50,544 nt of DNA from contig DATKWH010000131.1 of NCBI GenBank assembly GCA_035529655.1, forward strand, positions 1-50,544, read 5' to 3'. The notes under the pieces are model-generated. The model did not search any database. It worked only from the letters and a program-made list of their open reading frames with translations, and was not told the DNA's origin. Both the position numbers and the translations under genes were made by a program. Shown here piece by piece: positions 1 through 50,544 of this stretch. This DNA is from Candidatus Bathyarchaeia archaeon (lineage in GTDB: Archaea > Halobacteriota > Syntropharchaeia > Alkanophagales > Methanospirareceae). How positions within the stretch are numbered: the stretch's first letter is position 1; each line of letters opens with the position of its first letter.

Positions 1-357
1 CATACCCTCCACAACCTGGCTAAGTACGCTGGAAAATCCTTTAAAACTCTCCCCTACTTCTATCTGCTCATCTGGCGAGAGCTTCGCGGGATCTTTATCC
101 TCGAGCACTTTCCACTTCGCCAGGAGTGCCGAGGCTTTATCCCACAATTCCTGATTGCCCTCCATTATCTGGAACAAGTCGCGATTCTCCGGTTTGAAGA
201 GCTTTTTCATGAGTATATCTAAACCGATCAGCTCTTTCTCCAGTGTCGCAAGCGTCCCCATCATTATGAGCATATCTCCGAAGTTCTCCAACCCGGTTGC
301 TAACTCCTTCAATTCTTCGTTCGAAAGTTTCTGATTCTTTATTTCAGTATCTGTCAT
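1..357 (-). CDS. hypothetical protein, 5' part only (gene runs off the left window edge)
   Basis: Minus-strand frame open from ATG at 355-357 to position 1 (MTDTEIKNQKLSNEELKELATGLENFGDML...). Absent from the ORF track because there is no stop in the window. No family recognised. Confidence 0.35.
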   Translation of the reverse strand, partial: MTDTEIKNQKLSNEELKELATGLENFGDMLIMMGTLATLEKELIGLDILMKKLFKPENRDLFQIMEGNQELWDKASALLAKWKVLEDKDPAKLSPDEQIEVGESFKGFSSVLSQVVEGM

Positions 358-410
358 TGTTCGTCATCCCGTGCTTTCATCTAAGGTTTTGAAGGACTTG
401 TGCCTGAACT

Positions 411-1127
411 TCACTCTGAAACTTTCCTTCGCAACTCGGTCACCAACTCCGCTCTTACCTGAGCATTTCTGTCGCCACCGCAGACCATGCCTCTCACACC
501 GAGTATATCAGGGTTTATCTCCTTTATCACAGGAAGATCATCAAATGTGAGCGAGCCTGCGAGTGCGGTATCCAATCCAAGCGCCTTTGATTCCGAAACA
601 AATGTCTTAAGCTCCTCTTCGCTGAGGAACTCCAATGTTGACCGCCCATCTTTTATGCCTGTGTCCACCATAGCCACATCTATATCCACTTCTTTCCCGA
701 TCTCGGTGATTTCAAACGGTGAGATCGAATTTATTCGTTTATAATCAGAATAGAAAGCAGAAACCACTTTCTTTGTGGGATCAAAGCCCTTCACTGCTTT
801 AACCACGCCGCTCAGCAGATCTATCGCCTCTTGTCTTGTTTTTATCTTGAGCAACCCGATTTTTATGTAATCTGCACCGACTGAAGCAGCACCTAACGCG
901 GCTAATGACGCAGTTCCGGGCTTATAATCAAAATCTCCGATTGCCGCGCTCATTTCCATGCCGTTTACGCCCTCCTTTTCCACCAATTCTTTTATTGCTC
1001 TTATGACCCACGGGAAATTAGCGCCTAAAGAGCCCTCTTTTGGATTCTTCACGTCTACAATATCAGCATTCCCACGAATTACCGCCTTCGCTTCCTCCAC
1101 ATCCTTTGGGCTTACCAACAATTTCAT
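411..1127 (-). CDS. mfnB: (5-formylfuran-3-yl)methyl phosphate synthase, methanofuran biosynthesis (MfnB/DUF556 family)
   Basis: 238 aa, colinear with remembered M. jannaschii MfnB: LLVSPxDVEEAK, DVKNPKEGSLGANFPW, GADYIKxGL, DVAMVDT..KDG, LAGS, GVRG..CGGDRN. Confidence 0.8.
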   Translation of the reverse strand: MKLLVSPKDVEEAKAVIRGNADIVDVKNPKEGSLGANFPWVIRAIKELVEKEGVNGMEMSAAIGDFDYKPGTASLAALGAASVGADYIKIGLLKIKTRQEAIDLLSGVVKAVKGFDPTKKVVSAFYSDYKRINSISPFEITEIGKEVDIDVAMVDTGIKDGRSTLEFLSEEELKTFVSESKALGLDTALAGSLTFDDLPVIKEINPDILGVRGMVCGGDRNAQVRAELVTELRRKVSE

Positions 1128-1151
1128 TTTTCTCCAGCCTCTTCCTTATGT

Positions 1152-1841
1152 TTACTCTCTCTTTAATATCTTAACCCCTTTATCATTTCCCACATGTACC
1201 TCAGTAGCATTTGTAAATATCCCATGCTCGACAGAACCGACAACAGAAGAAAGTGCAACGCTCATCTCTTTTGGATCTTTTATAACGCCAAAATCCGCAT
1301 CTATTATTAGATTGCCATGCTCCGTTACAAAATAGCCCCCCCTACTTCCATCAGTCCTTAAAACATGCGTGCCACCAAGCTCTTCCACCTGTTTCTCTAC
1401 TATTTTTGTAGCGTAGGGCAGAACTTCTAAAGGCACCGGTTTATTGAGCAGCTTTACCACCTTCTCTTCTTCAACACAGATAACCAGTTTTTTCGCTGCA
1501 TACGACACTATTTTCTCCCTTGTATGCAAGCCCCACCCGCCTTTAATCAGATTGAGTTGAGAATCAACCTGATCTGCACCATCTATGCAGATATCCAAAG
1601 AGGAATGCTCGGAAAGCGTGGTAAGTGGAATTCCATAATCTATTGCTATCATTTCTGTTCTAAGCGAGGTGGGAACGCCCAAAATCTCAAGCTCTTCATC
1701 CTTTATCCTCCTGCCTATCCTTCTTATCGCAAGTTCTGCCGTAGAGCCCGTGCCAAGACCGACTACCATGCCGCCTTTTATTAAAGAAGCTGCGGATTCT
1801 GCTGCCTTTTCCTTTTTCCTCACCTTTTCATCCTCGCCCAT
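1152..1841 (-). CDS. rpiA: ribose-5-phosphate isomerase A
   Basis: 229 aa; GLGTGST, DGADQVD and KGGWG..TREK motifs typical of RpiA. Confidence 0.9.
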   Translation of the reverse strand: MGEDEKVRKKEKAAESAASLIKGGMVVGLGTGSTAELAIRRIGRRIKDEELEILGVPTSLRTEMIAIDYGIPLTTLSEHSSLDICIDGADQVDSQLNLIKGGWGLHTREKIVSYAAKKLVICVEEEKVVKLLNKPVPLEVLPYATKIVEKQVEELGGTHVLRTDGSRGGYFVTEHGNLIIDADFGVIKDPKEMSVALSSVVGSVEHGIFTNATEVHVGNDKGVKILKRE

Positions 1842-1931
1842 AGTTCTAATGAGGTGCTTTTTTATTTTTAAATAAGAACTTTTCGCTTTTTCCGGTAGTT
1901 ATTTCCCCGCTGAGAGAAAGATATTAAGGCG

Positions 1932-3428
1932 ATGAGGTCTAATGATATAACAGTAATGCGGGGAAATAGCGTGGAATGGACAGAGAGATACCGCCCAAAA
2001 AGGTTGAGAGAGGTTGTTGGTAACGAGAAAGCAATAGAAGAGTTGACCGAGTGGGCTGAGGAAGTTTTAGAAGCGAAGTCGAAGAAAGCTGCTATTCTCC
2101 ACGGACCTGCCGGCTGTGGCAAAACGTCAGCAGCGTATGCTCTTGCGGCTGAGAAAGGGTGGGAGGTTATAGAGTTAAACGCATCGGATCAGAGAAGTGC
2201 GGGCGTAATAAAAAGCATAGTTGGACCTGCTTCGACGAGCAATACGTTCAGTCAAACGACGAGATTGATCATTCTGGACGAGGCGGACAACCTGCATGGC
2301 AACGAAGACCGCGGAGGAATGAAAGCGATCACCGAGATAGTGAAAAAGAGTACACAGCCGATAATCCTCACGGCAAACGATAAATACCGGATGGGGCAAG
2401 GTTTACAGAGATATTGTAAGACAATTGAGTTCAAACGATTAGAAGAGCGGATTATTTTTAGCGCACTCAGAAAAATAAGTCGTTCCGAGGTAATAGAAAT
2501 AGAAAATACAGCACTGCACGCTTTGATAGATAATGCGCATGGCGATTTGCGGTCTGCGATAAACGACTTGCAGGCTATTTCAGTGTCAGAATCGAAGTTG
2601 GAGAGGATCCGCGAAGCTGACATAGCGACAGGATGGCGAGACGTTGAAGAGGACATTTTCGGGGTATTGAGGATAATGTTCGGTGCAGAGGGCTACGAGC
2701 TGCAAAGCGTGCTTTCCGCTCTTTACAGTCTTGATAAGACACCAGAGGAGAGTATCCAATGGGTCTATAAGAATTTTTCGTATGAGTATGATGACGAAAG
2801 CTTTTTGCACGGGTTGCATTATCTGAGCAGGTCGGATATGTTCTTAGGGCGCGTGCGACAGCGAGAGAATTACAAGTTCTGGCGCTATGCATCGAGTTTG
2901 ATGGCGTGTGGCGTGCTTTCGGCAAAAGAGATGCAGGAGGGTAAAAGAGAAGGCTGGAAAGGACGCAAACAAAGATATTTTCGCTCGCCGTGGCAGCGAG
3001 TTCGATTGCAAGAGGGAGAAGCGCGGAAATCGGGTCCGGTACAGGAAGAGATAGCGAAGAAGATAGCAACTCACTGCAAAATACCACGGAGCTATGCGCT
3101 CTTTTTTGTAGTTCCTTTTTTGCCGATTTTCTTTGAGGACGAAGGAAAAGCAGCGGAGATAACGGCATCGCTGCGACTGGATGTTCCCCAGATAGCGTTT
3201 CTACTGGGTGATACGGATAAAGAAAAAGCGAAACGGATATACCAGGATGCGTTTGCGAGAGCAGCGGAAAGAGGGGAGGAACGGGTGACAGAAGCTGAGA
3301 GTAAAATTAAAGTTGAAGTTAGAGATGAGAAACAAGTGAAAACGAGGAAAACTGAGATAGAAGAAAAAGGCGTGGAAGGAGAGGAAGAAGAAACAAAAAA
3401 TCAAAAGACGTTGACGGATTTCTTTTAG
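1932..3428 (+). CDS. rfcL: replication factor C large subunit
   Basis: 498 aa; WTERYRPKRL N-terminus, Walker A GPAGCGKTS, LNASDQR, Walker B ILDEADN, charged C-terminal tail ending in a PIP-box-like QKTLTDFF. True start may be the internal MRGNS Met. Confidence 0.9.
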   Translation: MRSNDITVMRGNSVEWTERYRPKRLREVVGNEKAIEELTEWAEEVLEAKSKKAAILHGPAGCGKTSAAYALAAEKGWEVIELNASDQRSAGVIKSIVGPASTSNTFSQTTRLIILDEADNLHGNEDRGGMKAITEIVKKSTQPIILTANDKYRMGQGLQRYCKTIEFKRLEERIIFSALRKISRSEVIEIENTALHALIDNAHGDLRSAINDLQAISVSESKLERIREADIATGWRDVEEDIFGVLRIMFGAEGYELQSVLSALYSLDKTPEESIQWVYKNFSYEYDDESFLHGLHYLSRSDMFLGRVRQRENYKFWRYASSLMACGVLSAKEMQEGKREGWKGRKQRYFRSPWQRVRLQEGEARKSGPVQEEIAKKIATHCKIPRSYALFFVVPFLPIFFEDEGKAAEITASLRLDVPQIAFLLGDTDKEKAKRIYQDAFARAAERGEERVTEAESKIKVEVRDEKQVKTRKTEIEEKGVEGEEEETKNQKTLTDFF

Positions 3429-3433
3429 GATTG

Positions 3434-3633
3434 TCAAACCAAAAACAACTTCTAAAAACCCTTTGATTCGGTTATTCTATTTCTTCTTCTCTGTTTGCAT
3501 GTATAACCTCTGGGTAATCGTGAATATGATGTTGAGTATCGTGTTAGGGATGATATCCGACAAACCGTTGGTAACGGCAAAATGGCTTCTTGTTGTTCTT
3601 CAGCTGACTCTGATGGAGAAGGGGCCGCCGTAA
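3434..3633 (+). mobile_element. remnant of the 3' end of an IS transposase gene (dead fragment)
   Basis: Nucleotide and protein similarity to the reverse complement of 17957-18155: ...VYNLWVIVNMMLSIVLGMISDKPLVTAKWLLVVLQLTLMEKGPP* versus ...MYNLWVIANMILSIVLGMISDKPLVTAKRLIVILQMSMAEKPPP*. In-frame stop upstream. Begins 6 nt after the rfcL stop. Confidence 0.8.
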
Positions 3634-3997
3634 GAAATGGTTAAGCAATGGTTGTAGAAGATTCAATCTCACATATATAGCTAAGAACCAAACTTTTAGG
3701 ATAAACATCTCTACCAAAAGAAGCAAAATATTTCTCTTTCTATGTGCTATTTTCTCTTTTTTAACTGTGCACCGGCACATAATTTCTAAATTTAACTAAA
3801 TATGAGAACCCTCTCAAAGCTCAAATCTTCCACCTTCTTCTTTCTCCTGCCGCTGCGCCATCCGCTTTCTTTTACGCGGTCCAAAAATTGAGTATTTCGT
3901 TTAGAAGTGAAGGTACTAACCTAAAATCACTTCTCGGCGCTCCAATCGGTTTAAAAAAGCGAAAGTAAGGAGCAATTGGTTCAGAAAAAGATAGAAG

Positions 3998-4007
3998 CTT
4001 TTATATA
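3998..4007 (+). promoter_or_regulatory. candidate archaeal TATA box for the Panacea-HicB gene
   Basis: CTTTTATATA about 27-30 nt upstream of ATG 4034, consistent with a leaderless or short-leader archaeal transcript. Confidence 0.35.
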
Positions 4008-4033
4008 CTCATTCATCCCTCTAATTATTAGGG

Positions 4034-4744
4034 ATGAAAGTCGTTAAAGATGCTTTTCCGGAGTTTTGGGAAGAACGCCCAAAATTTTCCGAAAAGGTTA
4101 AAGATATCATTATTTATCTCACTTTTTCAATGAAGTGCTTACCTCTTGTTCGACTTACAAAATTGATATACATATCGGAATTTTATTCCGGGCTTCGGGA
4201 AAAAAGGAGAATGACAGACATTAAATTTTTTAAATATTATTATGGCCCATGGAGTTTTGACATTGAGTATACTGGCACTGTGATAGCAGGAGAAGAAATA
4301 TTAATGGTAGAAAAAGAAACAAAGGAAGGCTATCAAGGCGTTTTTTTTGAACCTAATCTTGAACAACCTCCTACCATTTGTCCTTCTCTTTCTAACGAAG
4401 AATTCGAGATACTAACAGATGTTGTAAATGATTGGAAATATATGCCTAATACAGTTCTACTAAAGTTATGTAAATCTACACCACTATTCTTAGAAGCAAA
4501 ATTTGGAGAAAGATTAAAAATCGAAAAAATTCTTAAAGAAAAAAACCCGCATGTCTTAGGTTACGAAATTCTTGTTACAAAAGAGGAAGAAAGTTGCTAT
4601 TTTGTGGAATGCCCATCTCTACCTGGATGTGTATCTCAGGGTAAAACAGAAGAAAAAGCGATTGAAAATATAAAGGATGCAATAATAGCTTATATTGAAT
4701 GTGTAACTAATTGTGAGCAAAAAAATGCCAAAATTACCGCGTAA
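4034..4744 (+). CDS. fusion protein: N-terminal Panacea (SocA-like/DUF4065) antitoxin-type domain + C-terminal HicB-like (UPF0150) domain
   Basis: 236 aa. N-terminus LTKLIYISEF...FFKYYYGPWSFDIEY resembles the Panacea core (KLxKLlY...yGPv). C-terminus YEILVTKEEESCYFVECPSLPGCVSQGKTEEKAIENIKDAIIAYIE is a textbook HicB N-domain signature. Confidence 0.6.
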   Translation: MKVVKDAFPEFWEERPKFSEKVKDIIIYLTFSMKCLPLVRLTKLIYISEFYSGLREKRRMTDIKFFKYYYGPWSFDIEYTGTVIAGEEILMVEKETKEGYQGVFFEPNLEQPPTICPSLSNEEFEILTDVVNDWKYMPNTVLLKLCKSTPLFLEAKFGERLKIEKILKEKNPHVLGYEILVTKEEESCYFVECPSLPGCVSQGKTEEKAIENIKDAIIAYIECVTNCEQKNAKITA

Positions 4745-4967
4745 AACATCCGCACAAAAACTTATTAATCTCATCTCAAATGAAGGTTGGCTTCACTCCA
4801 CAACCAAAGGTAGAGAATGTACATTTATCAAAGGTTACGAACCACAATCTATTATAATGGTCACATTAACGAATGAGATTAGCGTCGGAGTATTAAATAA
4901 GGCTATAAAAACAAAGGCTTTGATTACAGGCAAATCGAGAGATGAGATTGTCAAAGAATTGAAATAA
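4725..4967 (+). CDS. HicA-like small protein (YcfA/HicA fold), catalytic His not evident
   Basis: MPKLPRKTSAQKLINLISNEGW...TKGRECTF...TLTNEISVGVLNKAIK...GKSRDEIVKEL is colinear with HicA (MPKLP..sgkev.k.L...Gf...kGSH...). The GSH position reads GRE. ATG 4725 overlaps the upstream gene by 20 nt; the ORF track starts at GTG 4713. Confidence 0.55.
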   Translation: MPKLPRKTSAQKLINLISNEGWLHSTTKGRECTFIKGYEPQSIIMVTLTNEISVGVLNKAIKTKALITGKSRDEIVKELK

Positions 4968-5258
4968 TAGATTCTTTTTTAGGTGCTTTAAATCTTCGTT
5001 TGTTCTGAATTCAGAACAACCGATTAAGGAAAAGGAAAAGAGCGAAAGCTTAGAAATGGCTGAATAAACAATTAAAACGCTTCTTTTATTAAAAAAACTT
5101 CGCGCTACAACAAATTAAAGTAAGCCCTGCACCGATAACCATAATATAGCACCAATTATTTCAACCCATATTTATAACTTGATCTTTCTTAATGTTTCTC
5201 ATCAAACTTAAAACTTCCCTAGAGAATTAATTTTTAAAATAAAGTTTTCTCAGCGCTT

Positions 5259-5302
5259 ATCTACTTTCGGAGCTACTGTATACAGTACATCCGAAAGTAG
5301 AT
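5259..5302. repeat. near-perfect 44-bp palindrome (ATCTACTTTCGGA gc TACTGTATACAGTA ca TCCGAAAGTAGAT)
   Basis: Read directly: 13-nt arms plus a perfect 14-nt central palindrome. 23 nt of it (5262-5284) recur at 23223-23245 with one mismatch. Confidence 0.85.
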
Positions 5303-5743
5303 AGATGTCCTTAGACCCGTAATAGTAAAACGGATGCCTCAAAAGCTTTTTCTACATTTAAGGCCATATAGTTTTGCTAATATGGAAATTGTTGACAGAG
5401 TGGGGCTTCGTTTCTTCACTGTTCAGCCTTATTGTTTTTTCGATTAATGGTTTGGGGATAAATTTCTTGTAAAGTATATGACGGGAAGATTCTATCTCAT
5501 TCACATGCGATGATTTCATAGACTCTCAGTTGACTATAGCGGACATGCTGTGTCAATTCAAAGTTGTACCCTTGAAAAATTGTATTAAAAGATTTCGGGC
5601 GCGAAATTAGTGGTAAAAAGTATGAAAAGAAGCCCATCTAAACCTTTTTCTATATTTTCCTCACTTTTCAGGTTCAGCAATTTGGAAGGGAAAAGAGATC
5701 TTAGTAATATTATGAGACATGGCGAAAAGCCACTATACATATT

Positions 5744-8700
5744 CTATTTCCGTAGAAATCCAATAAATTGTTCAAATGACTTTCCTTCTTCCCAAATCTT
5801 TTTGTGTATCTTGAACCGGATAGGCCCTCCACTTATCTCAATTTCAATATCACCTGCTTCAGTTATTATTTCTTGCTCTTGTTTGAGATTTTCTGCTTCA
5901 ATAACTTTATCTTGAATCTTTTTGCCAATATCTTCGACAAAGCATATATTGCTTTTTATATTATCCTCAGTCATCTCTAAACCCGTCAATTTAATAACAC
6001 AGAGAACATATTTGTCTGATTTATCCCTTGCTTCTTTTGCCTGGGTGAGAGTCATTCTTACAAAGTCTTGAGATGTTGCTTTCACTTCTATGTAAAAACA
6101 TAGTCTCTCTTCTCTTTTAATCTCAATTATAGTTTCCATGTCATCTTCTACAAAATCATACTCTATAACAAAGTCGCTCCCTACTCCAGTTCTTTCTACT
6201 TTAAAGCCTTCGTTTTCAAGCACAGTTTTAAGAAGATTCTCAATCAATGACCCCAAAGATTGATTTCTTCGAATTTGTTCTCTAATCCGAATTCGTTCTT
6301 CAATTTCACTTATGAATAATTCTTTCTCATTCTCTGCTAATTGGGCAATTTTGCTTAAGTTACTTGGATTTGCCATAAATGTGCCAAATAATGAGCTCAT
6401 TGCCTTCTCCAGTTCTAACTTGGTTTTCTCATCTTTTGCAACAATGCACATCGTAAGTTCGCCAATACCTACATTAAGTTTATTCAAAAATCTTGATGGA
6501 TTATCTTCCCTACAATTCTGTAGCAACTCTTCATGGTCCTCAAGAAGTAAGGCTAAATAGTGGGCATTAGGTTTTTCACTTTTATTTTTGTGTACAGGAA
6601 CCCATGACCGATTTTTAAGCGTGGCTAACCAAAACGCAGGATATATTTTATGTTTTGTGCCACATTCGCAGTTAACCTCTAGAGGAGAATTCCACTGGGT
6701 ATCTACTTCAACTACATATTTTAAAAGAAAATCTAGAAACTTCCTAGCCTTATCTTTACTTTTTCTGATCGTAGCAATAATACCTTTGTCTTGTGTCTCA
6801 AGGAAAGCTATCTTACTTACTACAACATCGTCTGCTGCTTCATGTTCTTTTTCCTCTTCCAATTCTTCAGAAGGCAATAAAAGAGATTCCAAAACCTCTT
6901 GAGATAGCTTTTCTTCATCTTTATATAGCGGGTTAGTTAAAATTAGTCCTTCGTCACCAAGTTTATCCCATTTCTCTTTTTGTGCGATTTCTTCATAATA
7001 TAAGGAAGAAAATATAAAATCTTGAGGGAAAAGACTATCGTAATCTCTTGCAATTTCATTCCAAACATTTTTAGGTGCAAGAAGTTTTTCTTTGTTTTCT
7101 TTACCTAACCAAGCAAATATATTATCTTTCGAGGAAAGGATGGGGTATCCTTCAAAATATTCAATGTTATCATGTTCTAATAACCACTTAAACAATTCCA
7201 TATTGGCTTGGAGATACTGATCACCTTCTGGCTGGGGTTGCCGTTTAATTTTACTTACCACTTCATTCAAAACTTCATCTTGTTTTTTTGTTGGTAGTAA
7301 ATTTTGGATGCTCTCGGAGATCCTTGAATGAAGCAACAAATTGCGAGTATCCTCTTCTAATTTATTAGAAATATCTTTGAGTTTTTCATCAATTCCGTCA
7401 TCCCTAAGCAATTCTGGCTTTTTCTTAAATGTTCCATTCTGATTGGGTAAAATATTTTTACTATCAAACAACCCCTCCCTTTCTACTTCAAGTAAAATTT
7501 CATAAAAAGCGTTAAGCGTATTTAATTCGTCTGCATCCGCAGCCAACTTAGTTTTAAAACTTTGGAGGTCTTTACAACGCTCTATTTCTTCTGCTAGTTT
7601 TTCGATCGTAATTTCGCTATCTGTTAAATTTAATCCCAACGATTTCCATGCACCGAATATTTCTACCCATTCGATGGCAAGTGCCTTTGCTGGCATCTTA
7701 TCTTTATAGATTAAAAATTGGTGACACAAATCCCATAATTTTTCTATTTCTTCCTTTTCTCCACTCTCTATAATCGGTATGATACCTTCATTAGGAGATA
7801 TGAAATCCCCATTCTCTGTCTTAAAAACTTCTACATCCATAATTTCATTAATAAGGTTCTTTAGTAGATCTCTATATCCATCTTTATCAAGCCACTCTTT
7901 AATTGGAGGATCGCCTAAATTTAGTAGAATGTGAGGATTTTCCCATCCATTAAAGCATGTATTTGAGATTAGTTTGATAAACAGTTCGCTGGCATTTTCC
8001 AAAAAGCTTCTATTCCTGTTAATTTCATCGGTATTTTCTTTACCTAGGAAGATTCCATCTCTTCTTTCTGTTGGCTCAAACCTTCTGCTATTAACCACTA
8101 CAGGGAAAGGTAAATCCTGAGTCCCAAAAAGGGGAAAAGCAAGAAAAATTTTTGGGACATCTCGTAAACTCTCTATTCGATAAGTTCCATCATCTTGCTT
8201 TTTCCTTTTTACAGCAATATCTACATCATCCCTTAGTATCAATAATTCATGATTTTCTGGTGGTTTTTCTCCACCCTCTTCTTTTACTATTTTATGCATG
8301 CCATCAGGTTCGTTGTTTCCCTTAACTAATTCAAATTTCAACTTACGACTTTGATCCGTAATCTCGATAATTCCTAATTTATCGTTAAAAGCAAGGACAA
8401 AAGGAGCAATTTTAGTTAGCGCTTCAATTCCTTCTTCGGCAGTTTTTAGAGAGATGTCATTTAATGAGTACTCGTACTCGGCGGTGTAAGGCAGATTCCC
8501 TTTAATGGTTACCAATGATTTTTGATATTTTGTCCATGTGTCTTCCATAAGTTTTTTGATATCATCAGAAGATGTTCCATCTCTATCTATTCTGAAGTCA
8601 AATTTTTTCCCATCTGTTCTAACTCCTCTAACGTTTACTTTCTTTGATAAAAGGTGTGTTACAAGAAAACCTGTTCCGAATTTACCAATATCCTGCTCTT

Positions 8701-8979
8701 TTTTTGTGAACCGTGAAAGATAAGGTGCGCAACCTCCTCAGATTTAAACGGAAGGCCGTTATGTTTGAAGATTAGTTTTTTCTCATCTTTGATAATTTTT
8801 ACTTCTATTGTCCGATCATGGGAGGCGGCGTCTAAAGCATTTTGTAGGAGTTCCCATATCCAGCGTTTCTCATAAATCTCCCGCTTATTTTCAACTTCTT
8901 TTAAGTAGTTGAATATACCTTGAGCTGTATTATCGATTAGTGCTTCGTTCTTTATTCTCTCTTCTTCTTCCGCACTCAT
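5744..8979 (-). CDS. GHKL (sacsin/HATPase_c_3-like) ATPase with C-terminal DUF3883-type PD-(D/E)xK nuclease-like domain; reading frame interrupted, needs a -1 shift at 8698-8704
   Basis: ORF 8979-8659 carries Bergerat motif I (WELLQNALDA) and HNGLPF, then ends 13 codons after an A7 run. The -1 frame continues without stops: EQDIGKFGTGFLV (G2 box) into ORF 8548-5744. C-terminus: GVGSDFVIEYD...IIEIKREERLCFYIEVKATSQDFVRMTLTQAKEA...KYVLCVI (DUF3883-like D..E.K). About 1078 aa if joined. Confidence 0.65.
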
Positions 8980-9097
8980 AACATTACCACGAGCCCGTCC
9001 AGATATGTCTGTATTCTTCTTTGGCTACTACATTAACTTACTTTACATCAGTATTTAAACCTTTAGCAGAATATCTTTGGAATATTCTTTATCCATT

Positions 9098-9172
9098 TCA
9101 TGGCGGCCCCTTCTCCATCATACCCATCTGAAGAAGAACGATTAGCATTTTCGCCGTTATCCGCGGTTTATC
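9098..9172 (-). mobile_element. short remnant of IS transposase 3' end
   Basis: TCATGGCGGCCCCTTCTCCATCATACCCATCTGAAGAAGAACGATTAGCATTTTCGCCGTTATCC aligns (~75% by eye) with 17957-18030. Confidence 0.7.
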
Positions 9173-9363
9173 TACATTAAAATCCTTCATAGTGGTATCC
9201 TCTTAGATCTTTTACCCAGCGGCTTATAGCCGACCTTATCGTGTTGGTAATATTCAACATATCGAATTCATTCTCCATAATATTCACCAACTTCATCAGG
9301 TTTTATAAAATCACACCAAATGCACCCCATAATATCATCTTAAGAAAAGGGAGTGGATCCTAT

Positions 9364-10257
9364 TCATCCAAACGATGGACATTTTTCTTTATAATTACAA
9401 AAATTGCATTTCCATTGATTTCTTTCTCCCACAGAGATAGGTTTTCTCCTTCCAAGCCAGTAATCCAAAGCCCATTCCATTTTTTTACTAAAAAATCTTG
9501 GATCGAATTGGAATTCCTCTGTATGAATCTCCTCTCTTGTAATTTGGTAGATATATTTCAGCTTTATCACATCCGATAGTTTAGGTATTTTTGCTATCTC
9601 TTTATATATCTCTTTAATTTGATTATCCCAAAAAAATCTATTATCATAAAGAGGCTGTGATTCTGAAGGTATTTTTAGACTATTCATGTATTCCTCACTT
9701 AAAGAAATGGCATCGGGGTCTATTCCAAAAGCAGTGTAAACTTCTTCTAAACCCATACTCTCATTCATCATAGAATTCAATCCATACCAATAAATCATCC
9801 CCTGTATTTTGTCTCGATAAATCTGTGAAGATGATGGGCGTCTATTGCTCGTTCTCGTCTTCGTCTCTGTCATTTGGGTTTTCTTAAACTTCCTCCTACG
9901 ATTCAACGAATCTCTGCCCTCTTCATCTATTTTTCTAAGTTCATCAACGGAACAAAGGATCAATACAGAACCAAATTTAAAAAAAACCTGTAGTTCACGA
10001 GTTAGTCCAATATTCTTATACTGTTTTACACCCATCAAAATGTTATGGAGATTTGTATGCAATCTGTCTGAAGGTGTTTTTATCTTTACTTGCCTTACCT
10101 TACTAATTTCAAGTAGTAGATCGTCATGAATTACTTTGCCCCCTTCCATTTCTTTTGTGCTAATAGCCCCATAATGACGTTTAAGATCTACTTGCATCTC
10201 ACACCAAAATTGTTGTGCGATTGATGATGCCGATACGATATGTAATTCCATTCTCAC
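9364..10257 (-). CDS. Cas4-like PD-(D/E)xK (RecB-family) nuclease with four-Cys Fe-S cluster signature, with an internal basic insert
   Basis: 297 aa. N-terminal Cys in IAQQFWCEMQ; CSVDELRKID and MTETKTR (D...ExK); C-terminal WKCNFCNYKEKCP (C-x2-C-x5-C), the DUF83/Cas4 Cys arrangement. No cas genes or CRISPR array in the window. Confidence 0.55.
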   Translation of the reverse strand: MRMELHIVSASSIAQQFWCEMQVDLKRHYGAISTKEMEGGKVIHDDLLLEISKVRQVKIKTPSDRLHTNLHNILMGVKQYKNIGLTRELQVFFKFGSVLILCSVDELRKIDEEGRDSLNRRRKFKKTQMTETKTRTSNRRPSSSQIYRDKIQGMIYWYGLNSMMNESMGLEEVYTAFGIDPDAISLSEEYMNSLKIPSESQPLYDNRFFWDNQIKEIYKEIAKIPKLSDVIKLKYIYQITREEIHTEEFQFDPRFFSKKMEWALDYWLGRRKPISVGERNQWKCNFCNYKEKCPSFG

Positions 10258-10379
10258 TCTCCAATATATCTAAAGTTCTCTTTGGAATAAAGTTTGTGTC
10301 TATCGATCCTCTTTTTGCACCCACTCTTACGTCTTTAGGCGGCTCACTTTCATCCTCGACAACCGCTGCGCATAAAGGG

Positions 10380-10462
10380 GGCTTTGCATTTTTAATACCT
10401 CTTTTGACCGATTAAAAATGCAGATGCCAGAATAAAAATGCAGAATGAAAAAATGGAAAGTT
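10380..10462 (+). repeat. MITE-like end-module copy A (degenerate right end)
   Basis: GGCTTTGCA at 10380. 30 nt later come two direct repeats, GATTAAAAATGCAG (10410) and GAATAAAAATGCAG (10430), then degenerate AAAAAATGGAAAG. Colinear with copy B at 13661-13746. Confidence 0.7.
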
Positions 10463-10728
10463 TAGGAGCAAAAAAGAAGCACTAAGAACTTTTAAGTTTA
10501 TGGCGGTTGTGCGTATATAGGATAAATGATTCGCCTAACAGTTTTTTATACTCCTTCGGATATTTGATATATATTGTGGTGGTAATGGGTGCGTTGGGTA
10601 CACTTGCCCAAATAATAGCAAGTGGACGGATAATTTTTTAAGCTACAAAATTCAGAAAGTATAGTTACCTTTCGCACTCCTCACCTTATCAAAAGAGGGG
10701 TAAAGAAAAAAGAGGATGTAGTGGTGTT

Positions 10729-11034
10729 ATGGAAGATAAAGAGCGTTTTGAGAAGGCTTTAGGAGCGATTGATCTAAAAGAGCTAGGTGAAATGATAGAA
10801 AAAAGCAATCGACGCGGTAGACTATTTGAGGAACACTATGCAGAGTTTCTGGAAAGGTACGCTGGCAAAATAGTAGCTGTTTCTGATTCTGGAAAGATTG
10901 CATCAGTTCCGTTTACCAAAAATGTCGCAGAAGCGAAAAGGAACTTTAAAACTTTGGAAAGGAAATTGGGAAAAGAGAACCTGCGTGCTGCCGCTTCTTA
11001 TATTCCAGAGCCTAACAAAGTAATGTTATTATAG
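10729..11034 (+). CDS. small DUF5678-like protein
   Basis: 101 aa. EEHYAEFLERYAGKIVAVSDSGKIASV resembles the DUF5678 core (..Y.GkwVAi.dgkvv). Followed after 3 nt by a retropepsin-like ORF, a pairing remembered from archaeal and cyanobacterial genomes. Confidence 0.35.
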   Translation: MEDKERFEKALGAIDLKELGEMIEKSNRRGRLFEEHYAEFLERYAGKIVAVSDSGKIASVPFTKNVAEAKRNFKTLERKLGKENLRAAASYIPEPNKVMLL

Positions 11035-11037
11035 ACA

Positions 11038-11271
11038 ATGTGCTTAGGGTACTTTTCTAAAGAAGGTCGACCAAAGTTGGATGCAGTTCTATTCAGCACC
11101 AATTTATCAGCACAAGGGTCTATAAAGTTCCTTTTGGATACTGGAGCCGACATAACTTCGATAACTCTGAAAGATGCTTTGAGGTTAGGGTTCAATGTGG
11201 ATGAAATAGTTACTGAAGAAAATTGTAACTTAGTGAAGGTGTTGGAGGGGTACAGATGTTTATCCAATTAG
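11038..11271 (+). CDS. retropepsin-like (clan AA) aspartic protease, apparently C-terminally truncated
   Basis: 77 aa with the FLLDTGADITSIT active-site motif (DTGA). Typical family members are roughly 120-140 aa. Confidence 0.5.
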   Translation: MCLGYFSKEGRPKLDAVLFSTNLSAQGSIKFLLDTGADITSITLKDALRLGFNVDEIVTEENCNLVKVLEGYRCLSN

Positions 11272-11338
11272 AGATAGCTTAAGGTTTGTTTTCATTTTTT
11301 TATGCACATAAAAGGAGATAGAAAAGCAGGATGGGCAA

Positions 11339-13375
11339 ATGTGGGTAATTAATGATGATTCGCTATTTGGATCAATTATAAAGAATCCCGGTGCGAATAA
11401 AGAAACTATTGAAGCAATAAGTGAGTATGTCTATGATGAAATAAAGTTAGATACTATTTTTAAGATTGAAAAATGGTTAAATGCTTTGTTAGCTCAAGAG
11501 CGAGTTTTGCCTATAACAAAAAAAAGACATCGAGATCACTTACTGCATGCATGCAGAATAGCTGTAATGGGAGAAAAAATTTTAAAGGGAAAAATATCCA
11601 CTAAAAATAATGAAGAGTTTACGTTACTAGATTTGATTACAGAACTGTTTAAAGAAGGATATAAAGATCCAAAGAAAAGAATTTGGCGTGAATATTTTGA
11701 TTATCATGAAATAGACTTAAATGACGAAGAGAGCTTGCAGGAAAAAATACTACAAATATGGTACATTGCTTCTTTGTTTCATGATATCGGATTTATTTAC
11801 GAAACATTTGAAGAGACATGGAGAAGCATTGGAGTTTTAAAGGACACTCCCAAGTTTTCGGAATTATTCTCTGATGTTAATGCCAGTCTTATGAAATTTC
11901 AAAAAAGTTATTTACTTGAACAAACTCAAAAGGAATATAAGTTTGAAATCCCTGGAAGATTTGGCCACGCAGCTGCAGGAGCATCAATATTATATAATTT
12001 AGTCGGTAAAAAAAATCTAAATTGTGATATAGCGGCGGATATCGTTTATCATCATTCAATAGCTAGTCCAATGGCATTTACAGATCATCCTCTCTTGGCT
12101 CTATTAATATTACTAGATGAAGTACAGGAATGGCAACGGCCGGTTATATTGAGAGGCAGAAGTCCGGAAAGAGACTCCGAGCCAGATTTACTTAATACTG
12201 AGGTTCAGTCGGATAGATCTAATAGTTTCGAAATGACTGTAGACAATAATTTAAAATTTGAGTTTATATTGAATTATGGAGATAGACTAAAAATTTTACA
12301 AAAGACAGATTTTAGCTTCCCCTATTTATTATATTCTAAATTTAACAATTTTCAGTATTTAAGGGTTAATGGTACCAGAACAAATAAACTACCAGAAGCC
12401 GTAGTTAAGAAAATTTGTGGGTTAGACAACCTTGAGCTTTCAGGTGCTGTAAAAATCCAGTCCGAAGGCGAATTAGCAAAACATTGGACTCGGCAATGTG
12501 ACCTCCTCAGACGATGGGCTATAGAAAATGGTAACATAACTATAAGAGATTGGCTAACTAATGTTGTCAACATTGATTATAAGACGCCCGTATTTGAAAG
12601 TACTTTAAATATATTTGAATCGCCACTAAAAATTGATGCTAATTTTGAGACTGAAGCTATACAAACTGCTTTCGATCGTTATTTAGAAGATAAAGATATT
12701 ATTGATGAGGAGTTCAACGCAACTCATACCTATAAAAAAGCTAACAATGATCAAGTAATCTGGCATCCACATATAGAAAGGACCTTAATTTTAAAGAATA
12801 ATTCGGCTAGAGAAACCGTAGAGCGTCTGACAGCTTATTTTGGTAATATTAGAATTAAAAAATATGGGAATATTAAAGCATACGCTGGATCCATCCCATT
12901 GAAGTATAAAATATTATTGCCCGAGAAGAGAATTAATGGCGGAATAGAGTATTATGATTGGATTGGACTTGTTTTTTTTCTTAAAGAAAGCGGGTTGGTA
13001 TTAGGTACTGAGCCACTGAAAATTAATTATGATATAGAAATATTTATGCCCACTTCAGATTTAAAATGTGGGTTAATAGATGAAATCAACAACACGCATT
13101 TGTATCCTATAAAAAAGGGGAAAGTAACTGTATGTTGGGACAGAGACTTATTTTGGGAGAAGAGATTTTTTGGAACAATAGCGTATGAAAGTATAGAAGA
13201 GCGGGACCGTATTTTATCTAATCTATCATCTATAAAAAATAAACTTCAAGCCTTCAATCTAGAGCTCGATTATGACGTTCAATATCCCGGTCGTGGTGAT
13301 CGTCCTGTTACAGTTGAGTTTACAGAACTAAAGACCGGAGAATCAGCAGGGCTAATCTGGTTTTCCAGAGACTGA
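11339..13375 (+). CDS. HD-domain metal-dependent phosphohydrolase/nuclease-like protein with a ~400-aa unrecognised C-terminal region
   Basis: 678 aa. HRDHLLHACRIA, SLFHDIGF, FGHAAAGA, VYHHS and LLDEVQEW give the H..H / HD / H / HH / D pattern of the HD superfamily. The rest matches no family I recognise. Confidence 0.6.
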   Translation: MWVINDDSLFGSIIKNPGANKETIEAISEYVYDEIKLDTIFKIEKWLNALLAQERVLPITKKRHRDHLLHACRIAVMGEKILKGKISTKNNEEFTLLDLITELFKEGYKDPKKRIWREYFDYHEIDLNDEESLQEKILQIWYIASLFHDIGFIYETFEETWRSIGVLKDTPKFSELFSDVNASLMKFQKSYLLEQTQKEYKFEIPGRFGHAAAGASILYNLVGKKNLNCDIAADIVYHHSIASPMAFTDHPLLALLILLDEVQEWQRPVILRGRSPERDSEPDLLNTEVQSDRSNSFEMTVDNNLKFEFILNYGDRLKILQKTDFSFPYLLYSKFNNFQYLRVNGTRTNKLPEAVVKKICGLDNLELSGAVKIQSEGELAKHWTRQCDLLRRWAIENGNITIRDWLTNVVNIDYKTPVFESTLNIFESPLKIDANFETEAIQTAFDRYLEDKDIIDEEFNATHTYKKANNDQVIWHPHIERTLILKNNSARETVERLTAYFGNIRIKKYGNIKAYAGSIPLKYKILLPEKRINGGIEYYDWIGLVFFLKESGLVLGTEPLKINYDIEIFMPTSDLKCGLIDEINNTHLYPIKKGKVTVCWDRDLFWEKRFFGTIAYESIEERDRILSNLSSIKNKLQAFNLELDYDVQYPGRGDRPVTVEFTELKTGESAGLIWFSRD

Positions 13376-13411
13376 TGCGGGAAGATGGATTCAACAGTTA
13401 GATGAGTGTAA

Positions 13412-13662
13412 ATGTTAGAGCGATTGGACTCCAGATTATATGAGGATGGTAGCTTTGAAATAAAGGAGAAGCCGTTTTATTTACCGCAAGGAAGCGAAGT
13501 TGCGCTATTTGAAGCGGCCTATAAGAACAAACTTCCAGTTATGCTGAAGGGCCCTACAGGAAGTGGTAAAACACGATTAGTTGAGTACATGGCCTGGAAG
13601 TTAGGTCGGCCACTCTTTACCGTTGCCTGTCATGACGATTTAAGCGGGAATGACCTGACGGG
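13412..13662 (+). pseudogene. 5' fragment of a CbbQ/NorQ-family AAA+ ATPase gene, truncated by MITE copy B
   Basis: First 84 codons are nearly identical to 46791-47042 ([26 protein letters not shown]...[38 protein letters not shown]). Homology stops exactly where GGCTTTGCA begins; the frame then reads [10 protein letters not shown]. Confidence 0.9.
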
Positions 13663-13746
13663 CTTTGCACTCAAAATAGTAATTTTCGTTGATTAAAAGT
13701 GCAGACACATGATTAAAAGTGCAGATGTGAATAAAAGTGCAAAGCC
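13661..13746 (+). repeat. MITE-like end-module copy B (complete, 86 bp)
   Basis: GGCTTTGCACT ... GATTAAAAGTGCAG (13691) ... GATTAAAAGTGCAG (13711) ... GAATAAAAGTGCAAAGCC (13729-13746). Termini are inverted repeats; internal direct repeats are spaced 20 and 18 nt. Confidence 0.8.
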
Positions 13747-13759
13747 CATAAAGGGGAAA

Positions 13760-14347
13760 CTATATATATCTTTTCCATAAATCAACGATTCCTCTCCGTT
13801 TTAGCTCAAACAAGCAATTAGCACACGCCCGGACATCTTCTTTCGCGTCGTGTGCACCTTCAAACGGAGTTTCGAAAAGCTTTAAATGAAGTTCTGACAA
13901 GCTGGGCCATTTATAGCTGCCATACCTGCCCGGTATCCTACAGAACTCTGTTGATTGCCTCATTGTGCATATCTTTGGAATTGTGGAAAGATTGTTTGGT
14001 ATATTCTCTCGTATAAATTCAGCTTCTACAATCTTTGCATCAAAGTCAATATTGTGTGCTACTAATATTTCGGTCTGCTCCAGAAAGGATGAAAAATCAA
14101 GAAGTGCCTCCCTCAGAGGAATACCCTCATCCATCGCTCTTTCAGTTGTAATTCCGTGAATTTCCATAGCCTCTCCTGGAATCGTAAAATCGTCTGGTTT
14201 AATTAACATATCTCTACTCTCAACCTCCTGCTCTTCCTCATCAAAAAATGCCCACGCTATTTGAACTAAACGAGGCCAATTTTCCAAATCTGTAGCAGGG
14301 GCAGAATAATTTCTACCTGTGGTTTCTGTGTCAAAGAAGAGATACAT
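13760..14347 (-). CDS. DEDDh 3'-5' exonuclease (DnaQ/epsilon-like)
   Basis: 195 aa. ExoI FFDTETTG, ExoII LVAHNIDFD, ExoIII GAHDAKEDV. Confidence 0.85.
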   Translation of the reverse strand: MYLFFDTETTGRNYSAPATDLENWPRLVQIAWAFFDEEEQEVESRDMLIKPDDFTIPGEAMEIHGITTERAMDEGIPLREALLDFSSFLEQTEILVAHNIDFDAKIVEAEFIRENIPNNLSTIPKICTMRQSTEFCRIPGRYGSYKWPSLSELHLKLFETPFEGAHDAKEDVRACANCLFELKRRGIVDLWKRYI

Positions 14348-14404
14348 GAACTATCCTCCGGCATTTCATATATTAGGTACTTAGGTTAATAAATGTTCCG
14401 ATTT

Positions 14405-14450
14405 TCACGGCGGGCCCTTCTCCACCATACTCATCTGAAGAACATTTAGC
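14405..14450 (-). mobile_element. short remnant of IS transposase 3' end
   Basis: TCACGGCGGGCCCTTCTCCACCATACTCATCTGAAGAA matches 9098-9135 and the end of the IS gene at 17957. Confidence 0.6.
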
Positions 14451-14556
14451 CTTAAGAAGAACAGCAATTCTAGATTTGCGTTTTTGTAATCGAAAGGCTA
14501 CCGAAAGATTAATATACTCCTATACTTATAATTTCCCTATAAGGCGGTAGTTAAAC

Positions 14557-15426
14557 ATGGCCCAAGATATAGTTGTAACACACACTTGGAATCCTATTAT
14601 TGGGTGTCTTCATGAATGTGCATACTGTATGGCCAGAGATATGGCTGAAAGATTTTCGCTCGGGGCCTCATATGCAGACGAGCATTCAAAATTAAGTAAC
14701 GCTAAAAGTAATTCTGTAATTCTAGTTTGCGATAAGTCTGATATGTTTGGGCATTGGTCTTCCGATGACTGGATTATAAGTGTTATTGAAGAAATTAGTG
14801 AAGCAGACCCAAGCATCACCTTCTTATTCCTCACAAGGAATCCGACGAGGTTCCATACCTTTGTAGACATGCTTCCTGAAAACTGTCTACTCGGAGCGAC
14901 CATCGAAACAAATAAAGATGAAATAGGTGAGGAGTATAGTAAAGCTCCTAAACCTTCTGAAAGATATTTGGCTATGAAAGACTTAAGTTTTTCGAGGAAG
15001 TTTATTCACAGTGAACCTTTATTCGATTTCGATTCTGATGTAATCACTAGTTGGATTCGAGAAATCGCACCTGAGGAATATGTTTTAGGACGCGCACCTC
15101 GTATGTCTGATCTCCTAAATCCAGAGAAAAAATCGAAACCGATAGGGGAAATGTACTGCTGGAACTGCGAGACTACAAGAGAGGCAGAAAGAGTCCAAAT
15201 CGTCCCCGAAGTTGGTGATAATGTTCCAGAGCCCCCCTTAGTTACATGTTGTTTAGAATGCCGTGCCATTTTAGAGCAAATAAGAATAACTTGTTACCTT
15301 TGCAAGGATTATAACAGAGCATTTTATACAGGTTTAATGATGCATGGGGGGTTATTGTACCATGCTTTATGTGAAGACTGCAGGAAAGTAGTGGAGGACG
15401 TAGCTGGCCGCCAATTTAACTTTTAA
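14557..15426 (+). CDS. DUF5131 (phage Gp37/Gp68-family) three-Cys protein with a C-terminal multi-CxxC zinc-ribbon region
   Basis: 289 aa. WNPIIGCLHECAYCMA (CxxxCxxC), VCDKSDMFGHW, FLFLTRNPTRF, LPENCLLGATIET and HSEPLF are colinear with the DUF5131 consensus. The C-terminal ~110 aa carries CWNC, CCLEC, CYLC and CEDC. Confidence 0.6.
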   Translation: MAQDIVVTHTWNPIIGCLHECAYCMARDMAERFSLGASYADEHSKLSNAKSNSVILVCDKSDMFGHWSSDDWIISVIEEISEADPSITFLFLTRNPTRFHTFVDMLPENCLLGATIETNKDEIGEEYSKAPKPSERYLAMKDLSFSRKFIHSEPLFDFDSDVITSWIREIAPEEYVLGRAPRMSDLLNPEKKSKPIGEMYCWNCETTREAERVQIVPEVGDNVPEPPLVTCCLECRAILEQIRITCYLCKDYNRAFYTGLMMHGGLLYHALCEDCRKVVEDVAGRQFNF

Positions 15427-15574
15427 GTTCATTGAAGAATTCGTTTTTTTGGTCCTTTGGGTAGGGTCAAATTTAAGACATTATCACTTTCAGTTGGTAA
15501 ATTAAAGATTTATTCTTCCTCAGAAACTTTTTTAAAGCTTTATGTGTGGTGTTTCTTACCACCATACACAAAAA

Positions 15575-16690
15575 TTAAGGGAAGGTAATTACCGCATCAT
15601 AAAGCAATCCCCCTCTCGGACCCTTTCCCTCGATTTGAATTTTTTCTTCTTTCTCTAACTCTAATAATGCATCGTGATAATGCATTATTTTAGCATACCT
15701 ATCCATAAGGGTTTCATATCTAACATTTAGATAAGATAAAGTTCTACCACTAAATCGACCTAACAAAAATCCTTTTAATTCTGATAAATCATCATATTGT
15801 GTTAGAATCATCTGACCTTCTGCAGGACCTAAATATCCAAACCTTCCCTCAGTTCCTGCCTTATACATTATTTCTTTCATTAACTCGCATCCCTTTGGGT
15901 GATTAGTGGCATGGATAAGGTAGTATATAGTTTGTAATCTCGCATCAGCATTAACCTTAAACGGAAGAGTGTACTTCACGTTTGCGCCTTCATGAAGTCT
16001 ATCCCTATACAATTTTAGCAATGCTTGTTCTTGTGTCAAATCTGAATATTCACTTTGCAATATATCTCGGACATTATCTACACCGTATAATTCCTCAATA
16101 CTAATTATATGCGTTGAACTTCCTAAAAATCTATTGACATCACGAATCATAAAAGTAATAAATACTTCGGTTCTTTCAATCGAAAGAATACGTTTAATTA
16201 TTTCAAATGGAACTGCAAAGCCAAAAGGATCAATGAAAAAGAAAGAAGGTGCTAAGTCGCTCCCAACGCTATTTAAAATTTCCGATGCCACATTGCAAAA
16301 TTCGTCATTACGGAGGTAAATATGATCTTTGAGCCACGCATATTTTTGTGGATTTTTTTCTATTTCTTCATCAATTTCATTTTCAAGATTTTCAAAATTA
16401 TTAGTATTTTTCTCAATAAACACACATTTAATTTCTCCAAGATATGAGATTTGTCTCTTAACACTACATGCTGTATCTAATGCTATTAAAGGTGAACCCT
16501 GTTCTCCTCTGTCGTATCTGCCACGACCGGCAAAACAATCAAAATAACAGACTCTACTATGCCGTCGCCCAAGGATTCTGATCCATCCAGAAAGATATTT
16601 ACTCAATATTTCGTGCTTTACTTGCGTGTGCTCCATATACTTCCACTTTTCCAATGAATCATCGGGTAATGGCATTATCTGTATTACCAA
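15575..16690 (-). CDS. tcmP: three-Cys-motif partner protein (TcmP-like)
   Basis: 371 aa. N-terminus EHTQVKHEILSKYLSGWIRILG....CYFDCFAGRGRY...GSPLIAL matches my memory of the TcmP (TIGR04474) signature, including a methyltransferase-like FAGxG motif. Start overlaps the upstream rSAM-like gene by 7 nt. Confidence 0.55.
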   Translation of the reverse strand: MVIQIMPLPDDSLEKWKYMEHTQVKHEILSKYLSGWIRILGRRHSRVCYFDCFAGRGRYDRGEQGSPLIALDTACSVKRQISYLGEIKCVFIEKNTNNFENLENEIDEEIEKNPQKYAWLKDHIYLRNDEFCNVASEILNSVGSDLAPSFFFIDPFGFAVPFEIIKRILSIERTEVFITFMIRDVNRFLGSSTHIISIEELYGVDNVRDILQSEYSDLTQEQALLKLYRDRLHEGANVKYTLPFKVNADARLQTIYYLIHATNHPKGCELMKEIMYKAGTEGRFGYLGPAEGQMILTQYDDLSELKGFLLGRFSGRTLSYLNVRYETLMDRYAKIMHYHDALLELEKEEKIQIEGKGPRGGLLYDAVITFP

Positions 16691-17850
16691 GTGCAGTTAC
16701 ATTTTATATTTTCAAGATCTAGCCCGAAGGGTTTAAGGAATTCCCACATCTCTCTTGTCTCTTTACAAATACCCACGTCGTAGAAGTTATACTTATCGAT
16801 AAGATATTCTAAAAGTGTAGAGTATATATTAAATCTCGTATAAAATTTCTGTTTTAGTCCCCAACCACTTTTTTCGTTAAGATATTCCACCCAAGAATCG
16901 TCCTTACAATGACTAATAGTGGATTGTAATCCTCTCAAAGTGCCAAGAGTAATCCTCTCAGGCGGGAATCGCATAAAAATATCGTCAATTAGATCTTTGT
17001 AATAAGTCTCCCATCTCTCAGGATATGGAACGATAGGATCTATTCTAAACCTAATCGGATAACCTCGTTCATGGAGAAGCTGAGCAGCATCAAGTCTGTT
17101 TTCTGGATAAGGAGCCCCTGTTTCCCATCTCTCTGCTACTTTACTCGAATTAACGGAAAAGCTAACTACAGTATTAGTTGGTTTTTCTATCTTTAGCAAA
17201 GGCGCGATAGAGCATGATTTTGTCAAAAGCAGTAATTTATGCCTTTTCTGACTTTCAAATGCTCTTATAATATAATAGATATTAGGATCCGAAAGCGAAT
17301 CAGAAAGTTCACCAGCATTTAGAATGTCAGGCGTTTTTGTTTGTAGGAACGTAAAAAGATGATTGCTTATCTTTTCTGGATCTTTTACATAGGCTTTTTT
17401 ACCCCTAAATCTAAAAGTTCCTTGTAAATAGCACCAAGCGCAATTATAATGGCAACCGTTTGCCCATTTTAGCTCTAAGAAATGCGGGCATATGATATTA
17501 GGAGGAGTCTTATTGAAAATGGTTATGATGGATCCATCACTTATTTTTTCCACCCTCTCATTATGATCAAAAGTTACTTTTAAACCATTATTTGGCAGTT
17601 TGGAGAAACATTCCGAAAAGCCGTTATTCACGGCATGGTTAGCGTAAGGAGGCTCTAAGGTTAAATGCCAGATTCTCTTTTTACCATCAATATTAGATTT
17701 AACTAATCCAAGGTGTTCGAGTTCATTCAATTTATTATAGCCCTCTTTGTAACGGCATCCAACCTCCTTTACGATATCAGAAGTTGCTAAACTACCACCG
17801 CATAAAACTCCCTGAATTTCGTATCCTAGACCTCTTTTCATCGCGCCCAT
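16684..17850 (-). CDS. winged-helix domain fused to a spore-photoproduct-lyase/DNA-photolyase-like radical SAM (CxxxCxxC) domain
   Basis: 388 aa. N-terminus SDIVKEVGCRYKEGYNKLNELEHLGLVKS..DGKKRIWHL (wHTH-like). ICPHFLELKWANGCHYNCAWCYLQG is the SPL/COG1533-type cluster motif. Followed by a TIM-barrel-like repeat of beta-alpha segments. Confidence 0.55.
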   Translation of the reverse strand: MGAMKRGLGYEIQGVLCGGSLATSDIVKEVGCRYKEGYNKLNELEHLGLVKSNIDGKKRIWHLTLEPPYANHAVNNGFSECFSKLPNNGLKVTFDHNERVEKISDGSIITIFNKTPPNIICPHFLELKWANGCHYNCAWCYLQGTFRFRGKKAYVKDPEKISNHLFTFLQTKTPDILNAGELSDSLSDPNIYYIIRAFESQKRHKLLLLTKSCSIAPLLKIEKPTNTVVSFSVNSSKVAERWETGAPYPENRLDAAQLLHERGYPIRFRIDPIVPYPERWETYYKDLIDDIFMRFPPERITLGTLRGLQSTISHCKDDSWVEYLNEKSGWGLKQKFYTRFNIYSTLLEYLIDKYNFYDVGICKETREMWEFLKPFGLDLENIKCNCTW

Positions 17851-17956
17851 TTTTTATTTCCTTGAAAAAATAAAAGGTCTTAGGTCTATTTAAAGCTTTT
17901 CATATTCCCATTTTTGTTTTAAATTTTTATTCTCCTTTAGAAAAATATTTTAGACT

Positions 17957-19606
17957 TCACGGGGGCGGTTTTTCAGCCATACTCATTTGAAGAATAACTA
18001 TCAACCTTTTCGCCGTTACCAACGGCTTGTCTGATATCATCCCTAACACGATACTCAATATCATATTTGCGATTACCCAGAGGTTATACATGCAAACGGA
18101 GAAGAAGAAATAGAATAACCGAACAGCAGGATTTTTAGAAGTTGTTTTTGGTTTGAAGTCCCCTTCGACTCGGTAAGATGTCTCGATTCCCCATCGCCTT
18201 TTGAACAGGTTCGCGTGCGTTTTGGCGTTTTTCTCGTTTATATCTAAGTCTGTGGCAAAACATACCGCTCCATCTTCGCTTCTCTTACTTTCGACTACAA
18301 AGATAGTGACGAATTTTTTGAGGTACGGTGGTTTAAGTCGCCTTAATTGATGCCTCGCTATTATTGGAAAACCGTACTTTTTGTTCTTTTCGATTATCTT
18401 CTTCACCTTTGGAGTCTTCACCGCTTGGATGATGAAATGTAGCCCGTATTTCTTCAAAATATATACTACTTCCGTTCGATAGAACCACCGGTCCATATAG
18501 ACTCTGTTAATTTGAATCCTCTTCGTCGCATAGCTAAGGAGTTTATCTATAACTTTCATCATTTCTCTTTCTCGATTTCCACCGCTTTCTACTGGTAAAG
18601 CGAAAAGGGTGAATCTTGTGCCGTTTTCCACAATGCAAATCGTTCCGAATTTGTAGGCATGGTGCGTTCCTCTTGTGGGCTTTGTACCTGTAACCATCTC
18701 CGTATCGCCATCTCCATAGAAGAGCCAATCGGTGAAATCAATCGCAACGTCCTTTTTTCCCTTGAATAGCTTCGGATTGCGCTTTTTTGCAATCTTGAAA
18801 ATGGTATCAAAAGCGTTGATGAATATCTGCATTATCTCTTCTTTACTTCTCTCTTTCTTTTCTCCACCGTATTTCGTGTGGTATTTTATGTGATAGAATA
18901 GCGTATCGGCATCTGGAATCCTTCTGTTTGGGTGAAGTTCTTTCAAAGTTTTGGATGCATTTTCAGCAAAGTCGTTGGTCATAGCTGCGTGAAGTAACAA
19001 ATTCAACATATCCTCAACGGAATACTTCAGGTTATGATGTTCAGAGGAGATGTTTATGAGCGAGAATATCTTCTTCTCCGCTAATCTGCATATCTTCTTC
19101 ATATTCCCCATCTTAAGCTTCTTCTCACCTCCAACGCTTCTTGGGTCAATAAGTCGTATCCCTTTTACATTTGCTTCTTCGGTTATCTTCCACGCCGTCC
19201 ACTTTGCTAAATCCTTTATCTCCCCCGCCGTACAGCGACTAAAGGTCCTATGTCCAGGAATCTCGCCTTCTCTAAAACCTAAATTTTTCGCCTCTTCGGG
19301 GTATCTTTTAAGGACTTTCGCTAGTGTGTGGTAAGATACAATCCCCATCAACTCTTTGAAAACAGCCGACTTCACTATCGCCGAAGGCGGATATTGAGTA
19401 TGCCATACATTTTTGTATTCACGTTTCACTAACTCAGAAATAGGCGGAAGAGCGAACGCACTGAGAAGCTCTGAAATCTTCAAAGCCTTCGAGCTAAGCC
19501 GTCCGAAAATTTTATCTACTTCCGCTTCCAATATGTCTTTTGTGGAGTCTTCTTCTGTCAAGGGGAACACCTCCACCCTTGGGGGGATCGCTTTTTGCGG
19601 GGCCAT
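17957..19606 (-). mobile_element. IS element: intact DDE transposase gene (549 aa, IS4/IS5-superfamily-like); element ends not resolved
   Basis: VAIDFTDWLFYGD and ...MDRWF...RRWGIETSYRVEGDFKPK motifs typical of DDE_Tnp_1-type transposases. 3' end repeated as remnants at 3434, 9098 and 14405. Confidence 0.75.
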
Positions 19607-19830
19607 CCCCTCAAGGATTGTTTATCCTTCGGTTACAGGCTATTTGAAGCCCATTCATCTGCCGCTTTATTTATCATCTTCGCCTTGCACTTTAACATAT
19701 TTTTCGTAGGATTATCGCCTACTATTTGTATATTGGTGGGTGAGTATATAAAGGTTGATGGTATTTTCGTATGAATCTTATAAATAAACCTACGTATTTA
19801 TATACTCGTCATACGATATTATACTATAAA

Positions 19831-20109
19831 ATGATAGATAATTCGGATGAAAGCGAAGGCGATCCGCCGAAGAAGCTTGAGTACCGGAAACTGCCAAGCA
19901 AAGTGGAAGAACTCGTTGACGATGAACGGGCGAAGATAACGCGTACGGCGAACATCACCTTTGATAAGAGACAGTATTTGGTTCGGTTCCCAAAGGAGAT
20001 TGCAGAGGAATTGGGCTTGAGTACAGAGCATAAGGTGCGATTCACCCTCATTAGTGCGAAAACAAGGACTGATGAAGAGCCTGAGCTGACGATGGAGGTG
20101 GTGAAATAA
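19831..20109 (+). CDS. AbrB/SpoVT/MazE-type swapped-hairpin DNA-binding protein
   Basis: QYLVRFPKEIAEELGLSTEHKVRFTL matches the AbrB-like core. ATG 19831 preferred over track start 19771 because TATTTATATAC (19795-19805) lies about 30 nt upstream. Confidence 0.45.
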   Translation: MIDNSDESEGDPPKKLEYRKLPSKVEELVDDERAKITRTANITFDKRQYLVRFPKEIAEELGLSTEHKVRFTLISAKTRTDEEPELTMEVVK

Positions 20110-20322
20110 ATGAAGGAAGAGTTTAATAACACAGAAAAGCGAATACTCAAGGTGTTGTACCAACACCATAAGGCGCTGTCAACGAGCAAGGTAGCGAAAT
20201 ATACTGGATACTCGTACAACACGGTGAAGAAATATCTAATAAGCCTTCATAAGCGGAAATATGTGAGATATATGCACCACGGAAATGCGATCTATTGGTG
20301 GCTGATGGAAGAAAGGGGATAG
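20110..20322 (+). CDS. small winged-helix (MarR/TrmB-like) DNA-binding protein
   Basis: 70 aa. EKRILKVLYQHHKALSTSKVAKYTGYSYNTVKKYLISLHKRKYV has an HTH + wing pattern. Start abuts the stop of the AbrB-like gene. Confidence 0.5.
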   Translation: MKEEFNNTEKRILKVLYQHHKALSTSKVAKYTGYSYNTVKKYLISLHKRKYVRYMHHGNAIYWWLMEERG

Positions 20323-20416
20323 AAATGAGGCTATGTTTATGTGTTTGATGTTTTATTAAAAGAGGAGTGAAAGTATATGGATAGATGTAATAACTAGGTC
20401 TATAGATCGTCCGCTT

Positions 20417-23134
20417 ATGCCATTGAGTTGGAATGAAATAAGGAAGAGGGCAATTGCATTTTCGAGTGAATGGAAAGAAGAAACCAGCGAGAGCGCGGAG
20501 GCACAAACCTTTTGGAATGCGTTCTTTAAGGTTTTTGGTAGAGAGCGCCGGGTTGTTGCGCTGTTTGAAAAAAACGTCAGAAAATTAGGCAACAAAAGGG
20601 GCGCAATTGATCTGTTTTGGGAAGGTAAGCTAGTTGTAGAACACAAATCAGAAGGAGAGAGTTTAGATAAAGCATACGATCAAGCATTAGATTATTCTGA
20701 AGGATTGAGCGATGAACAATTGCCAAAATATGTGATTGTGAGTGATTTCAGACGATTTAGGTTACATGATCTCGAGAACGATAAACAGTATGAAATTAAG
20801 CTTGAGGAGTTGGCAGAGAAGACCCATTTGTTCGAGTTCATGCGTGGTGGCAAAGAAAGATCGTACGAGGAAGAAGACCCGGTCAATATAAAAGCTGCGG
20901 AACTCATGGGGAAATTGCACGATTCTTTAAAGGAAAATGGTTACGTCGGACACCCACTTGAAGTTTTACTTGTTCGTCTGATGTTCTGTCTTTTTGCGGA
21001 TGATACCGGTATTTTTGAAAAAGATCAGTTCACTCGGTATATCGAAACTAAAACGAACATAGATGGTTCTGACGTAGGATTGCATCTCAATGCGATATTT
21101 CAAACATTGAATAAACCAGAGGAAGAGCGACAGAAGAACTTGGATGAAGAACTTCAGTTATTCCGGTATGTTAATGGTTCCTTATTTGAAGAGCGGTTTG
21201 AAGATCCTTCGTTCGATAGTGACGGACGAAAAATCCTACTAGAGTGCTGTCATTTCGATTGGAGTCACGTATCACCGGCAATTTTTGGCTCTCTGTTCCA
21301 ATCCGTAATGGATCCGAAAGAACGGAGAGATCTCGGTGCGCATTACACGTCCGAAGAGAACATTTTGAAAACGGTTCGAGCACTCTTCCTGGATGACTTA
21401 CGGCACGAGTTCGAGTTGCATAAGCATAACAAGCGATATTTGCAAGAGATGCTGGAACGAATAGGGGCGATGAAGTTTCTCGACCCTGCGTGTGGCTGTG
21501 GTAACTTCTTAATTATTGTGTATCGAGAATTACGACGGATTCAAATTGAAATCCACAAGCAACTACGGAAATTAGAGGGTCGACTTGGGCAACGAGTGCT
21601 GGACATTGAATTTGCTCATGACCTTAACGTTGACGCGACGTACGGTATTGAGATCCTGGAATTTCCTGCACGAATCGCCGAGGTGGCTTTATGGTTAGTA
21701 GACCATCAAATGAATGTGGAACTGTCAAAAGAATTAGGAGAGTATTATGCGCGGCTTCCGCTCGAAAAAGCACCGAATATTGTTAACGGAAATGCACTTG
21801 GACTCGACTGGAAGGATATCGTACCCCCAGAGGAGCTGACCTATATTCTAGGGAACCCGCCCTATGTTGGGAAAAAGAAACGAAGTGCTGAGCAAAATGA
21901 TGATATGATTTTAATATGTGGTAATATCAAGAATTATGGGATTCTTGACTATGTTTGTTGTTGGTATGTCAAAGCGGCTGAATACATTAAAGATACCAAA
22001 ATAAAAGCGGGGTTTGTTTCAACGAATTCGATAACTCAAGGAGAACAAGTAGGCATTTTATGGGACTACCTCCTTAATAAGGAAAAAATTAAGATTCACT
22101 TCGCTCATAGAACTTTTAGATGGTTTAATCAAGCAAGGGGTAAAGCACAAGTCTATGTAGTAATCATTGGCTTTGCATCTTTCGATACAAAATTAAAGTT
22201 ACTTTACGATTACGAAACGCCAACCTCGGATCCTGTAGGTGTAAAAGCCAGTAATATTAATCCATATCTCGTGAATCAGAAAGATATTATTTTTAAAAAT
22301 CGAAGTAAACCTTTATGTAGCGTCCCGGAGATTTCATTTGGGAGTATGCCGAATGACAACGGCAACTTTTTGTTTACGGACTTAGAAAAAGATGAATTCT
22401 TAAAAGAAGAACCTGGAGCGATAAAATACATTTTCCCTTTTATCTCAGCCAGAGAGTTCTTACATAATGAAAAACGGTGGTGTCTTTGGTTACAGGATGT
22501 CAATCCGTCAGAAATTAGAAAATCACCAAAAGTGGAGGAAAGGATAAAAAACGTCAAGGCCTATCGATTAAAGAGCAACAGGGAGAGCACAAGAAGACTG
22601 GCTGAGACACCTTATCTTTTTGGTGAGATTAGACAACCAAAAAACGATTATATCTTAATACCTCTTCATTCATCTGAGCACAGAAAATATATCCCTATTG
22701 CCTTTTTTCCACCAACAGTCATTGCCAATAATTCTTGCAGCGTTATCGAAAACGCTTCATTATACCATTTCGGTGTACTTACGTCTGCCATGCACATGGC
22801 ATGGATGCGCCATGTTTGCGGTCGCTTAGAAAGTCGATATCGCTATTCCAATGTTTTGGTTTACAACAATTTTCCATGGCCAGAAAACCCGACGGAAAAG
22901 CAAGTCGAAGAAGTGGAAGCCCGAGTAAAGGATTTATTAGCTGTGAGAGAATCCTATGCTGATACATCTCTTGCGGATCTTTACGATCCTATTCTTATGC
23001 CGAAAAAGCTCTTAGACACTCATAAAAAGCTTGATAGAGTGGCAGAACGCTGCTATCGGCCCAAGGCATTCAAGACCGATTTGGAGCGGTTGCAGTTCCT
23101 ATTTGAGTTGTATGATGCGTACTTTACCGATTAA
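20417..23134 (+). CDS. MmeI-family type IIL restriction-modification enzyme (fused endonuclease / N6-adenine methyltransferase / TRD)
   Basis: 905 aa, colinear with remembered MmeI: MPLSWNEIRKRAIAFS, IDLFWEGKLVVEHKS (D-x9-E-x-K nuclease), LDKAYDQALDY, PINIKAAELMGKLHD, FGSLFQSVMD, GAHYTSE, FLDPACGCGNFL (motif I), GNPPYVG (motif IV), STNSITQGEQV, RLESRYRYS. Confidence 0.9.
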   Translation: MPLSWNEIRKRAIAFSSEWKEETSESAEAQTFWNAFFKVFGRERRVVALFEKNVRKLGNKRGAIDLFWEGKLVVEHKSEGESLDKAYDQALDYSEGLSDEQLPKYVIVSDFRRFRLHDLENDKQYEIKLEELAEKTHLFEFMRGGKERSYEEEDPVNIKAAELMGKLHDSLKENGYVGHPLEVLLVRLMFCLFADDTGIFEKDQFTRYIETKTNIDGSDVGLHLNAIFQTLNKPEEERQKNLDEELQLFRYVNGSLFEERFEDPSFDSDGRKILLECCHFDWSHVSPAIFGSLFQSVMDPKERRDLGAHYTSEENILKTVRALFLDDLRHEFELHKHNKRYLQEMLERIGAMKFLDPACGCGNFLIIVYRELRRIQIEIHKQLRKLEGRLGQRVLDIEFAHDLNVDATYGIEILEFPARIAEVALWLVDHQMNVELSKELGEYYARLPLEKAPNIVNGNALGLDWKDIVPPEELTYILGNPPYVGKKKRSAEQNDDMILICGNIKNYGILDYVCCWYVKAAEYIKDTKIKAGFVSTNSITQGEQVGILWDYLLNKEKIKIHFAHRTFRWFNQARGKAQVYVVIIGFASFDTKLKLLYDYETPTSDPVGVKASNINPYLVNQKDIIFKNRSKPLCSVPEISFGSMPNDNGNFLFTDLEKDEFLKEEPGAIKYIFPFISAREFLHNEKRWCLWLQDVNPSEIRKSPKVEERIKNVKAYRLKSNRESTRRLAETPYLFGEIRQPKNDYILIPLHSSEHRKYIPIAFFPPTVIANNSCSVIENASLYHFGVLTSAMHMAWMRHVCGRLESRYRYSNVLVYNNFPWPENPTEKQVEEVEARVKDLLAVRESYADTSLADLYDPILMPKKLLDTHKKLDRVAERCYRPKAFKTDLERLQFLFELYDAYFTD

Positions 23135-23184
23135 AAGTGCAGCTTTCGGAATGAAAGTGCAAACGTGAATAAAAGTGCAAAGCC
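23129..23184 (+). repeat. MITE-like end-module copy C (right-end half only)
   Basis: GATTAAAAGTGCAG (23129), GAATGAAAGTGCAA (23149), GAATAAAAGTGCAAAGCC (23167-23184). Same 20/18-nt spacing as copy B. The first repeat supplies the stop codon of the MmeI-like gene. Confidence 0.8.
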
Positions 23185-23222
23185 GCCCGCAGCTAAAATT
23201 TTATATATCATAAAACCGGAGT

Positions 23223-23245
23223 TACTTTCGGAACTACTGTATACA
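23223..23245. repeat. half-copy of the 5259-5302 palindrome
   Basis: TACTTTCGGAACTACTGTATACA versus TACTTTCGGAGCTACTGTATACA at 5262-5284 (22/23). Confidence 0.8.
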
Positions 23246-23332
23246 CTGCAGATATTCTTTCTTTGATACATGCGTGGTTTATTAATTAAACGGCAAAAAC
23301 CGGAGCAATTTAGATAAGAAATGCTTCGTCTT

Positions 23333-23535
23333 CTATGCGCCTCCCCCACCAGTTCCTCGATGTTCTTATAGTCATGAGTTTGTAGATGCTCCGTTAGTTT
23401 TTTTAACCCCTAAAAACCCCCAAACCTTCGCTAACAATGCACTTCCTATCTAGAATAACGTACGCCATTCCTCGCATAGTCTATCACGTCCTGATAAAGG
23501 TATAGCAGTGCATTTAGCACATCCACCGTTGGTCA
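23333..23535 (-). pseudogene. decayed duplicate of the 3' end of the pyrK-pyrD gene
   Basis: Aligns in blocks with 24660-24870: TATGCGCCTCCCCCACCAGTTCC vs TATGCGCCTCTCCCACCACTTCC; CCTTCGCTAACAATGC vs CCTTCGCTTACCAGTGC; CGCATAGTCTATCACGTCCTGA vs CGCATAGTCGATGACGTCCTGA. Translation gives ..QDVIDYARNG.. with stops. Confidence 0.7.
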
Positions 23536-23635
23536 CGTCGTTCGCAAAGAAATGAAAGCTTCTTAGGTGGAGATTGCATATGGAAATTAATGCCGTGCTT
23601 ATTAGTAATAGTGGACATATAATAGGATCAGTTAG

Positions 23636-24508
23636 ATGCAGAATAAACCGCAGCTACTGGGATATACTGAAGGTTTGCTTTCAATCGGAATTAACGTACT
23701 TCTCTTTGGGCTTAAGTACTGGGCAGGTATTAAATCTGATTCCGTTTCCATGATCGCCGATGCATGGCACACAATGTCAGATACGTTCACATCGCTCATT
23801 ATAGTGGTGAGTTTCTGGATAGCTGCGCGACCCGCAGATGAGCACCATCCTTTTGGACACGGCAGGGCAGAAGCTATCGGGGCTATAATCATCGGCACAC
23901 TTCTCGCAGTAGTAGGCGTAACGTTTCTAAAAGAATCCATCATGAGATTGCAGAACTATGAGGCAGCAAATTTTGCCTCCTTTGCTATAATCATCTTTGG
24001 TATATCCGTTATTCTCAAAGAAGGACTCGCACAATATTCAATTTGGGCAGGTAGAAAGATACAATCTCAAGCTCTGTTAGCAGATGGGTGGCACCACCGA
24101 AGTGATGCAATCGCTTCAGGCTTAATTGTCATTGGCGCATTATCAGGGGCATATCTCTGGTGGATTGATGGCGTTATGGGTATCGCAGTATCAGTACTCA
24201 TCTTGTACGCTACGTATGAGATTTTAAAAGGTGCCATGAGTTCAATATTAGGAGAAAAACCTGATCCCCTGATTGAAGAGAAAATAAAAAACTTGATACA
24301 GGATATTGCGCCCGCTGCATCCTGTCTGCATCATGTACACATACATAGATATGGCGACCATGTCGAATTAACGCTTCATTGTAAACTCCCCTATGAAATG
24401 AACTTGAAAGAGGCGCATGACTTAGCCTCCATTGTGGAAGAAGCTATTCGAAAGGAGATGAATGTCGAGCCAACCCTACATATTGAACCTCAGGTTGAAA
24501 CAGAATAG
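23636..24508 (+). CDS. cation diffusion facilitator (CDF) family metal efflux transporter
   Basis: 290 aa. Six predicted TM segments, ADAWHTMSD and HPFGHGRAE signatures, C-terminal cytoplasmic domain. Confidence 0.85.
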   Translation: MQNKPQLLGYTEGLLSIGINVLLFGLKYWAGIKSDSVSMIADAWHTMSDTFTSLIIVVSFWIAARPADEHHPFGHGRAEAIGAIIIGTLLAVVGVTFLKESIMRLQNYEAANFASFAIIIFGISVILKEGLAQYSIWAGRKIQSQALLADGWHHRSDAIASGLIVIGALSGAYLWWIDGVMGIAVSVLILYATYEILKGAMSSILGEKPDPLIEEKIKNLIQDIAPAASCLHHVHIHRYGDHVELTLHCKLPYEMNLKEAHDLASIVEEAIRKEMNVEPTLHIEPQVETE

Positions 24509-24653
24509 CTTAACCGTCAATCTGGATACTTCTTAGCCTAAGAGCAGCGATACCCGCGATCTTTTATTGATTGGTATAACTAAGATCCGCAATTCTGACG
24601 GCTGTGGGAAAATAATTATCTTTTTGGCTAAGACAACATTTTAAGGAGATCTT

Positions 24654-26438
24654 TTATCTCTTATGCGCCTCTCCCACCACTTCCCCTAAGGCTTTATACC
24701 CGTTAGTGTCAAGATACTCCTTTAATTCCTTCTTGAGCCTCGAAAAAATGTCAACCCCTTCGCTTACCAGTGCGCTACCCACCTGATACAACTGCGCACC
24801 GTTCTTCGCATAGTCGATGACGTCCTGAGCGGTGAATATCCCACCAACTGCGATTATCGGTATCTCCAACTCCCGGTAAAGTTGGAACACAATCTGCTTA
24901 CCGCCAACTGTTAAATCCTTCCCTGATTTGCCACCGTAACCAAGAGGATTACCTAAAAGAGGTATGTCAAGCGTTTCTTCCACTGGTCTGCTTATCACCG
25001 TATTAATAGCGGTGATTGCATCAGCACCCGCGCGTTGCGCCGTCAGTGCCAACCCTACAGGTGCACCGATGTTAGGTGATATCTTCACTGAAACCGGTTT
25101 TGGCTCCACAATCTCTTTTACTGCCTTTACTATCTCGTTCAGCAGTTTCGGCTTGTTTTCGATCGCCGTGAAATCTGAATGTGGACACGAGGCGTCAAAT
25201 TCAAACATGTCGACTGGATAGTCGCGAGCGATCTTCGCTAATTCGCTGCATTCCTCCACGCTGTTACCAAAGATACTCAGTACCACGGGCACAGCGGCAT
25301 ACTTCGCATCTTCTATCTCCAGCTTGAAATTTCTTATGCCTGGATTCGGAAGCCCCATTGCGTTCACATAACTCCGTGGTTCGAGTTCAATAAAAGTCGG
25401 GTTTGGATACCCTTCGTGCTCTTGCAGTCCAACCGATTTTGTTACGACCGCACCCGCACCTGCTACTGCATATCTATACAGTAACTTACCGGAAACACCA
25501 AAGCCCGCGGCGTTCATGAACGGATTGGGGAACTCAATGCCGCAGACTTCTGTCTTTAGTAAAGACACATATTCTGGTGTAAAATGTGAAGGCGGAATTG
25601 ATAAGAGTTCAACTTCTTTTCCCGTGGTTACATTTGGGTTAATGGGGATTCGTTTACCGCTCTTCTCTCGCTTCCATCTTCCAAATTCCGTGCTTGCAAG
25701 CTCTTCTGCATTGAACACCGGGCCGTCTTTACACACACGATACCCCCCGAGGTCACAAGCGCCGCACGCACCACAACTGCATTTTATTATGCGTTCTACC
25801 GACAATTGCGTAGGGATTTCCTCACGTTTCGTAATTTCGCACACGCGTTCCATCATCAGTTCTGGCCCGCAGGTCAAGATCAGGTCAATGCGTTCCCCGG
25901 AAGCCAAAACCTCCTCCAATAGCTCTGTAACAACCCCTTTATAACCTTCTGAACCATCTTCAGTAGCGACTCGGACGTCACAGCCCAAATCTCGAAATTT
26001 GTTCACGTACAGAAGCTCTGCATTACTTTGTGCACCCTCTAAAACAACGACGTGCTTACCTGATTCTTTCGCTCTGCTCGCGGCAAACCGCAACGGCGCC
26101 GCTCCATACCCGCCAGCAACCATGCAAATCCTGTCGCCGTTTACTGAGAATCCAGTGCCATACGGGCCTCTTAACCCAATTAAATCTCCCACTACTTTTT
26201 GATGCAAGCTATGAGAGCAGTCGCCGACATCAGCAATTGCAAGTTCCAAATCCCCTTCCGGCGATGCGTAAGCAATGGAAATAGGGATCTCGTCTATACC
26301 AGGATCCCAAACCATCATGAACTGCCCTGGTTTGCTTTCTTTAGCGATCTCCGGCGCGTTAAAGATGAACGTTTTTACTCCGCTACATTCTCTTTTTAGT
26401 GTTTCTATTTTATGCAGTGTCGGGATGTTTAGGGGCAT
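24654..26438 (-). CDS. pyrK-pyrD: fused dihydroorotate dehydrogenase electron-transfer subunit (PyrK) and catalytic subunit (PyrD, class 1B)
   Basis: 594 aa. N-terminal FAD/NAD-binding PyrK part ending in 2Fe-2S motif CSCGACGACDLGGYRVCKDGP. C-terminal half starts LKTEVCGIEFPNPFMNAAGF and carries DHODH motifs (SVKISPN, GGIFTAQD). Confidence 0.85.
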   Translation of the reverse strand: MPLNIPTLHKIETLKRECSGVKTFIFNAPEIAKESKPGQFMMVWDPGIDEIPISIAYASPEGDLELAIADVGDCSHSLHQKVVGDLIGLRGPYGTGFSVNGDRICMVAGGYGAAPLRFAASRAKESGKHVVVLEGAQSNAELLYVNKFRDLGCDVRVATEDGSEGYKGVVTELLEEVLASGERIDLILTCGPELMMERVCEITKREEIPTQLSVERIIKCSCGACGACDLGGYRVCKDGPVFNAEELASTEFGRWKREKSGKRIPINPNVTTGKEVELLSIPPSHFTPEYVSLLKTEVCGIEFPNPFMNAAGFGVSGKLLYRYAVAGAGAVVTKSVGLQEHEGYPNPTFIELEPRSYVNAMGLPNPGIRNFKLEIEDAKYAAVPVVLSIFGNSVEECSELAKIARDYPVDMFEFDASCPHSDFTAIENKPKLLNEIVKAVKEIVEPKPVSVKISPNIGAPVGLALTAQRAGADAITAINTVISRPVEETLDIPLLGNPLGYGGKSGKDLTVGGKQIVFQLYRELEIPIIAVGGIFTAQDVIDYAKNGAQLYQVGSALVSEGVDIFSRLKKELKEYLDTNGYKALGEVVGEAHKR

Positions 26439-26577
26439 TTTATCGGGTTTTTATAAATTTTTGCGTTATTCCGGCATTCTCTTCCTTGGTTTTGTTTGGA
26501 TATTTTATAGAGTAATAACTATGTTGAAAAGCTATTTACCCTTTTCCATCTCTCATCCTATTGCTTACTTATAAAAT

Positions 26578-27420
26578 ATGACTGAAGCACTAAGACAATT
26601 TCTCGATACGTACTATATCCATCCAATAACGCACGACACTGGCTATAATCTGGTAAATACGATAACATGGGCGTTATTACTGGTAGCCTGCCTCTTTTTG
26701 ACATTGAAATTACTGAAGAAGCTTGACATAAAGATAGACCACCGTTTTATCGCCGCCGTATCGCCTTACATCGTGGTCGGTGCGAGCCTACGGGTAATGG
26801 AAGACGCAGAATTATTTTCGCCTCCGCTGAGCTACCTGCTGATTACACCGTTAATCTTCTTTCTTATGTTCTTTTGCTGTGTTGCCATACTCATTCTATC
26901 GGTGAATTTATCCCGGTTAAACTGGATAAAGGATTACGATTACACGCTGGCTTTTGGTCTGATCGGAGTGTTATGGGCCATCGTAAACCTAACAATTCTA
27001 CTTTGGCGGGAAGAAATAGTTTTCGGTTGGGTTCTTCTTGCAGTTATCGGTATTTCAGGGATACTCTTAGGTGTGATATACGCGATTGCGGCGATATTCG
27101 GTGTTCAGTTTCTCACCGAAAAGGTGAATGCCGCCGTTTTAGCCGCTCATCTGCTCGATGCCTCTTCTTCTTATATCGGGATTGATATGCTTGGGTACAC
27201 CGGGAAACATGTAGTAGAAGGGTTTATCGTTAAGTATACGGGCACAGCAGCCGGAATGTTTCCCCTCAAGCTTGGGATACTTGTCCCGATATTATATGTG
27301 TTGGATACGCAATTTACAGATGACGACGTGGAGCTGAAAAATCTCGTTTTGTTAGCGCTTATCGTTATTGGGCTAGCACCTGCCGTGCGCAACACCCTCA
27401 GAATGATTTTAGGGGTTTAA
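26578..27420 (+). CDS. archaeal integral membrane protein (DUF63-like)
   Basis: 280 aa, multiple TM helices. N-terminus YYIHPITHDTGYNLVNTITWALLL resembles DUF63. Confidence 0.45.
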   Translation: MTEALRQFLDTYYIHPITHDTGYNLVNTITWALLLVACLFLTLKLLKKLDIKIDHRFIAAVSPYIVVGASLRVMEDAELFSPPLSYLLITPLIFFLMFFCCVAILILSVNLSRLNWIKDYDYTLAFGLIGVLWAIVNLTILLWREEIVFGWVLLAVIGISGILLGVIYAIAAIFGVQFLTEKVNAAVLAAHLLDASSSYIGIDMLGYTGKHVVEGFIVKYTGTAAGMFPLKLGILVPILYVLDTQFTDDDVELKNLVLLALIVIGLAPAVRNTLRMILGV

Positions 27421-27554
27421 TTGTGTGTACCATGGGCATTGTTAATCTTTGTTCGCCACAATAGCACTCCGCATGTATAAAATACACCGTAAAAATGTCT
27501 CCGCCACATCATTAACGCCCTAAAAAAGCGAAAAATTTAAATAGCCTCTTACGA

Positions 27555-28286
27555 ATGAAATACGAGGAGGTAAAAGAAATGGTAGAAAAATCGAAAAAAT
27601 GGAGACTATTTGTGGGGTTACTTCTTATTGGAGTAATCGTAAGTGCCGGCTGTGTCGGTGAGACGCCAACGGAGGAAGGAGAGGCATCACAAGCATCAAC
27701 CACTGAAGAAGCATCTACTGCAACATCAAGTGACGAGGGAACATCGCTAAGCGACCTTTTGAGTAAGGCAGGAAGCACAACTTCTGTCAAATATGACCTG
27801 GTGACGACAAGCCCCGGTAATCCAACAGTGACATCCACGGTATGGGTGAAAGGGAATAATATGAGAATGGAAATGACCGCGGAAGGGCAGAAGATGATCA
27901 CAATAATAAACGGTGATAAGCAAGAGAGGTATATGTATTATCCTGGAGAGAACATGGCAATGAAAATGGATTTCAGCCAGGCTCCAGAATCTGCCGTAGA
28001 AGAAGCTGTATCTATCGAGCAATATAACCCAACGGTTATCGGTACTGAAACAATAGATGGAAAGCTCTGCACCGTCGTTGAATACGCTTCCCCTGAAGGA
28101 AGTGCAAAGATGTGGATATGGCAAAAGCACGGGTTTCCTATCCGAATGGAAATGACGACACCTGAGGGTACATTGAGGGTGGAATTTAAGAACATAGATT
28201 TCGGCGACATTCCAGATAATATGTTTGAACTACCTGCTGGAGTAGATGTAATAGAGATGCCAGGGGGTATGCCCAACATGCCTTGA
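27555..28286 (+). CDS. secreted lipoprotein-like protein (LolA-like/DUF4367-like beta-rich domain)
   Basis: 243 aa. Signal peptide with lipobox-like VSAGC, T/S/E-rich linker, beta-rich body (VWVKGNNMRMEM...KMWIWQKHGFPIRMEM). Confidence 0.35.
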   Translation: MKYEEVKEMVEKSKKWRLFVGLLLIGVIVSAGCVGETPTEEGEASQASTTEEASTATSSDEGTSLSDLLSKAGSTTSVKYDLVTTSPGNPTVTSTVWVKGNNMRMEMTAEGQKMITIINGDKQERYMYYPGENMAMKMDFSQAPESAVEEAVSIEQYNPTVIGTETIDGKLCTVVEYASPEGSAKMWIWQKHGFPIRMEMTTPEGTLRVEFKNIDFGDIPDNMFELPAGVDVIEMPGGMPNMP

Positions 28287-28325
28287 AGGCATGTAGAAAG
28301 AAGAAAGTAAAAAGGATGTGAAAAA

Positions 28326-28682
28326 ATGGAAAAAACATCTATGGGTTTGGACGAGAATATAGAAGGGCTTCTGTGTTATGTTCTTGGCTGGTTAACAGGC
28401 ATTGTCTTCTTGGTTCTGGAGAAGGATAACAAATTCGTTCGATTTCACGCAATGCAGTCTATCGCAACGTTTCTACCGCTATCAATTATAGCAGTTGTAA
28501 TCAGCATGATGGGCAGCTTTTTCTTGTGGGGATTTGGTGGACTTTGGGCGATTTTCTCGCTCATCAGCATGTTGATATGGATATTAGCAGTGATACTCTG
28601 GTTAGTACTGATGCTCAAGGCATATCAGGGAGAGAGGTATAAGCTACCGATTGTAGGAGACTTTGCCGAAAAACAGATATGA
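28326..28682 (+). CDS. DUF4870-like small membrane protein
   Basis: 118 aa. LLCYVLGWLTGIVFLVLEKDNKFVRFHAMQS motif and three TM helices. Confidence 0.5.
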   Translation: MEKTSMGLDENIEGLLCYVLGWLTGIVFLVLEKDNKFVRFHAMQSIATFLPLSIIAVVISMMGSFFLWGFGGLWAIFSLISMLIWILAVILWLVLMLKAYQGERYKLPIVGDFAEKQI

Positions 28683-28799
28683 AATGCTATAGGAGGGATA
28701 AATATTTCCTCCTCTATTTTTTATTTTATGTTGTTCTATAGGGATTTGATAGCGTGTGGCTAATAAAGCACATAAGAACGGGCTACAACTATCCAGAAC

Positions 28800-29576
28800 T
28801 TAAATATACTCCGCTAATTTCACAAACTCCTCTGGACTTAACTCCTCTGGCCTCTTCTCTAATTCTGTAAGTGCTAAGCTTCCCGAAAAACGCGATTTGA
28901 ATATAATCCTCATCTTCTTTCTCCTCTGATCAAACGCTGTAGTAACAAACTCAAAAATCTTCCTTTTATCCTCTATTAATCCGCGAATTTTCTCTTTCTC
29001 CCTCAATCGCACTATCGCTGTTTTAACCGGTGGGGGGGGATAAAATGCATCTCGGTGAACAATTTCGAGAATTTCGATCTCTGCCAGCGCCTGCGAGATA
29101 ACGGATAACCGCCCGTACAGTTTCGATCTTGGCTTTGCAGTCATTTTCTGTGCAAACTCTTTCTGATACAACAGCACCGCAAGTCCGAAGCCTTCGTTAT
29201 GAAGCAGCAATTTATACGTGATTGCCGACGATATCGAAAAAGGTATGCTCGCAACAACTTTATCAAATTCCGGTAACTCGATTTTCATAAAGTCGCCTTC
29301 TATTACCTCCGTTATGCTTTTTTTATTACCGTATCGTTCCCTTAATAGCTCACACAGTTCCTTGTCCTTCTCCATCGCATACACCTTCTTCGCTCTTTGA
29401 TCCAGCATCGCAGTGAGGCTTCCCACGCCCGCGCCGATCTCCAGCACCACATCACCACGCTCTACACCTGCATACTCCACCATTCTCGATGTCACGCGGT
29501 CATCAATCAGAAAATACTGCCCTAAACACCTCTTAGCTCTTATGCCACGCTCAATAAGGATATTTTTGACGTCCAT
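28800..29576 (-). CDS. rsmA: 16S rRNA (adenine-N6,N6)-dimethyltransferase (KsgA/Dim1)
   Basis: 258 aa. LGQYFLIDDRV, SAM motif VLEIGAGVGSLT, PFSISS. Confidence 0.9.
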   Translation of the reverse strand: MDVKNILIERGIRAKRCLGQYFLIDDRVTSRMVEYAGVERGDVVLEIGAGVGSLTAMLDQRAKKVYAMEKDKELCELLRERYGNKKSITEVIEGDFMKIELPEFDKVVASIPFSISSAITYKLLLHNEGFGLAVLLYQKEFAQKMTAKPRSKLYGRLSVISQALAEIEILEIVHRDAFYPPPPVKTAIVRLREKEKIRGLIEDKRKIFEFVTTAFDQRRKKMRIIFKSRFSGSLALTELEKRPEELSPEEFVKLAEYI

Positions 29577-29588
29577 TTTTCAGGCCAC

Positions 29589-30545
29589 CTAAATTTTCAT
29601 CCCACAATCGGGTTTCCACACTAATTCCTTCTCTCTCGTTCTCAAACCGCTATAATCGCCTTCCAAACACTGCTTCGCAAGATATGTCAGGTCGTCAGTT
29701 CTCGATTGAAGATATAACCTTGCATCCTCATAAATGCCCTCTTCACTGGTAGCTATCGCGCTCGCATATTCATCCAGTATTTTACTGTACGTACTCAAAA
29801 ATCCACTTTTGAAGTCCACATCTCTCTTGGTCAGTCGTTTTATCTCTTTCACGACTTCCGGATGTGGTGGTAAAAACAGCGGCACGCCTAATAATACATA
29901 CCAGTCAGGATCGTGCTCGTAATAACTCTTCAAGAACGCATTGAGCGCAAATCGTTGCATTCTCCTTGCGACCAGCTCTTCTTTCTCCTTGAGATAAATC
30001 GGTGCTGTGAGTTCCAATGGTAGTTTCTTTATTTTTATCCTCGTTGAGGGGCTTTCATCTTCTATCCGCCTCTCTGTTTTGTCCACAAGCTCCGAGAATA
30101 ACGCTGAATAATCCGTTTTGTGAATATGCGAATGCGTATCCTCATGTACCAGTCGGGTGAGCATGAACCTCAAAACGGTGAAGTCATACGCACGATACAC
30201 TCGTTTTAGTATTCCCACCCTTGTCTTTGCCATCTCATAATTCTCAATCAAAATGTGGGCCGTATCTGACTTTATCTCGAACTCTGAGAAGTACTGATTC
30301 GTTAAATGCCATTCAATACTTGTCCGTCCAGCATGGACAGCTTCATGCAATCTTTCCCCTATCCAGGTTTGTGCTCCATGCATCTCAATCGCGTTTTCAA
30401 ATTCCGGAATGAAACTTTCAATCGCCTTTAACAATGCTAAAAAGGATTCAACAGATATGCCATTCTCCTGATTAATAGCGTGGATTGGTTCTTCACCTGC
30501 TTTTTCAATCGTCAACTCCGACGATTCGGTCAATTTTAATTTCAT
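29589..30545 (-). CDS. conserved hypothetical protein, co-oriented with and 12 nt upstream of rsmA
   Basis: 318-aa ORF with core-like composition. His-rich patch LVHEDTHSHIH. No family recognised. Confidence 0.4.
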   Translation of the reverse strand: MKLKLTESSELTIEKAGEEPIHAINQENGISVESFLALLKAIESFIPEFENAIEMHGAQTWIGERLHEAVHAGRTSIEWHLTNQYFSEFEIKSDTAHILIENYEMAKTRVGILKRVYRAYDFTVLRFMLTRLVHEDTHSHIHKTDYSALFSELVDKTERRIEDESPSTRIKIKKLPLELTAPIYLKEKEELVARRMQRFALNAFLKSYYEHDPDWYVLLGVPLFLPPHPEVVKEIKRLTKRDVDFKSGFLSTYSKILDEYASAIATSEEGIYEDARLYLQSRTDDLTYLAKQCLEGDYSGLRTREKELVWKPDCGMKI

Positions 30546-30682
30546 CGTGATACGTTGAGATATGTAAAGAATCTGAAATGCACGATTTAATGTAAAATCT
30601 AATAGTTTGCACCCTCTTTAAATTTTCTATTTCATTTCTTTTCTTTTAAAAAGTTACATTTAAATTTTGACAGTAGAGTAAG

Positions 30683-31528
30683 ATGACAAAAGACCGCCAT
30701 GTCTTTGAGACTTTGGGGAAAGCGAGAGTTGTGGTAGAAGACGGTAAGGTAGTAGAAGTTGGTAGCCCGCTACTCACGTATTGCAGGTTGTGGGAAAAGA
30801 TACGCGGGATAAGTGAACTGAACGAGCAAGAAATAAAAGATAACATTGAATTCAGAATACGCGATTTTGGGATGTGCACTGGGGATAGAGTAGTAGAGAT
30901 GGACGCTTTCGTTGGTTTTGGCGCTTCGGAGACGTTTATGACTGCGCTTCGTCGCGGTTTGCTCGATAGCACCGTTACGGTTTGCGAAGGTGCAGGCACG
31001 GTAATCACTGCTAATCCCGCATTGGTGCAGGGAATAGGCGCACGGCTAAGTGGTGTAATTGAGACCACGCCGATTGATGGATTGATAAAAAGGATACGAG
31101 AGATAGGCGGGGGAGTTCTTGATCCGCCAAGGATAGACCAGACAGCAGGCTTGCAGAAGGCACTTGAATTAGGATACGGAAGAGTGGGTGTTACCGTGTC
31201 CTCAGTGGAAGATGCACGGCGTTGCAGAGCTATTAGTGAGCTTGCGGTTATATTCGGTGTGCATCTCACGGGCATCTCCAGAGAAGACGCAGAGGCGTTC
31301 TGTGAGACCTCGGACCTTATTACCGCCTGTGCATCACCGCACATACGAGAACTCGCAAAAGATAAAGCCCGTTTACAGGCAGGCACCGCAATCCCGATAT
31401 TCGCACTCACGTCCATAGGCAAGGAATTACTTTTAGAACGTGCTAAAGAGGTCGAAAATCCTTTGTTGTTGAATACCATGCAATTGCCTGTCCTTCCGGA
31501 AGAGAGACAACCTAAGCCACTGGTGTGA
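30683..31528 (+). CDS. putative methanogenesis marker protein 8 (DUF2099)
   Basis: 281 aa. VVEDGKVVEVG...YC.LW, IEFRIRDFGMCTGDR and VCEGAGTVIT..PALVQGIGARLSG resemble my memory of the marker-8 family. Confidence 0.55.
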   Translation: MTKDRHVFETLGKARVVVEDGKVVEVGSPLLTYCRLWEKIRGISELNEQEIKDNIEFRIRDFGMCTGDRVVEMDAFVGFGASETFMTALRRGLLDSTVTVCEGAGTVITANPALVQGIGARLSGVIETTPIDGLIKRIREIGGGVLDPPRIDQTAGLQKALELGYGRVGVTVSSVEDARRCRAISELAVIFGVHLTGISREDAEAFCETSDLITACASPHIRELAKDKARLQAGTAIPIFALTSIGKELLLERAKEVENPLLLNTMQLPVLPEERQPKPLV

Positions 31529-31540
31529 TCTCTAAACACT

Positions 31541-31632
31541 AAATCCGAAATCCTAACCACCAATTATTTTTTCTTTTAGCACAGGTTTTCTTTTTTCTAA
31601 AAAGAAAAAGTGTTGCTTAGGATTTGGGATTT
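31541..31632. terminator. bidirectional terminator hairpin between convergent genes
   Basis: AAATCCGAAATCCTAA (31541-31556) pairs with TTAGGATTTGGGATTT (31617-31632), 15/16. The loop holds oligo-T tracts on both strands (TTATTTTTTCTTTT; CTTTTTCTTTTTAG on the minus strand). Confidence 0.55.
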
Positions 31633-31645
31633 TCCTACTCGCTAT

Positions 31646-32338
31646 TCAGCGTATATACTCAGTCGGGTCTTCTACACCAGCATCTTTGAACCCGCGCCTA
31701 CGATGTAAACAAGACGCACAGATCCCACAATGCTTCGCACCACCTAAATAGCATGAATACGTTAAGTGCAACGGAGCTTTGACTTCCATCCCTTTCTTTA
31801 TTATTTCCGGTTTCAACAAATTCACTAACGGTGCTTTTACAGAAGGTACGCGAGAAAAAGATGCTACTGCTTTCTCTAATACTGCATTATACCTCTTAAC
31901 GAAATCCACATCATTGTCCGGATACGACCGTGCCTCCTCTGCATTGAAGCCCACAAAGATGGCTTCTGCACCGATAACCTCTGCATAAGCGCTCGCATGC
32001 GCTAAAAGGATTAAATTGCGACAGGGCACCCAGGTAGATGGCGTCTCTTGCTCTTTATCTAAATCCACTTCTTCGGCTACCGGAACTTTTCTTTTGACGT
32101 CCGTCAGAGCAGACCCGCCAAGTTCTTTCAAGAACGGTATTTCCACTAACTTCCGCTCCTTTGCACCTAAGTACCGCGCTATTTTCTCTACTGTTTCTTT
32201 TTCTCGCTCCTCGGCGCGCTGCCCGTAGGATGCATGGAAAAAATGCACTTCGTATCCCTCATGCGTTGCAATGGTTGCTGCAACCGTGGAATCAATTCCG
32301 CCTGAGCAGACACAAACTGCTACTTTTGTCCTTGCCAT
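31646..32338 (-). CDS. queC: 7-cyano-7-deazaguanine synthase
   Basis: 230 aa. PP-loop CSGGIDST and C-terminal zinc Cys cluster CY..GAKHCGICASCLHR. Confidence 0.9.
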   Translation of the reverse strand: MARTKVAVCVCSGGIDSTVAATIATHEGYEVHFFHASYGQRAEEREKETVEKIARYLGAKERKLVEIPFLKELGGSALTDVKRKVPVAEEVDLDKEQETPSTWVPCRNLILLAHASAYAEVIGAEAIFVGFNAEEARSYPDNDVDFVKRYNAVLEKAVASFSRVPSVKAPLVNLLKPEIIKKGMEVKAPLHLTYSCYLGGAKHCGICASCLHRRRGFKDAGVEDPTEYIR

Positions 32339-32489
32339 ATCATTTAGAGTCTATTGGATTGTACTACTAAAAAGGTGTTAAGGCATACCCGGACACCCCT
32401 GCATTTCCAGTGGAAACTACATCCTAACTCCGACTTTGTGTTCTTTCGGTTTGGAGAGGAATATTTCAATCACGCTACAGATAAGGATG

Positions 32490-32498
32490 TTTTATATA
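32490..32498 (+). promoter_or_regulatory. candidate TATA box for 32521 gene
   Basis: TTTTATATA about 25 nt upstream of ATG 32521. Confidence 0.35.
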
Positions 32499-32520
32499 CA
32501 CATAGTGTATAACAAAGATT

Positions 32521-33189
32521 ATGGCATATTATTGCTCTATATCAAAAGAAGAGATTTCGGAAGAAGAGTATAATTATTCTATAAAAAAGTACGGTGTAGC
32601 CCTATCCAGAAAGGAACAAAAAAAATACTCTGCTTCGGTTGATTCAAAGTTAGATAAAAAAGCAACCAATAAGAGTTCTTCTATAAAAGATGATTCTCAA
32701 GGTCTTTCTAAAAGAGAAGAGCAATACAGGGAAGGGATGATTAAAGGCAGAATTGCAGAAACCCTCATAGAAGAACTATTTTTGTCTTTAGGATATAATG
32801 TTTTTAGATACGGCATGGAGAATACTGTTCCTGGAATAATGAGTTTGCTTAAAGGGGTCAGAAGTGATGTTGCTCACAATATACGAAGGATGCCAGATTT
32901 TGTAGTTCAAAAAAAGAATGGAGAAGTTTATTTTATAGAAGTTAAATTTAGAGCCAAGGAGGAATTTAAGTTTAGTGATTTGCCTGAAGATTATCCATAC
33001 AAAAACTGCTATTTTATTCTTGTATCCAAAAAGCATATAAAATGCATTACTTACGATGAGTTAAAAGAAGGTAAAGAAGTAACACCTACATCTCACAATT
33101 ACTTGGGGCATAGAAAAGAATTTGATTTAGATAAACCTACTATAATTAAATTTTGTGATTTTGCTGTGAAGTTTTTTGAAAATGTTTGA
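32521..33189 (+). CDS. PD-(D/E)xK nuclease-fold protein (Hjc/restriction-endonuclease-like core) with K/S/E-rich N-terminal region
   Basis: 222 aa. GRIAETLIEELFLSLGYNVFRYG...MPDFVVQKKNGEVYFIEVKFR gives an E...D...ExK arrangement. Clearly AT-richer than its neighbours. Confidence 0.45.
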   Translation: MAYYCSISKEEISEEEYNYSIKKYGVALSRKEQKKYSASVDSKLDKKATNKSSSIKDDSQGLSKREEQYREGMIKGRIAETLIEELFLSLGYNVFRYGMENTVPGIMSLLKGVRSDVAHNIRRMPDFVVQKKNGEVYFIEVKFRAKEEFKFSDLPEDYPYKNCYFILVSKKHIKCITYDELKEGKEVTPTSHNYLGHRKEFDLDKPTIIKFCDFAVKFFENV

Positions 33190-33511
33190 TTTTTATAATC
33201 AAAAGTAAATTAAAAACCTTTATCGTGTAGTCCTATCGCTCGACCACCGTTTTTCTTGTGCTCTTTACCGCTCCACAAACAAGGTGCGTTTCAGTCTTTT
33301 TTATCTTAATTCCCCTCCTCTTATCTGTAAGCTATCCAACGGACTTTTTATCTTACCTATATCTTTATTACTCACATGAGTATATGTTTCTGTCGTCTTT
33401 GAACTTTTCTGTTCCAACAACTCGTGAATATCCCCCAAATCCACACCACACTCTAAAAGATTTTTAGACGTAATCCCATATAACTAAACTGTAAGAAGCT
33501 AACAACAGACA

Positions 33512-34768
33512 ATGACTATGATACAAATACCCTACGGCACCAAGCAGATAGAGATGGAGATAGAAGGAGCTGAGTTATTAGACGTTGAGGAGGTAGATAG
33601 CAGAAGAACCGCCACCAGCGAAAACATGGATGTGATTAGAGAAGCTCTCCGCAAGCCATTAAGCACAAAACGGTTACGGGAGATCGTGGCTACAAAAAAC
33701 CCGAAGAGCATAGTAATCGTTGTTGATGACCACACAAGAGATACCCCAACGGAGATTATGCTTGATGCCTTATCAGAAGAGCTTGGAGAAGCCCATAAAG
33801 ACCATATCACTCTACTGATTGCCTGTGGCACCCACACAACCCCAACGGAAGAGGATTTAAAAAGGCTTCTTGGCAAATACTTTGACCACTATACCATAAA
33901 AATACATGATTGCGATGCGGAAGATCTGGCACATGTGGGCACGACCAGTCGAGGGACACCAGTAAGTCTGAACAGGAACTACGTTGAAGCGGATATAAAG
34001 ATCTTAACGGGCGATATAACCTTACATTATTATGCAGGGTTTGGTGGCGGAAGAAAGAGTATTCTCCCGGGTATATCAGCACGGGAGACGATAAAAAAGA
34101 ACCATGCGCTTCTGGTGGACGAGCTTGCTCGGACGGCGAACTTAGAGCGTAACCCGGTTCATCTGGATATGTCCGAGGCGGCAGCTTTTGCACCGCCTGA
34201 TTTCGTGCTCAATATCATTGCTTCAGGGACCGGTAATGTGATAGATGCATATGCAGGAGACCTGCACGAAGTGTTGCATAAGGGTGTTGTGGTTGCTAAA
34301 GACTTGTTCTGCCGCGATACTCACGAGTTATTCGCCCTCTTGGTGGTGAGTGCTGGTGGATTTCCAAAAGATAGAACTCTGTATCAGGCGACGAAGGCGA
34401 TAGAGAACTGCTACAGAGCTGTAGTACCAGGCGGAGAGCTGATTTTAGTTGCTGAATGTCGAGATGGGGTAGGGGATACATATTTTGAGAGATGGATGAA
34501 CGATTATGTAACCTATGAAGAAGCGGAAGAAGCTATAAGAACAAATTTTGTGCTCGGTGGGCATAAAGCATACTATATAAGAAAAGTGATGAAACGTTTG
34601 GGGTTGTCTATTGTATCTGAACTCGATGCGCACGTTCTAACAAGATGGCAGATAAAACCCTACAAGTCAGTAGGCGAAGCACTTGCAGGTGTAAAAAAAG
34701 ATAAGGTTAAAATAGGTATAGTTAAAAAAGGCTTGGATACCTTAATAATGCCAGCGATAAATTTATAG
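33512..34768 (+). CDS. LarA-family nickel-dependent racemase/epimerase-like protein (DUF2088)
   Basis: 418 aa. VVDDHTRDTP, ACGTHT and HYYAGFGGGRKSILPG motifs. Confidence 0.75.
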   Translation: MTMIQIPYGTKQIEMEIEGAELLDVEEVDSRRTATSENMDVIREALRKPLSTKRLREIVATKNPKSIVIVVDDHTRDTPTEIMLDALSEELGEAHKDHITLLIACGTHTTPTEEDLKRLLGKYFDHYTIKIHDCDAEDLAHVGTTSRGTPVSLNRNYVEADIKILTGDITLHYYAGFGGGRKSILPGISARETIKKNHALLVDELARTANLERNPVHLDMSEAAAFAPPDFVLNIIASGTGNVIDAYAGDLHEVLHKGVVVAKDLFCRDTHELFALLVVSAGGFPKDRTLYQATKAIENCYRAVVPGGELILVAECRDGVGDTYFERWMNDYVTYEEAEEAIRTNFVLGGHKAYYIRKVMKRLGLSIVSELDAHVLTRWQIKPYKSVGEALAGVKKDKVKIGIVKKGLDTLIMPAINL

Positions 34769-34796
34769 ATAGAAAAAGGAGTAAGGAAAAGAGGCA

Positions 34797-35261
34797 ATGG
34801 TAAATCTTGCAAAACAGAAGAGGATTGCAGCACAGGTGTTGAAGATCGGTGAGGGGCGAGTATGGATAAATCCTGAGGCTGCTGAAGACGTAGCAGGGGC
34901 GATAACAAGAGAGGACATTCGTGGGTTGATAGGAGAAGGAATAATAATAGGAAAGCAGAAAAAAGGCGTAAGCAGAGGGAGAGCAAGAATAAGTACGAGA
35001 CAAAAAGCATTAGGTCGTAGAAAAGGACATGGATCTAGAAAAGGTGCTAAAGGTGCAAGAGCGAGTAGGAAAAAAAAGTGGATAACTAAGATTCGCGCTT
35101 TACGTAGGAGATTAAGGGAACTCCGTGATGATGATTTTGTAGATAAAACCGCTTATAGAATGTTATATAACAAAGCGAATGGTGGAGATTTCAGATCGGT
35201 GGCACATTTAAATGATTATATAACGGTAAATGAACTGCTAACAAGGGCGGAGGTTAAATAG
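34797..35261 (+). CDS. rpl19e: 50S ribosomal protein L19e (eL19)
   Basis: 154 aa. LAKQKRIAAQVLKIGEGRVWI and a basic KKG..RGRAR..R tail. Confidence 0.9.
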   Translation: MVNLAKQKRIAAQVLKIGEGRVWINPEAAEDVAGAITREDIRGLIGEGIIIGKQKKGVSRGRARISTRQKALGRRKGHGSRKGAKGARASRKKKWITKIRALRRRLRELRDDDFVDKTAYRMLYNKANGGDFRSVAHLNDYITVNELLTRAEVK

Positions 35262-35265
35262 AAAG

Positions 35266-35823
35266 ATGGGAAGAGCAAGAGGTCCAACCTATCGTGTCCC
35301 GTTTAGAAGAAGACGAGAAGGTAAGACTGATTATCGCAGAAGACTGAAACTGTTGTTCAGCAAAAAACATCGTGTTGTTGTGAGAAAAAGCAACAAAAAC
35401 ATTAGGATGCAACTGGTCGCTACTGATAAATTCGGCGATAAAACACTCATTGCTGCTATGTCCTCCGAACTTACAAAATATGGGTATGACGGTGGGAAAT
35501 GTAACTGCCCTGCAGCTTATCTTACAGGTTTGTTATTTGGTAAAAGAGCAAAAGATGCTGGTTTTAATGATAGTATCCTTGACATAGGCCTGCATACCCC
35601 TGTTCATGGATCTAACGTATATGCGGCATTAAAAGGTGCTTTTGATAGTGGGTTGACAATCCCACACGACCCTGCGGTTTTTCCGGCCGACGATCGCATC
35701 CGCGGGAACCACATTGCTACTTACTTACAAAACCCATCTATTGTTGATATGTTCCAGAGTGTGAGAGATATGATAATGAGTGATAATGAGAGAGTGATAG
35801 AGGAGGAGTCTACTACAGAATGA
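35266..35823 (+). CDS. rpl18: 50S ribosomal protein L18 (uL18)
   Basis: 185 aa. YRVPFRRRREGKTDYRRRLKLL signature. Confidence 0.9.
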   Translation: MGRARGPTYRVPFRRRREGKTDYRRRLKLLFSKKHRVVVRKSNKNIRMQLVATDKFGDKTLIAAMSSELTKYGYDGGKCNCPAAYLTGLLFGKRAKDAGFNDSILDIGLHTPVHGSNVYAALKGAFDSGLTIPHDPAVFPADDRIRGNHIATYLQNPSIVDMFQSVRDMIMSDNERVIEEESTTE

Positions 35824-36461
35824 CACAAAGAAGGGATAAAGAGAGCGAGAGGGAGAGAGTTTTAGATGCTTGGGCGCCTGTAACACGGTTAGGGATGCTG
35901 GTGAAAAGCGGAGAAATAAAGACGCTTGGAGATGCTCTTCGCTCTAACTATCCTTTAAAGGAGTATCAAGTTGTAGATGCGCTTCTTCCAGAACTCAGCG
36001 AGGAGGTTTTGGATATTAACCTTGTTCAAAGAATGACCGATTCAGGAAGGCGGGTGAAGTTCAGAGTGTGCGTTATTGTGGGAAACAGGGATGGTTATAT
36101 TGGTATAGGTTTGGGTAAGGACGCTCTTGTGCGTAGCGGTATCGAGAAGGCGGTACGCGACGCGAAAATGAACATGACGCATATTAAGCGCGGGTGTGGT
36201 TCTTGGGAGTGCAACTGTGGGGGGACACATTCGATCCCTTTTAAGGTTGTAGGAAAAGCCGGAAGTGTGGAGATAACCTTAAAACCTGCACCTAAAGGTA
36301 TTGGACTGGCTACAGGTAATATACCCAAGCGGGTATTAGATTTTTCCGGTGTTAAGGATGTATGGGCCCAGACAAAAGGACAAACCAGAACTACATTTAA
36401 CCAAGCGTTCGCAACATTCGATGCTTTACGTAAAATCGCTTTAGTGAAAACTTTGGATTGA
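35820..36461 (+). CDS. rps5: 30S ribosomal protein S5 (uS5)
   Basis: 213 aa. VVGNRDGYIGIGLGKA-like and GSVEITLKPAPKGIGL motifs. 4-nt overlap with rpl18. Confidence 0.9.
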   Translation: MTQRRDKESERERVLDAWAPVTRLGMLVKSGEIKTLGDALRSNYPLKEYQVVDALLPELSEEVLDINLVQRMTDSGRRVKFRVCVIVGNRDGYIGIGLGKDALVRSGIEKAVRDAKMNMTHIKRGCGSWECNCGGTHSIPFKVVGKAGSVEITLKPAPKGIGLATGNIPKRVLDFSGVKDVWAQTKGQTRTTFNQAFATFDALRKIALVKTLD

Positions 36462-36467
36462 TGAAAA

Positions 36468-36935
36468 ATGTACGCAATCATAAGGCTAAGGGGAAGTGTA
36501 AATATAAGGCCGGAGATAAAGCATACGTTAGAACTTCTCAGGTTACATAGAGTAAACCACTGTGTAGTCGTGGAAGAGAATGATTACAACAAGGGAATGC
36601 TAATTAAAGCGAAGGATTACGTGGCCTGGGGAGAGATATCTGAGGACAACCTTGAGACTTTATTTAAAAACAGAGGTAGATTAGAAGGGGGTGATATATT
36701 AACTGAAGAGTTTTTACACGAAAAAACCTCTTTTACTTCATTAAAAGATCTTGCTCATGCGTTGTTTGAGGGTGAAGTGAAGATGAAAGATTTGATGGGT
36801 TATAAAATCAAACCTGTATTCAGACTTCACCCCCCGAGAAAAGGCCATAAAGGAATTAAACGTGGCTTTAAAGTAGGCGGGGAACTCGGTTATCATGGCG
36901 ATAAAATAACTGAGTTATTGCATAAGATGCGGTGA
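36468..36935 (+). CDS. rpl30: 50S ribosomal protein L30 (uL30)
   Basis: 155 aa. MYAIIRLRGSVNIRPEIKHTLELLRLHRVNH. Confidence 0.9.
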   Translation: MYAIIRLRGSVNIRPEIKHTLELLRLHRVNHCVVVEENDYNKGMLIKAKDYVAWGEISEDNLETLFKNRGRLEGGDILTEEFLHEKTSFTSLKDLAHALFEGEVKMKDLMGYKIKPVFRLHPPRKGHKGIKRGFKVGGELGYHGDKITELLHKMR

Positions 36936-37023
36936 AAGGGTGAGATAAAAGTCAAAAACCAATTATCTGTCTATTTTCAGCAACCTTTTTTATTTTATTA
37001 CACTGCTTTTATCGTAAAAAGAG

Positions 37024-37707
37024 ATGAATCCACAGATACAACCTTGGAAAAACTGGAAACATGTCACAAAACTGGATCCTGATAAGTATATCTCTATCGA
37101 GGATTTGGAAACCATTGTGGGAAGTGGAACAGACGCCATTATGATCTCTGGTACTCAAAACATCACGAATACAAATGTAGGTCAGCTCATATCGCTTCTG
37201 AAGGACTTTAAAATACCAAAAATTTTGGAGCCTGCAACTCCTGATGCTGTCTTAGATGGGGCTGTGGATTATATTTTCGTGCCCTTAGTCCTCAATGCTG
37301 GTGATTTGAAGTGGATTGTGGGTAAGCATAAGGACTGGATACAGAAGCATAAAATAACGTGGGGAAAAGTTATACCTGAGGCGTATATAGTTATGAATCC
37401 AGAATCCGCCGTAGCTAAACTGACAAAAGCGAAGACAGACTTAACCCCAGATGAGGTCATCGCTTACGCGCAATATGCCGAAAAGTATCTTCGGCTACCT
37501 ATCGTTTATATGGAATACAGCGGAACCTACGGAGATCCAATCCTGGTAAAGAGTCTAAGAGCATCGTTAACCGAAGCATCGTTGTTTTACGGAGGAGGAA
37601 TTGAATCTCAGGTGACCACAGCCGAGATGCTGAGATATGCTGATGTTATTGTGGTTGGAAACGTGGTGTACACCGACATAGATAAGTTTATTGAGACCAT
37701 TCCCTGA
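37024..37707 (+). CDS. geranylgeranylglyceryl phosphate synthase (PcrB/GGGPS family)
   Basis: 227 aa, colinear with PcrB: WKHVTKLDPDK, GTDAIMISG, YMEYSG and LFYGGGI..VVGN motifs. Confidence 0.9.
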   Translation: MNPQIQPWKNWKHVTKLDPDKYISIEDLETIVGSGTDAIMISGTQNITNTNVGQLISLLKDFKIPKILEPATPDAVLDGAVDYIFVPLVLNAGDLKWIVGKHKDWIQKHKITWGKVIPEAYIVMNPESAVAKLTKAKTDLTPDEVIAYAQYAEKYLRLPIVYMEYSGTYGDPILVKSLRASLTEASLFYGGGIESQVTTAEMLRYADVIVVGNVVYTDIDKFIETIP

Positions 37708-37754
37708 GGGATGCAGAAGTCGCCATCTCCAGTGGAAGTGTAGGGGTGTCTGGG

Positions 37755-38654
37755 TTAAAAAACACTCCCTGTTACAGCTTCCGTGCGAATCTTCAGCAAA
37801 TAACCCTTAAACAAAGATTTTTTCAAATCACAAATTTCAGAGAGTTTCTTCTTACCAACTTCAACCTCTTTTATCCTTCCCACATCTTTTTCCTCTATGT
37901 TTATCCGTAAACCATCCAATTGGATAATAATCGGTAACTCCTCCCCCGCTTCTGGTGGTATCACCATCTCTATCATATCTTTTATAAACAAAGGAGAAGC
38001 AGCTAACGGGTCTTCCTCTATCTCTCGCCTCCTCTCATCTACGATCTTCCCCAATTCCGCGGTCATGTCATCTAAAATATCTATTTCACCTTTTCTCCTC
38101 ATTCTATCCGTCTTCCTTCCTATTCCTCCTACATAATGTTCCACCTCGAGGTCAGGTGGCCCCCCAACCACCATATAAGGCACATCAAGCATAGCGCATA
38201 ACCGCACCTTCTCCTCTATACACTCCTTAAAACAGCCAAATACAAATACCGCGGCATCAAATTCCTCTATTATCGCCCTCTCCTGTGCTGTCATCTGTGC
38301 TATCCTCTGTCCCACACCCCTCGCCAGACCCAGCATATTGGTGATCGCACCTTTTCTCCTGAAAAATTCCGCGATATCACAAACGGGATCAACAGCGTGG
38401 TGTTTGCCTAGAGAAGGGTCTATTATTACTATCTCCGCACCGGCTAAAGGCAGCTCTTTGAACTTACCACCCAGATCTTTTATTTTATCCCTGATTACCC
38501 GCTCTTCCTCCTCAGGGAATGCTAAATGCAGCATTGTCTCCGTCTGCATAACGGATTCTTGCAGTATAAACCCGCCTATATCCTCTATCAGCTCTTTCAA
38601 CTCGTTAAACTTATACACACCACCCTCAAACATCATTATTTTATACATGTGCAC
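37755..38654 (-). CDS. probable methanogenesis marker protein 7
   Basis: 299 aa. Assignment rests on size, its position in a three-gene string with an ASKHA-type ATPase, and a methanogen-specific context next to mtr. Needs HMM confirmation. Confidence 0.45.
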   Translation of the reverse strand: MHMYKIMMFEGGVYKFNELKELIEDIGGFILQESVMQTETMLHLAFPEEEERVIRDKIKDLGGKFKELPLAGAEIVIIDPSLGKHHAVDPVCDIAEFFRRKGAITNMLGLARGVGQRIAQMTAQERAIIEEFDAAVFVFGCFKECIEEKVRLCAMLDVPYMVVGGPPDLEVEHYVGGIGRKTDRMRRKGEIDILDDMTAELGKIVDERRREIEEDPLAASPLFIKDMIEMVIPPEAGEELPIIIQLDGLRINIEEKDVGRIKEVEVGKKKLSEICDLKKSLFKGYLLKIRTEAVTGSVF

Positions 38655-39186
38655 TCACCAGCTCTTCCGCTTTTTTCTTCCATTCCTCCCCTATTGGATT
38701 CTCAGAGGCGATAATAGTCAATCTACCGGTAGAAGTGATTGTAGACCGGACTCTTGCACCTTCCGGGAATATCCTGTCCATACCATCCAAGAGTCTCGCT
38801 ACTAAATCCTCTCTGGGGTCATAGACAACCAACTCCTTGAGTTCGTCTACTTCCTTCTCCTCTAATTTTAAACCTATCTCTAATCTGCTTATTTGCTGAA
38901 CTCGCTCTCCATACATCTCCCAAAGCAGAGCAAGCAATTTAGGTGCATATGTCTCATTCGTTATCCTAAAATTCTCTCCTTCTCGGTGCGTTATGTCCCC
39001 TACCTTTATCGGACTTGCCACCCGCCCTATCTTAACCGAGACAATAAAAACGTGTTCCTTCGGGTTGCAATACATGTAAACGAGGTCTAAACTACTTCTC
39101 ACTCCCACATCCCTAAGTGTACTCATACATATCTTCTCGTAAGAGGCATTAGCAAAATCATCCCCCCCTTCAACTTTTACCTCCAT
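38641..39186 (-). CDS. probable methanogenesis marker protein 17
   Basis: 181 aa. Overlaps the downstream gene by 14 nt. Size and order are consistent with the marker 15/17/7 cluster. Needs HMM confirmation. Confidence 0.4.
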   Translation of the reverse strand: MEVKVEGGDDFANASYEKICMSTLRDVGVRSSLDLVYMYCNPKEHVFIVSVKIGRVASPIKVGDITHREGENFRITNETYAPKLLALLWEMYGERVQQISRLEIGLKLEEKEVDELKELVVYDPREDLVARLLDGMDRIFPEGARVRSTITSTGRLTIIASENPIGEEWKKKAEELVSAHV

Positions 39187-39276
39187 CTCAACATTCTCCC
39201 CTAACCGGTACTTACTATACTATATATATCCGCTAATTTAGGAAAAACACCGGCAAATTTATATATATTCCGATTG

Positions 39277-40770
39277 CTATTTTTTCTGCACATTTACCCG
39301 CTGGCCATACAAACATCCGCGACCCTGAACGCCTCCTATTGGATTCCCTACGGTTCCAAACTGGTGCATGCACTTCCCAAGGACAGCCGCACCTCTTGCC
39401 AGCGCATCGTCTGCAAATACCACCTCTTTATCCATATTTCTACCAAATAATGTGCTTAGCTTCTCCAACAAAAGTTCGGGCTTTTTCCCCGTTATTCCCG
39501 CTCTTCCGGTTATCCCTATCTTCGTGTTATGCAGGAGTAAACCCTCCTCATTCGCTATTCCCACCAACTCTTCCACTACACACGCCGACAACTCATCTAT
39601 TACCGGGATGATATATTGCTCCCCCTCATCTTTCACGAGTTCGACACCGATATCCGCTATTTTAGGTAGATTTGAGAGGTTCTCTCCTGCATCGACTCCA
39701 ATGAGCACTACGCCATTTTTCGCCGCGGCGTCTACATTCACCGGAATTCCACCCATTCTCGTGCTGCCATTTTTTACTTTTTCTATGCGTACAAGCTCTA
39801 AGATCTCCTCTACGTACCCTTTTACTACCTCCTTCCTTATTCTCTTCCCCCGGAGACTCGCTTTTGCTAAATCGAGTACTGAAGGGAAATTAACGTTCAC
39901 CACCTTTGATACCACCGCATCAGGTATCGCACCGGCTAAGCCGCAAAAGCTTCCTATAACACGCGCGTATGGCAACCCACCATCGGTTATTCTACCTGCG
40001 AGGGTAGTGCCGAAATCTAAAGATAGAACAGGGCTACGATAATCAACATCCAACCATTTAGCCGCTTCTTTAAGTCCCGCAGTTACAAGCTCACCCTCCA
40101 TCTCATTTCCCACTATCGACTCCCCCCCCGGTGGGAGGTCCCCGGTCACAGCGCCGTCGAAATAAGTCTTTTCCATCCGCGAAAAAGCCCTCAAATCAGG
40201 GGGGATGTTCTCTATCGTCATAGGAGAAATCATCTTCCGGGGCGGCACACCAGCAAGCATGCATCCTTTTGCTAAGGCTTTTATTACCCCCGCTACCTCA
40301 TCTATTTTGTAGAAACACGCGGTGACACCGGTTGAGCGCACTACGAAATGCATATCAGTGATGGTTATTCCTGCGGACCGTGTACATTCCTGCAACGTCG
40401 CTTTCACCAGTTCCGCAATGGAATCCTCGGAAAGGTCAACCATACTAATCGTATGGCAGAAGGCCTCGCGAGGAGATATAGCCTCACGGGTCATTTTTAC
40501 TGCCTTGTCAAGGATATAGGTCTGTCCACTTTTAAGATTTGTCGCGGTTAAGATAGCCTTAGTGGTGCTGTTCCCAAGTTCAACACTAGCCACGATAAAA
40601 ATAGGTCGTAGTGAGAGGTCCCCGCGGGACAGTCGTAATCTATAATGCAACTCCGAATAATGAATCTTTTCCGTTTCCAATAATTTTGGCCGGTGCCTCT
40701 TTGTAAATAATCCCATTATTGGTTGTGCTCCCTTGCGCTCGCAGTGCACATGCTTAAGGTATAAACACAA
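39277..40770 (-). CDS. probable methanogenesis marker protein 15 (ASKHA/BadF-BcrA-like ATPase fold)
   Basis: 497 aa. VELGNSTTKAILTAT phosphate-1-like motif, LDFGTTLAG second nucleotide-binding motif. True start may be the internal MGLFTK. Confidence 0.45.
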   Translation of the reverse strand: MCLYLKHVHCERKGAQPIMGLFTKRHRPKLLETEKIHYSELHYRLRLSRGDLSLRPIFIVASVELGNSTTKAILTATNLKSGQTYILDKAVKMTREAISPREAFCHTISMVDLSEDSIAELVKATLQECTRSAGITITDMHFVVRSTGVTACFYKIDEVAGVIKALAKGCMLAGVPPRKMISPMTIENIPPDLRAFSRMEKTYFDGAVTGDLPPGGESIVGNEMEGELVTAGLKEAAKWLDVDYRSPVLSLDFGTTLAGRITDGGLPYARVIGSFCGLAGAIPDAVVSKVVNVNFPSVLDLAKASLRGKRIRKEVVKGYVEEILELVRIEKVKNGSTRMGGIPVNVDAAAKNGVVLIGVDAGENLSNLPKIADIGVELVKDEGEQYIIPVIDELSACVVEELVGIANEEGLLLHNTKIGITGRAGITGKKPELLLEKLSTLFGRNMDKEVVFADDALARGAAVLGKCMHQFGTVGNPIGGVQGRGCLYGQRVNVQKK

Positions 40771-40995
40771 CGTCGTTTAATAAACATTTCGGTTTTTTGG
40801 TGAACAAGCCCATACATAGATATACGCTCTTACGTCAAAATATGGCTGCTATCTATAAAACCTCAGTACGTTCTCCGCGTTCAGCACACCGGCTTATGTT
40901 AGCCATTTCGGTTATATTTATAACCAAAAACAATAGCTATTTAAGCGTAAACTTAAATCATCTAAACCATTTTTTGTACCGGAAAAAATAGAAAG

Positions 40996-41003
40996 CTTTA
41001 TAT
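40996..41003 (+). promoter_or_regulatory. candidate TATA box of the mtr operon
   Basis: GAAAGCTTTATATGG with TATA centre about 28 nt upstream of the mtrE ATG (41028). Confidence 0.35.
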
Positions 41004-41027
41004 GGTGCCCCTGTCTATTTTTCGTTC

Positions 41028-42011
41028 ATGCCAATAGAAGTAGTATTGCTTTTTGCATGGATGTTAGTGATAGCGTTCTTAGCGTTCATAGCATGTACGT
41101 TCGAGGACTTGGAGTCAGATATGGGATCTCAGAGCAATCCGAATTCGCAGGTGCAGTTAGCGGCGCAGGTGGGGCAGGTAAATCGGTTCTTTAACAAAGC
41201 GATTTCAGGCGAGCCATTATCGAATGCAATGTATTGCGTAACCGCGGGGACGATAGCATGGTTACTATTGCGGCAGTTTGAGCCTTTAGTTCCGGGTGAG
41301 GAATGGAAGGCGGCGGTACTGGCAATACCCATCGGGGTACTCGCGGCAACAATGATGAATGTGATATTTGCGACGACAGCGCATTGCGGCAGAGTAGCAG
41401 GACAGAAGCGTTTCGAGCAGCCAATCTATCTCGATGTGTTATACGGACATCTGATGCCGATTGGAGCGCACGCGTTTATGACGACGTTCTGTATCACCGT
41501 AATAGCATACATACAGAGCAACTTAGGGACTCTGTCAGGGAACACAGCATTGAACCATCCGTTCGCACTACCCCTGCTCGGTTTCATCTGGGGGATTACG
41601 GTGGGCGCGATAGGATCCTCTACCGGTGACGTCCATTATGGAACGGAGCGAGAGTTTCAAGACAGACCGTTTGGAGAAGGTAAGCGGGTAGTTTACCACG
41701 GTAAGATCACGCGATACGCAGAATGCGGTGTACGGACACAGAAGGACATTGCAGGGTTCTGTGCGAAATTCGGTGGACCGTGTACGGGACTGACCTTCGG
41801 ACTCATCATTCTCTTTGAGAACTGGAGAAGTATGGTTGGGATGCAGCTCGGAGGCTTTTTACCAGCATTACCCGTCTTTACAGCGACCGGTGATATGGCA
41901 GCGATATTCGCTATCGTACTGGGACTCCTTATAGTAGCAGCGTTGATGGTGGGAAACCTGGTGTTCGTGAAATGGGTGAGAAAGAAATATGGGCCTTTTG
42001 TAGGAGTGTGA
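41028..42011 (+). CDS. mtrE: tetrahydromethanopterin S-methyltransferase subunit E
   Basis: 327 aa. EDLESDMGSQSNPNSQVQLAAQVG..NRFFNKAISGEP is the hallmark MtrE motif. Confidence 0.95.
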   Translation: MPIEVVLLFAWMLVIAFLAFIACTFEDLESDMGSQSNPNSQVQLAAQVGQVNRFFNKAISGEPLSNAMYCVTAGTIAWLLLRQFEPLVPGEEWKAAVLAIPIGVLAATMMNVIFATTAHCGRVAGQKRFEQPIYLDVLYGHLMPIGAHAFMTTFCITVIAYIQSNLGTLSGNTALNHPFALPLLGFIWGITVGAIGSSTGDVHYGTEREFQDRPFGEGKRVVYHGKITRYAECGVRTQKDIAGFCAKFGGPCTGLTFGLIILFENWRSMVGMQLGGFLPALPVFTATGDMAAIFAIVLGLLIVAALMVGNLVFVKWVRKKYGPFVGV

Positions 42012-42020
42012 TGTGATAAA

Positions 42021-42722
42021 ATGGAACCAGTAATAATGATTTTGATAGTGGGATGTGTAGTAATAGGCGGGTTACTCGCAAGTTTAGGAGCTCATCTCCT
42101 ACCAGTAGGAGGAGCACCAGCGGCAATGGGCACCGCAACAGGGATCGCAACGGGGACAGTCCAGATAATGCTCGGAGCGGTGCTGACGGGATTATTCACA
42201 GCGGCATCAGTGGCTACTTTCACAGACAATCTTCTTCTCGTATCGTTATCCGGTGCATTGGGTGCGACGGTGATGATCTGTGTGGTCATGTTCATGGCGA
42301 ATGTCCTGTATGCCTTTGGCTGCGGTGTCGTTCCGGTATCAGGCAGAGTAGAGGTGGATCCGATAACCAAGGAACCACAGACTGCGTACAAGACACCTCA
42401 AACCGATGGTCATGGCGTGCCAAATGTGGTTTTTGTCTCAGGCACCATGGGTGGTTTCATAGGTGGATTTGGAGGTGCACTGATGTACTACGCGCTACTC
42501 AATTACGCGCACTTTTCAGCAGGAACGGCAGCGGTTGTAGCATTCTCCATCTTCGTAGCCAATGCGATACTTGCAGCGTACAACATACGAGGTACCATAG
42601 AGGGATTCCACGATCCGAAGTTCAAGAGACTGCCAAAAGCACTTGTTTCATCGTTAGCCGTCTCGCTGCTTTGCGGAATAGTGGTCGTGCTTGCAACAAT
42701 AATATTAGGAGGGGCATTGTAA
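42021..42722 (+). CDS. mtrD: tetrahydromethanopterin S-methyltransferase subunit D
   Basis: 233-aa polytopic membrane protein in the canonical mtr position. GGAPAAMGTATGI and GHGVPNVVF motifs. Confidence 0.9.
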   Translation: MEPVIMILIVGCVVIGGLLASLGAHLLPVGGAPAAMGTATGIATGTVQIMLGAVLTGLFTAASVATFTDNLLLVSLSGALGATVMICVVMFMANVLYAFGCGVVPVSGRVEVDPITKEPQTAYKTPQTDGHGVPNVVFVSGTMGGFIGGFGGALMYYALLNYAHFSAGTAAVVAFSIFVANAILAAYNIRGTIEGFHDPKFKRLPKALVSSLAVSLLCGIVVVLATIILGGAL

Positions 42723-42723
42723 A

Positions 42724-43578
42724 ATGACAGTAACACCAGCAGTAGTGGAAGAAGAAGAAGAAGCGCCGAAGAAGGGATTGTCGTTCAAGTTCCCGCCGGA
42801 AGAGACCGAGATGGGGCTTATCGCAGGCATAATTGCAGCGGTGATAGTCATATTTACGGGATTGCCAGCAGTGATCAAAGGAGTGGGGCTACTCTTAGCT
42901 TTTCTCTGGGGTATGGATTCAGTGCGAAAGACGTCTAAATATGGATTAGGGACGGGTGTTCCATCCATAGGCGTGCTGGCGACAGGTTATGGTGTTGTAG
43001 GTGCGCTGATGGGATTAGCCGTCGCGGAGTATGGTAGAGTGGGTCAGTTGTATCCAGCGGTGTTGGTTGGTGTCATCATCATGGGGATTATCGGCTACAT
43101 ATCAGGCATATTTGCGAACGGTGAGAAGTTCATAGCGATGAAAATCCCGAGATTAGAGAGAGCGATGATGGAGTTAGGAATGGCAGGGACACTTGCAATA
43201 TTGCTCGAAAGTTCCATCTTGACCGGCTCGCTGAGCTTCGCTGCAGTGGTAGACAACGTAATGAATACAGGGCTTATAGCACTGCTGTTCATCTTCAATT
43301 GTTTTGCGATGCTTCACCCGTACAACGCATGTCTCGGACCAGATGAGCGAAGAGAGAGAACAAGGATGGTTGCAGTGGAGATTTCAGGGTTGATATGCGT
43401 CCTGTTGGGATTGGCGATGATCGGACTTGGTACTTCTCCGTATGGAATTTTAGACGGGGTGTCATTGATAGTCTTTGGAGTGATCGTTTGGGTAGTGTTC
43501 TTCAGGATGTTCATCAAGGCCTGCATGGATGAGTGCTATGCAACAGTGGGAACAGGAATGATCAAAACGATAGAATAA
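42724..43578 (+). CDS. mtrC: tetrahydromethanopterin S-methyltransferase subunit C
   Basis: 284-aa polytopic membrane protein, canonical position and size. Confidence 0.85.
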   Translation: MTVTPAVVEEEEEAPKKGLSFKFPPEETEMGLIAGIIAAVIVIFTGLPAVIKGVGLLLAFLWGMDSVRKTSKYGLGTGVPSIGVLATGYGVVGALMGLAVAEYGRVGQLYPAVLVGVIIMGIIGYISGIFANGEKFIAMKIPRLERAMMELGMAGTLAILLESSILTGSLSFAAVVDNVMNTGLIALLFIFNCFAMLHPYNACLGPDERRERTRMVAVEISGLICVLLGLAMIGLGTSPYGILDGVSLIVFGVIVWVVFFRMFIKACMDECYATVGTGMIKTIE

Positions 43579-43600
43579 AGGAAGGAGGAAAAAAGAAAAC

Positions 43601-43903
43601 ATGATCGTAATCAATGAAAAGTTTGGTATTGTTTTGGATCCAGACACGCTTACCGTAGGAGTCAGCAGACCAGGGTTCTATAAAGTAAATCTTGCACCGA
43701 TAGAAGAGCAAATAACGGTTCTGGAATCCGCAGTGGATGACCTGTTCAATTGCCTTGATCCGACCACCGGCTTCAACCTGTCACAGCCAAACAGAGAGGG
43801 AGCGTTGAGTAACGCGGGCTTCATGACCTTTTTCATGCTCGGAGTTACCTTTGCGGTGTTAGCGGTCGCAATAGTGTTCATAGCCTTAGGAGGCGGTGTG
43901 TGA
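43601..43903 (+). CDS. mtrB: tetrahydromethanopterin S-methyltransferase subunit B
   Basis: 100 aa with a single C-terminal TM helix, canonical position and size. Confidence 0.85.
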   Translation: MIVINEKFGIVLDPDTLTVGVSRPGFYKVNLAPIEEQITVLESAVDDLFNCLDPTTGFNLSQPNREGALSNAGFMTFFMLGVTFAVLAVAIVFIALGGGV

Positions 43904-44637
43904 AGATGGCAGAGAAGAAAGAAGTTCCAGATGGCTGGCCGCTGGTAACCGGCGACTATGAAGTTGGCGATCCGCAGAGTTGCGTGGCAATATCCTCAAA
44001 TGGGTCGTATTTCCACATCGAGCACCTGAAAGGTATCGCAATACAGGGACCGGATAAAACAGAGAACATCGGGTTAGAGAAGATAATGACGAACGTTATC
44101 TCAAATCCAAACATACGATTCCTCATCGCAGCCGGTGCGGAAGTTCCAGGGCATATAAGCGGCGGTTCATTGATCGCACTGGTGGCGAACGGTGTTGACC
44201 CATCAAATCATAAGATAATCGGAACCACAGGAGCAATTCCATACATCGAGAATTTACCGGATGAAGCGGTTGCGCGATTCAGAGACCAGGTGGAAGTAAT
44301 TGACATGCTCGGGGAGGAGGATTATGGTAAGATCAATGCAAAGGTCAAAGAGCTTACAGCGCGAGATCCGGGAGCGTATCCTGAAGACCCGATGGTTGTG
44401 AAACTGGGTGTCGAGGAAGCGGGTGCAGCAGTATTAGAAATGCCGTTAGCCATGCCTGCATCACCGTACATGGCCGTAATAAACCGTGCCACGGAGCAGA
44501 TAACCTATAAGACAACGTTACTTGCGAGGGACCAGAAGTTAACCTCTGGGCTATCGAAAAACGGTCTTTTCGGACTCATGGCGGGGTTGATAAGCGCGTT
44601 CATCTTCCTTTTGCCACTAATATTGGGGGTGATATAA
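43900..44637 (+). CDS. mtrA: tetrahydromethanopterin S-methyltransferase subunit A (corrinoid-binding)
   Basis: 245 aa. GWPLVTGDYEVGDP, NIRFLIAAGAEVPGH and a C-terminal TM anchor. Confidence 0.95.
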   Translation: MKMAEKKEVPDGWPLVTGDYEVGDPQSCVAISSNGSYFHIEHLKGIAIQGPDKTENIGLEKIMTNVISNPNIRFLIAAGAEVPGHISGGSLIALVANGVDPSNHKIIGTTGAIPYIENLPDEAVARFRDQVEVIDMLGEEDYGKINAKVKELTARDPGAYPEDPMVVKLGVEEAGAAVLEMPLAMPASPYMAVINRATEQITYKTTLLARDQKLTSGLSKNGLFGLMAGLISAFIFLLPLILGVI

Positions 44638-44847
44638 ATGGCGCCACAGAAGGAGAAGGTAGTACAACAAACACCGGAAACGGCGGTTTTAACCGCGCGA
44701 ATAGAGGATCTGAGACACTTTATAACAATGATCGGCCGTGATTCACGGTTCGCAGCGGGACTCTGGGCAGGATTCGTAAAAGGTCTGGCAATCGGGATTT
44801 TCGTGAGTACCCTTTTCGTCGGTCTTAAACTTTTGGTAATGGTGTAG
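44638..44847 (+). CDS. mtrF: tetrahydromethanopterin S-methyltransferase subunit F
   Basis: 69 aa with one TM helix, canonical position. Confidence 0.8.
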   Translation: MAPQKEKVVQQTPETAVLTARIEDLRHFITMIGRDSRFAAGLWAGFVKGLAIGIFVSTLFVGLKLLVMV

Positions 44848-44870
44848 GAGGATAAGAGGAGAAAAGAAGA

Positions 44871-45164
44871 ATGGGAGAAGAAAAGAAGCCAGAAGAGGAG
44901 ATGGAAAAGGCGATAGAGAAGGAAGTGGAAGCAGAGATTTTACAGAAACTGGAGGCGGAACTGGAGGAGAAAGCTGTTCCTGTCGCCACAACACCACCTG
45001 AGCACACAAAACTCCTGGCGCGAATAAATGACATGGATGAACGAGTGGAATTCGTCGCAGGAGAACTCTGGCAACGACAGGGCGAAAAAATAGGTTTCAC
45101 AGTCGGTCTTTTATACGGCGTAATGATAGGAATAGTTACGTATGTGATATTCCTGATGGCATAA
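44871..45164 (+). CDS. mtrG: tetrahydromethanopterin S-methyltransferase subunit G
   Basis: 97 aa. RINDMDERVEFVAGELWQRQGEKIGFTVGLLYG matches the MtrG core. Acidic N-terminal extension. Confidence 0.85.
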   Translation: MGEEKKPEEEMEKAIEKEVEAEILQKLEAELEEKAVPVATTPPEHTKLLARINDMDERVEFVAGELWQRQGEKIGFTVGLLYGVMIGIVTYVIFLMA

Positions 45165-45184
45165 ATAGGAGGAGACGGAAAAAA

Positions 45185-46180
45185 ATGTTTTTGTTTGATA
45201 GAGAACAGGATGTATATGATATTGCGGGATTGAAGGTAGGAGGCCAGCCAGGAGAGCACGCAACTGTCCTTTGTGGCACGATATTCTACGCGAAGCATTA
45301 TCTGGTCGAAGATGCGGATAAAGGGATATTTGACAAGAAAGCAGCGGAAGAGGTGTTGAAGAAGCAAGAGGAGTTCTCTGATTTGACCGGGAATCCATGC
45401 ATAATGCAGATATTTTCGGAATCACCAGAGGCGATGGAGAAAGAGATCGCGTTCTGCACCGAGGTGAGTGACGTTCCTTTCTTGATCGACTCGACGGTGG
45501 CGGATGCAAAGGTTGCAGGGCTCAAGTACGCAGATGAAGTGGGACTGATAGAGAAGGCGGTGTATAACTCAATAAACGTTTCGTGTTCACCAGAGGAGTT
45601 AGAAGCGATCAAGAATTCCAGAATAGAAGCAGCGATTATACTGGCGTTCAATCCAAAAGATTCCACGGTAGCAGGGAAGATTGACCTGTTAGAGACAGGA
45701 GCAGGCACCTTTGAGAAAGGATTGGTCTACCTGGCGCGGGACCTGGGCGTAACGAAACAGATGTGTGATCCAGCTACACTGCCCATCGGCGCAGGGTGTG
45801 GTTCGGCCGTTGCTTCAGGCTTTGCGGTCAAATCGAAATTCGGTATTGCAGTAGGATTGGGTATCCACAATGCACCTTCCGCGTGGACCTGGCTGAAGAC
45901 GTTCCGGAAGGAGCACGCGGAAAAAATAGCTGACCCTGAGAGACCGGGTAAAACTAAATGGGCTGGACTTGGCGCAGACGTGTTCCATACATGCGACATA
46001 GCCTCTAATATTATCCCGGTAATAGCGGGTCATGATTTCGTGCTTTACGGGCCAATAGAGAATGCACCGACGGTGTTCCCGCTGGTCGGCATGGCAGACA
46101 TGATTGTCGCAGAAGCGAACAAAACAGAACACGAGATTGAACCAGTAGCACCGCATCCATCTATAAATATGGGCGCATAA
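45185..46180 (+). CDS. mtrH: tetrahydromethanopterin S-methyltransferase subunit H
   Basis: 331 aa. MFLFDREQDVYDIAGLKVGGQPGE..TVLCGTIFY is the typical MtrH N-terminus. Confidence 0.95.
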   Translation: MFLFDREQDVYDIAGLKVGGQPGEHATVLCGTIFYAKHYLVEDADKGIFDKKAAEEVLKKQEEFSDLTGNPCIMQIFSESPEAMEKEIAFCTEVSDVPFLIDSTVADAKVAGLKYADEVGLIEKAVYNSINVSCSPEELEAIKNSRIEAAIILAFNPKDSTVAGKIDLLETGAGTFEKGLVYLARDLGVTKQMCDPATLPIGAGCGSAVASGFAVKSKFGIAVGLGIHNAPSAWTWLKTFRKEHAEKIADPERPGKTKWAGLGADVFHTCDIASNIIPVIAGHDFVLYGPIENAPTVFPLVGMADMIVAEANKTEHEIEPVAPHPSINMGA

Positions 46181-46181
46181 G

Positions 46182-46236
46182 TTTTTGGGGGTGTTTTTTT
46201 ATCAATCCCCTCTTTTTTCTTTTTTTATTTTTTATT
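46182..46236 (+). terminator. oligo-T terminator region after mtrH
   Basis: Successive T tracts (GTTTTTGGGGGTGTTTTTTT...TCTTTTTTCTTTTTTTATTTTTTATT) immediately after the mtrH stop, the usual archaeal termination signal. Confidence 0.5.
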
Positions 46237-46348
46237 CATGGCACGAATCTTTATAGGCTTGTAACAAATCCAGATGTAGCGGTAAAACTATGAATGAAAC
46301 TATGAAGATGGAGCAACAAGAGACTGAAAGTGGGTATGTGACCGCAAG

Positions 46349-46618
46349 ATGGCTGGAATGGGGGGAGATTTGATGTTAGCAGAACTCTTTATACTTTTTG
46401 CGTTAATTGTAATGGTAATCGTGGTGTACCTCGTGTTCAAGGTGGTTAAGCATCTCATTGTAAATTCGATCCTCGGGTTGCTCGTTCTTTTAGCTGCAAA
46501 CCTCGTCCTTGGATTGAAGATCGCATACACCTGGGTGGTCCTCCTGATATGTGCGATCGGAGGCGTCATCGGTGCGGCCATTGTCATTCTTTTACATCTA
46601 TTGAGGGGAATGTTCTGA
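46349..46618 (+). CDS. BofA-like small membrane protein
   Basis: 89 aa. KHLIVNSILGLLVLLAANLVLGL...ICAIGGVIGAAIVILL resembles the pro-sigmaK processing inhibitor BofA family. Confidence 0.4.
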   Translation: MAGMGGDLMLAELFILFALIVMVIVVYLVFKVVKHLIVNSILGLLVLLAANLVLGLKIAYTWVVLLICAIGGVIGAAIVILLHLLRGMF

Positions 46619-46790
46619 TAGATAGGGTTGTTTTAAGCTAAGCGTTTCTACACTGTGTCTCCTCTCTCGCATTGACTTTTCACACCTTCTGGCTTTATTA
46701 CGCCGATGCCGTGGCACGGCATCCAAACACCAAAAGTAGAAAAGATTTAAATATTTGCGTGCTCTTGTAGTCACTATCAGGTGAGTATAT

Positions 46791-47621
46791 TTGTTAGAAA
46801 GATTGGACTCCAGATTATATGAGGATGGTAGCTTTGAAATAAAGGAGGAACCATTTTACTTACCGCAAGGAAACGAAGTTGCACTATTTGAAGCCGCCTA
46901 TGAGAACAAACTTCCAATTATGCTGAAGGGCCCTACAGGAAGTGGTAAAACACGATTAGTTGAGTACATGGCCTGGAAGTTAGGTCGGCCACTCTTTACC
47001 GTTGCCTGTCACGATGATTTAAGCGGGAATGACCTGACGGGAAGGTATATCATCAAAGGCGACGAAGTTGAGTGGATTGATGGTCCTCTTCTTATGGCGG
47101 TAAAAAATGGTGGGATCATTTATCTGGATGAAGTCGTGGAAGCACGAAAAGACACCACGGTCGTCATTCACCCCTTAACAGATTATAGAAGATCTTTGTT
47201 GATAGAGAAACTCGGTATGATATTCCACGCCCCGGATGAATTTATGCTGGTAATTAGTTACAATCCCGGTTACCAGAGCGTCTTGAAAGAATTGAAACAG
47301 AGCACAAGACAGAGGTTTGTAAGTATCAATCTTGGCTGGCCAAGTGAAGACTTAGAAACTCAAATTGTTCATCAGGAGACGGGCGTCGAAGAGGATACTG
47401 CAAGAAGGTTGGTAAAAGCCGCGAATAAAATACGAAATCTCATAAATCAAGGACTCGAAGAAGGCGTTTCTACCAGAGAGCTAGTTTATGCAGGCACTTT
47501 GCTCAAAAGTGGCGTGCCAATGAGAGACGCGCTCTATTCGACTATGACAGAGCCGTTAACGCACGATGCAGATCTCAAAAGAAGCATAGAAGAAATCCTT
47601 AAAAATTACTTTAACCTGTAG
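46791..47621 (+). CDS. AAA+ ATPase of the CbbQ/NirQ/NorQ/GvpN (MoxR-like) family
   Basis: 276 aa. Walker A GPTGSGKT, Walker [16 protein letters not shown], and a TTG start as in the ORF track. Confidence 0.85.
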
Positions 47622-47815
47622 CTTGATGTCAGATTAACCACAAGTTCACGGAGAACGCAGAGGATGTAGGTTTAAAGGGTTAGGTTTTAGGGCGGCTACT
47701 AATACCTGACAACTAACCCCTAACCCGGCATCTAATTTCCTCTGTGAACTCAGCGTTCTCGGCGGTAAATTTTAAATGTGACAAAGTAAAGGTAACTATT
47801 GTGGTCTGCCAGAAG

Positions 47816-49522
47816 ATGGTAAGGAATTCTATCAAACGTGCTCTTGGAGAGAGGAAAATAAAGAAACTGCTTGAGGCGTATTACGAAGGTGAAGTACTTG
47901 AGAAACTGGTTAGCGAATTATATCCGTTGCTCGATAGAGTTGGTTATGACGGTTTAGAGCAGGTTGCAGGTCTCAGTACCCAGGTCGCCAGGTATAGTGG
48001 AGGAACCGCGGTTAGGTTGCTGGATAAGAGTCCGGGTCTCATTGATACTTTGCTGGAATACGGCGATAAAGAATTGGTGATGAAGGTCTATGGCCTTTGC
48101 CGTCAGGTCGCCCGGGATACTATTCTTGCTGCTGCGCGGTTGCTTGATGAGAGTCCAGAGATTATTGATCGGTTGCTGAAGCACGGCGATAAAGAATTGG
48201 TCAAGGAGGTTTACGGTCTCAGTGGTCGAGTCGCAAAGTATAATTGGAGAACTGCGGTTAGGTTGCTTGGGATGAGTCCAGAGCTTATTGATCGAGTAGG
48301 TTATGAAGGTTTGGAGAAGGTTGCAGGCCTTAGCAGTCAGGTAGCCAAGGATCATAGTGATGTTGCGGTTAGGCTGCTGGAGATGAGTCCAGAGCTTATT
48401 GATCGAGTAGGTTATGAAGGTGTAGAGCGGATTGCAGGTCTTAGCAGTCAGGTAGCCAAGGCCCATAGAGAGATTGCGGTTAGGCTGCTGGAGATGAGCC
48501 CGGAACTAATTGACCGCGCGGGGTACGAAGGTGTAGAGCGGATTGCGAGTATCAGTACTCAGGTCGCCAAGTACAGTTGGCGAACCGCGGTTAGCGTGTT
48601 GGGGATGAGCCCAGAGTTCATTGATCGAGTAGGGTACGACGGATTAGAGGAAGTTGCGGCTTTCTGCAGTCAGATTGCCAAAAAGGATAGTTTTGTTGCT
48701 GCTCGGTTGCTGGAGATGAGTCCGGAACTCGTTAATCGAGTGAGTAATGATTGCTTGGAGAAGATTGCTGATCTTTGTCGTCAGGTCAACAAGGATGATG
48801 GTTTTGTTGCTGCTAAATTACTTGATGAGTGTCCTGATTTCATTGTGGAATTGCTCAAATATGGTGATAAAGAGTTCGTTACGGGTGTGTATGGTCTCAG
48901 TTGTCAGATAGCGGAGGATTATAATTGGAGAACTGCTGTTCGATTGCTTAACGAATGTCCTGATCTCTTTAAGCAATTGCACAAATACGGGGATAAAGGG
49001 TTGGTGAACGATGTTTACGCTCTTTGTACTCAGGTCGCTGAGTATAGTGGGAGTACCGCCGTTAGTTTGCTGGAGGTGAGCCCCGATCTCATTGATAGGG
49101 TTGGTTATGACGGGTTCGAGAAGGTTGCCGCCCACGCGGCTGAGTTGGCGAAGATAGGAGAAGGGAGAGCAGCCTCGTTTGTGCGTGGCGAGTCTTCTGA
49201 ATATGCTGCTTTTATTGATGCACTCACCCAAGGTCTTGCGCTGAAGAAAGTAAAACCCGTTCTTGCAAATTATCTTAATGCCCTGTTAGGCTACCGAATC
49301 GAGATTGTGGAAGCACGGGGAGCCTCAACCGACGGTGCGAGGATCTATCTTCCAGAGCGAGTTCAGGAGTTTCAAGAAGAAGATAGGAATTTCACGATGT
49401 ACAAAGTTATGGCGACCCATGAAGAAGCTCATTTAGAATACGGTAGTTTCGATTTTGAGCTGATGAGAGTGCAGGATGTCGCCAGTAGATTAAGGGCGAA
49501 ATATGGGGGTGAGGGAACATGA
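47816..49522 (+). CDS. NorD/CbbO-like activase partner, N-terminal portion: ~11 tandem alpha-helical repeats followed by a HEEAH-containing region
   Basis: Frame open from 47744; first ATG at 47816. Repeats of the SPELIDRVGYEGLEKVAGLSSQVAK.....AVRLLEM type, then MATHEEAHLEYGSF as in NorD/CbbO N-domains. Stop overlaps the next ATG (ATGA). Confidence 0.55.
   Translation: MVRNSIKRALGERKIKKLLEAYYEGEVLEKLVSELYPLLDRVGYDGLEQVAGLSTQVARYSGGTAVRLLDKSPGLIDTLLEYGDKELVMKVYGLCRQVARDTILAAARLLDESPEIIDRLLKHGDKELVKEVYGLSGRVAKYNWRTAVRLLGMSPELIDRVGYEGLEKVAGLSSQVAKDHSDVAVRLLEMSPELIDRVGYEGVERIAGLSSQVAKAHREIAVRLLEMSPELIDRAGYEGVERIASISTQVAKYSWRTAVSVLGMSPEFIDRVGYDGLEEVAAFCSQIAKKDSFVAARLLEMSPELVNRVSNDCLEKIADLCRQVNKDDGFVAAKLLDECPDFIVELLKYGDKEFVTGVYGLSCQIAEDYNWRTAVRLLNECPDLFKQLHKYGDKGLVNDVYALCTQVAEYSGSTAVSLLEVSPDLIDRVGYDGFEKVAAHAAELAKIGEGRAASFVRGESSEYAAFIDALTQGLALKKVKPVLANYLNALLGYRIEIVEARGASTDGARIYLPERVQEFQEEDRNFTMYKVMATHEEAHLEYGSFDFELMRVQDVASRLRAKYGGEGT
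47925..49155 (+). repeat. in-frame tandem repeat array (111-123 bp units, about 11 copies)
   Basis: GATGAGTCCAGAGCTTATTGATCGAGTAGGTTATGAAGGT occurs at 48270 and again exactly 111 nt later at 48381. Flanking units are progressively more diverged. Confidence 0.85.
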
Positions 49523-50544
49523 ATGGAACGAGCGAGATGGGGAACTTTTATGAACTCTTCCCTGAGCCGGTGTTAGCGAAGGATCTCACGACCATACTTG
49601 AAGATTATAGGATCAATACACGGCTGCAAGCAGAATATCCCGTTCTCGGTGAACAAATATCAGAAATGAGCGTTCACATGGTATCTAAAAGGCCTTCGCT
49701 TGAGGAATTAGCCACTGATAAACAAAGAGCAGTGGAGCTTATAGCGCAAAAGTTAATGGCTGGGAGAACAAAAGAGCAAGTTCCAGAAGAAATAGAACAA
49801 ATACTTGACAAAGCGTTATCACTAAGCCAGAAGTTATCATTTCCTGATGCTGACGTCCACGAAACTGCACGAGTGGCTGCCGAATTATATTTTTTGATAG
49901 ATGACCATTTTCACGAACCCTATCAACCAGTGCCTCCCTTTTCAGCACCGTTAGACCAATCTCAAGTTGATCAAACGATAGGCAATTTTGGGAGGACGGC
50001 GCGAAAAATAACCGGGAAGATAGAGCGCGAACAAGCCAAAAGCACTCCGAGCGGTGATAAAAAGGATTCAGTAAATTATGCTTCAGAGGATACAGTAAGA
50101 GAGCTGTTACGCGCTTTGTACAAAAAGAAAGGAGTCAAACCCAAGGATGTTGAGTCACGAGTTGATGCGCTTGAGCCGAACAATGTGGAGGATTATTTAA
50201 GCGACCTTGAAACTTCAGTGCGAGATGAAAATGAACTTCAGCGCGAGCAAGGTGCGTATTTATATCCCGAATGGGGTAGTGATATCGGCGATTATCGCGT
50301 AAATTGGACGCGGGTTAGAGAACGAGTCTTAGAGGGTGAGTCAAACAAATTCTATTTTGAGACTATTGAGAAGTATAAGGGATTGGTAAAGACCATTCGG
50401 AGGGAATTCCAGATGCTCAGACCGGAGGGGTTAGTAAAATTTAAGAGGCAATTTGATGGCGATGATATTGACTTTGATGCAGCAGTGCAATATTTTATTG
50501 ATAAGAGACTGAGACTCTCACCTTCTGAAAGGAACTATGTACGA
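49519..50544 (+). CDS. NorD/CbbO-like protein, continuation (partial, runs off the right window edge before the expected VWA domain)
   Basis: Open frame from ATG 49519 to the window end. YLYPEWGSDIGDYRVNWTRVRER...FQMLRPEG..KFKRQFDGDDIDFDAAVQYFIDKR matches the conserved central region of NorD/CbbO. Missing from the ORF track because there is no stop in the window. Confidence 0.6.
   Translation, partial: MNGTSEMGNFYELFPEPVLAKDLTTILEDYRINTRLQAEYPVLGEQISEMSVHMVSKRPSLEELATDKQRAVELIAQKLMAGRTKEQVPEEIEQILDKALSLSQKLSFPDADVHETARVAAELYFLIDDHFHEPYQPVPPFSAPLDQSQVDQTIGNFGRTARKITGKIEREQAKSTPSGDKKDSVNYASEDTVRELLRALYKKKGVKPKDVESRVDALEPNNVEDYLSDLETSVRDENELQREQGAYLYPEWGSDIGDYRVNWTRVRERVLEGESNKFYFETIEKYKGLVKTIRREFQMLRPEGLVKFKRQFDGDDIDFDAAVQYFIDKRLRLSPSERNYVR

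Follow-up and report, generated by a model that had tools for sequence, protein, structure and literature searches.

The window analysed here, a stretch of 50,544 nucleotides of archaeal DNA, holds a segment of 3367 bp (positions 10380-13746) that sits between an RNase_T gene and an Exo5/Cas4-like gene and is delimited by a left end (LE) on one side and by a complete 86-bp MITE, forming the right end (RE), on the other. The LE (10380-10473, plus strand) opens with the terminal repeat GGCTTTGCATTTTTAATA (10380-10397), followed by two inward 14-nt units (10410-10423 and 10430-10443, plus strand) and a variant unit, GTTTAGGAGCAAAA, at 10460-10473. The RE (13661-13746, plus strand), hereafter MITE copy B, carries the terminal repeats GGCTTTGCAC and GTGCAAAGCC, 10 bp in length, and units at 13691, 13711 and 13729. 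Both ends are built from the same motifs. Positions 10380 and 13661 each mark the beginning of GGCTTTGCA, 14-mers of the form GAWTAAAARTGCAG follow at 10410 and 10430 in the one and at 13691 and 13711 in the other, and copy B closes at 13729-13746 with the terminal copy GAATAAAAGTGCAAAGCC, an inverted version of its own beginning. Across the window, GGCTTTGCA occurs seven times against 0.43 expected, and the 14-mer seven times against 0.18 expected. Directly outside the ends, and with no strand assigned, lie the two copies of a target-site duplication (TSD): the 9-mer CATAAAGGG abuts the left terminus at 10371-10379 and returns identically at 13747-13755.

Architecture of the 3.4-kb element

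The ends, the 14-nt repeats and the flanking duplication were all re-located where the initial annotation had placed them, although some of its details needed amendment. It had given the duplication as 9-10 bp; nine positions match perfectly, while the tenth base, a G, already belongs to the terminal repeat as its opening base and differs in another element of the same family (L013), so that the duplication is 9 bp long. Likewise, the proposal that two MITEs in direct orientation form the ends holds for copy B only. This copy is short and non-coding, has terminal inverted repeats, and shares its ends with a transposase-bearing element of 5.6 kb on another contig of the same genome (C149). Copy A lacks an inner terminus and so does not qualify as a complete MITE; it is instead a canonical LE of the family, with a terminal repeat and two inward units, and shares 83% identity with the LE of the C149 element over 93 nt. 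Taken as a whole, the segment shows what is seen in composite transposons and mobile insertion cassettes, namely two ends, passenger genes, and one TSD around the entire unit. Searches of its open reading frames and against Pfam and NCBIfam found no transposase match inside 10380-13746, and an Rfam search over 10200-13900 returned nothing meaningful. The segment is a real non-autonomous, cargo-carrying transposon of ANME-1 archaea.

Cargo genes and insertion site

For the passengers, the open reading frames were found as described initially, but the labels DUF5678, retropepsin and HD amount to sub-threshold hints. The first frame (10729-11034, plus strand, 101 aa) gives a weak DUF5678/SpoVT-like hint at a Pfam E value of 0.083, below the cut-off, and the second (11038-11271, plus strand, 77 aa) resembles a short retropepsin fragment (Asp_protease_2, E=1.1e-4, 23.3 bits versus a cut-off of 24.3). 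The main cargo gene (11339-13375, plus strand) encodes a 678-aa protein with an N-terminal Cas3-HD-like region (PADLOC Cas3 HD, E=2.8e-6 over residues 110-258; Pfam HD, E=0.038) and a large unassigned remainder; a PDB sequence search with this protein returned no matching chain. The gene is patchily distributed in the order and missing from all of the genus's 15 other species. Next, ahead of the RE, comes the 5' fragment of a cbbQ/norQ-type AAA+ gene (13400-13660, plus strand, about 83 codons), which stops exactly at the left terminus of MITE copy B. The view that this fragment had hitch-hiked with the element was borne out: 13400-13662 aligns at 94% identity with the beginning of an intact cbbQ gene in the window (46779-47041), and the fragment matches AAA_5 (E=8.7e-10). 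We also considered whether an inversion had separated this gene from its missing 3' half, in the shape of the open reading frame at 9364-10257, and rejected the idea because that frame is an Exo5/Cas4-like gene and does not continue into the junction.

An uninterrupted version of the target, ...CTGCGCATAAAGGG(G)AAAnTATATA..., is present in three other genomes (G059, G019 and G034), at different loci. The check for an empty site in relatives, which had been proposed with the initial annotation, yielded no orthologous one: the joined flanks were not found as such a site across 66 genomes of the family. The RNase_T gene occurs in three congeners in a different neighbourhood, and contigs encoding an identical RNase_T show only filled sites or breaks at the MITE.

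Related elements with the same ends

The same ends recur well beyond this locus. In this genome, related genomes, and metagenomes, we identified about 17 distinct elements, 66 to 5601 bp in length, that share these ends and differ in their 9-bp duplications. Overall, 26 LE/RE pairs have identical (or 8/9) 9-mers exactly abutting the ends, compared with 1, 0, and 0 pairs when the flank windows were shifted by 4, 8, and 13 nt. Within the same genome, the 5.6-kb copy (C149:174-5774) is flanked by GGTATGAGG and a MITE-only copy of 66 bp (C66:3284-3349) by GTTATCGCC; MITE relatives of 66 and 106 bp each have their own 9-bp TSD. The expectation that other copies should exist, each with a different duplication of its own, was thereby confirmed, and in the C149 copy, as predicted, these termini enclose an intact transposase gene. 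Among the 68 genomes of the order, 9 contain the RE motif, whereas a reversed-pattern control gave no matches there; the motif is also present on 52 metagenome and 14 GTDB contigs. Its hosts are ANME-1/Methanophagales and some Thermoplasmatota MAGs, and no copy was found in viral contigs. The LE is laid out alike in other members with TSDs. The repeat units are in direct orientation at a spacing of 18-20 nt, and the cargo of the family comprises restriction-modification genes, an NYN-domain gene and, in the present element, the Cas3-HD-like protein. Since a complete MITE also forms one end in several other members with TSDs, the MITE-bounded composite with a target duplication, as first suggested for this locus, is supported as a recurrent architecture of the family.

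These comparisons bear on two other accounts of the locus. One possibility is that an LE relic and MITE copy B inserted independently around resident genes, the shared 9-mer being a coincidence or a local duplication. The missing orthologous empty site speaks for it, as does the fact that MITE copy B has no duplication of its own, from which it follows that the history is complex. Against it, a 9/9 match exactly abutting both outer termini would arise by chance with a probability of about 4e-6, and the pairing of outermost LE and RE with a shared 9-mer is seen in about 17 elements and almost never in the shifted controls. Moreover, the cbbQ fragment is a displaced piece of a paralogue, the HD gene is missing from all 15 congeneric species, and joining the flanks gives a sequence that is intact elsewhere. 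We therefore regard independent insertions as very unlikely. Even less credible is site-specific recombination of a cassette (integron-like, Xer/dif-like, or through an integrase att site) with CATAAAGGG as the crossover core: conserved modules of about 90 bp between genes of a defence island superficially resemble a cassette array, and the sequence around the insertion site does recur in other genomes, but the flanking 9-mer differs in every element, which is the signature of transposition with a staggered cut and not of a fixed core site. In addition, the termini match the IS903 group, and the only mobility gene linked to the modules encodes a DDE transposase, no integrase or recombinase gene being associated with them.

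A second, decayed element of the family occupies 19690-23184 (plus strand) of the window. Its positions 19700-19934 are 85% identical to the C149 element, and homologues of a 95-aa gene and an HTH gene of that element lie at 19771-20109 and 20110-20322, ahead of an MmeI-type restriction-modification gene (20417-23134; MmeI domains, E=1.6e-90) and an RE (23129-23184) whose flank reads GCCCGCAGC + TAAAATTTTATATA. An ISH3-family IS (17957-19606, minus strand) replaces its transposase/LE side; no left partner was found for the RE at 23184, and no second GCCCGCAGC lies beside an end.

Candidate transposase and family assignment

The 5.6-kb C149 element encodes a 415-aa protein that combines a SWIM zinc finger with a DDE_Tnp_1 domain (PF01609, E=6.9e-22) and is the sole intact candidate in this genome. 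Its far best family match is the NCBIfam IS5 model NF033579, at 137.3 bits versus a cut-off of 140. In tblastn searches, the best matches were IS903B and ISSpu20, with IS903B transposases 23% identical over 72% of the query (E about 6e-8). The alignment with IS903B is colinear and brings the motifs DSTG/DSSG, ADGAY, and Y-x2-R-x3-E-x6-K into register, so that two catalytic D residues and the YREK motif coincide. This LE type directly follows the transposase gene in three other genomes (G024, G026, and G072): on G024:C39 and G026:C36 the gene's 3' end passes directly into the LE, as it does for a 40%-identical Thermoplasmatales homologue. Furthermore, transposase remnants adjoin the LE in one element (L132), and another (L129) contains a truncated transposase copy. 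Judged from this linkage and homology, the 415-aa protein is likely to be the transposase of these ends. A compact transposase-only IS (about 1 kb, with both ends and a TSD) was not recovered among the fragmented MAGs sampled, and every full-length copy that we saw has other genes between the transposase and the RE.

The initial comparison with the IS4 family does not stand. The termini starting with GGCTTTG, the 9-bp duplication, and the transposase point to the IS5/IS903 group, and the terminal repeats, which read GGCTTTGCA(C/T)... at both termini, begin with the GGC that fits IS903. We conclude that this archaeal IS family is a relative of the IS903/ISAba12 group within the IS5 family. The IS1 family, whose ends read GGnnnTG, had also been considered but was abandoned when the transposase linked to the modules turned out to be DDE_Tnp_1/IS5-like. 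An IS5-type gene on contig C67 and the ISH3-type gene at 17957-19606 were rejected as partners of the modules, to which they have no linkage and from which their ends differ (TTTCACGGCGGCCCCTTCTCC).

Insertion next to promoter-like sequences

Beyond what the initial annotation had covered, the flanks of the RE reveal a promoter-proximal preference. The stretch between right ends and a TATA box downstream consists of 9 bp and a BRE-like A-run. Under a strict BRE+TATA test, 17 of 54 independent RE flanks are positive, compared with 0.44% of random windows (P=2.9e-27), and the profile of the 54 flanks has A at position 12 in 40 of them and TTTaTATa at positions 16-23; about half of the flanks have no recognisable TATA box. 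Of 24 cases in which this could be tested, 9 have an ATG-started open reading frame whose start lies 16-50 nt beyond the TATA box. At the present element, the signature GAAAC-TATATATA (13756-13771, plus strand) comes immediately after the duplication; its TATA-like run here falls within the 3' end of RNase_T, a convergently oriented gene, and has no gene downstream. The presumed earlier target of MITE copy B in cbbQ, for which the intact paralogue at 47031-47055 (plus strand; GACCTGACG, then GGAAGGTATATCAT) is a proxy and not an orthologous empty site, repeats the layout of 9 bp, a purine run, and a TATA-like run. As a pattern, the target choice is non-random: a staggered 9-bp cut is made just upstream of a BRE-like A-run and TATA, and the RE comes to lie on the promoter side.

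A constant spacing to a downstream BRE/TATA in a third to half of the copies, direct repeat units 18-20 nt apart, and real genes whose starts often lie 16-50 nt beyond the TATA box are also what one would see if the modules were primarily cis-regulatory arrays (UAS or "iteron"-like, with transcription factor sites at a spacing of two helical turns) and bracketed the cargo only incidentally. Such arrays would hardly have terminal inverted repeats around unrelated DNA of 66 to 5601 bp, different perfect 9-bp duplications at their flanks, and an LE type that abuts a DDE transposase gene, and we consider a primarily regulatory role very improbable. The promoter lies outside the duplication and is therefore part of the target; a secondary regulatory effect of a transposon end on the neighbouring promoter may nevertheless occur. 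It is tempting to speculate, though we would give it somewhat less than an even chance, that this is the first archaeal DDE family with built-in promoter targeting, whose transposase would read BRE/TATA directly or via bound TBP/TFB and so place the RE, together with its presumed transposase-binding units, 9 bp upstream of the BRE.

Proposed origin and significance

Taken together, we are confident that 10380-13746 is a cargo transposon mobilised in trans, that it belongs to an archaeal family related to IS903/ISAba12, and that this family shows a promoter-proximal targeting pattern. In the donor genome, a canonical LE would have been situated upstream of the DUF5678-like, retropepsin-like, and HD-protein genes, while a complete 86-bp MITE had probably inserted earlier into a nearby cbbQ gene. 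The transposase may then have paired the distal LE with the outer end of that MITE, and everything between them, including the first 83 or so cbbQ codons, would have moved as one unit. At the present locus it is inserted between the RNase_T and Exo5/Cas4-like genes with the duplication CATAAAGGG, the transposase, for which the C149 protein is the candidate, presumably being supplied in trans. The IS903 end consists of two domains. By analogy, the GG(C)TT tip would be the cleavage domain and the adjacent TGCACTTTTAAT motif the transposase-binding domain; the 14-nt units would repeat the binding domain without the tip and might offer extra sites that aid assembly of the synaptic complex.

The element offers a checkable route of mobility for defence-island genes in uncultured methane-oxidising ANME-1 archaea: ends, transposase, and duplication are all defined, the cargo is of the defence type (restriction-modification genes, an NYN nuclease, an HD protein), and captured fragments of host genes record earlier events. 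Precise, oriented insertion upstream of BRE/TATA recalls a strategy known from bacteria (TnGBS) and yeast (Ty3). If real, the preference would give the element a safe landing site, a transposase or host factor could influence the neighbouring gene, and the family would be a natural system for inserting cargo upstream of archaeal promoters. If it is also intrinsic to the transposase, transposition would be linked to the archaeal basal transcription machinery, and the system might serve as a tool for inserting DNA beside promoters while leaving genes intact.

Comparison with known systems

With mobile insertion cassettes, such as MIC231 of the IS231/IS4 family, and composite transposons, the present element shares IS-type ends around passengers without a transposase, a TSD around the unit, and mobilisation in trans. 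It differs from them in that one of its ends is an entire MITE, taken along with part of the gene that this MITE had interrupted, and in that its cargo consists of defence-type genes in an archaeon.

For the ends themselves, IS903B has the terminal repeat GGCTTTGTTGAATAAATC and a 9-bp direct repeat (PMC10569121), and the ISAba12 group has the terminal repeat GGCTTTGTTGCACAAA and a 9-bp TSD (PMC6382973). Termini starting with GGCTTTG, the 9-bp duplication, a DDE_Tnp_1 transposase, and MITE derivatives (MITEAba12) are common to these groups and to the present family. IS903 and ISAba12 are bacterial IS, whereas the present family is archaeal and its transposase is only 23% identical, with an additional N-terminal SWIM zinc-finger domain of about 95 aa relative to IS903. 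In further contrast to both groups, its ends are asymmetric and have two to four subterminal copies of the putative binding motif, its elements often carry kilobases of cargo, and its insertions are positioned upstream of BRE/TATA.

With regard to targeting, the TnGBS/ISLre2/ISKra4-group elements, whose DDE transposases belong to the Mutator superfamily, insert upstream of bacterial sigma-A promoters (PMC3942029). We found no archaeal case of such promoter targeting in the literature searched; for ISH6, reports mention only the duplication of an AT-rich motif. In yeast, Ty3 uses TFIIIB for targeting, and the proposed reading of BRE/TATA would be comparable to this as well as to the use of sigma-A promoters by TnGBS. 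Like TnGBS/ISLre2, the present family inserts in a defined orientation and keeps a short, constant distance to the core promoter downstream, with one given end on the promoter side, and in this "safe haven" spares coding sequence. The TnGBS/ISLre2 transposase is p-MULT/IS256-like and the present one DDE_Tnp_1/IS5-like, the two families being unrelated; the promoters concerned are of the -35/-10 type in the former and BRE/TATA in the latter, so that the likeness is one of target behaviour only.

A transposon family with element-specific 9-bp duplications

The 3367-bp element at 10380-13746 of the window is real, as is the transposon family to which it belongs, and the interpretation in the initial annotation holds with corrections. 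The left module (copy A) opens with GGCTTTGCA at 10380, followed by 14-mers at 10410 and 10430, and the right module (copy B, 13661-13746) begins with the same nonamer, has its 14-mers at 13691 and 13711 and terminates in GAATAAAAGTGCAAAGCC. Since this end inverts its start, copy B is a complete 86-bp inverted-repeat element. Directly outside both outermost termini stands CATAAAGGG (10371-10379 and 13747-13755), so that both modules, their 14-mers, the inverse terminus and the flanking repeat all lie where they had been annotated. The duplication had been put at 9-10 bp; the lower figure, 9 bp, is right, as the family locus L013 has a different tenth base. Both motifs are far commoner in the window than expected, at 7 occurrences each (nonamer, 0.43 expected; 14-mer, 0.18 expected), and a third copy of the module consists of a right end (RE) alone, at 23129-23184.

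The MAG of the window (1.54 Mb, 159 contigs, of which the window is C131) contains two further bounded elements: a 5601-bp element on the minus strand of contig C149, with its left end (LE) at 5774 and its RE at 174, flanked by GGTATGAGG, and a 66-bp MITE on contig C66, flanked by GTTATCGCC. The RE motif is present in 9 of the 68 genomes of the order, mostly of the same genus, with 0 matches for a reversed-pattern control, and also in 52 metagenome contigs and 14 GTDB contigs; the titles of the GTDB matches include Methanophagales, and a few are labelled Thermoplasmatota, UBA346 or LacPavin Methanobacteriota. Some MAGs placed in the window's genus or family carry other public titles: the records of L145 (G024; DATKXZ010000014.1), L139 (G017) and L147 (G060) are titled “Desulfobacteria bacterium,” “Methanosarcinales archaeon,” and “uncultured Halobacteria archaeon,” which are likely taxonomic mislabels.

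We paired each outward-facing left terminus with each right terminus within 20 kb and compared the abutting 9-mers. The true flanks gave 26 matching pairs (~17 unique elements), versus 1, 0 and 0 when the flank windows were shifted by 4, 8 or 13 nt. The elements measure 66, 66, 106, 488, 521, 892, 1031, 1094, 1269, 1393, 1795, 2321, 2851, 3034, 3367, 4954 and 5601 bp. The duplication sequence differs from element to element, the hallmark of transposition by a staggered cut of 9 bp as opposed to site-specific recombination. Other copies of the module with duplications, for which the initial annotation had proposed a search, thus exist, each with its own 9-bp target-site duplication (TSD).

Asymmetric ends and recurrent MITE-bounded architecture

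Alignment of the ends from TSD-flanked members revealed two asymmetric end types. The LE reads GGCTTTGCA(C/T)yTAAAATAc, followed after ~10 nt by two inward-pointing 14-nt units ending in GCAGA; the RE contains two to four units in the same orientation as in the LE, the last of them bearing the tip ...GTGCAAAGCC. A MITE is an LE joined to the terminal RE unit. Copy A is therefore a canonical LE and not a truncated MITE; it matches the C149 element's LE at 83% identity across 93 nt, past the units as well. Copy B is a whole MITE. In other TSD-flanked members, too, a whole MITE serves as one end, on the RE side (L087, L089 and L100), on the LE side (L129) or on both (L013), and the MITE-bounded composite is therefore a recurrent architecture. 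In this respect the annotated composite stands for copy B and for the architecture as such, but not for copy A. The ends of IS903 have a two-domain organisation. By analogy, we infer that the 14-nt units are putative transposase-binding sites and GGCTT the cleavage tip, such that the end would be split into a cleavage domain (the GGCTT tip) and a binding domain (the TGCACTTTTAAT motif).

A variant end type has units of the form GACTTTAGGAGCA and occurs in palindromic mini-elements on C66 (3359-3406), C15 and C123. It pairs with a standard RE within a single TSD in L089, L100 and L123, and one variant unit lies inside copy A (10460-10473). The mini-element, GGCTTTGCTCCAAAAsTCTG...GACTTTAGGAGCAAAGCC (C66:3359-3406; C15:6768 and 10020; C123:20710-20796), has the GGCTTTGC tips in common with the family and a different internal unit; the C66 copy directly adjoins the 66-bp MITE, at the same promoter-proximal position.

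A linked IS903-like transposase

An element with the same termini and a transposase, likewise sought in the initial annotation, is found in the same genome. The C149 element encodes an NYN-domain protein, a 415-aa SWIM+DDE protein, a 95-aa protein, a 66-aa HTH protein and a 905-aa type IIG restriction-modification enzyme. The 415-aa protein (C149:3667-4914, antisense to the LE-to-RE direction; single copy in the MAG) combines a SWIM zinc finger with a DDE_Tnp_1 domain. Among NCBIfam models it matches the IS5-family model NF033579 best (137.3 bits versus a cut-off of 140), and tblastn against plasmids yielded the transposases of IS903B and ISSpu20 (23% identity, with 72% of the query covered). 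In an alignment with IS903B the two catalytic aspartates and the Y-x2-R-x3-E-x6-K motif line up, and the first ~95 residues, comprising the SWIM finger, are an archaeal addition relative to IS903B.

The gene is also physically linked to the ends: copies 73-84% identical run directly into an LE in G024:C39 and G026:C36, a homologue with 40% identity, from a Thermoplasmatales MAG, has a sister-subtype LE within 30 nt after it, short remnants adjoin the LE in L132, and the element of L129 contains a truncated copy. IS903B has ends GGCTTTGTTGAATAAATC and a 9-bp direct repeat (PMC10569121), and the ISAba12 group has GGCTTTGTTGCACAAA, 9-bp TSDs and a MITE derivative (PMC6382973). The transposase matches, the LE linkage, and these shared ends and 9-bp repeats place the family near the IS5/IS903 group and not in IS4, for which a 9-bp duplication had been called typical. 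Among the family copies found, no compact transposase-only IS was recovered; the C149 transposase probably mobilises the non-autonomous members in trans.

Oriented insertion upstream of BRE/TATA

Beyond the RE, a stretch of 9-10 nt regularly leads into an A-run and then TTTATATA. Among 54 independent RE flanks, 40 have A at position 12, and the profile at positions 16-23 is TTTaTATa; TTTATATA with ≤1 mismatch starts at offset 15 (0-based) in 12 cases and at 17 in 4, and such a match falls within +10 to +22 in 1.2% of random windows. A strict test with fixed spacing (≥3 A in positions 11-14 plus TATA with ≤2 mismatches) was passed by 17/54 flanks versus 0.44% of random windows (P=2.9e-27). In 9 of the 24 testable cases, the TATA box is followed after 16-50 nt by the start of an ATG-initiated ORF, the spacing expected of archaeal promoters with short leaders or none. 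These statistics show a target signature upstream of BRE/TATA. As the promoter lies outside the duplication, it is part of the target and not of the element; among the reconstructed targets of non-nested TSD-verified elements, we read the motif beside the RE in ~11 and beside the LE in 1. The sharp spacing argues against an explanation by which intergenic insertions merely survive and for mechanistic target selection, in which the transposase might read either the DNA itself or promoter-bound TBP/TFB. The inferred original target of copy B within a cbbQ gene (9 bp, then GGAAGG, then TATATCAT) is a single anecdote that hints at direct DNA recognition.

Cargo, history and defence-island setting

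The cbbQ piece at 13400-13660 is 94% identical to the beginning of the intact gene at 46791 and breaks off precisely at the left tip of copy B, where the intact paralogue runs on across the breakpoint (GACCTGACG|GGAAGGTATATCAT), bearing out the annotated 5' fragment interrupted by copy B. In the simplest account, copy B would have inserted into a cbbQ gene of a donor genome, an LE would have been located upstream of three cargo genes, and the transposase would then have paired that LE with the outer end of copy B and taken the cbbQ stub with it. The principal cargo gene codes for a 678-aa protein whose N-terminal region is Cas3-HD-like (PADLOC E=2.8e-6); the protein was found in none of the 15 other species of the genus and is patchy across the order, a distribution that fits acquisition by transfer.

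An empty site had also been proposed as a check. The joined flanks (...TCATCCTCGACAACCGCTGCGCATAAAGGG|GAAACTATATATATC) yielded no orthologous empty site in 66 genomes of the family or in contigs encoding an identical RNase_T; uninterrupted versions of the joined sequence do occur at other loci, 5' of unrelated genes (G059, G019, G034 and C66:404). At these loci (L036 1501-1547 in G059, L037 in G019, L038 in G034, and C66:404), a promoter-like unit ...CTGCGCATAAAGGG(G)AAAnTATATATA followed by a GGAGG leader is conserved. The genes after it, among them those for a 432-aa protein and a 159-aa TIR-like protein, are unrelated between genomes, and the unit may be a promoter cassette that island genes have in common. 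The last ~13 codons of the RNase_T (DEDDh) gene (13760-13802) are unlike those of three congeners, L030-L032 (...IVDLWKRYI* versus ...RRRSIL*); its 3' end seems to have been rebuilt by sequence bearing the TATA-like target.

The window also contains a second, decayed element, of which 19700-19934 is 85% identical to the C149 element; then come homologues of that element's genes for the 95-aa and HTH proteins, a restriction-modification gene of the MmeI family and, at 23129-23184, the RE. On the transposase side, the decayed element has given way to an ISH3-family IS (17957-19606, minus strand; 549-aa transposase, NF033541 E=1.4e-44). Thus, at least three family members in one genome carry defence-type genes. 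A 934-aa protein (5744-8548, minus strand) matches PADLOC TmtA nearly full-length (E=1.3e-147); with this protein and the DEDDh and Cas4-like genes as neighbours, the setting of the transposon is confirmed as a defence island. Two other repeats occur in the region. Fragments of the ISH3-family IS end TTTCACGGCGGCCCCTTCTCC lie at 9096-9173, 14403-14442 and 3434-3631 (inverted), and this end also adjoins the RNase_T gene in congeneric genomes (L030 and L031). GGAGTTACTTTCGGAACTACTGTA, probably another small repeat element, is part of a 44-bp palindrome at 5.26 kb (5259-5302), recurs at 23223-23245, ~40 nt past the RE at 23184, and in another genus lies just upstream of an RE (L015, G033).

Comparison with known systems

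As a composite or cassette transposon, the window's element belongs to an already known kind. Literature searches found no description of BRE/TATA-proximal targeting by an archaeal transposon. The bacterial TnGBS, ISLre2 and ISKra4 elements insert analogously at sigma-A promoters, with one specific end adjoining the promoter, and the only archaeal case in that study is ISH6, which duplicates an AT-rich motif (PMC3942029). A specific end thus stands beside the promoter both in these elements and in the present ANME-1 family, although the promoter is sigma-A there and BRE/TATA here. What sets the family apart is the archaeal SWIM-DDE IS903-like transposase, the multi-unit asymmetric ends and the oriented insertion upstream of BRE/TATA, features that together make it worth an experimental test.

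Follow-up and report, generated by a model that had tools for sequence, protein, structure and literature searches.

TcmP proteins are described as one half of the TcmP/three-Cys pair, in which a TIGR04474 protein is encoded next to a three-Cys partner, either a DUF5131 protein (PF07505) or a radical SAM (rSAM) "mobile pair" protein. TcmP and DUF5131 are already phage-defense candidates in PADLOC (PDC-M30 and PDC-M41), so calling the present system "undescribed," as the original prediction did, was too strong. Our literature search found no experimental work on TcmP or the TcmP-rSAM pair, only correlative data. SplB-like rSAM proteins (COG1533, including the PA0069 and Rv2578c families), which belong to the same broad clade as the rSAM enzyme described below, are reported to be SOS-regulated and tied to mutagenic-polymerase cassettes (PMC8565304; PMC3765255); neither paper mentions a methyltransferase-fold partner or embedding in restriction-modification (R-M) systems.

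The 50,544-nt stretch of archaeal DNA analyzed here (the window) encodes a bona fide TcmP with such a convergent three-Cys partner. Three ORFs carrying the motifs originally reported were confirmed: a DUF5131-like small rSAM protein of 289 aa (14557..15426, plus strand; GCLHECAYCMA), TcmP (15575..16690, minus strand; EHTQVKHEIL and FDCFAGRGRY), and a wHTH-fused SPL-like rSAM enzyme of 388 aa (16684..17850, minus strand; GCHYNCAWCY). The DUF5131-like gene converges on TcmP from 149 bp downstream, the canonical partner position, a geometry also found in Gordonia phages and rhizobial plasmids. The SPL-like gene lies upstream of TcmP and is predicted to share a transcript with it. A 7-nt overlap between them had been proposed, which holds for a TTG start of TcmP at 16690 but not for the likely ATG start at 16675; gene callers choose this ATG, which gives 366 aa and leaves 8 nt between the genes, or a start further in that gives 353 aa. 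Whichever start applies, the coupling of the two genes is tight. All three ORFs are full length and carry every family-invariant residue, and an identical copy of the trio is present in a second sample.

Profile searches verified the predicted neighbors of the trio, namely a DEDDh exonuclease, an ISH3-family insertion sequence (IS), and a complete five-domain MmeI. The IS (17940..19705, minus strand; transposase 17957-19606, NF033541 at 152 bits, DDE_Tnp_1) has imperfect terminal inverted repeats of 23 nt. Located 89 bp upstream of the rSAM gene, it stands between the rSAM start and the divergent MmeI module. Two small ORFs head that module (19771..20322, plus strand), one of 112 aa for which profile searches gave no match and one encoding a 70-aa wHTH regulator with HTH_IclR/TrmB-type matches. 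They are followed by the MmeI-family Type IIG R-M enzyme (20417..23134, plus strand), with five MmeI Pfam domains, an intact NPPY at residue 480, and a score of 1198 bits on the PADLOC model REase_MTase_IIG; this enzyme is probably a functional neighbor of the three-gene module. A decayed ISH3-end fragment (14403..14442, no strand assigned; direct-repeat family D1) and the IS end at 17955-17994 flank the trio on both sides. Further out, two copies of a 56-nt direct repeat (13691..13746 and 23129-23184, no strand assigned; repeat family D4, 82% identity) enclose the DEDDh gene, trio, IS, and MmeI in 9.4 kb, and the core 11-mer of D4 is restricted to these two sites within the window. The setting is a defense island. 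IS fragments are scattered throughout it, and a truncated AAA_5 gene lies near the trio.

The TcmP, DUF5131, and SPL-like identities were upheld by HMM searches. TcmP matched TIGR04474 at 207.6 bits (cutoff 53) over profile positions 1-261 of 263, and has an N-terminal helical element with K20, H21, Y27, and W31 and a C-terminal wHTH (PF22560, 27.1 bits against a threshold of 27). Its AlphaFold2 model (pLDDT 92, pTM 0.89) indicates a class-I SAM-methyltransferase fold, and a Foldseek search with this model gave 49 PDB matches at E ≤ 1e-3, with class-I methyltransferases throughout the matches listed. The top hits were Trm1, Trm5a, cation-dependent OMTs, and the DUF519/RlmJ family, that is, RNA or small-molecule methyltransferases at modest TM-scores of 0.3-0.5 (the upper figure being target-normalized); a search for a sequence-level link between TcmP and a solved methyltransferase found none. 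In an alignment of 91 diverse homologues, with identity down to 25%, residues D46, G50, G52, E/D88, and F147-x-D149-P150-F151-G152 were kept in 85-90 sequences, and the window protein has motif I (FDCFAGRG), motif II (E88), and motif IV (FIDPFG); the methyltransferase-like character first read from a single motif now draws on both fold and conservation. FxDPFG, the predicted active-site loop, is similar to the (D/N/S)PP(Y/F) sequence that forms motif IV in exocyclic-amino methyltransferases. The family comprises ∼8,000 clusters at 50% identity (4,839 at E ≤ 1e-10), distributed over bacteria, archaea, plasmids, and prophages.

Both three-Cys proteins of the window carry the cluster motif CxxxCxxC and are predicted members of the radical SAM superfamily. 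The minus-strand protein scored 61.6 bits on PF20903 (threshold 27) and 27.8 bits on PF04055, slightly under the threshold of 29.5, and is alignable to the spore photoproduct lyase (SPL) of G. thermodenitrificans over ∼170 residues. The label "spore-photoproduct-lyase-like" therefore stands through PF20903, whereas SPL proper was rejected (TIGR04070, 71.8 bits against an equivalog cutoff of 400): the SPL hydrogen donor Cys140, mutated to serine in PDB 4FHG according to the Foldseek description, aligns to the Glu of N-A-G-E-L-S-D, which is invariant in 120 family members. The family also has extra invariant C-terminal cysteines (CKE...CNC), and the protein had no match to the radical SAM mobile pair models TIGR04471/TIGR04470. 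The wHTH originally assigned to it has weak profile matches in the window protein (Csa3 HTH, E = 0.003; a PHROG regulator, 5e-4) and is firmer in the homologues P0124 and P0139 and in the N-terminal alignment; among the 120 closest homologues, about 6 share it.

The plus-strand protein scored above threshold on PF07505 (46.1 vs. 28.9 bits), in agreement with its proposed DUF5131 membership, but the match is partial: residues 8-121 align to positions 8-140 of a profile 243 positions long, which is its first half. It also matched PHROG 2045 (3.8e-18) and, by hhalign, the canonical gp38 of phage Easley (98.5% probability over ∼150 residues). The radical SAM mobile pair equivalog was rejected for this protein (TIGR04471, 36.3 bits vs. 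355). DUF5131 corresponds to rSAM Megacluster-5-2, beside SPL. The cysteine spacing in the window protein and its subfamily is CxxxCxxC (GCLHECAYC) and not the canonical C-x6-C-x2-C seen in Easley gp38 (CDRVSAGCDHC) and M. chubuense Gp37 (CDRISAGCDNC). Residues about 190-289 form a Zn-ribbon-like tail with four CxxC pairs, which is missing in shorter relatives and kept in seven full-length homologues.

Across 81 independent genome loci, an rSAM gene was adjacent or fused to TcmP in 76: SPL-like and adjacent in 18, SPL-like and fused in 7, another rSAM and fused in 2, and a small rSAM/DUF5131 protein and adjacent in 49. This adjacency is far beyond chance, and the link is obligate. Partners can be exchanged, as in locus L178, where the rSAM is 86% but TcmP 33% identical; such swapping is typical of R-M and defense modules. 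No gene families flank TcmP pairs more often than those of R-M systems (ResIII 8, N6_N4_Mtase 7, and MmeI/Eco57I 6 among 133 immediate flanking genes), which makes the R-M link stronger than originally claimed. They occur within 6 kb in 15 of the 81 loci and include Mod-TcmP-rSAM-Res operons (L041, L045, L051) and an IIG-SPL-TcmP operon (L009), all with overlapping or abutting ORFs. A IIG enzyme stands directly upstream of the pair in six other loci, and the closest relatives adjoin Type I or IIG systems. Because the methyltransferases accompanying TcmP pairs retain DPPF, DPPY, or NPPY, TcmP is an addition to these systems and not a replacement. A ParB_N gene leads the operon in L006/L094.

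Since its relatives sit within R-M operons and SOS clusters, the three-gene module most likely acts chemically on DNA. Our tentative preference is for a mobile, SAM-dependent R-M-accessory module for DNA base modification, a reading we hold as a leading candidate and not as established. TcmP, with its wHTH and class-I methyltransferase fold, would be the DNA-binding subunit, binding SAM and engaging a flipped-out base that it most likely methylates. The rSAM partner, here both the SPL-like enzyme, which carries a wHTH itself, and the DUF5131-type enzyme with its Zn-ribbon tail, would act in complex with TcmP, its 5'-deoxyadenosyl radical taking hydrogen from the base or its new methyl group and turning the base into a non-canonical mark that may protect or label the DNA. 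Use of such a mark to tell self from non-self, as originally proposed, would be hypothetical. In the window, the module may once have stood back-to-back with the MmeI-type enzyme, ∼150 bp apart, with ISH3 inserted later. In favor of this accessory role we count the TcmP fold and motifs, the obligate pairing, the R-M embedding (including that of the closest relatives) beside intact methyltransferases, the wHTH domains on both proteins, ParB_N, partner swapping, the PADLOC listing, and the prophage lysogeny-module site described below. Against it, neighboring R-M systems already own a competent methyltransferase, which leaves a second mark without an account; the structural neighbors of TcmP act on RNA or small molecules; and the R-M genes are divergent and IS-separated in the window and convergent, not co-operonic, in L178.

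SOS linkage and the fact that the sole characterized rSAM relative is a repair enzyme both suit another explanation better, one absent from the earlier interpretation: the pair may be an oxygen-independent direct-repair system. This is the main rival, and we regard it as possible though doubtful. The methyltransferase-like pocket of TcmP would recognize a base that is damaged or aberrantly alkylated and flip it out, and the SplB/DUF5131-type rSAM would repair this base by hydrogen abstraction, for example through radical demethylation or cross-link cleavage; the pair would travel with R-M systems on account of off-target alkylation by their methyltransferases, somewhat as Vsr does with Dcm. 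SOS genes (lexA, recA/recX, PolB), the second recurrent context of TcmP pairs after R-M genes, lie within 6 kb in 12 of the 81 loci: lexA is directly upstream of or overlaps TcmP in L017, L018, and L063, a TcmP::SPL fusion (a form that recurs among the homologues) sits between recA and recX in L020, the order recA-recX-TcmP-SPL is found in L075 and L077, and L066 and L067 contain lexA-x-x-PolB-TcmP-DUF5131 cassettes. The reported SOS regulation of SplB-like rSAMs (PMC8565304; PMC3765255) and the motif C...C.(Y/W)CYLQ shared by SPL and the window rSAM point the same way. However, TcmP keeps a full set of SAM-binding and catalytic motifs needless for a mere lesion reader, the SPL hydrogen donor is replaced by an invariant Glu, a patchy mobile spread over plasmids, prophage lysogeny modules, and defense islands is atypical of core repair, and R-M neighbors outnumber SOS neighbors.

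A more speculative and rather unlikely proposal would account for the R-M and SOS contexts together: TcmP with a SplB/DUF5131-type rSAM would constitute a widespread, unrecognized DNA-editing class that uses radical chemistry to write, rewrite, or erase N-methyl marks on DNA bases. An oxygen-independent DNA demethylase would be one version; a second would be a hypermodifying enzyme, recruited by R-M systems and SOS-induced, that prevents self-restriction of new unmodified DNA.

Less probable again is a self-contained anti-phage effector of the PDC-M30 type, independent of neighboring R-M enzymes, in which TcmP would sense foreign DNA, unmodified or carrying phage-type modifications, and direct the rSAM to damage it radically by strand scission or cross-linking. 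The PADLOC candidate status agrees with this, as do the defense-island setting, the neighboring Hna in S. meliloti, and a correlative enrichment among P. aeruginosa strains that resist phage. The pair also occurs in two genera of Gordonia phages, where it lies between immunity repressor and integrase and is co-transcribed with the repressor, a site typical for prophage-encoded defense genes. In the window, TcmP scored 144 bits on PDC-M30A and the DUF5131-like protein weakly on PDC-M30B (32.5 bits, E = 1.5e-8) and PDC-M41B (37.9 bits), with no PDC model matching the SPL-like rSAM. The module has no recognizable nuclease or toxin domain, though; the tight placement of the pair within operons, between Mod and Res, points to co-operation with R-M and not to autonomy; and an autonomous effector fits poorly with the recA/recX and lexA contexts.

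We consider it quite improbable that TcmP and its rSAM act on RNA, modifying a nucleotide of tRNA or rRNA in the manner of Trm5 followed by TYW1, and that the DNA-related neighbors are coincidental. Although the tRNA methyltransferases Trm1 and Trm5a and the DUF519/RlmJ rRNA-methyltransferase family are among the structures most similar to TcmP, TcmP pairs are consistently associated with R-M, SOS, ParB, and PolB genes and have no neighbors related to translation, TcmP and the rSAM have wHTH DNA-binding domains, and the rSAM partners fall in the SPL/DUF5131 megacluster with a patchy mobile distribution. The alternative offered in the original prediction, a decaying and functionless remnant of viral DNA-modification genes, has very little probability, for despite the phage origin of the DUF5131 name and the IS fragments, adjacent IS, and truncated AAA_5 gene of the island, the ORFs are intact, conserved, and present as an identical copy in the second sample, no virus structural genes lie near them in the window, and a set of 50,697 records contains just 5 distinct phages with TcmP, which lies there within the lysogeny module and not amid structural genes.

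Three handles on function are available: the conserved TcmP methyltransferase active site, the obligate coupling (sometimes by fusion) to DNA-repair-type rSAMs, and the embedding in Type III/IIG R-M operons and SOS cassettes. Radical modification or repair of DNA, if true, would bring a new layer of enzymology to both restriction-modification and anaerobic genome maintenance, and the DUF5131/Gp37-Gp68 and SplB-like families, long orphans, would gain a function; the DNA-editing proposal, if true, would mean the first epigenetic mark in cellular DNA made or erased by a radical SAM enzyme.

Compared with the described TcmP/three-Cys pair, the window has both partner classes together, which none of the 81 genome loci do and which we found in two other metagenomic lineages; its SPL-like partner bears an N-terminal wHTH, and its DUF5131-like protein combines CxxxCxxC with the four-CxxC tail. 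SplB (PDB 4FHC and related) shares PF20903 and a closely similar motif, C...C.WCYLQ, but the window family differs in the invariant Glu in place of catalytic Cys140, constant TcmP pairing or fusion, and the additional C-terminal cysteines. LexA linkage is common to SOS-regulated SplB-like rSAMs and some TcmP pairs, and some TcmP partners score best on the PA0069 or Rv2578c models, whereas the window host is archaeal and the locus lacks a LexA context. The Dpd 7-deazaguanine and Dnd/Ssp phosphorothioation systems likewise place multi-gene modification machinery beside restriction components in mobile islands; to our knowledge they involve no rSAM-plus-methyltransferase chemistry, and they have no protein families in common with the window, where modification is hypothetical. 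The two-enzyme logic proposed for TcmP and its rSAM parallels that of wyosine biosynthesis, in which the class-I methyltransferase Trm5 adds an N-methyl group to tRNA that the radical SAM enzyme TYW1 then elaborates, although the substrate there is tRNA, TYW1 belongs to another rSAM family, and the likeness of TcmP to tRNA methyltransferases is at the level of the fold only.

The three open reading frames of the trio are all intact and lie where the original prediction had placed them. On the plus strand, a DUF5131-like small radical-SAM (rSAM) protein of 289 aa with the motif GCLHECAYCMA (14557-15426) converges on a minus-strand pair formed by TcmP (15575-16690; 371 aa when translation begins at TTG; motifs EHTQVKHEIL and FDCFAGRGRY) and, upstream of it, a 388-aa rSAM protein resembling spore photoproduct lyase (SPL; 16684-17850; motif GCHYNCAWCY). 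Profile searches upheld the predicted identity of TcmP (TIGR04474, 207.6 bits vs. a cutoff of 53) and the SPL-family placement of the upstream rSAM (PF20903, 61.6 bits vs. 27). The DUF5131 assignment held for the N-terminal half of the small rSAM, to which the match is restricted (PF07505, 46.1 bits vs. 28.9; PHROG 2045), and beyond this half four CxxC pairs form a conserved tail (DUF5131-ZnR). The 7-nt overlap claimed between the rSAM and TcmP genes exists with the TTG start, but gene callers take ATG 16675 or start further in. The winged-helix (wHTH) domain predicted on the rSAM is faint in the window sequence itself, but clear when it is aligned with five relatives and in those relatives' HTH matches. 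A profile search also placed a wHTH (PF22560) at the TcmP C-terminus, and both proteins of the pair bear predicted DNA-binding domains. The window is a metagenome contig of archaeal origin, and homologues of this TcmP occur in Methanosarcina, Methanolobus, and Methanobacterium.

TcmP belongs to a large family (8,059 clusters at 50% identity, E ≤ 1e-3). Searches of the PDB with the single sequence and with a 72-sequence profile returned no solved structure, and the connection to methyltransferases therefore comes from fold comparison only. A confident AlphaFold2 model built from 72 homologues (pLDDT 92, pTM 0.89) gave significant PDB fold matches exclusively to class-I SAM-dependent methyltransferases, including Trm1, cation-dependent O-methyltransferases, histamine methyltransferase, and the DUF519/RlmJ-family protein 2oo3. 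Across 91 TcmPs, reaching down to ∼25% identity, motif I (D46-x-F-x-G50-x-G52), G60-S-P, motif II (E/D88), motif IV (F147-x-D149-P150-F151-G152), and an N-terminal element (K20-H21…Y27…W31) are nearly invariant. TcmP is thus predicted to have a methyltransferase fold with a conserved active site, and given this fold and these motifs it looks like a methyltransferase that is competent for catalysis and binds DNA through its wHTH. Exocyclic-amino methyltransferases carry (D/N/S)PP(Y/F) in the motif IV loop, which the DPFG of TcmP appears to resemble. A search for a DPFG motif of Trm1 returned nothing, and a DPFG shared with Trm1 was given no weight as evidence.

Among 81 genome loci carrying TcmP, a small rSAM/DUF5131 protein adjoined it in 49 and an SPL-like rSAM in 18, while TcmP was fused to an SPL-like rSAM in seven and to another rSAM in two; the remaining five, mostly at contig ends, had no detected partner. 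TcmP-rSAM fusions are also present in the protein database (P0160, P0165, P0166, P0238). TcmP is obligately coupled to rSAM enzymes of the SPL/DUF5131 clade. Both partner classes occurred together in none of the 81 genome loci, and the window-type trio was found again only in two metagenomic lineages (loci L006/L095 and L007/L094), where the genes are co-directional in the order ParB_N, SPL-like, TcmP, (metzincin), DUF5131-ZnR. One additional candidate, L002, was rejected as an independent occurrence because it is 100% identical to the window. For TcmP and DUF5131, the convergent geometry of the window is also the canonical arrangement of Gordonia phages and of a Sinorhizobium plasmid. A loosely analogous arrangement of two rSAM genes and TcmP occupies positions 3359-7149 of the Halopiger xanaduensis plasmid pHALXA02 (L181), in which a 448-aa, Zn-ribbon-bearing rSAM with N-terminal CxxC…CxxC motifs faces away from its 349-aa paralogue, the gene before TcmP, with a ThiF-family gene close by. 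When the pair of an archaeal relative (L178, 8001-10243) is compared with that of the window (15575-17850), the wHTH-rSAM is 86% identical (84.6% as DNA) but the downstream TcmP only 33%, which implies that the TcmP subunit has been swapped by recombination; the partners are exchangeable.

RadicalSAM.org assigns DUF5131 and SPL to one megacluster. The SPL-like rSAM shares ∼170 alignable residues with SPL, with the cluster motif C…C.WCYLQ against C…C.YCYLQ. It reaches 71.8 bits against an SPL equivalog cutoff of 400, and the H-donor Cys140 of SPL is replaced by an invariant Glu within a family-specific N-x-G-E-L-x-D-S-L motif; by these sequence criteria, it is not a true SPL. Three more cysteines are invariant in this family near the C-terminus (C-K-E…C-N-C; residues 362-386 of the window rSAM) and are absent from the aligned part of SPL, which stops near residue 293; they could form a second metal site. 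The small rSAM is homologous to canonical DUF5131, as hhalign matched it to phage Easley gp38 (probability 98.5%), but it has CxxxCxxC where canonical members have C-x6-C-x2-C. A poor AlphaFold2 model of DUF5131-ZnR (pLDDT 57.6, from 11 sequences) had no significant Foldseek match; its sub-significant matches to lipoyl synthase and SPL (probability ∼0.95, E ∼0.03) are weakly suggestive of an rSAM barrel. Of 69 loci of short DUF5131-like relatives that leave space for a neighboring gene, 51 had no TcmP within 300 bp, and this clade is therefore not strictly TcmP-dependent. These relatives (about 220–240 aa; L094–L173, from metagenomes) mostly lack a detectable TcmP; in 15 loci the downstream gene overlaps theirs and encodes a 202-aa MgsA_C-like protein, and in six the upstream gene encodes a small Methyltransf_25 protein.

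Two kinds of genomic context dominate: the pair has been built repeatedly into SOS cassettes and into restriction-modification (R-M) operons that have competent methyltransferases of their own. In 72 non-redundant loci, the pair has 133 immediate neighbor genes, and their commonest Pfam families were ResIII (8), N6_N4_Mtase (7), and MmeI_Mtase/Eco57I (6), followed by HSDR_N, N6_Mtase, and Mrr_cat (2 each). R-M genes lie within 6 kb of TcmP in 15 of the 81 loci. Abutting or overlapping ORFs form Mod-TcmP-rSAM-Res operons (L041, L045, L051), an IIG-SPL-TcmP operon (L009), and an IIG-TcmP::rSAM operon (L053), and the R-M methyltransferases beside TcmP pairs retain DPPF, DPPY, or NPPY. The nearest archaeal relatives (L003, L175, L178) adjoin Type I or IIG-like systems. 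In L175, L176, and L177 (2745-3272), a TATA-binding protein gene interrupts a Type I R-M operon, separating hsdS from hsdM; the operon adjoins an SPL-TcmP pair, and the archaeal element that holds them bears an integrase. We tentatively favor reading the trio as an R-M-associated base-modification module. Its substrate would be DNA; TcmP would methylate or at minimum flip a base, and the rSAM would take hydrogen from the base so engaged or from the methyl group.

Genes of the SOS response were found within 6 kb of TcmP in 12 of 81 loci. lexA lies directly 5′ of TcmP in L017, L018, and L063, and the order lexA-x-x-PolB-TcmP-DUF5131 recurs in L066 and L067. There (about 5000-11900), lexA is followed by genes for 239-aa and 92-aa proteins, a family-B DNA polymerase, TcmP, and DUF5131, an order similar to that of lexA-imuA-imuB-dnaE2 mutagenesis cassettes except that the polymerase is PolB; L003 and L174 likewise have PolB genes in the vicinity of their TcmP pairs. 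A TcmP::SPL fusion in L020 is flanked by recA and recX, and the order recA-recX-TcmP-SPL is seen in L075 and L077. We considered whether the LexA-like genes are prophage CI-type repressors and rejected this, as the DNA-binding domain of LexA is present in three of the four S24 proteins in directly flanking positions. Together with the recA, recX, and PolB neighbors, this domain supports a genuine SOS linkage. SplB-like rSAMs are reported to be SOS-regulated (PMC8565304, PMC3765255), and TcmP is mentioned in neither article. Radical reversal of DNA damage would account for the linkage to SOS genes as well as for descent from SPL, and is a possible, if less probable, function. In an attractive but speculative scheme, N-methyl marks would be written or erased by radical chemistry, avoiding self-restriction after repair synthesis; if true, this would unite the R-M and SOS contexts.

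The trio lies in a low-GC island (about 3–23 kb of the window), in which the predicted DEDDh exonuclease, ISH3-family insertion sequence (IS), and complete MmeI-type enzyme are all present. The gene at its left end (4034-4744) joins a SocA/Panacea domain with a HicB-like antitoxin domain in one protein, and the island also encodes a 934-aa NOV_C (DUF3883-type) protein (5744-8548, minus strand) and an Exo5/Cas4-like nuclease. In L175, a 559-aa TPR plus NOV_C protein (5226-6905) is encoded immediately 5′ of the SPL-TcmP pair. A 678-aa HD-like protein, whose sole match is a weak Cas3-HD-like one, precedes a 94-aa, apparently truncated AAA_5 fragment resembling GvpN/MoxR/IetA (together 11339-13696); these may be remains of another two-gene defense system. 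The trio itself could be an autonomous defense effector, as PADLOC lists TcmP and DUF5131 as candidates PDC-M30 and PDC-M41, but we consider this unlikely, and RNA modification very much so.

The intact IS (about 17940-19705) stands between the rSAM and orf112-HTH-MmeI; without it, these divergent units would be ∼150 bp apart. Decayed ISH3 3′-end copies (3434-3631, 9096-9173, 14403-14442, 17955-18156) split the island into modules, and two flank the TcmP trio exactly. A repeat element rich in AAAAGTGCA is present three times (10404-10442, 13685-13746, 23123-23184). Its 56-nt copies at 13691-13746 and 23129-23184 are 82% identical and enclose the DEDDh, trio, IS, and MmeI genes (9.4 kb); the left one starts within the final part of the truncated AAA_5 ORF. 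These copies may mark the borders of an insertion or serve as shared terminators. Neither a tRNA nor an integrase was found at the island borders, and promoter and terminator scans with bacterial models gave chance-level results, which are uninformative for an archaeal host. Elsewhere, TcmP is found on 47 plasmids and adjoins Hna in S. meliloti; among sequenced phages it is confined to a few Gordonia phages, whose lysogeny module carries it immediately after the immunity repressor. That the trio is a non-functional viral remnant, the alternative in the original prediction, is the least credible reading.

The locus belongs to the TcmP/three-Cys pair, which is catalogued but functionally orphan. 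Literature searches found no functional study of TcmP, DUF5131/PF07505, TIGR0447x, the "radical SAM mobile pair," or GMT-wHTH, and the published data found on PDC-M30 and PDC-M41 are correlative only. Nor did the available literature describe the methyltransferase fold and motifs of TcmP, its fusions to two rSAM classes, or the R-M operon embedding and SOS linkage of the pair, features that open the family to direct testing. Ophion, an rSAM defense system composed of rSAM, PHP, and PRTase, is unrelated. The window locus falls outside the TIGR04470/TIGR04471 "mobile pair" equivalogs, and it differs from the catalogued TcmP/three-Cys pair in combining two partner classes, a wHTH on the rSAM, and a small rSAM that ends in a Zn-ribbon tail.
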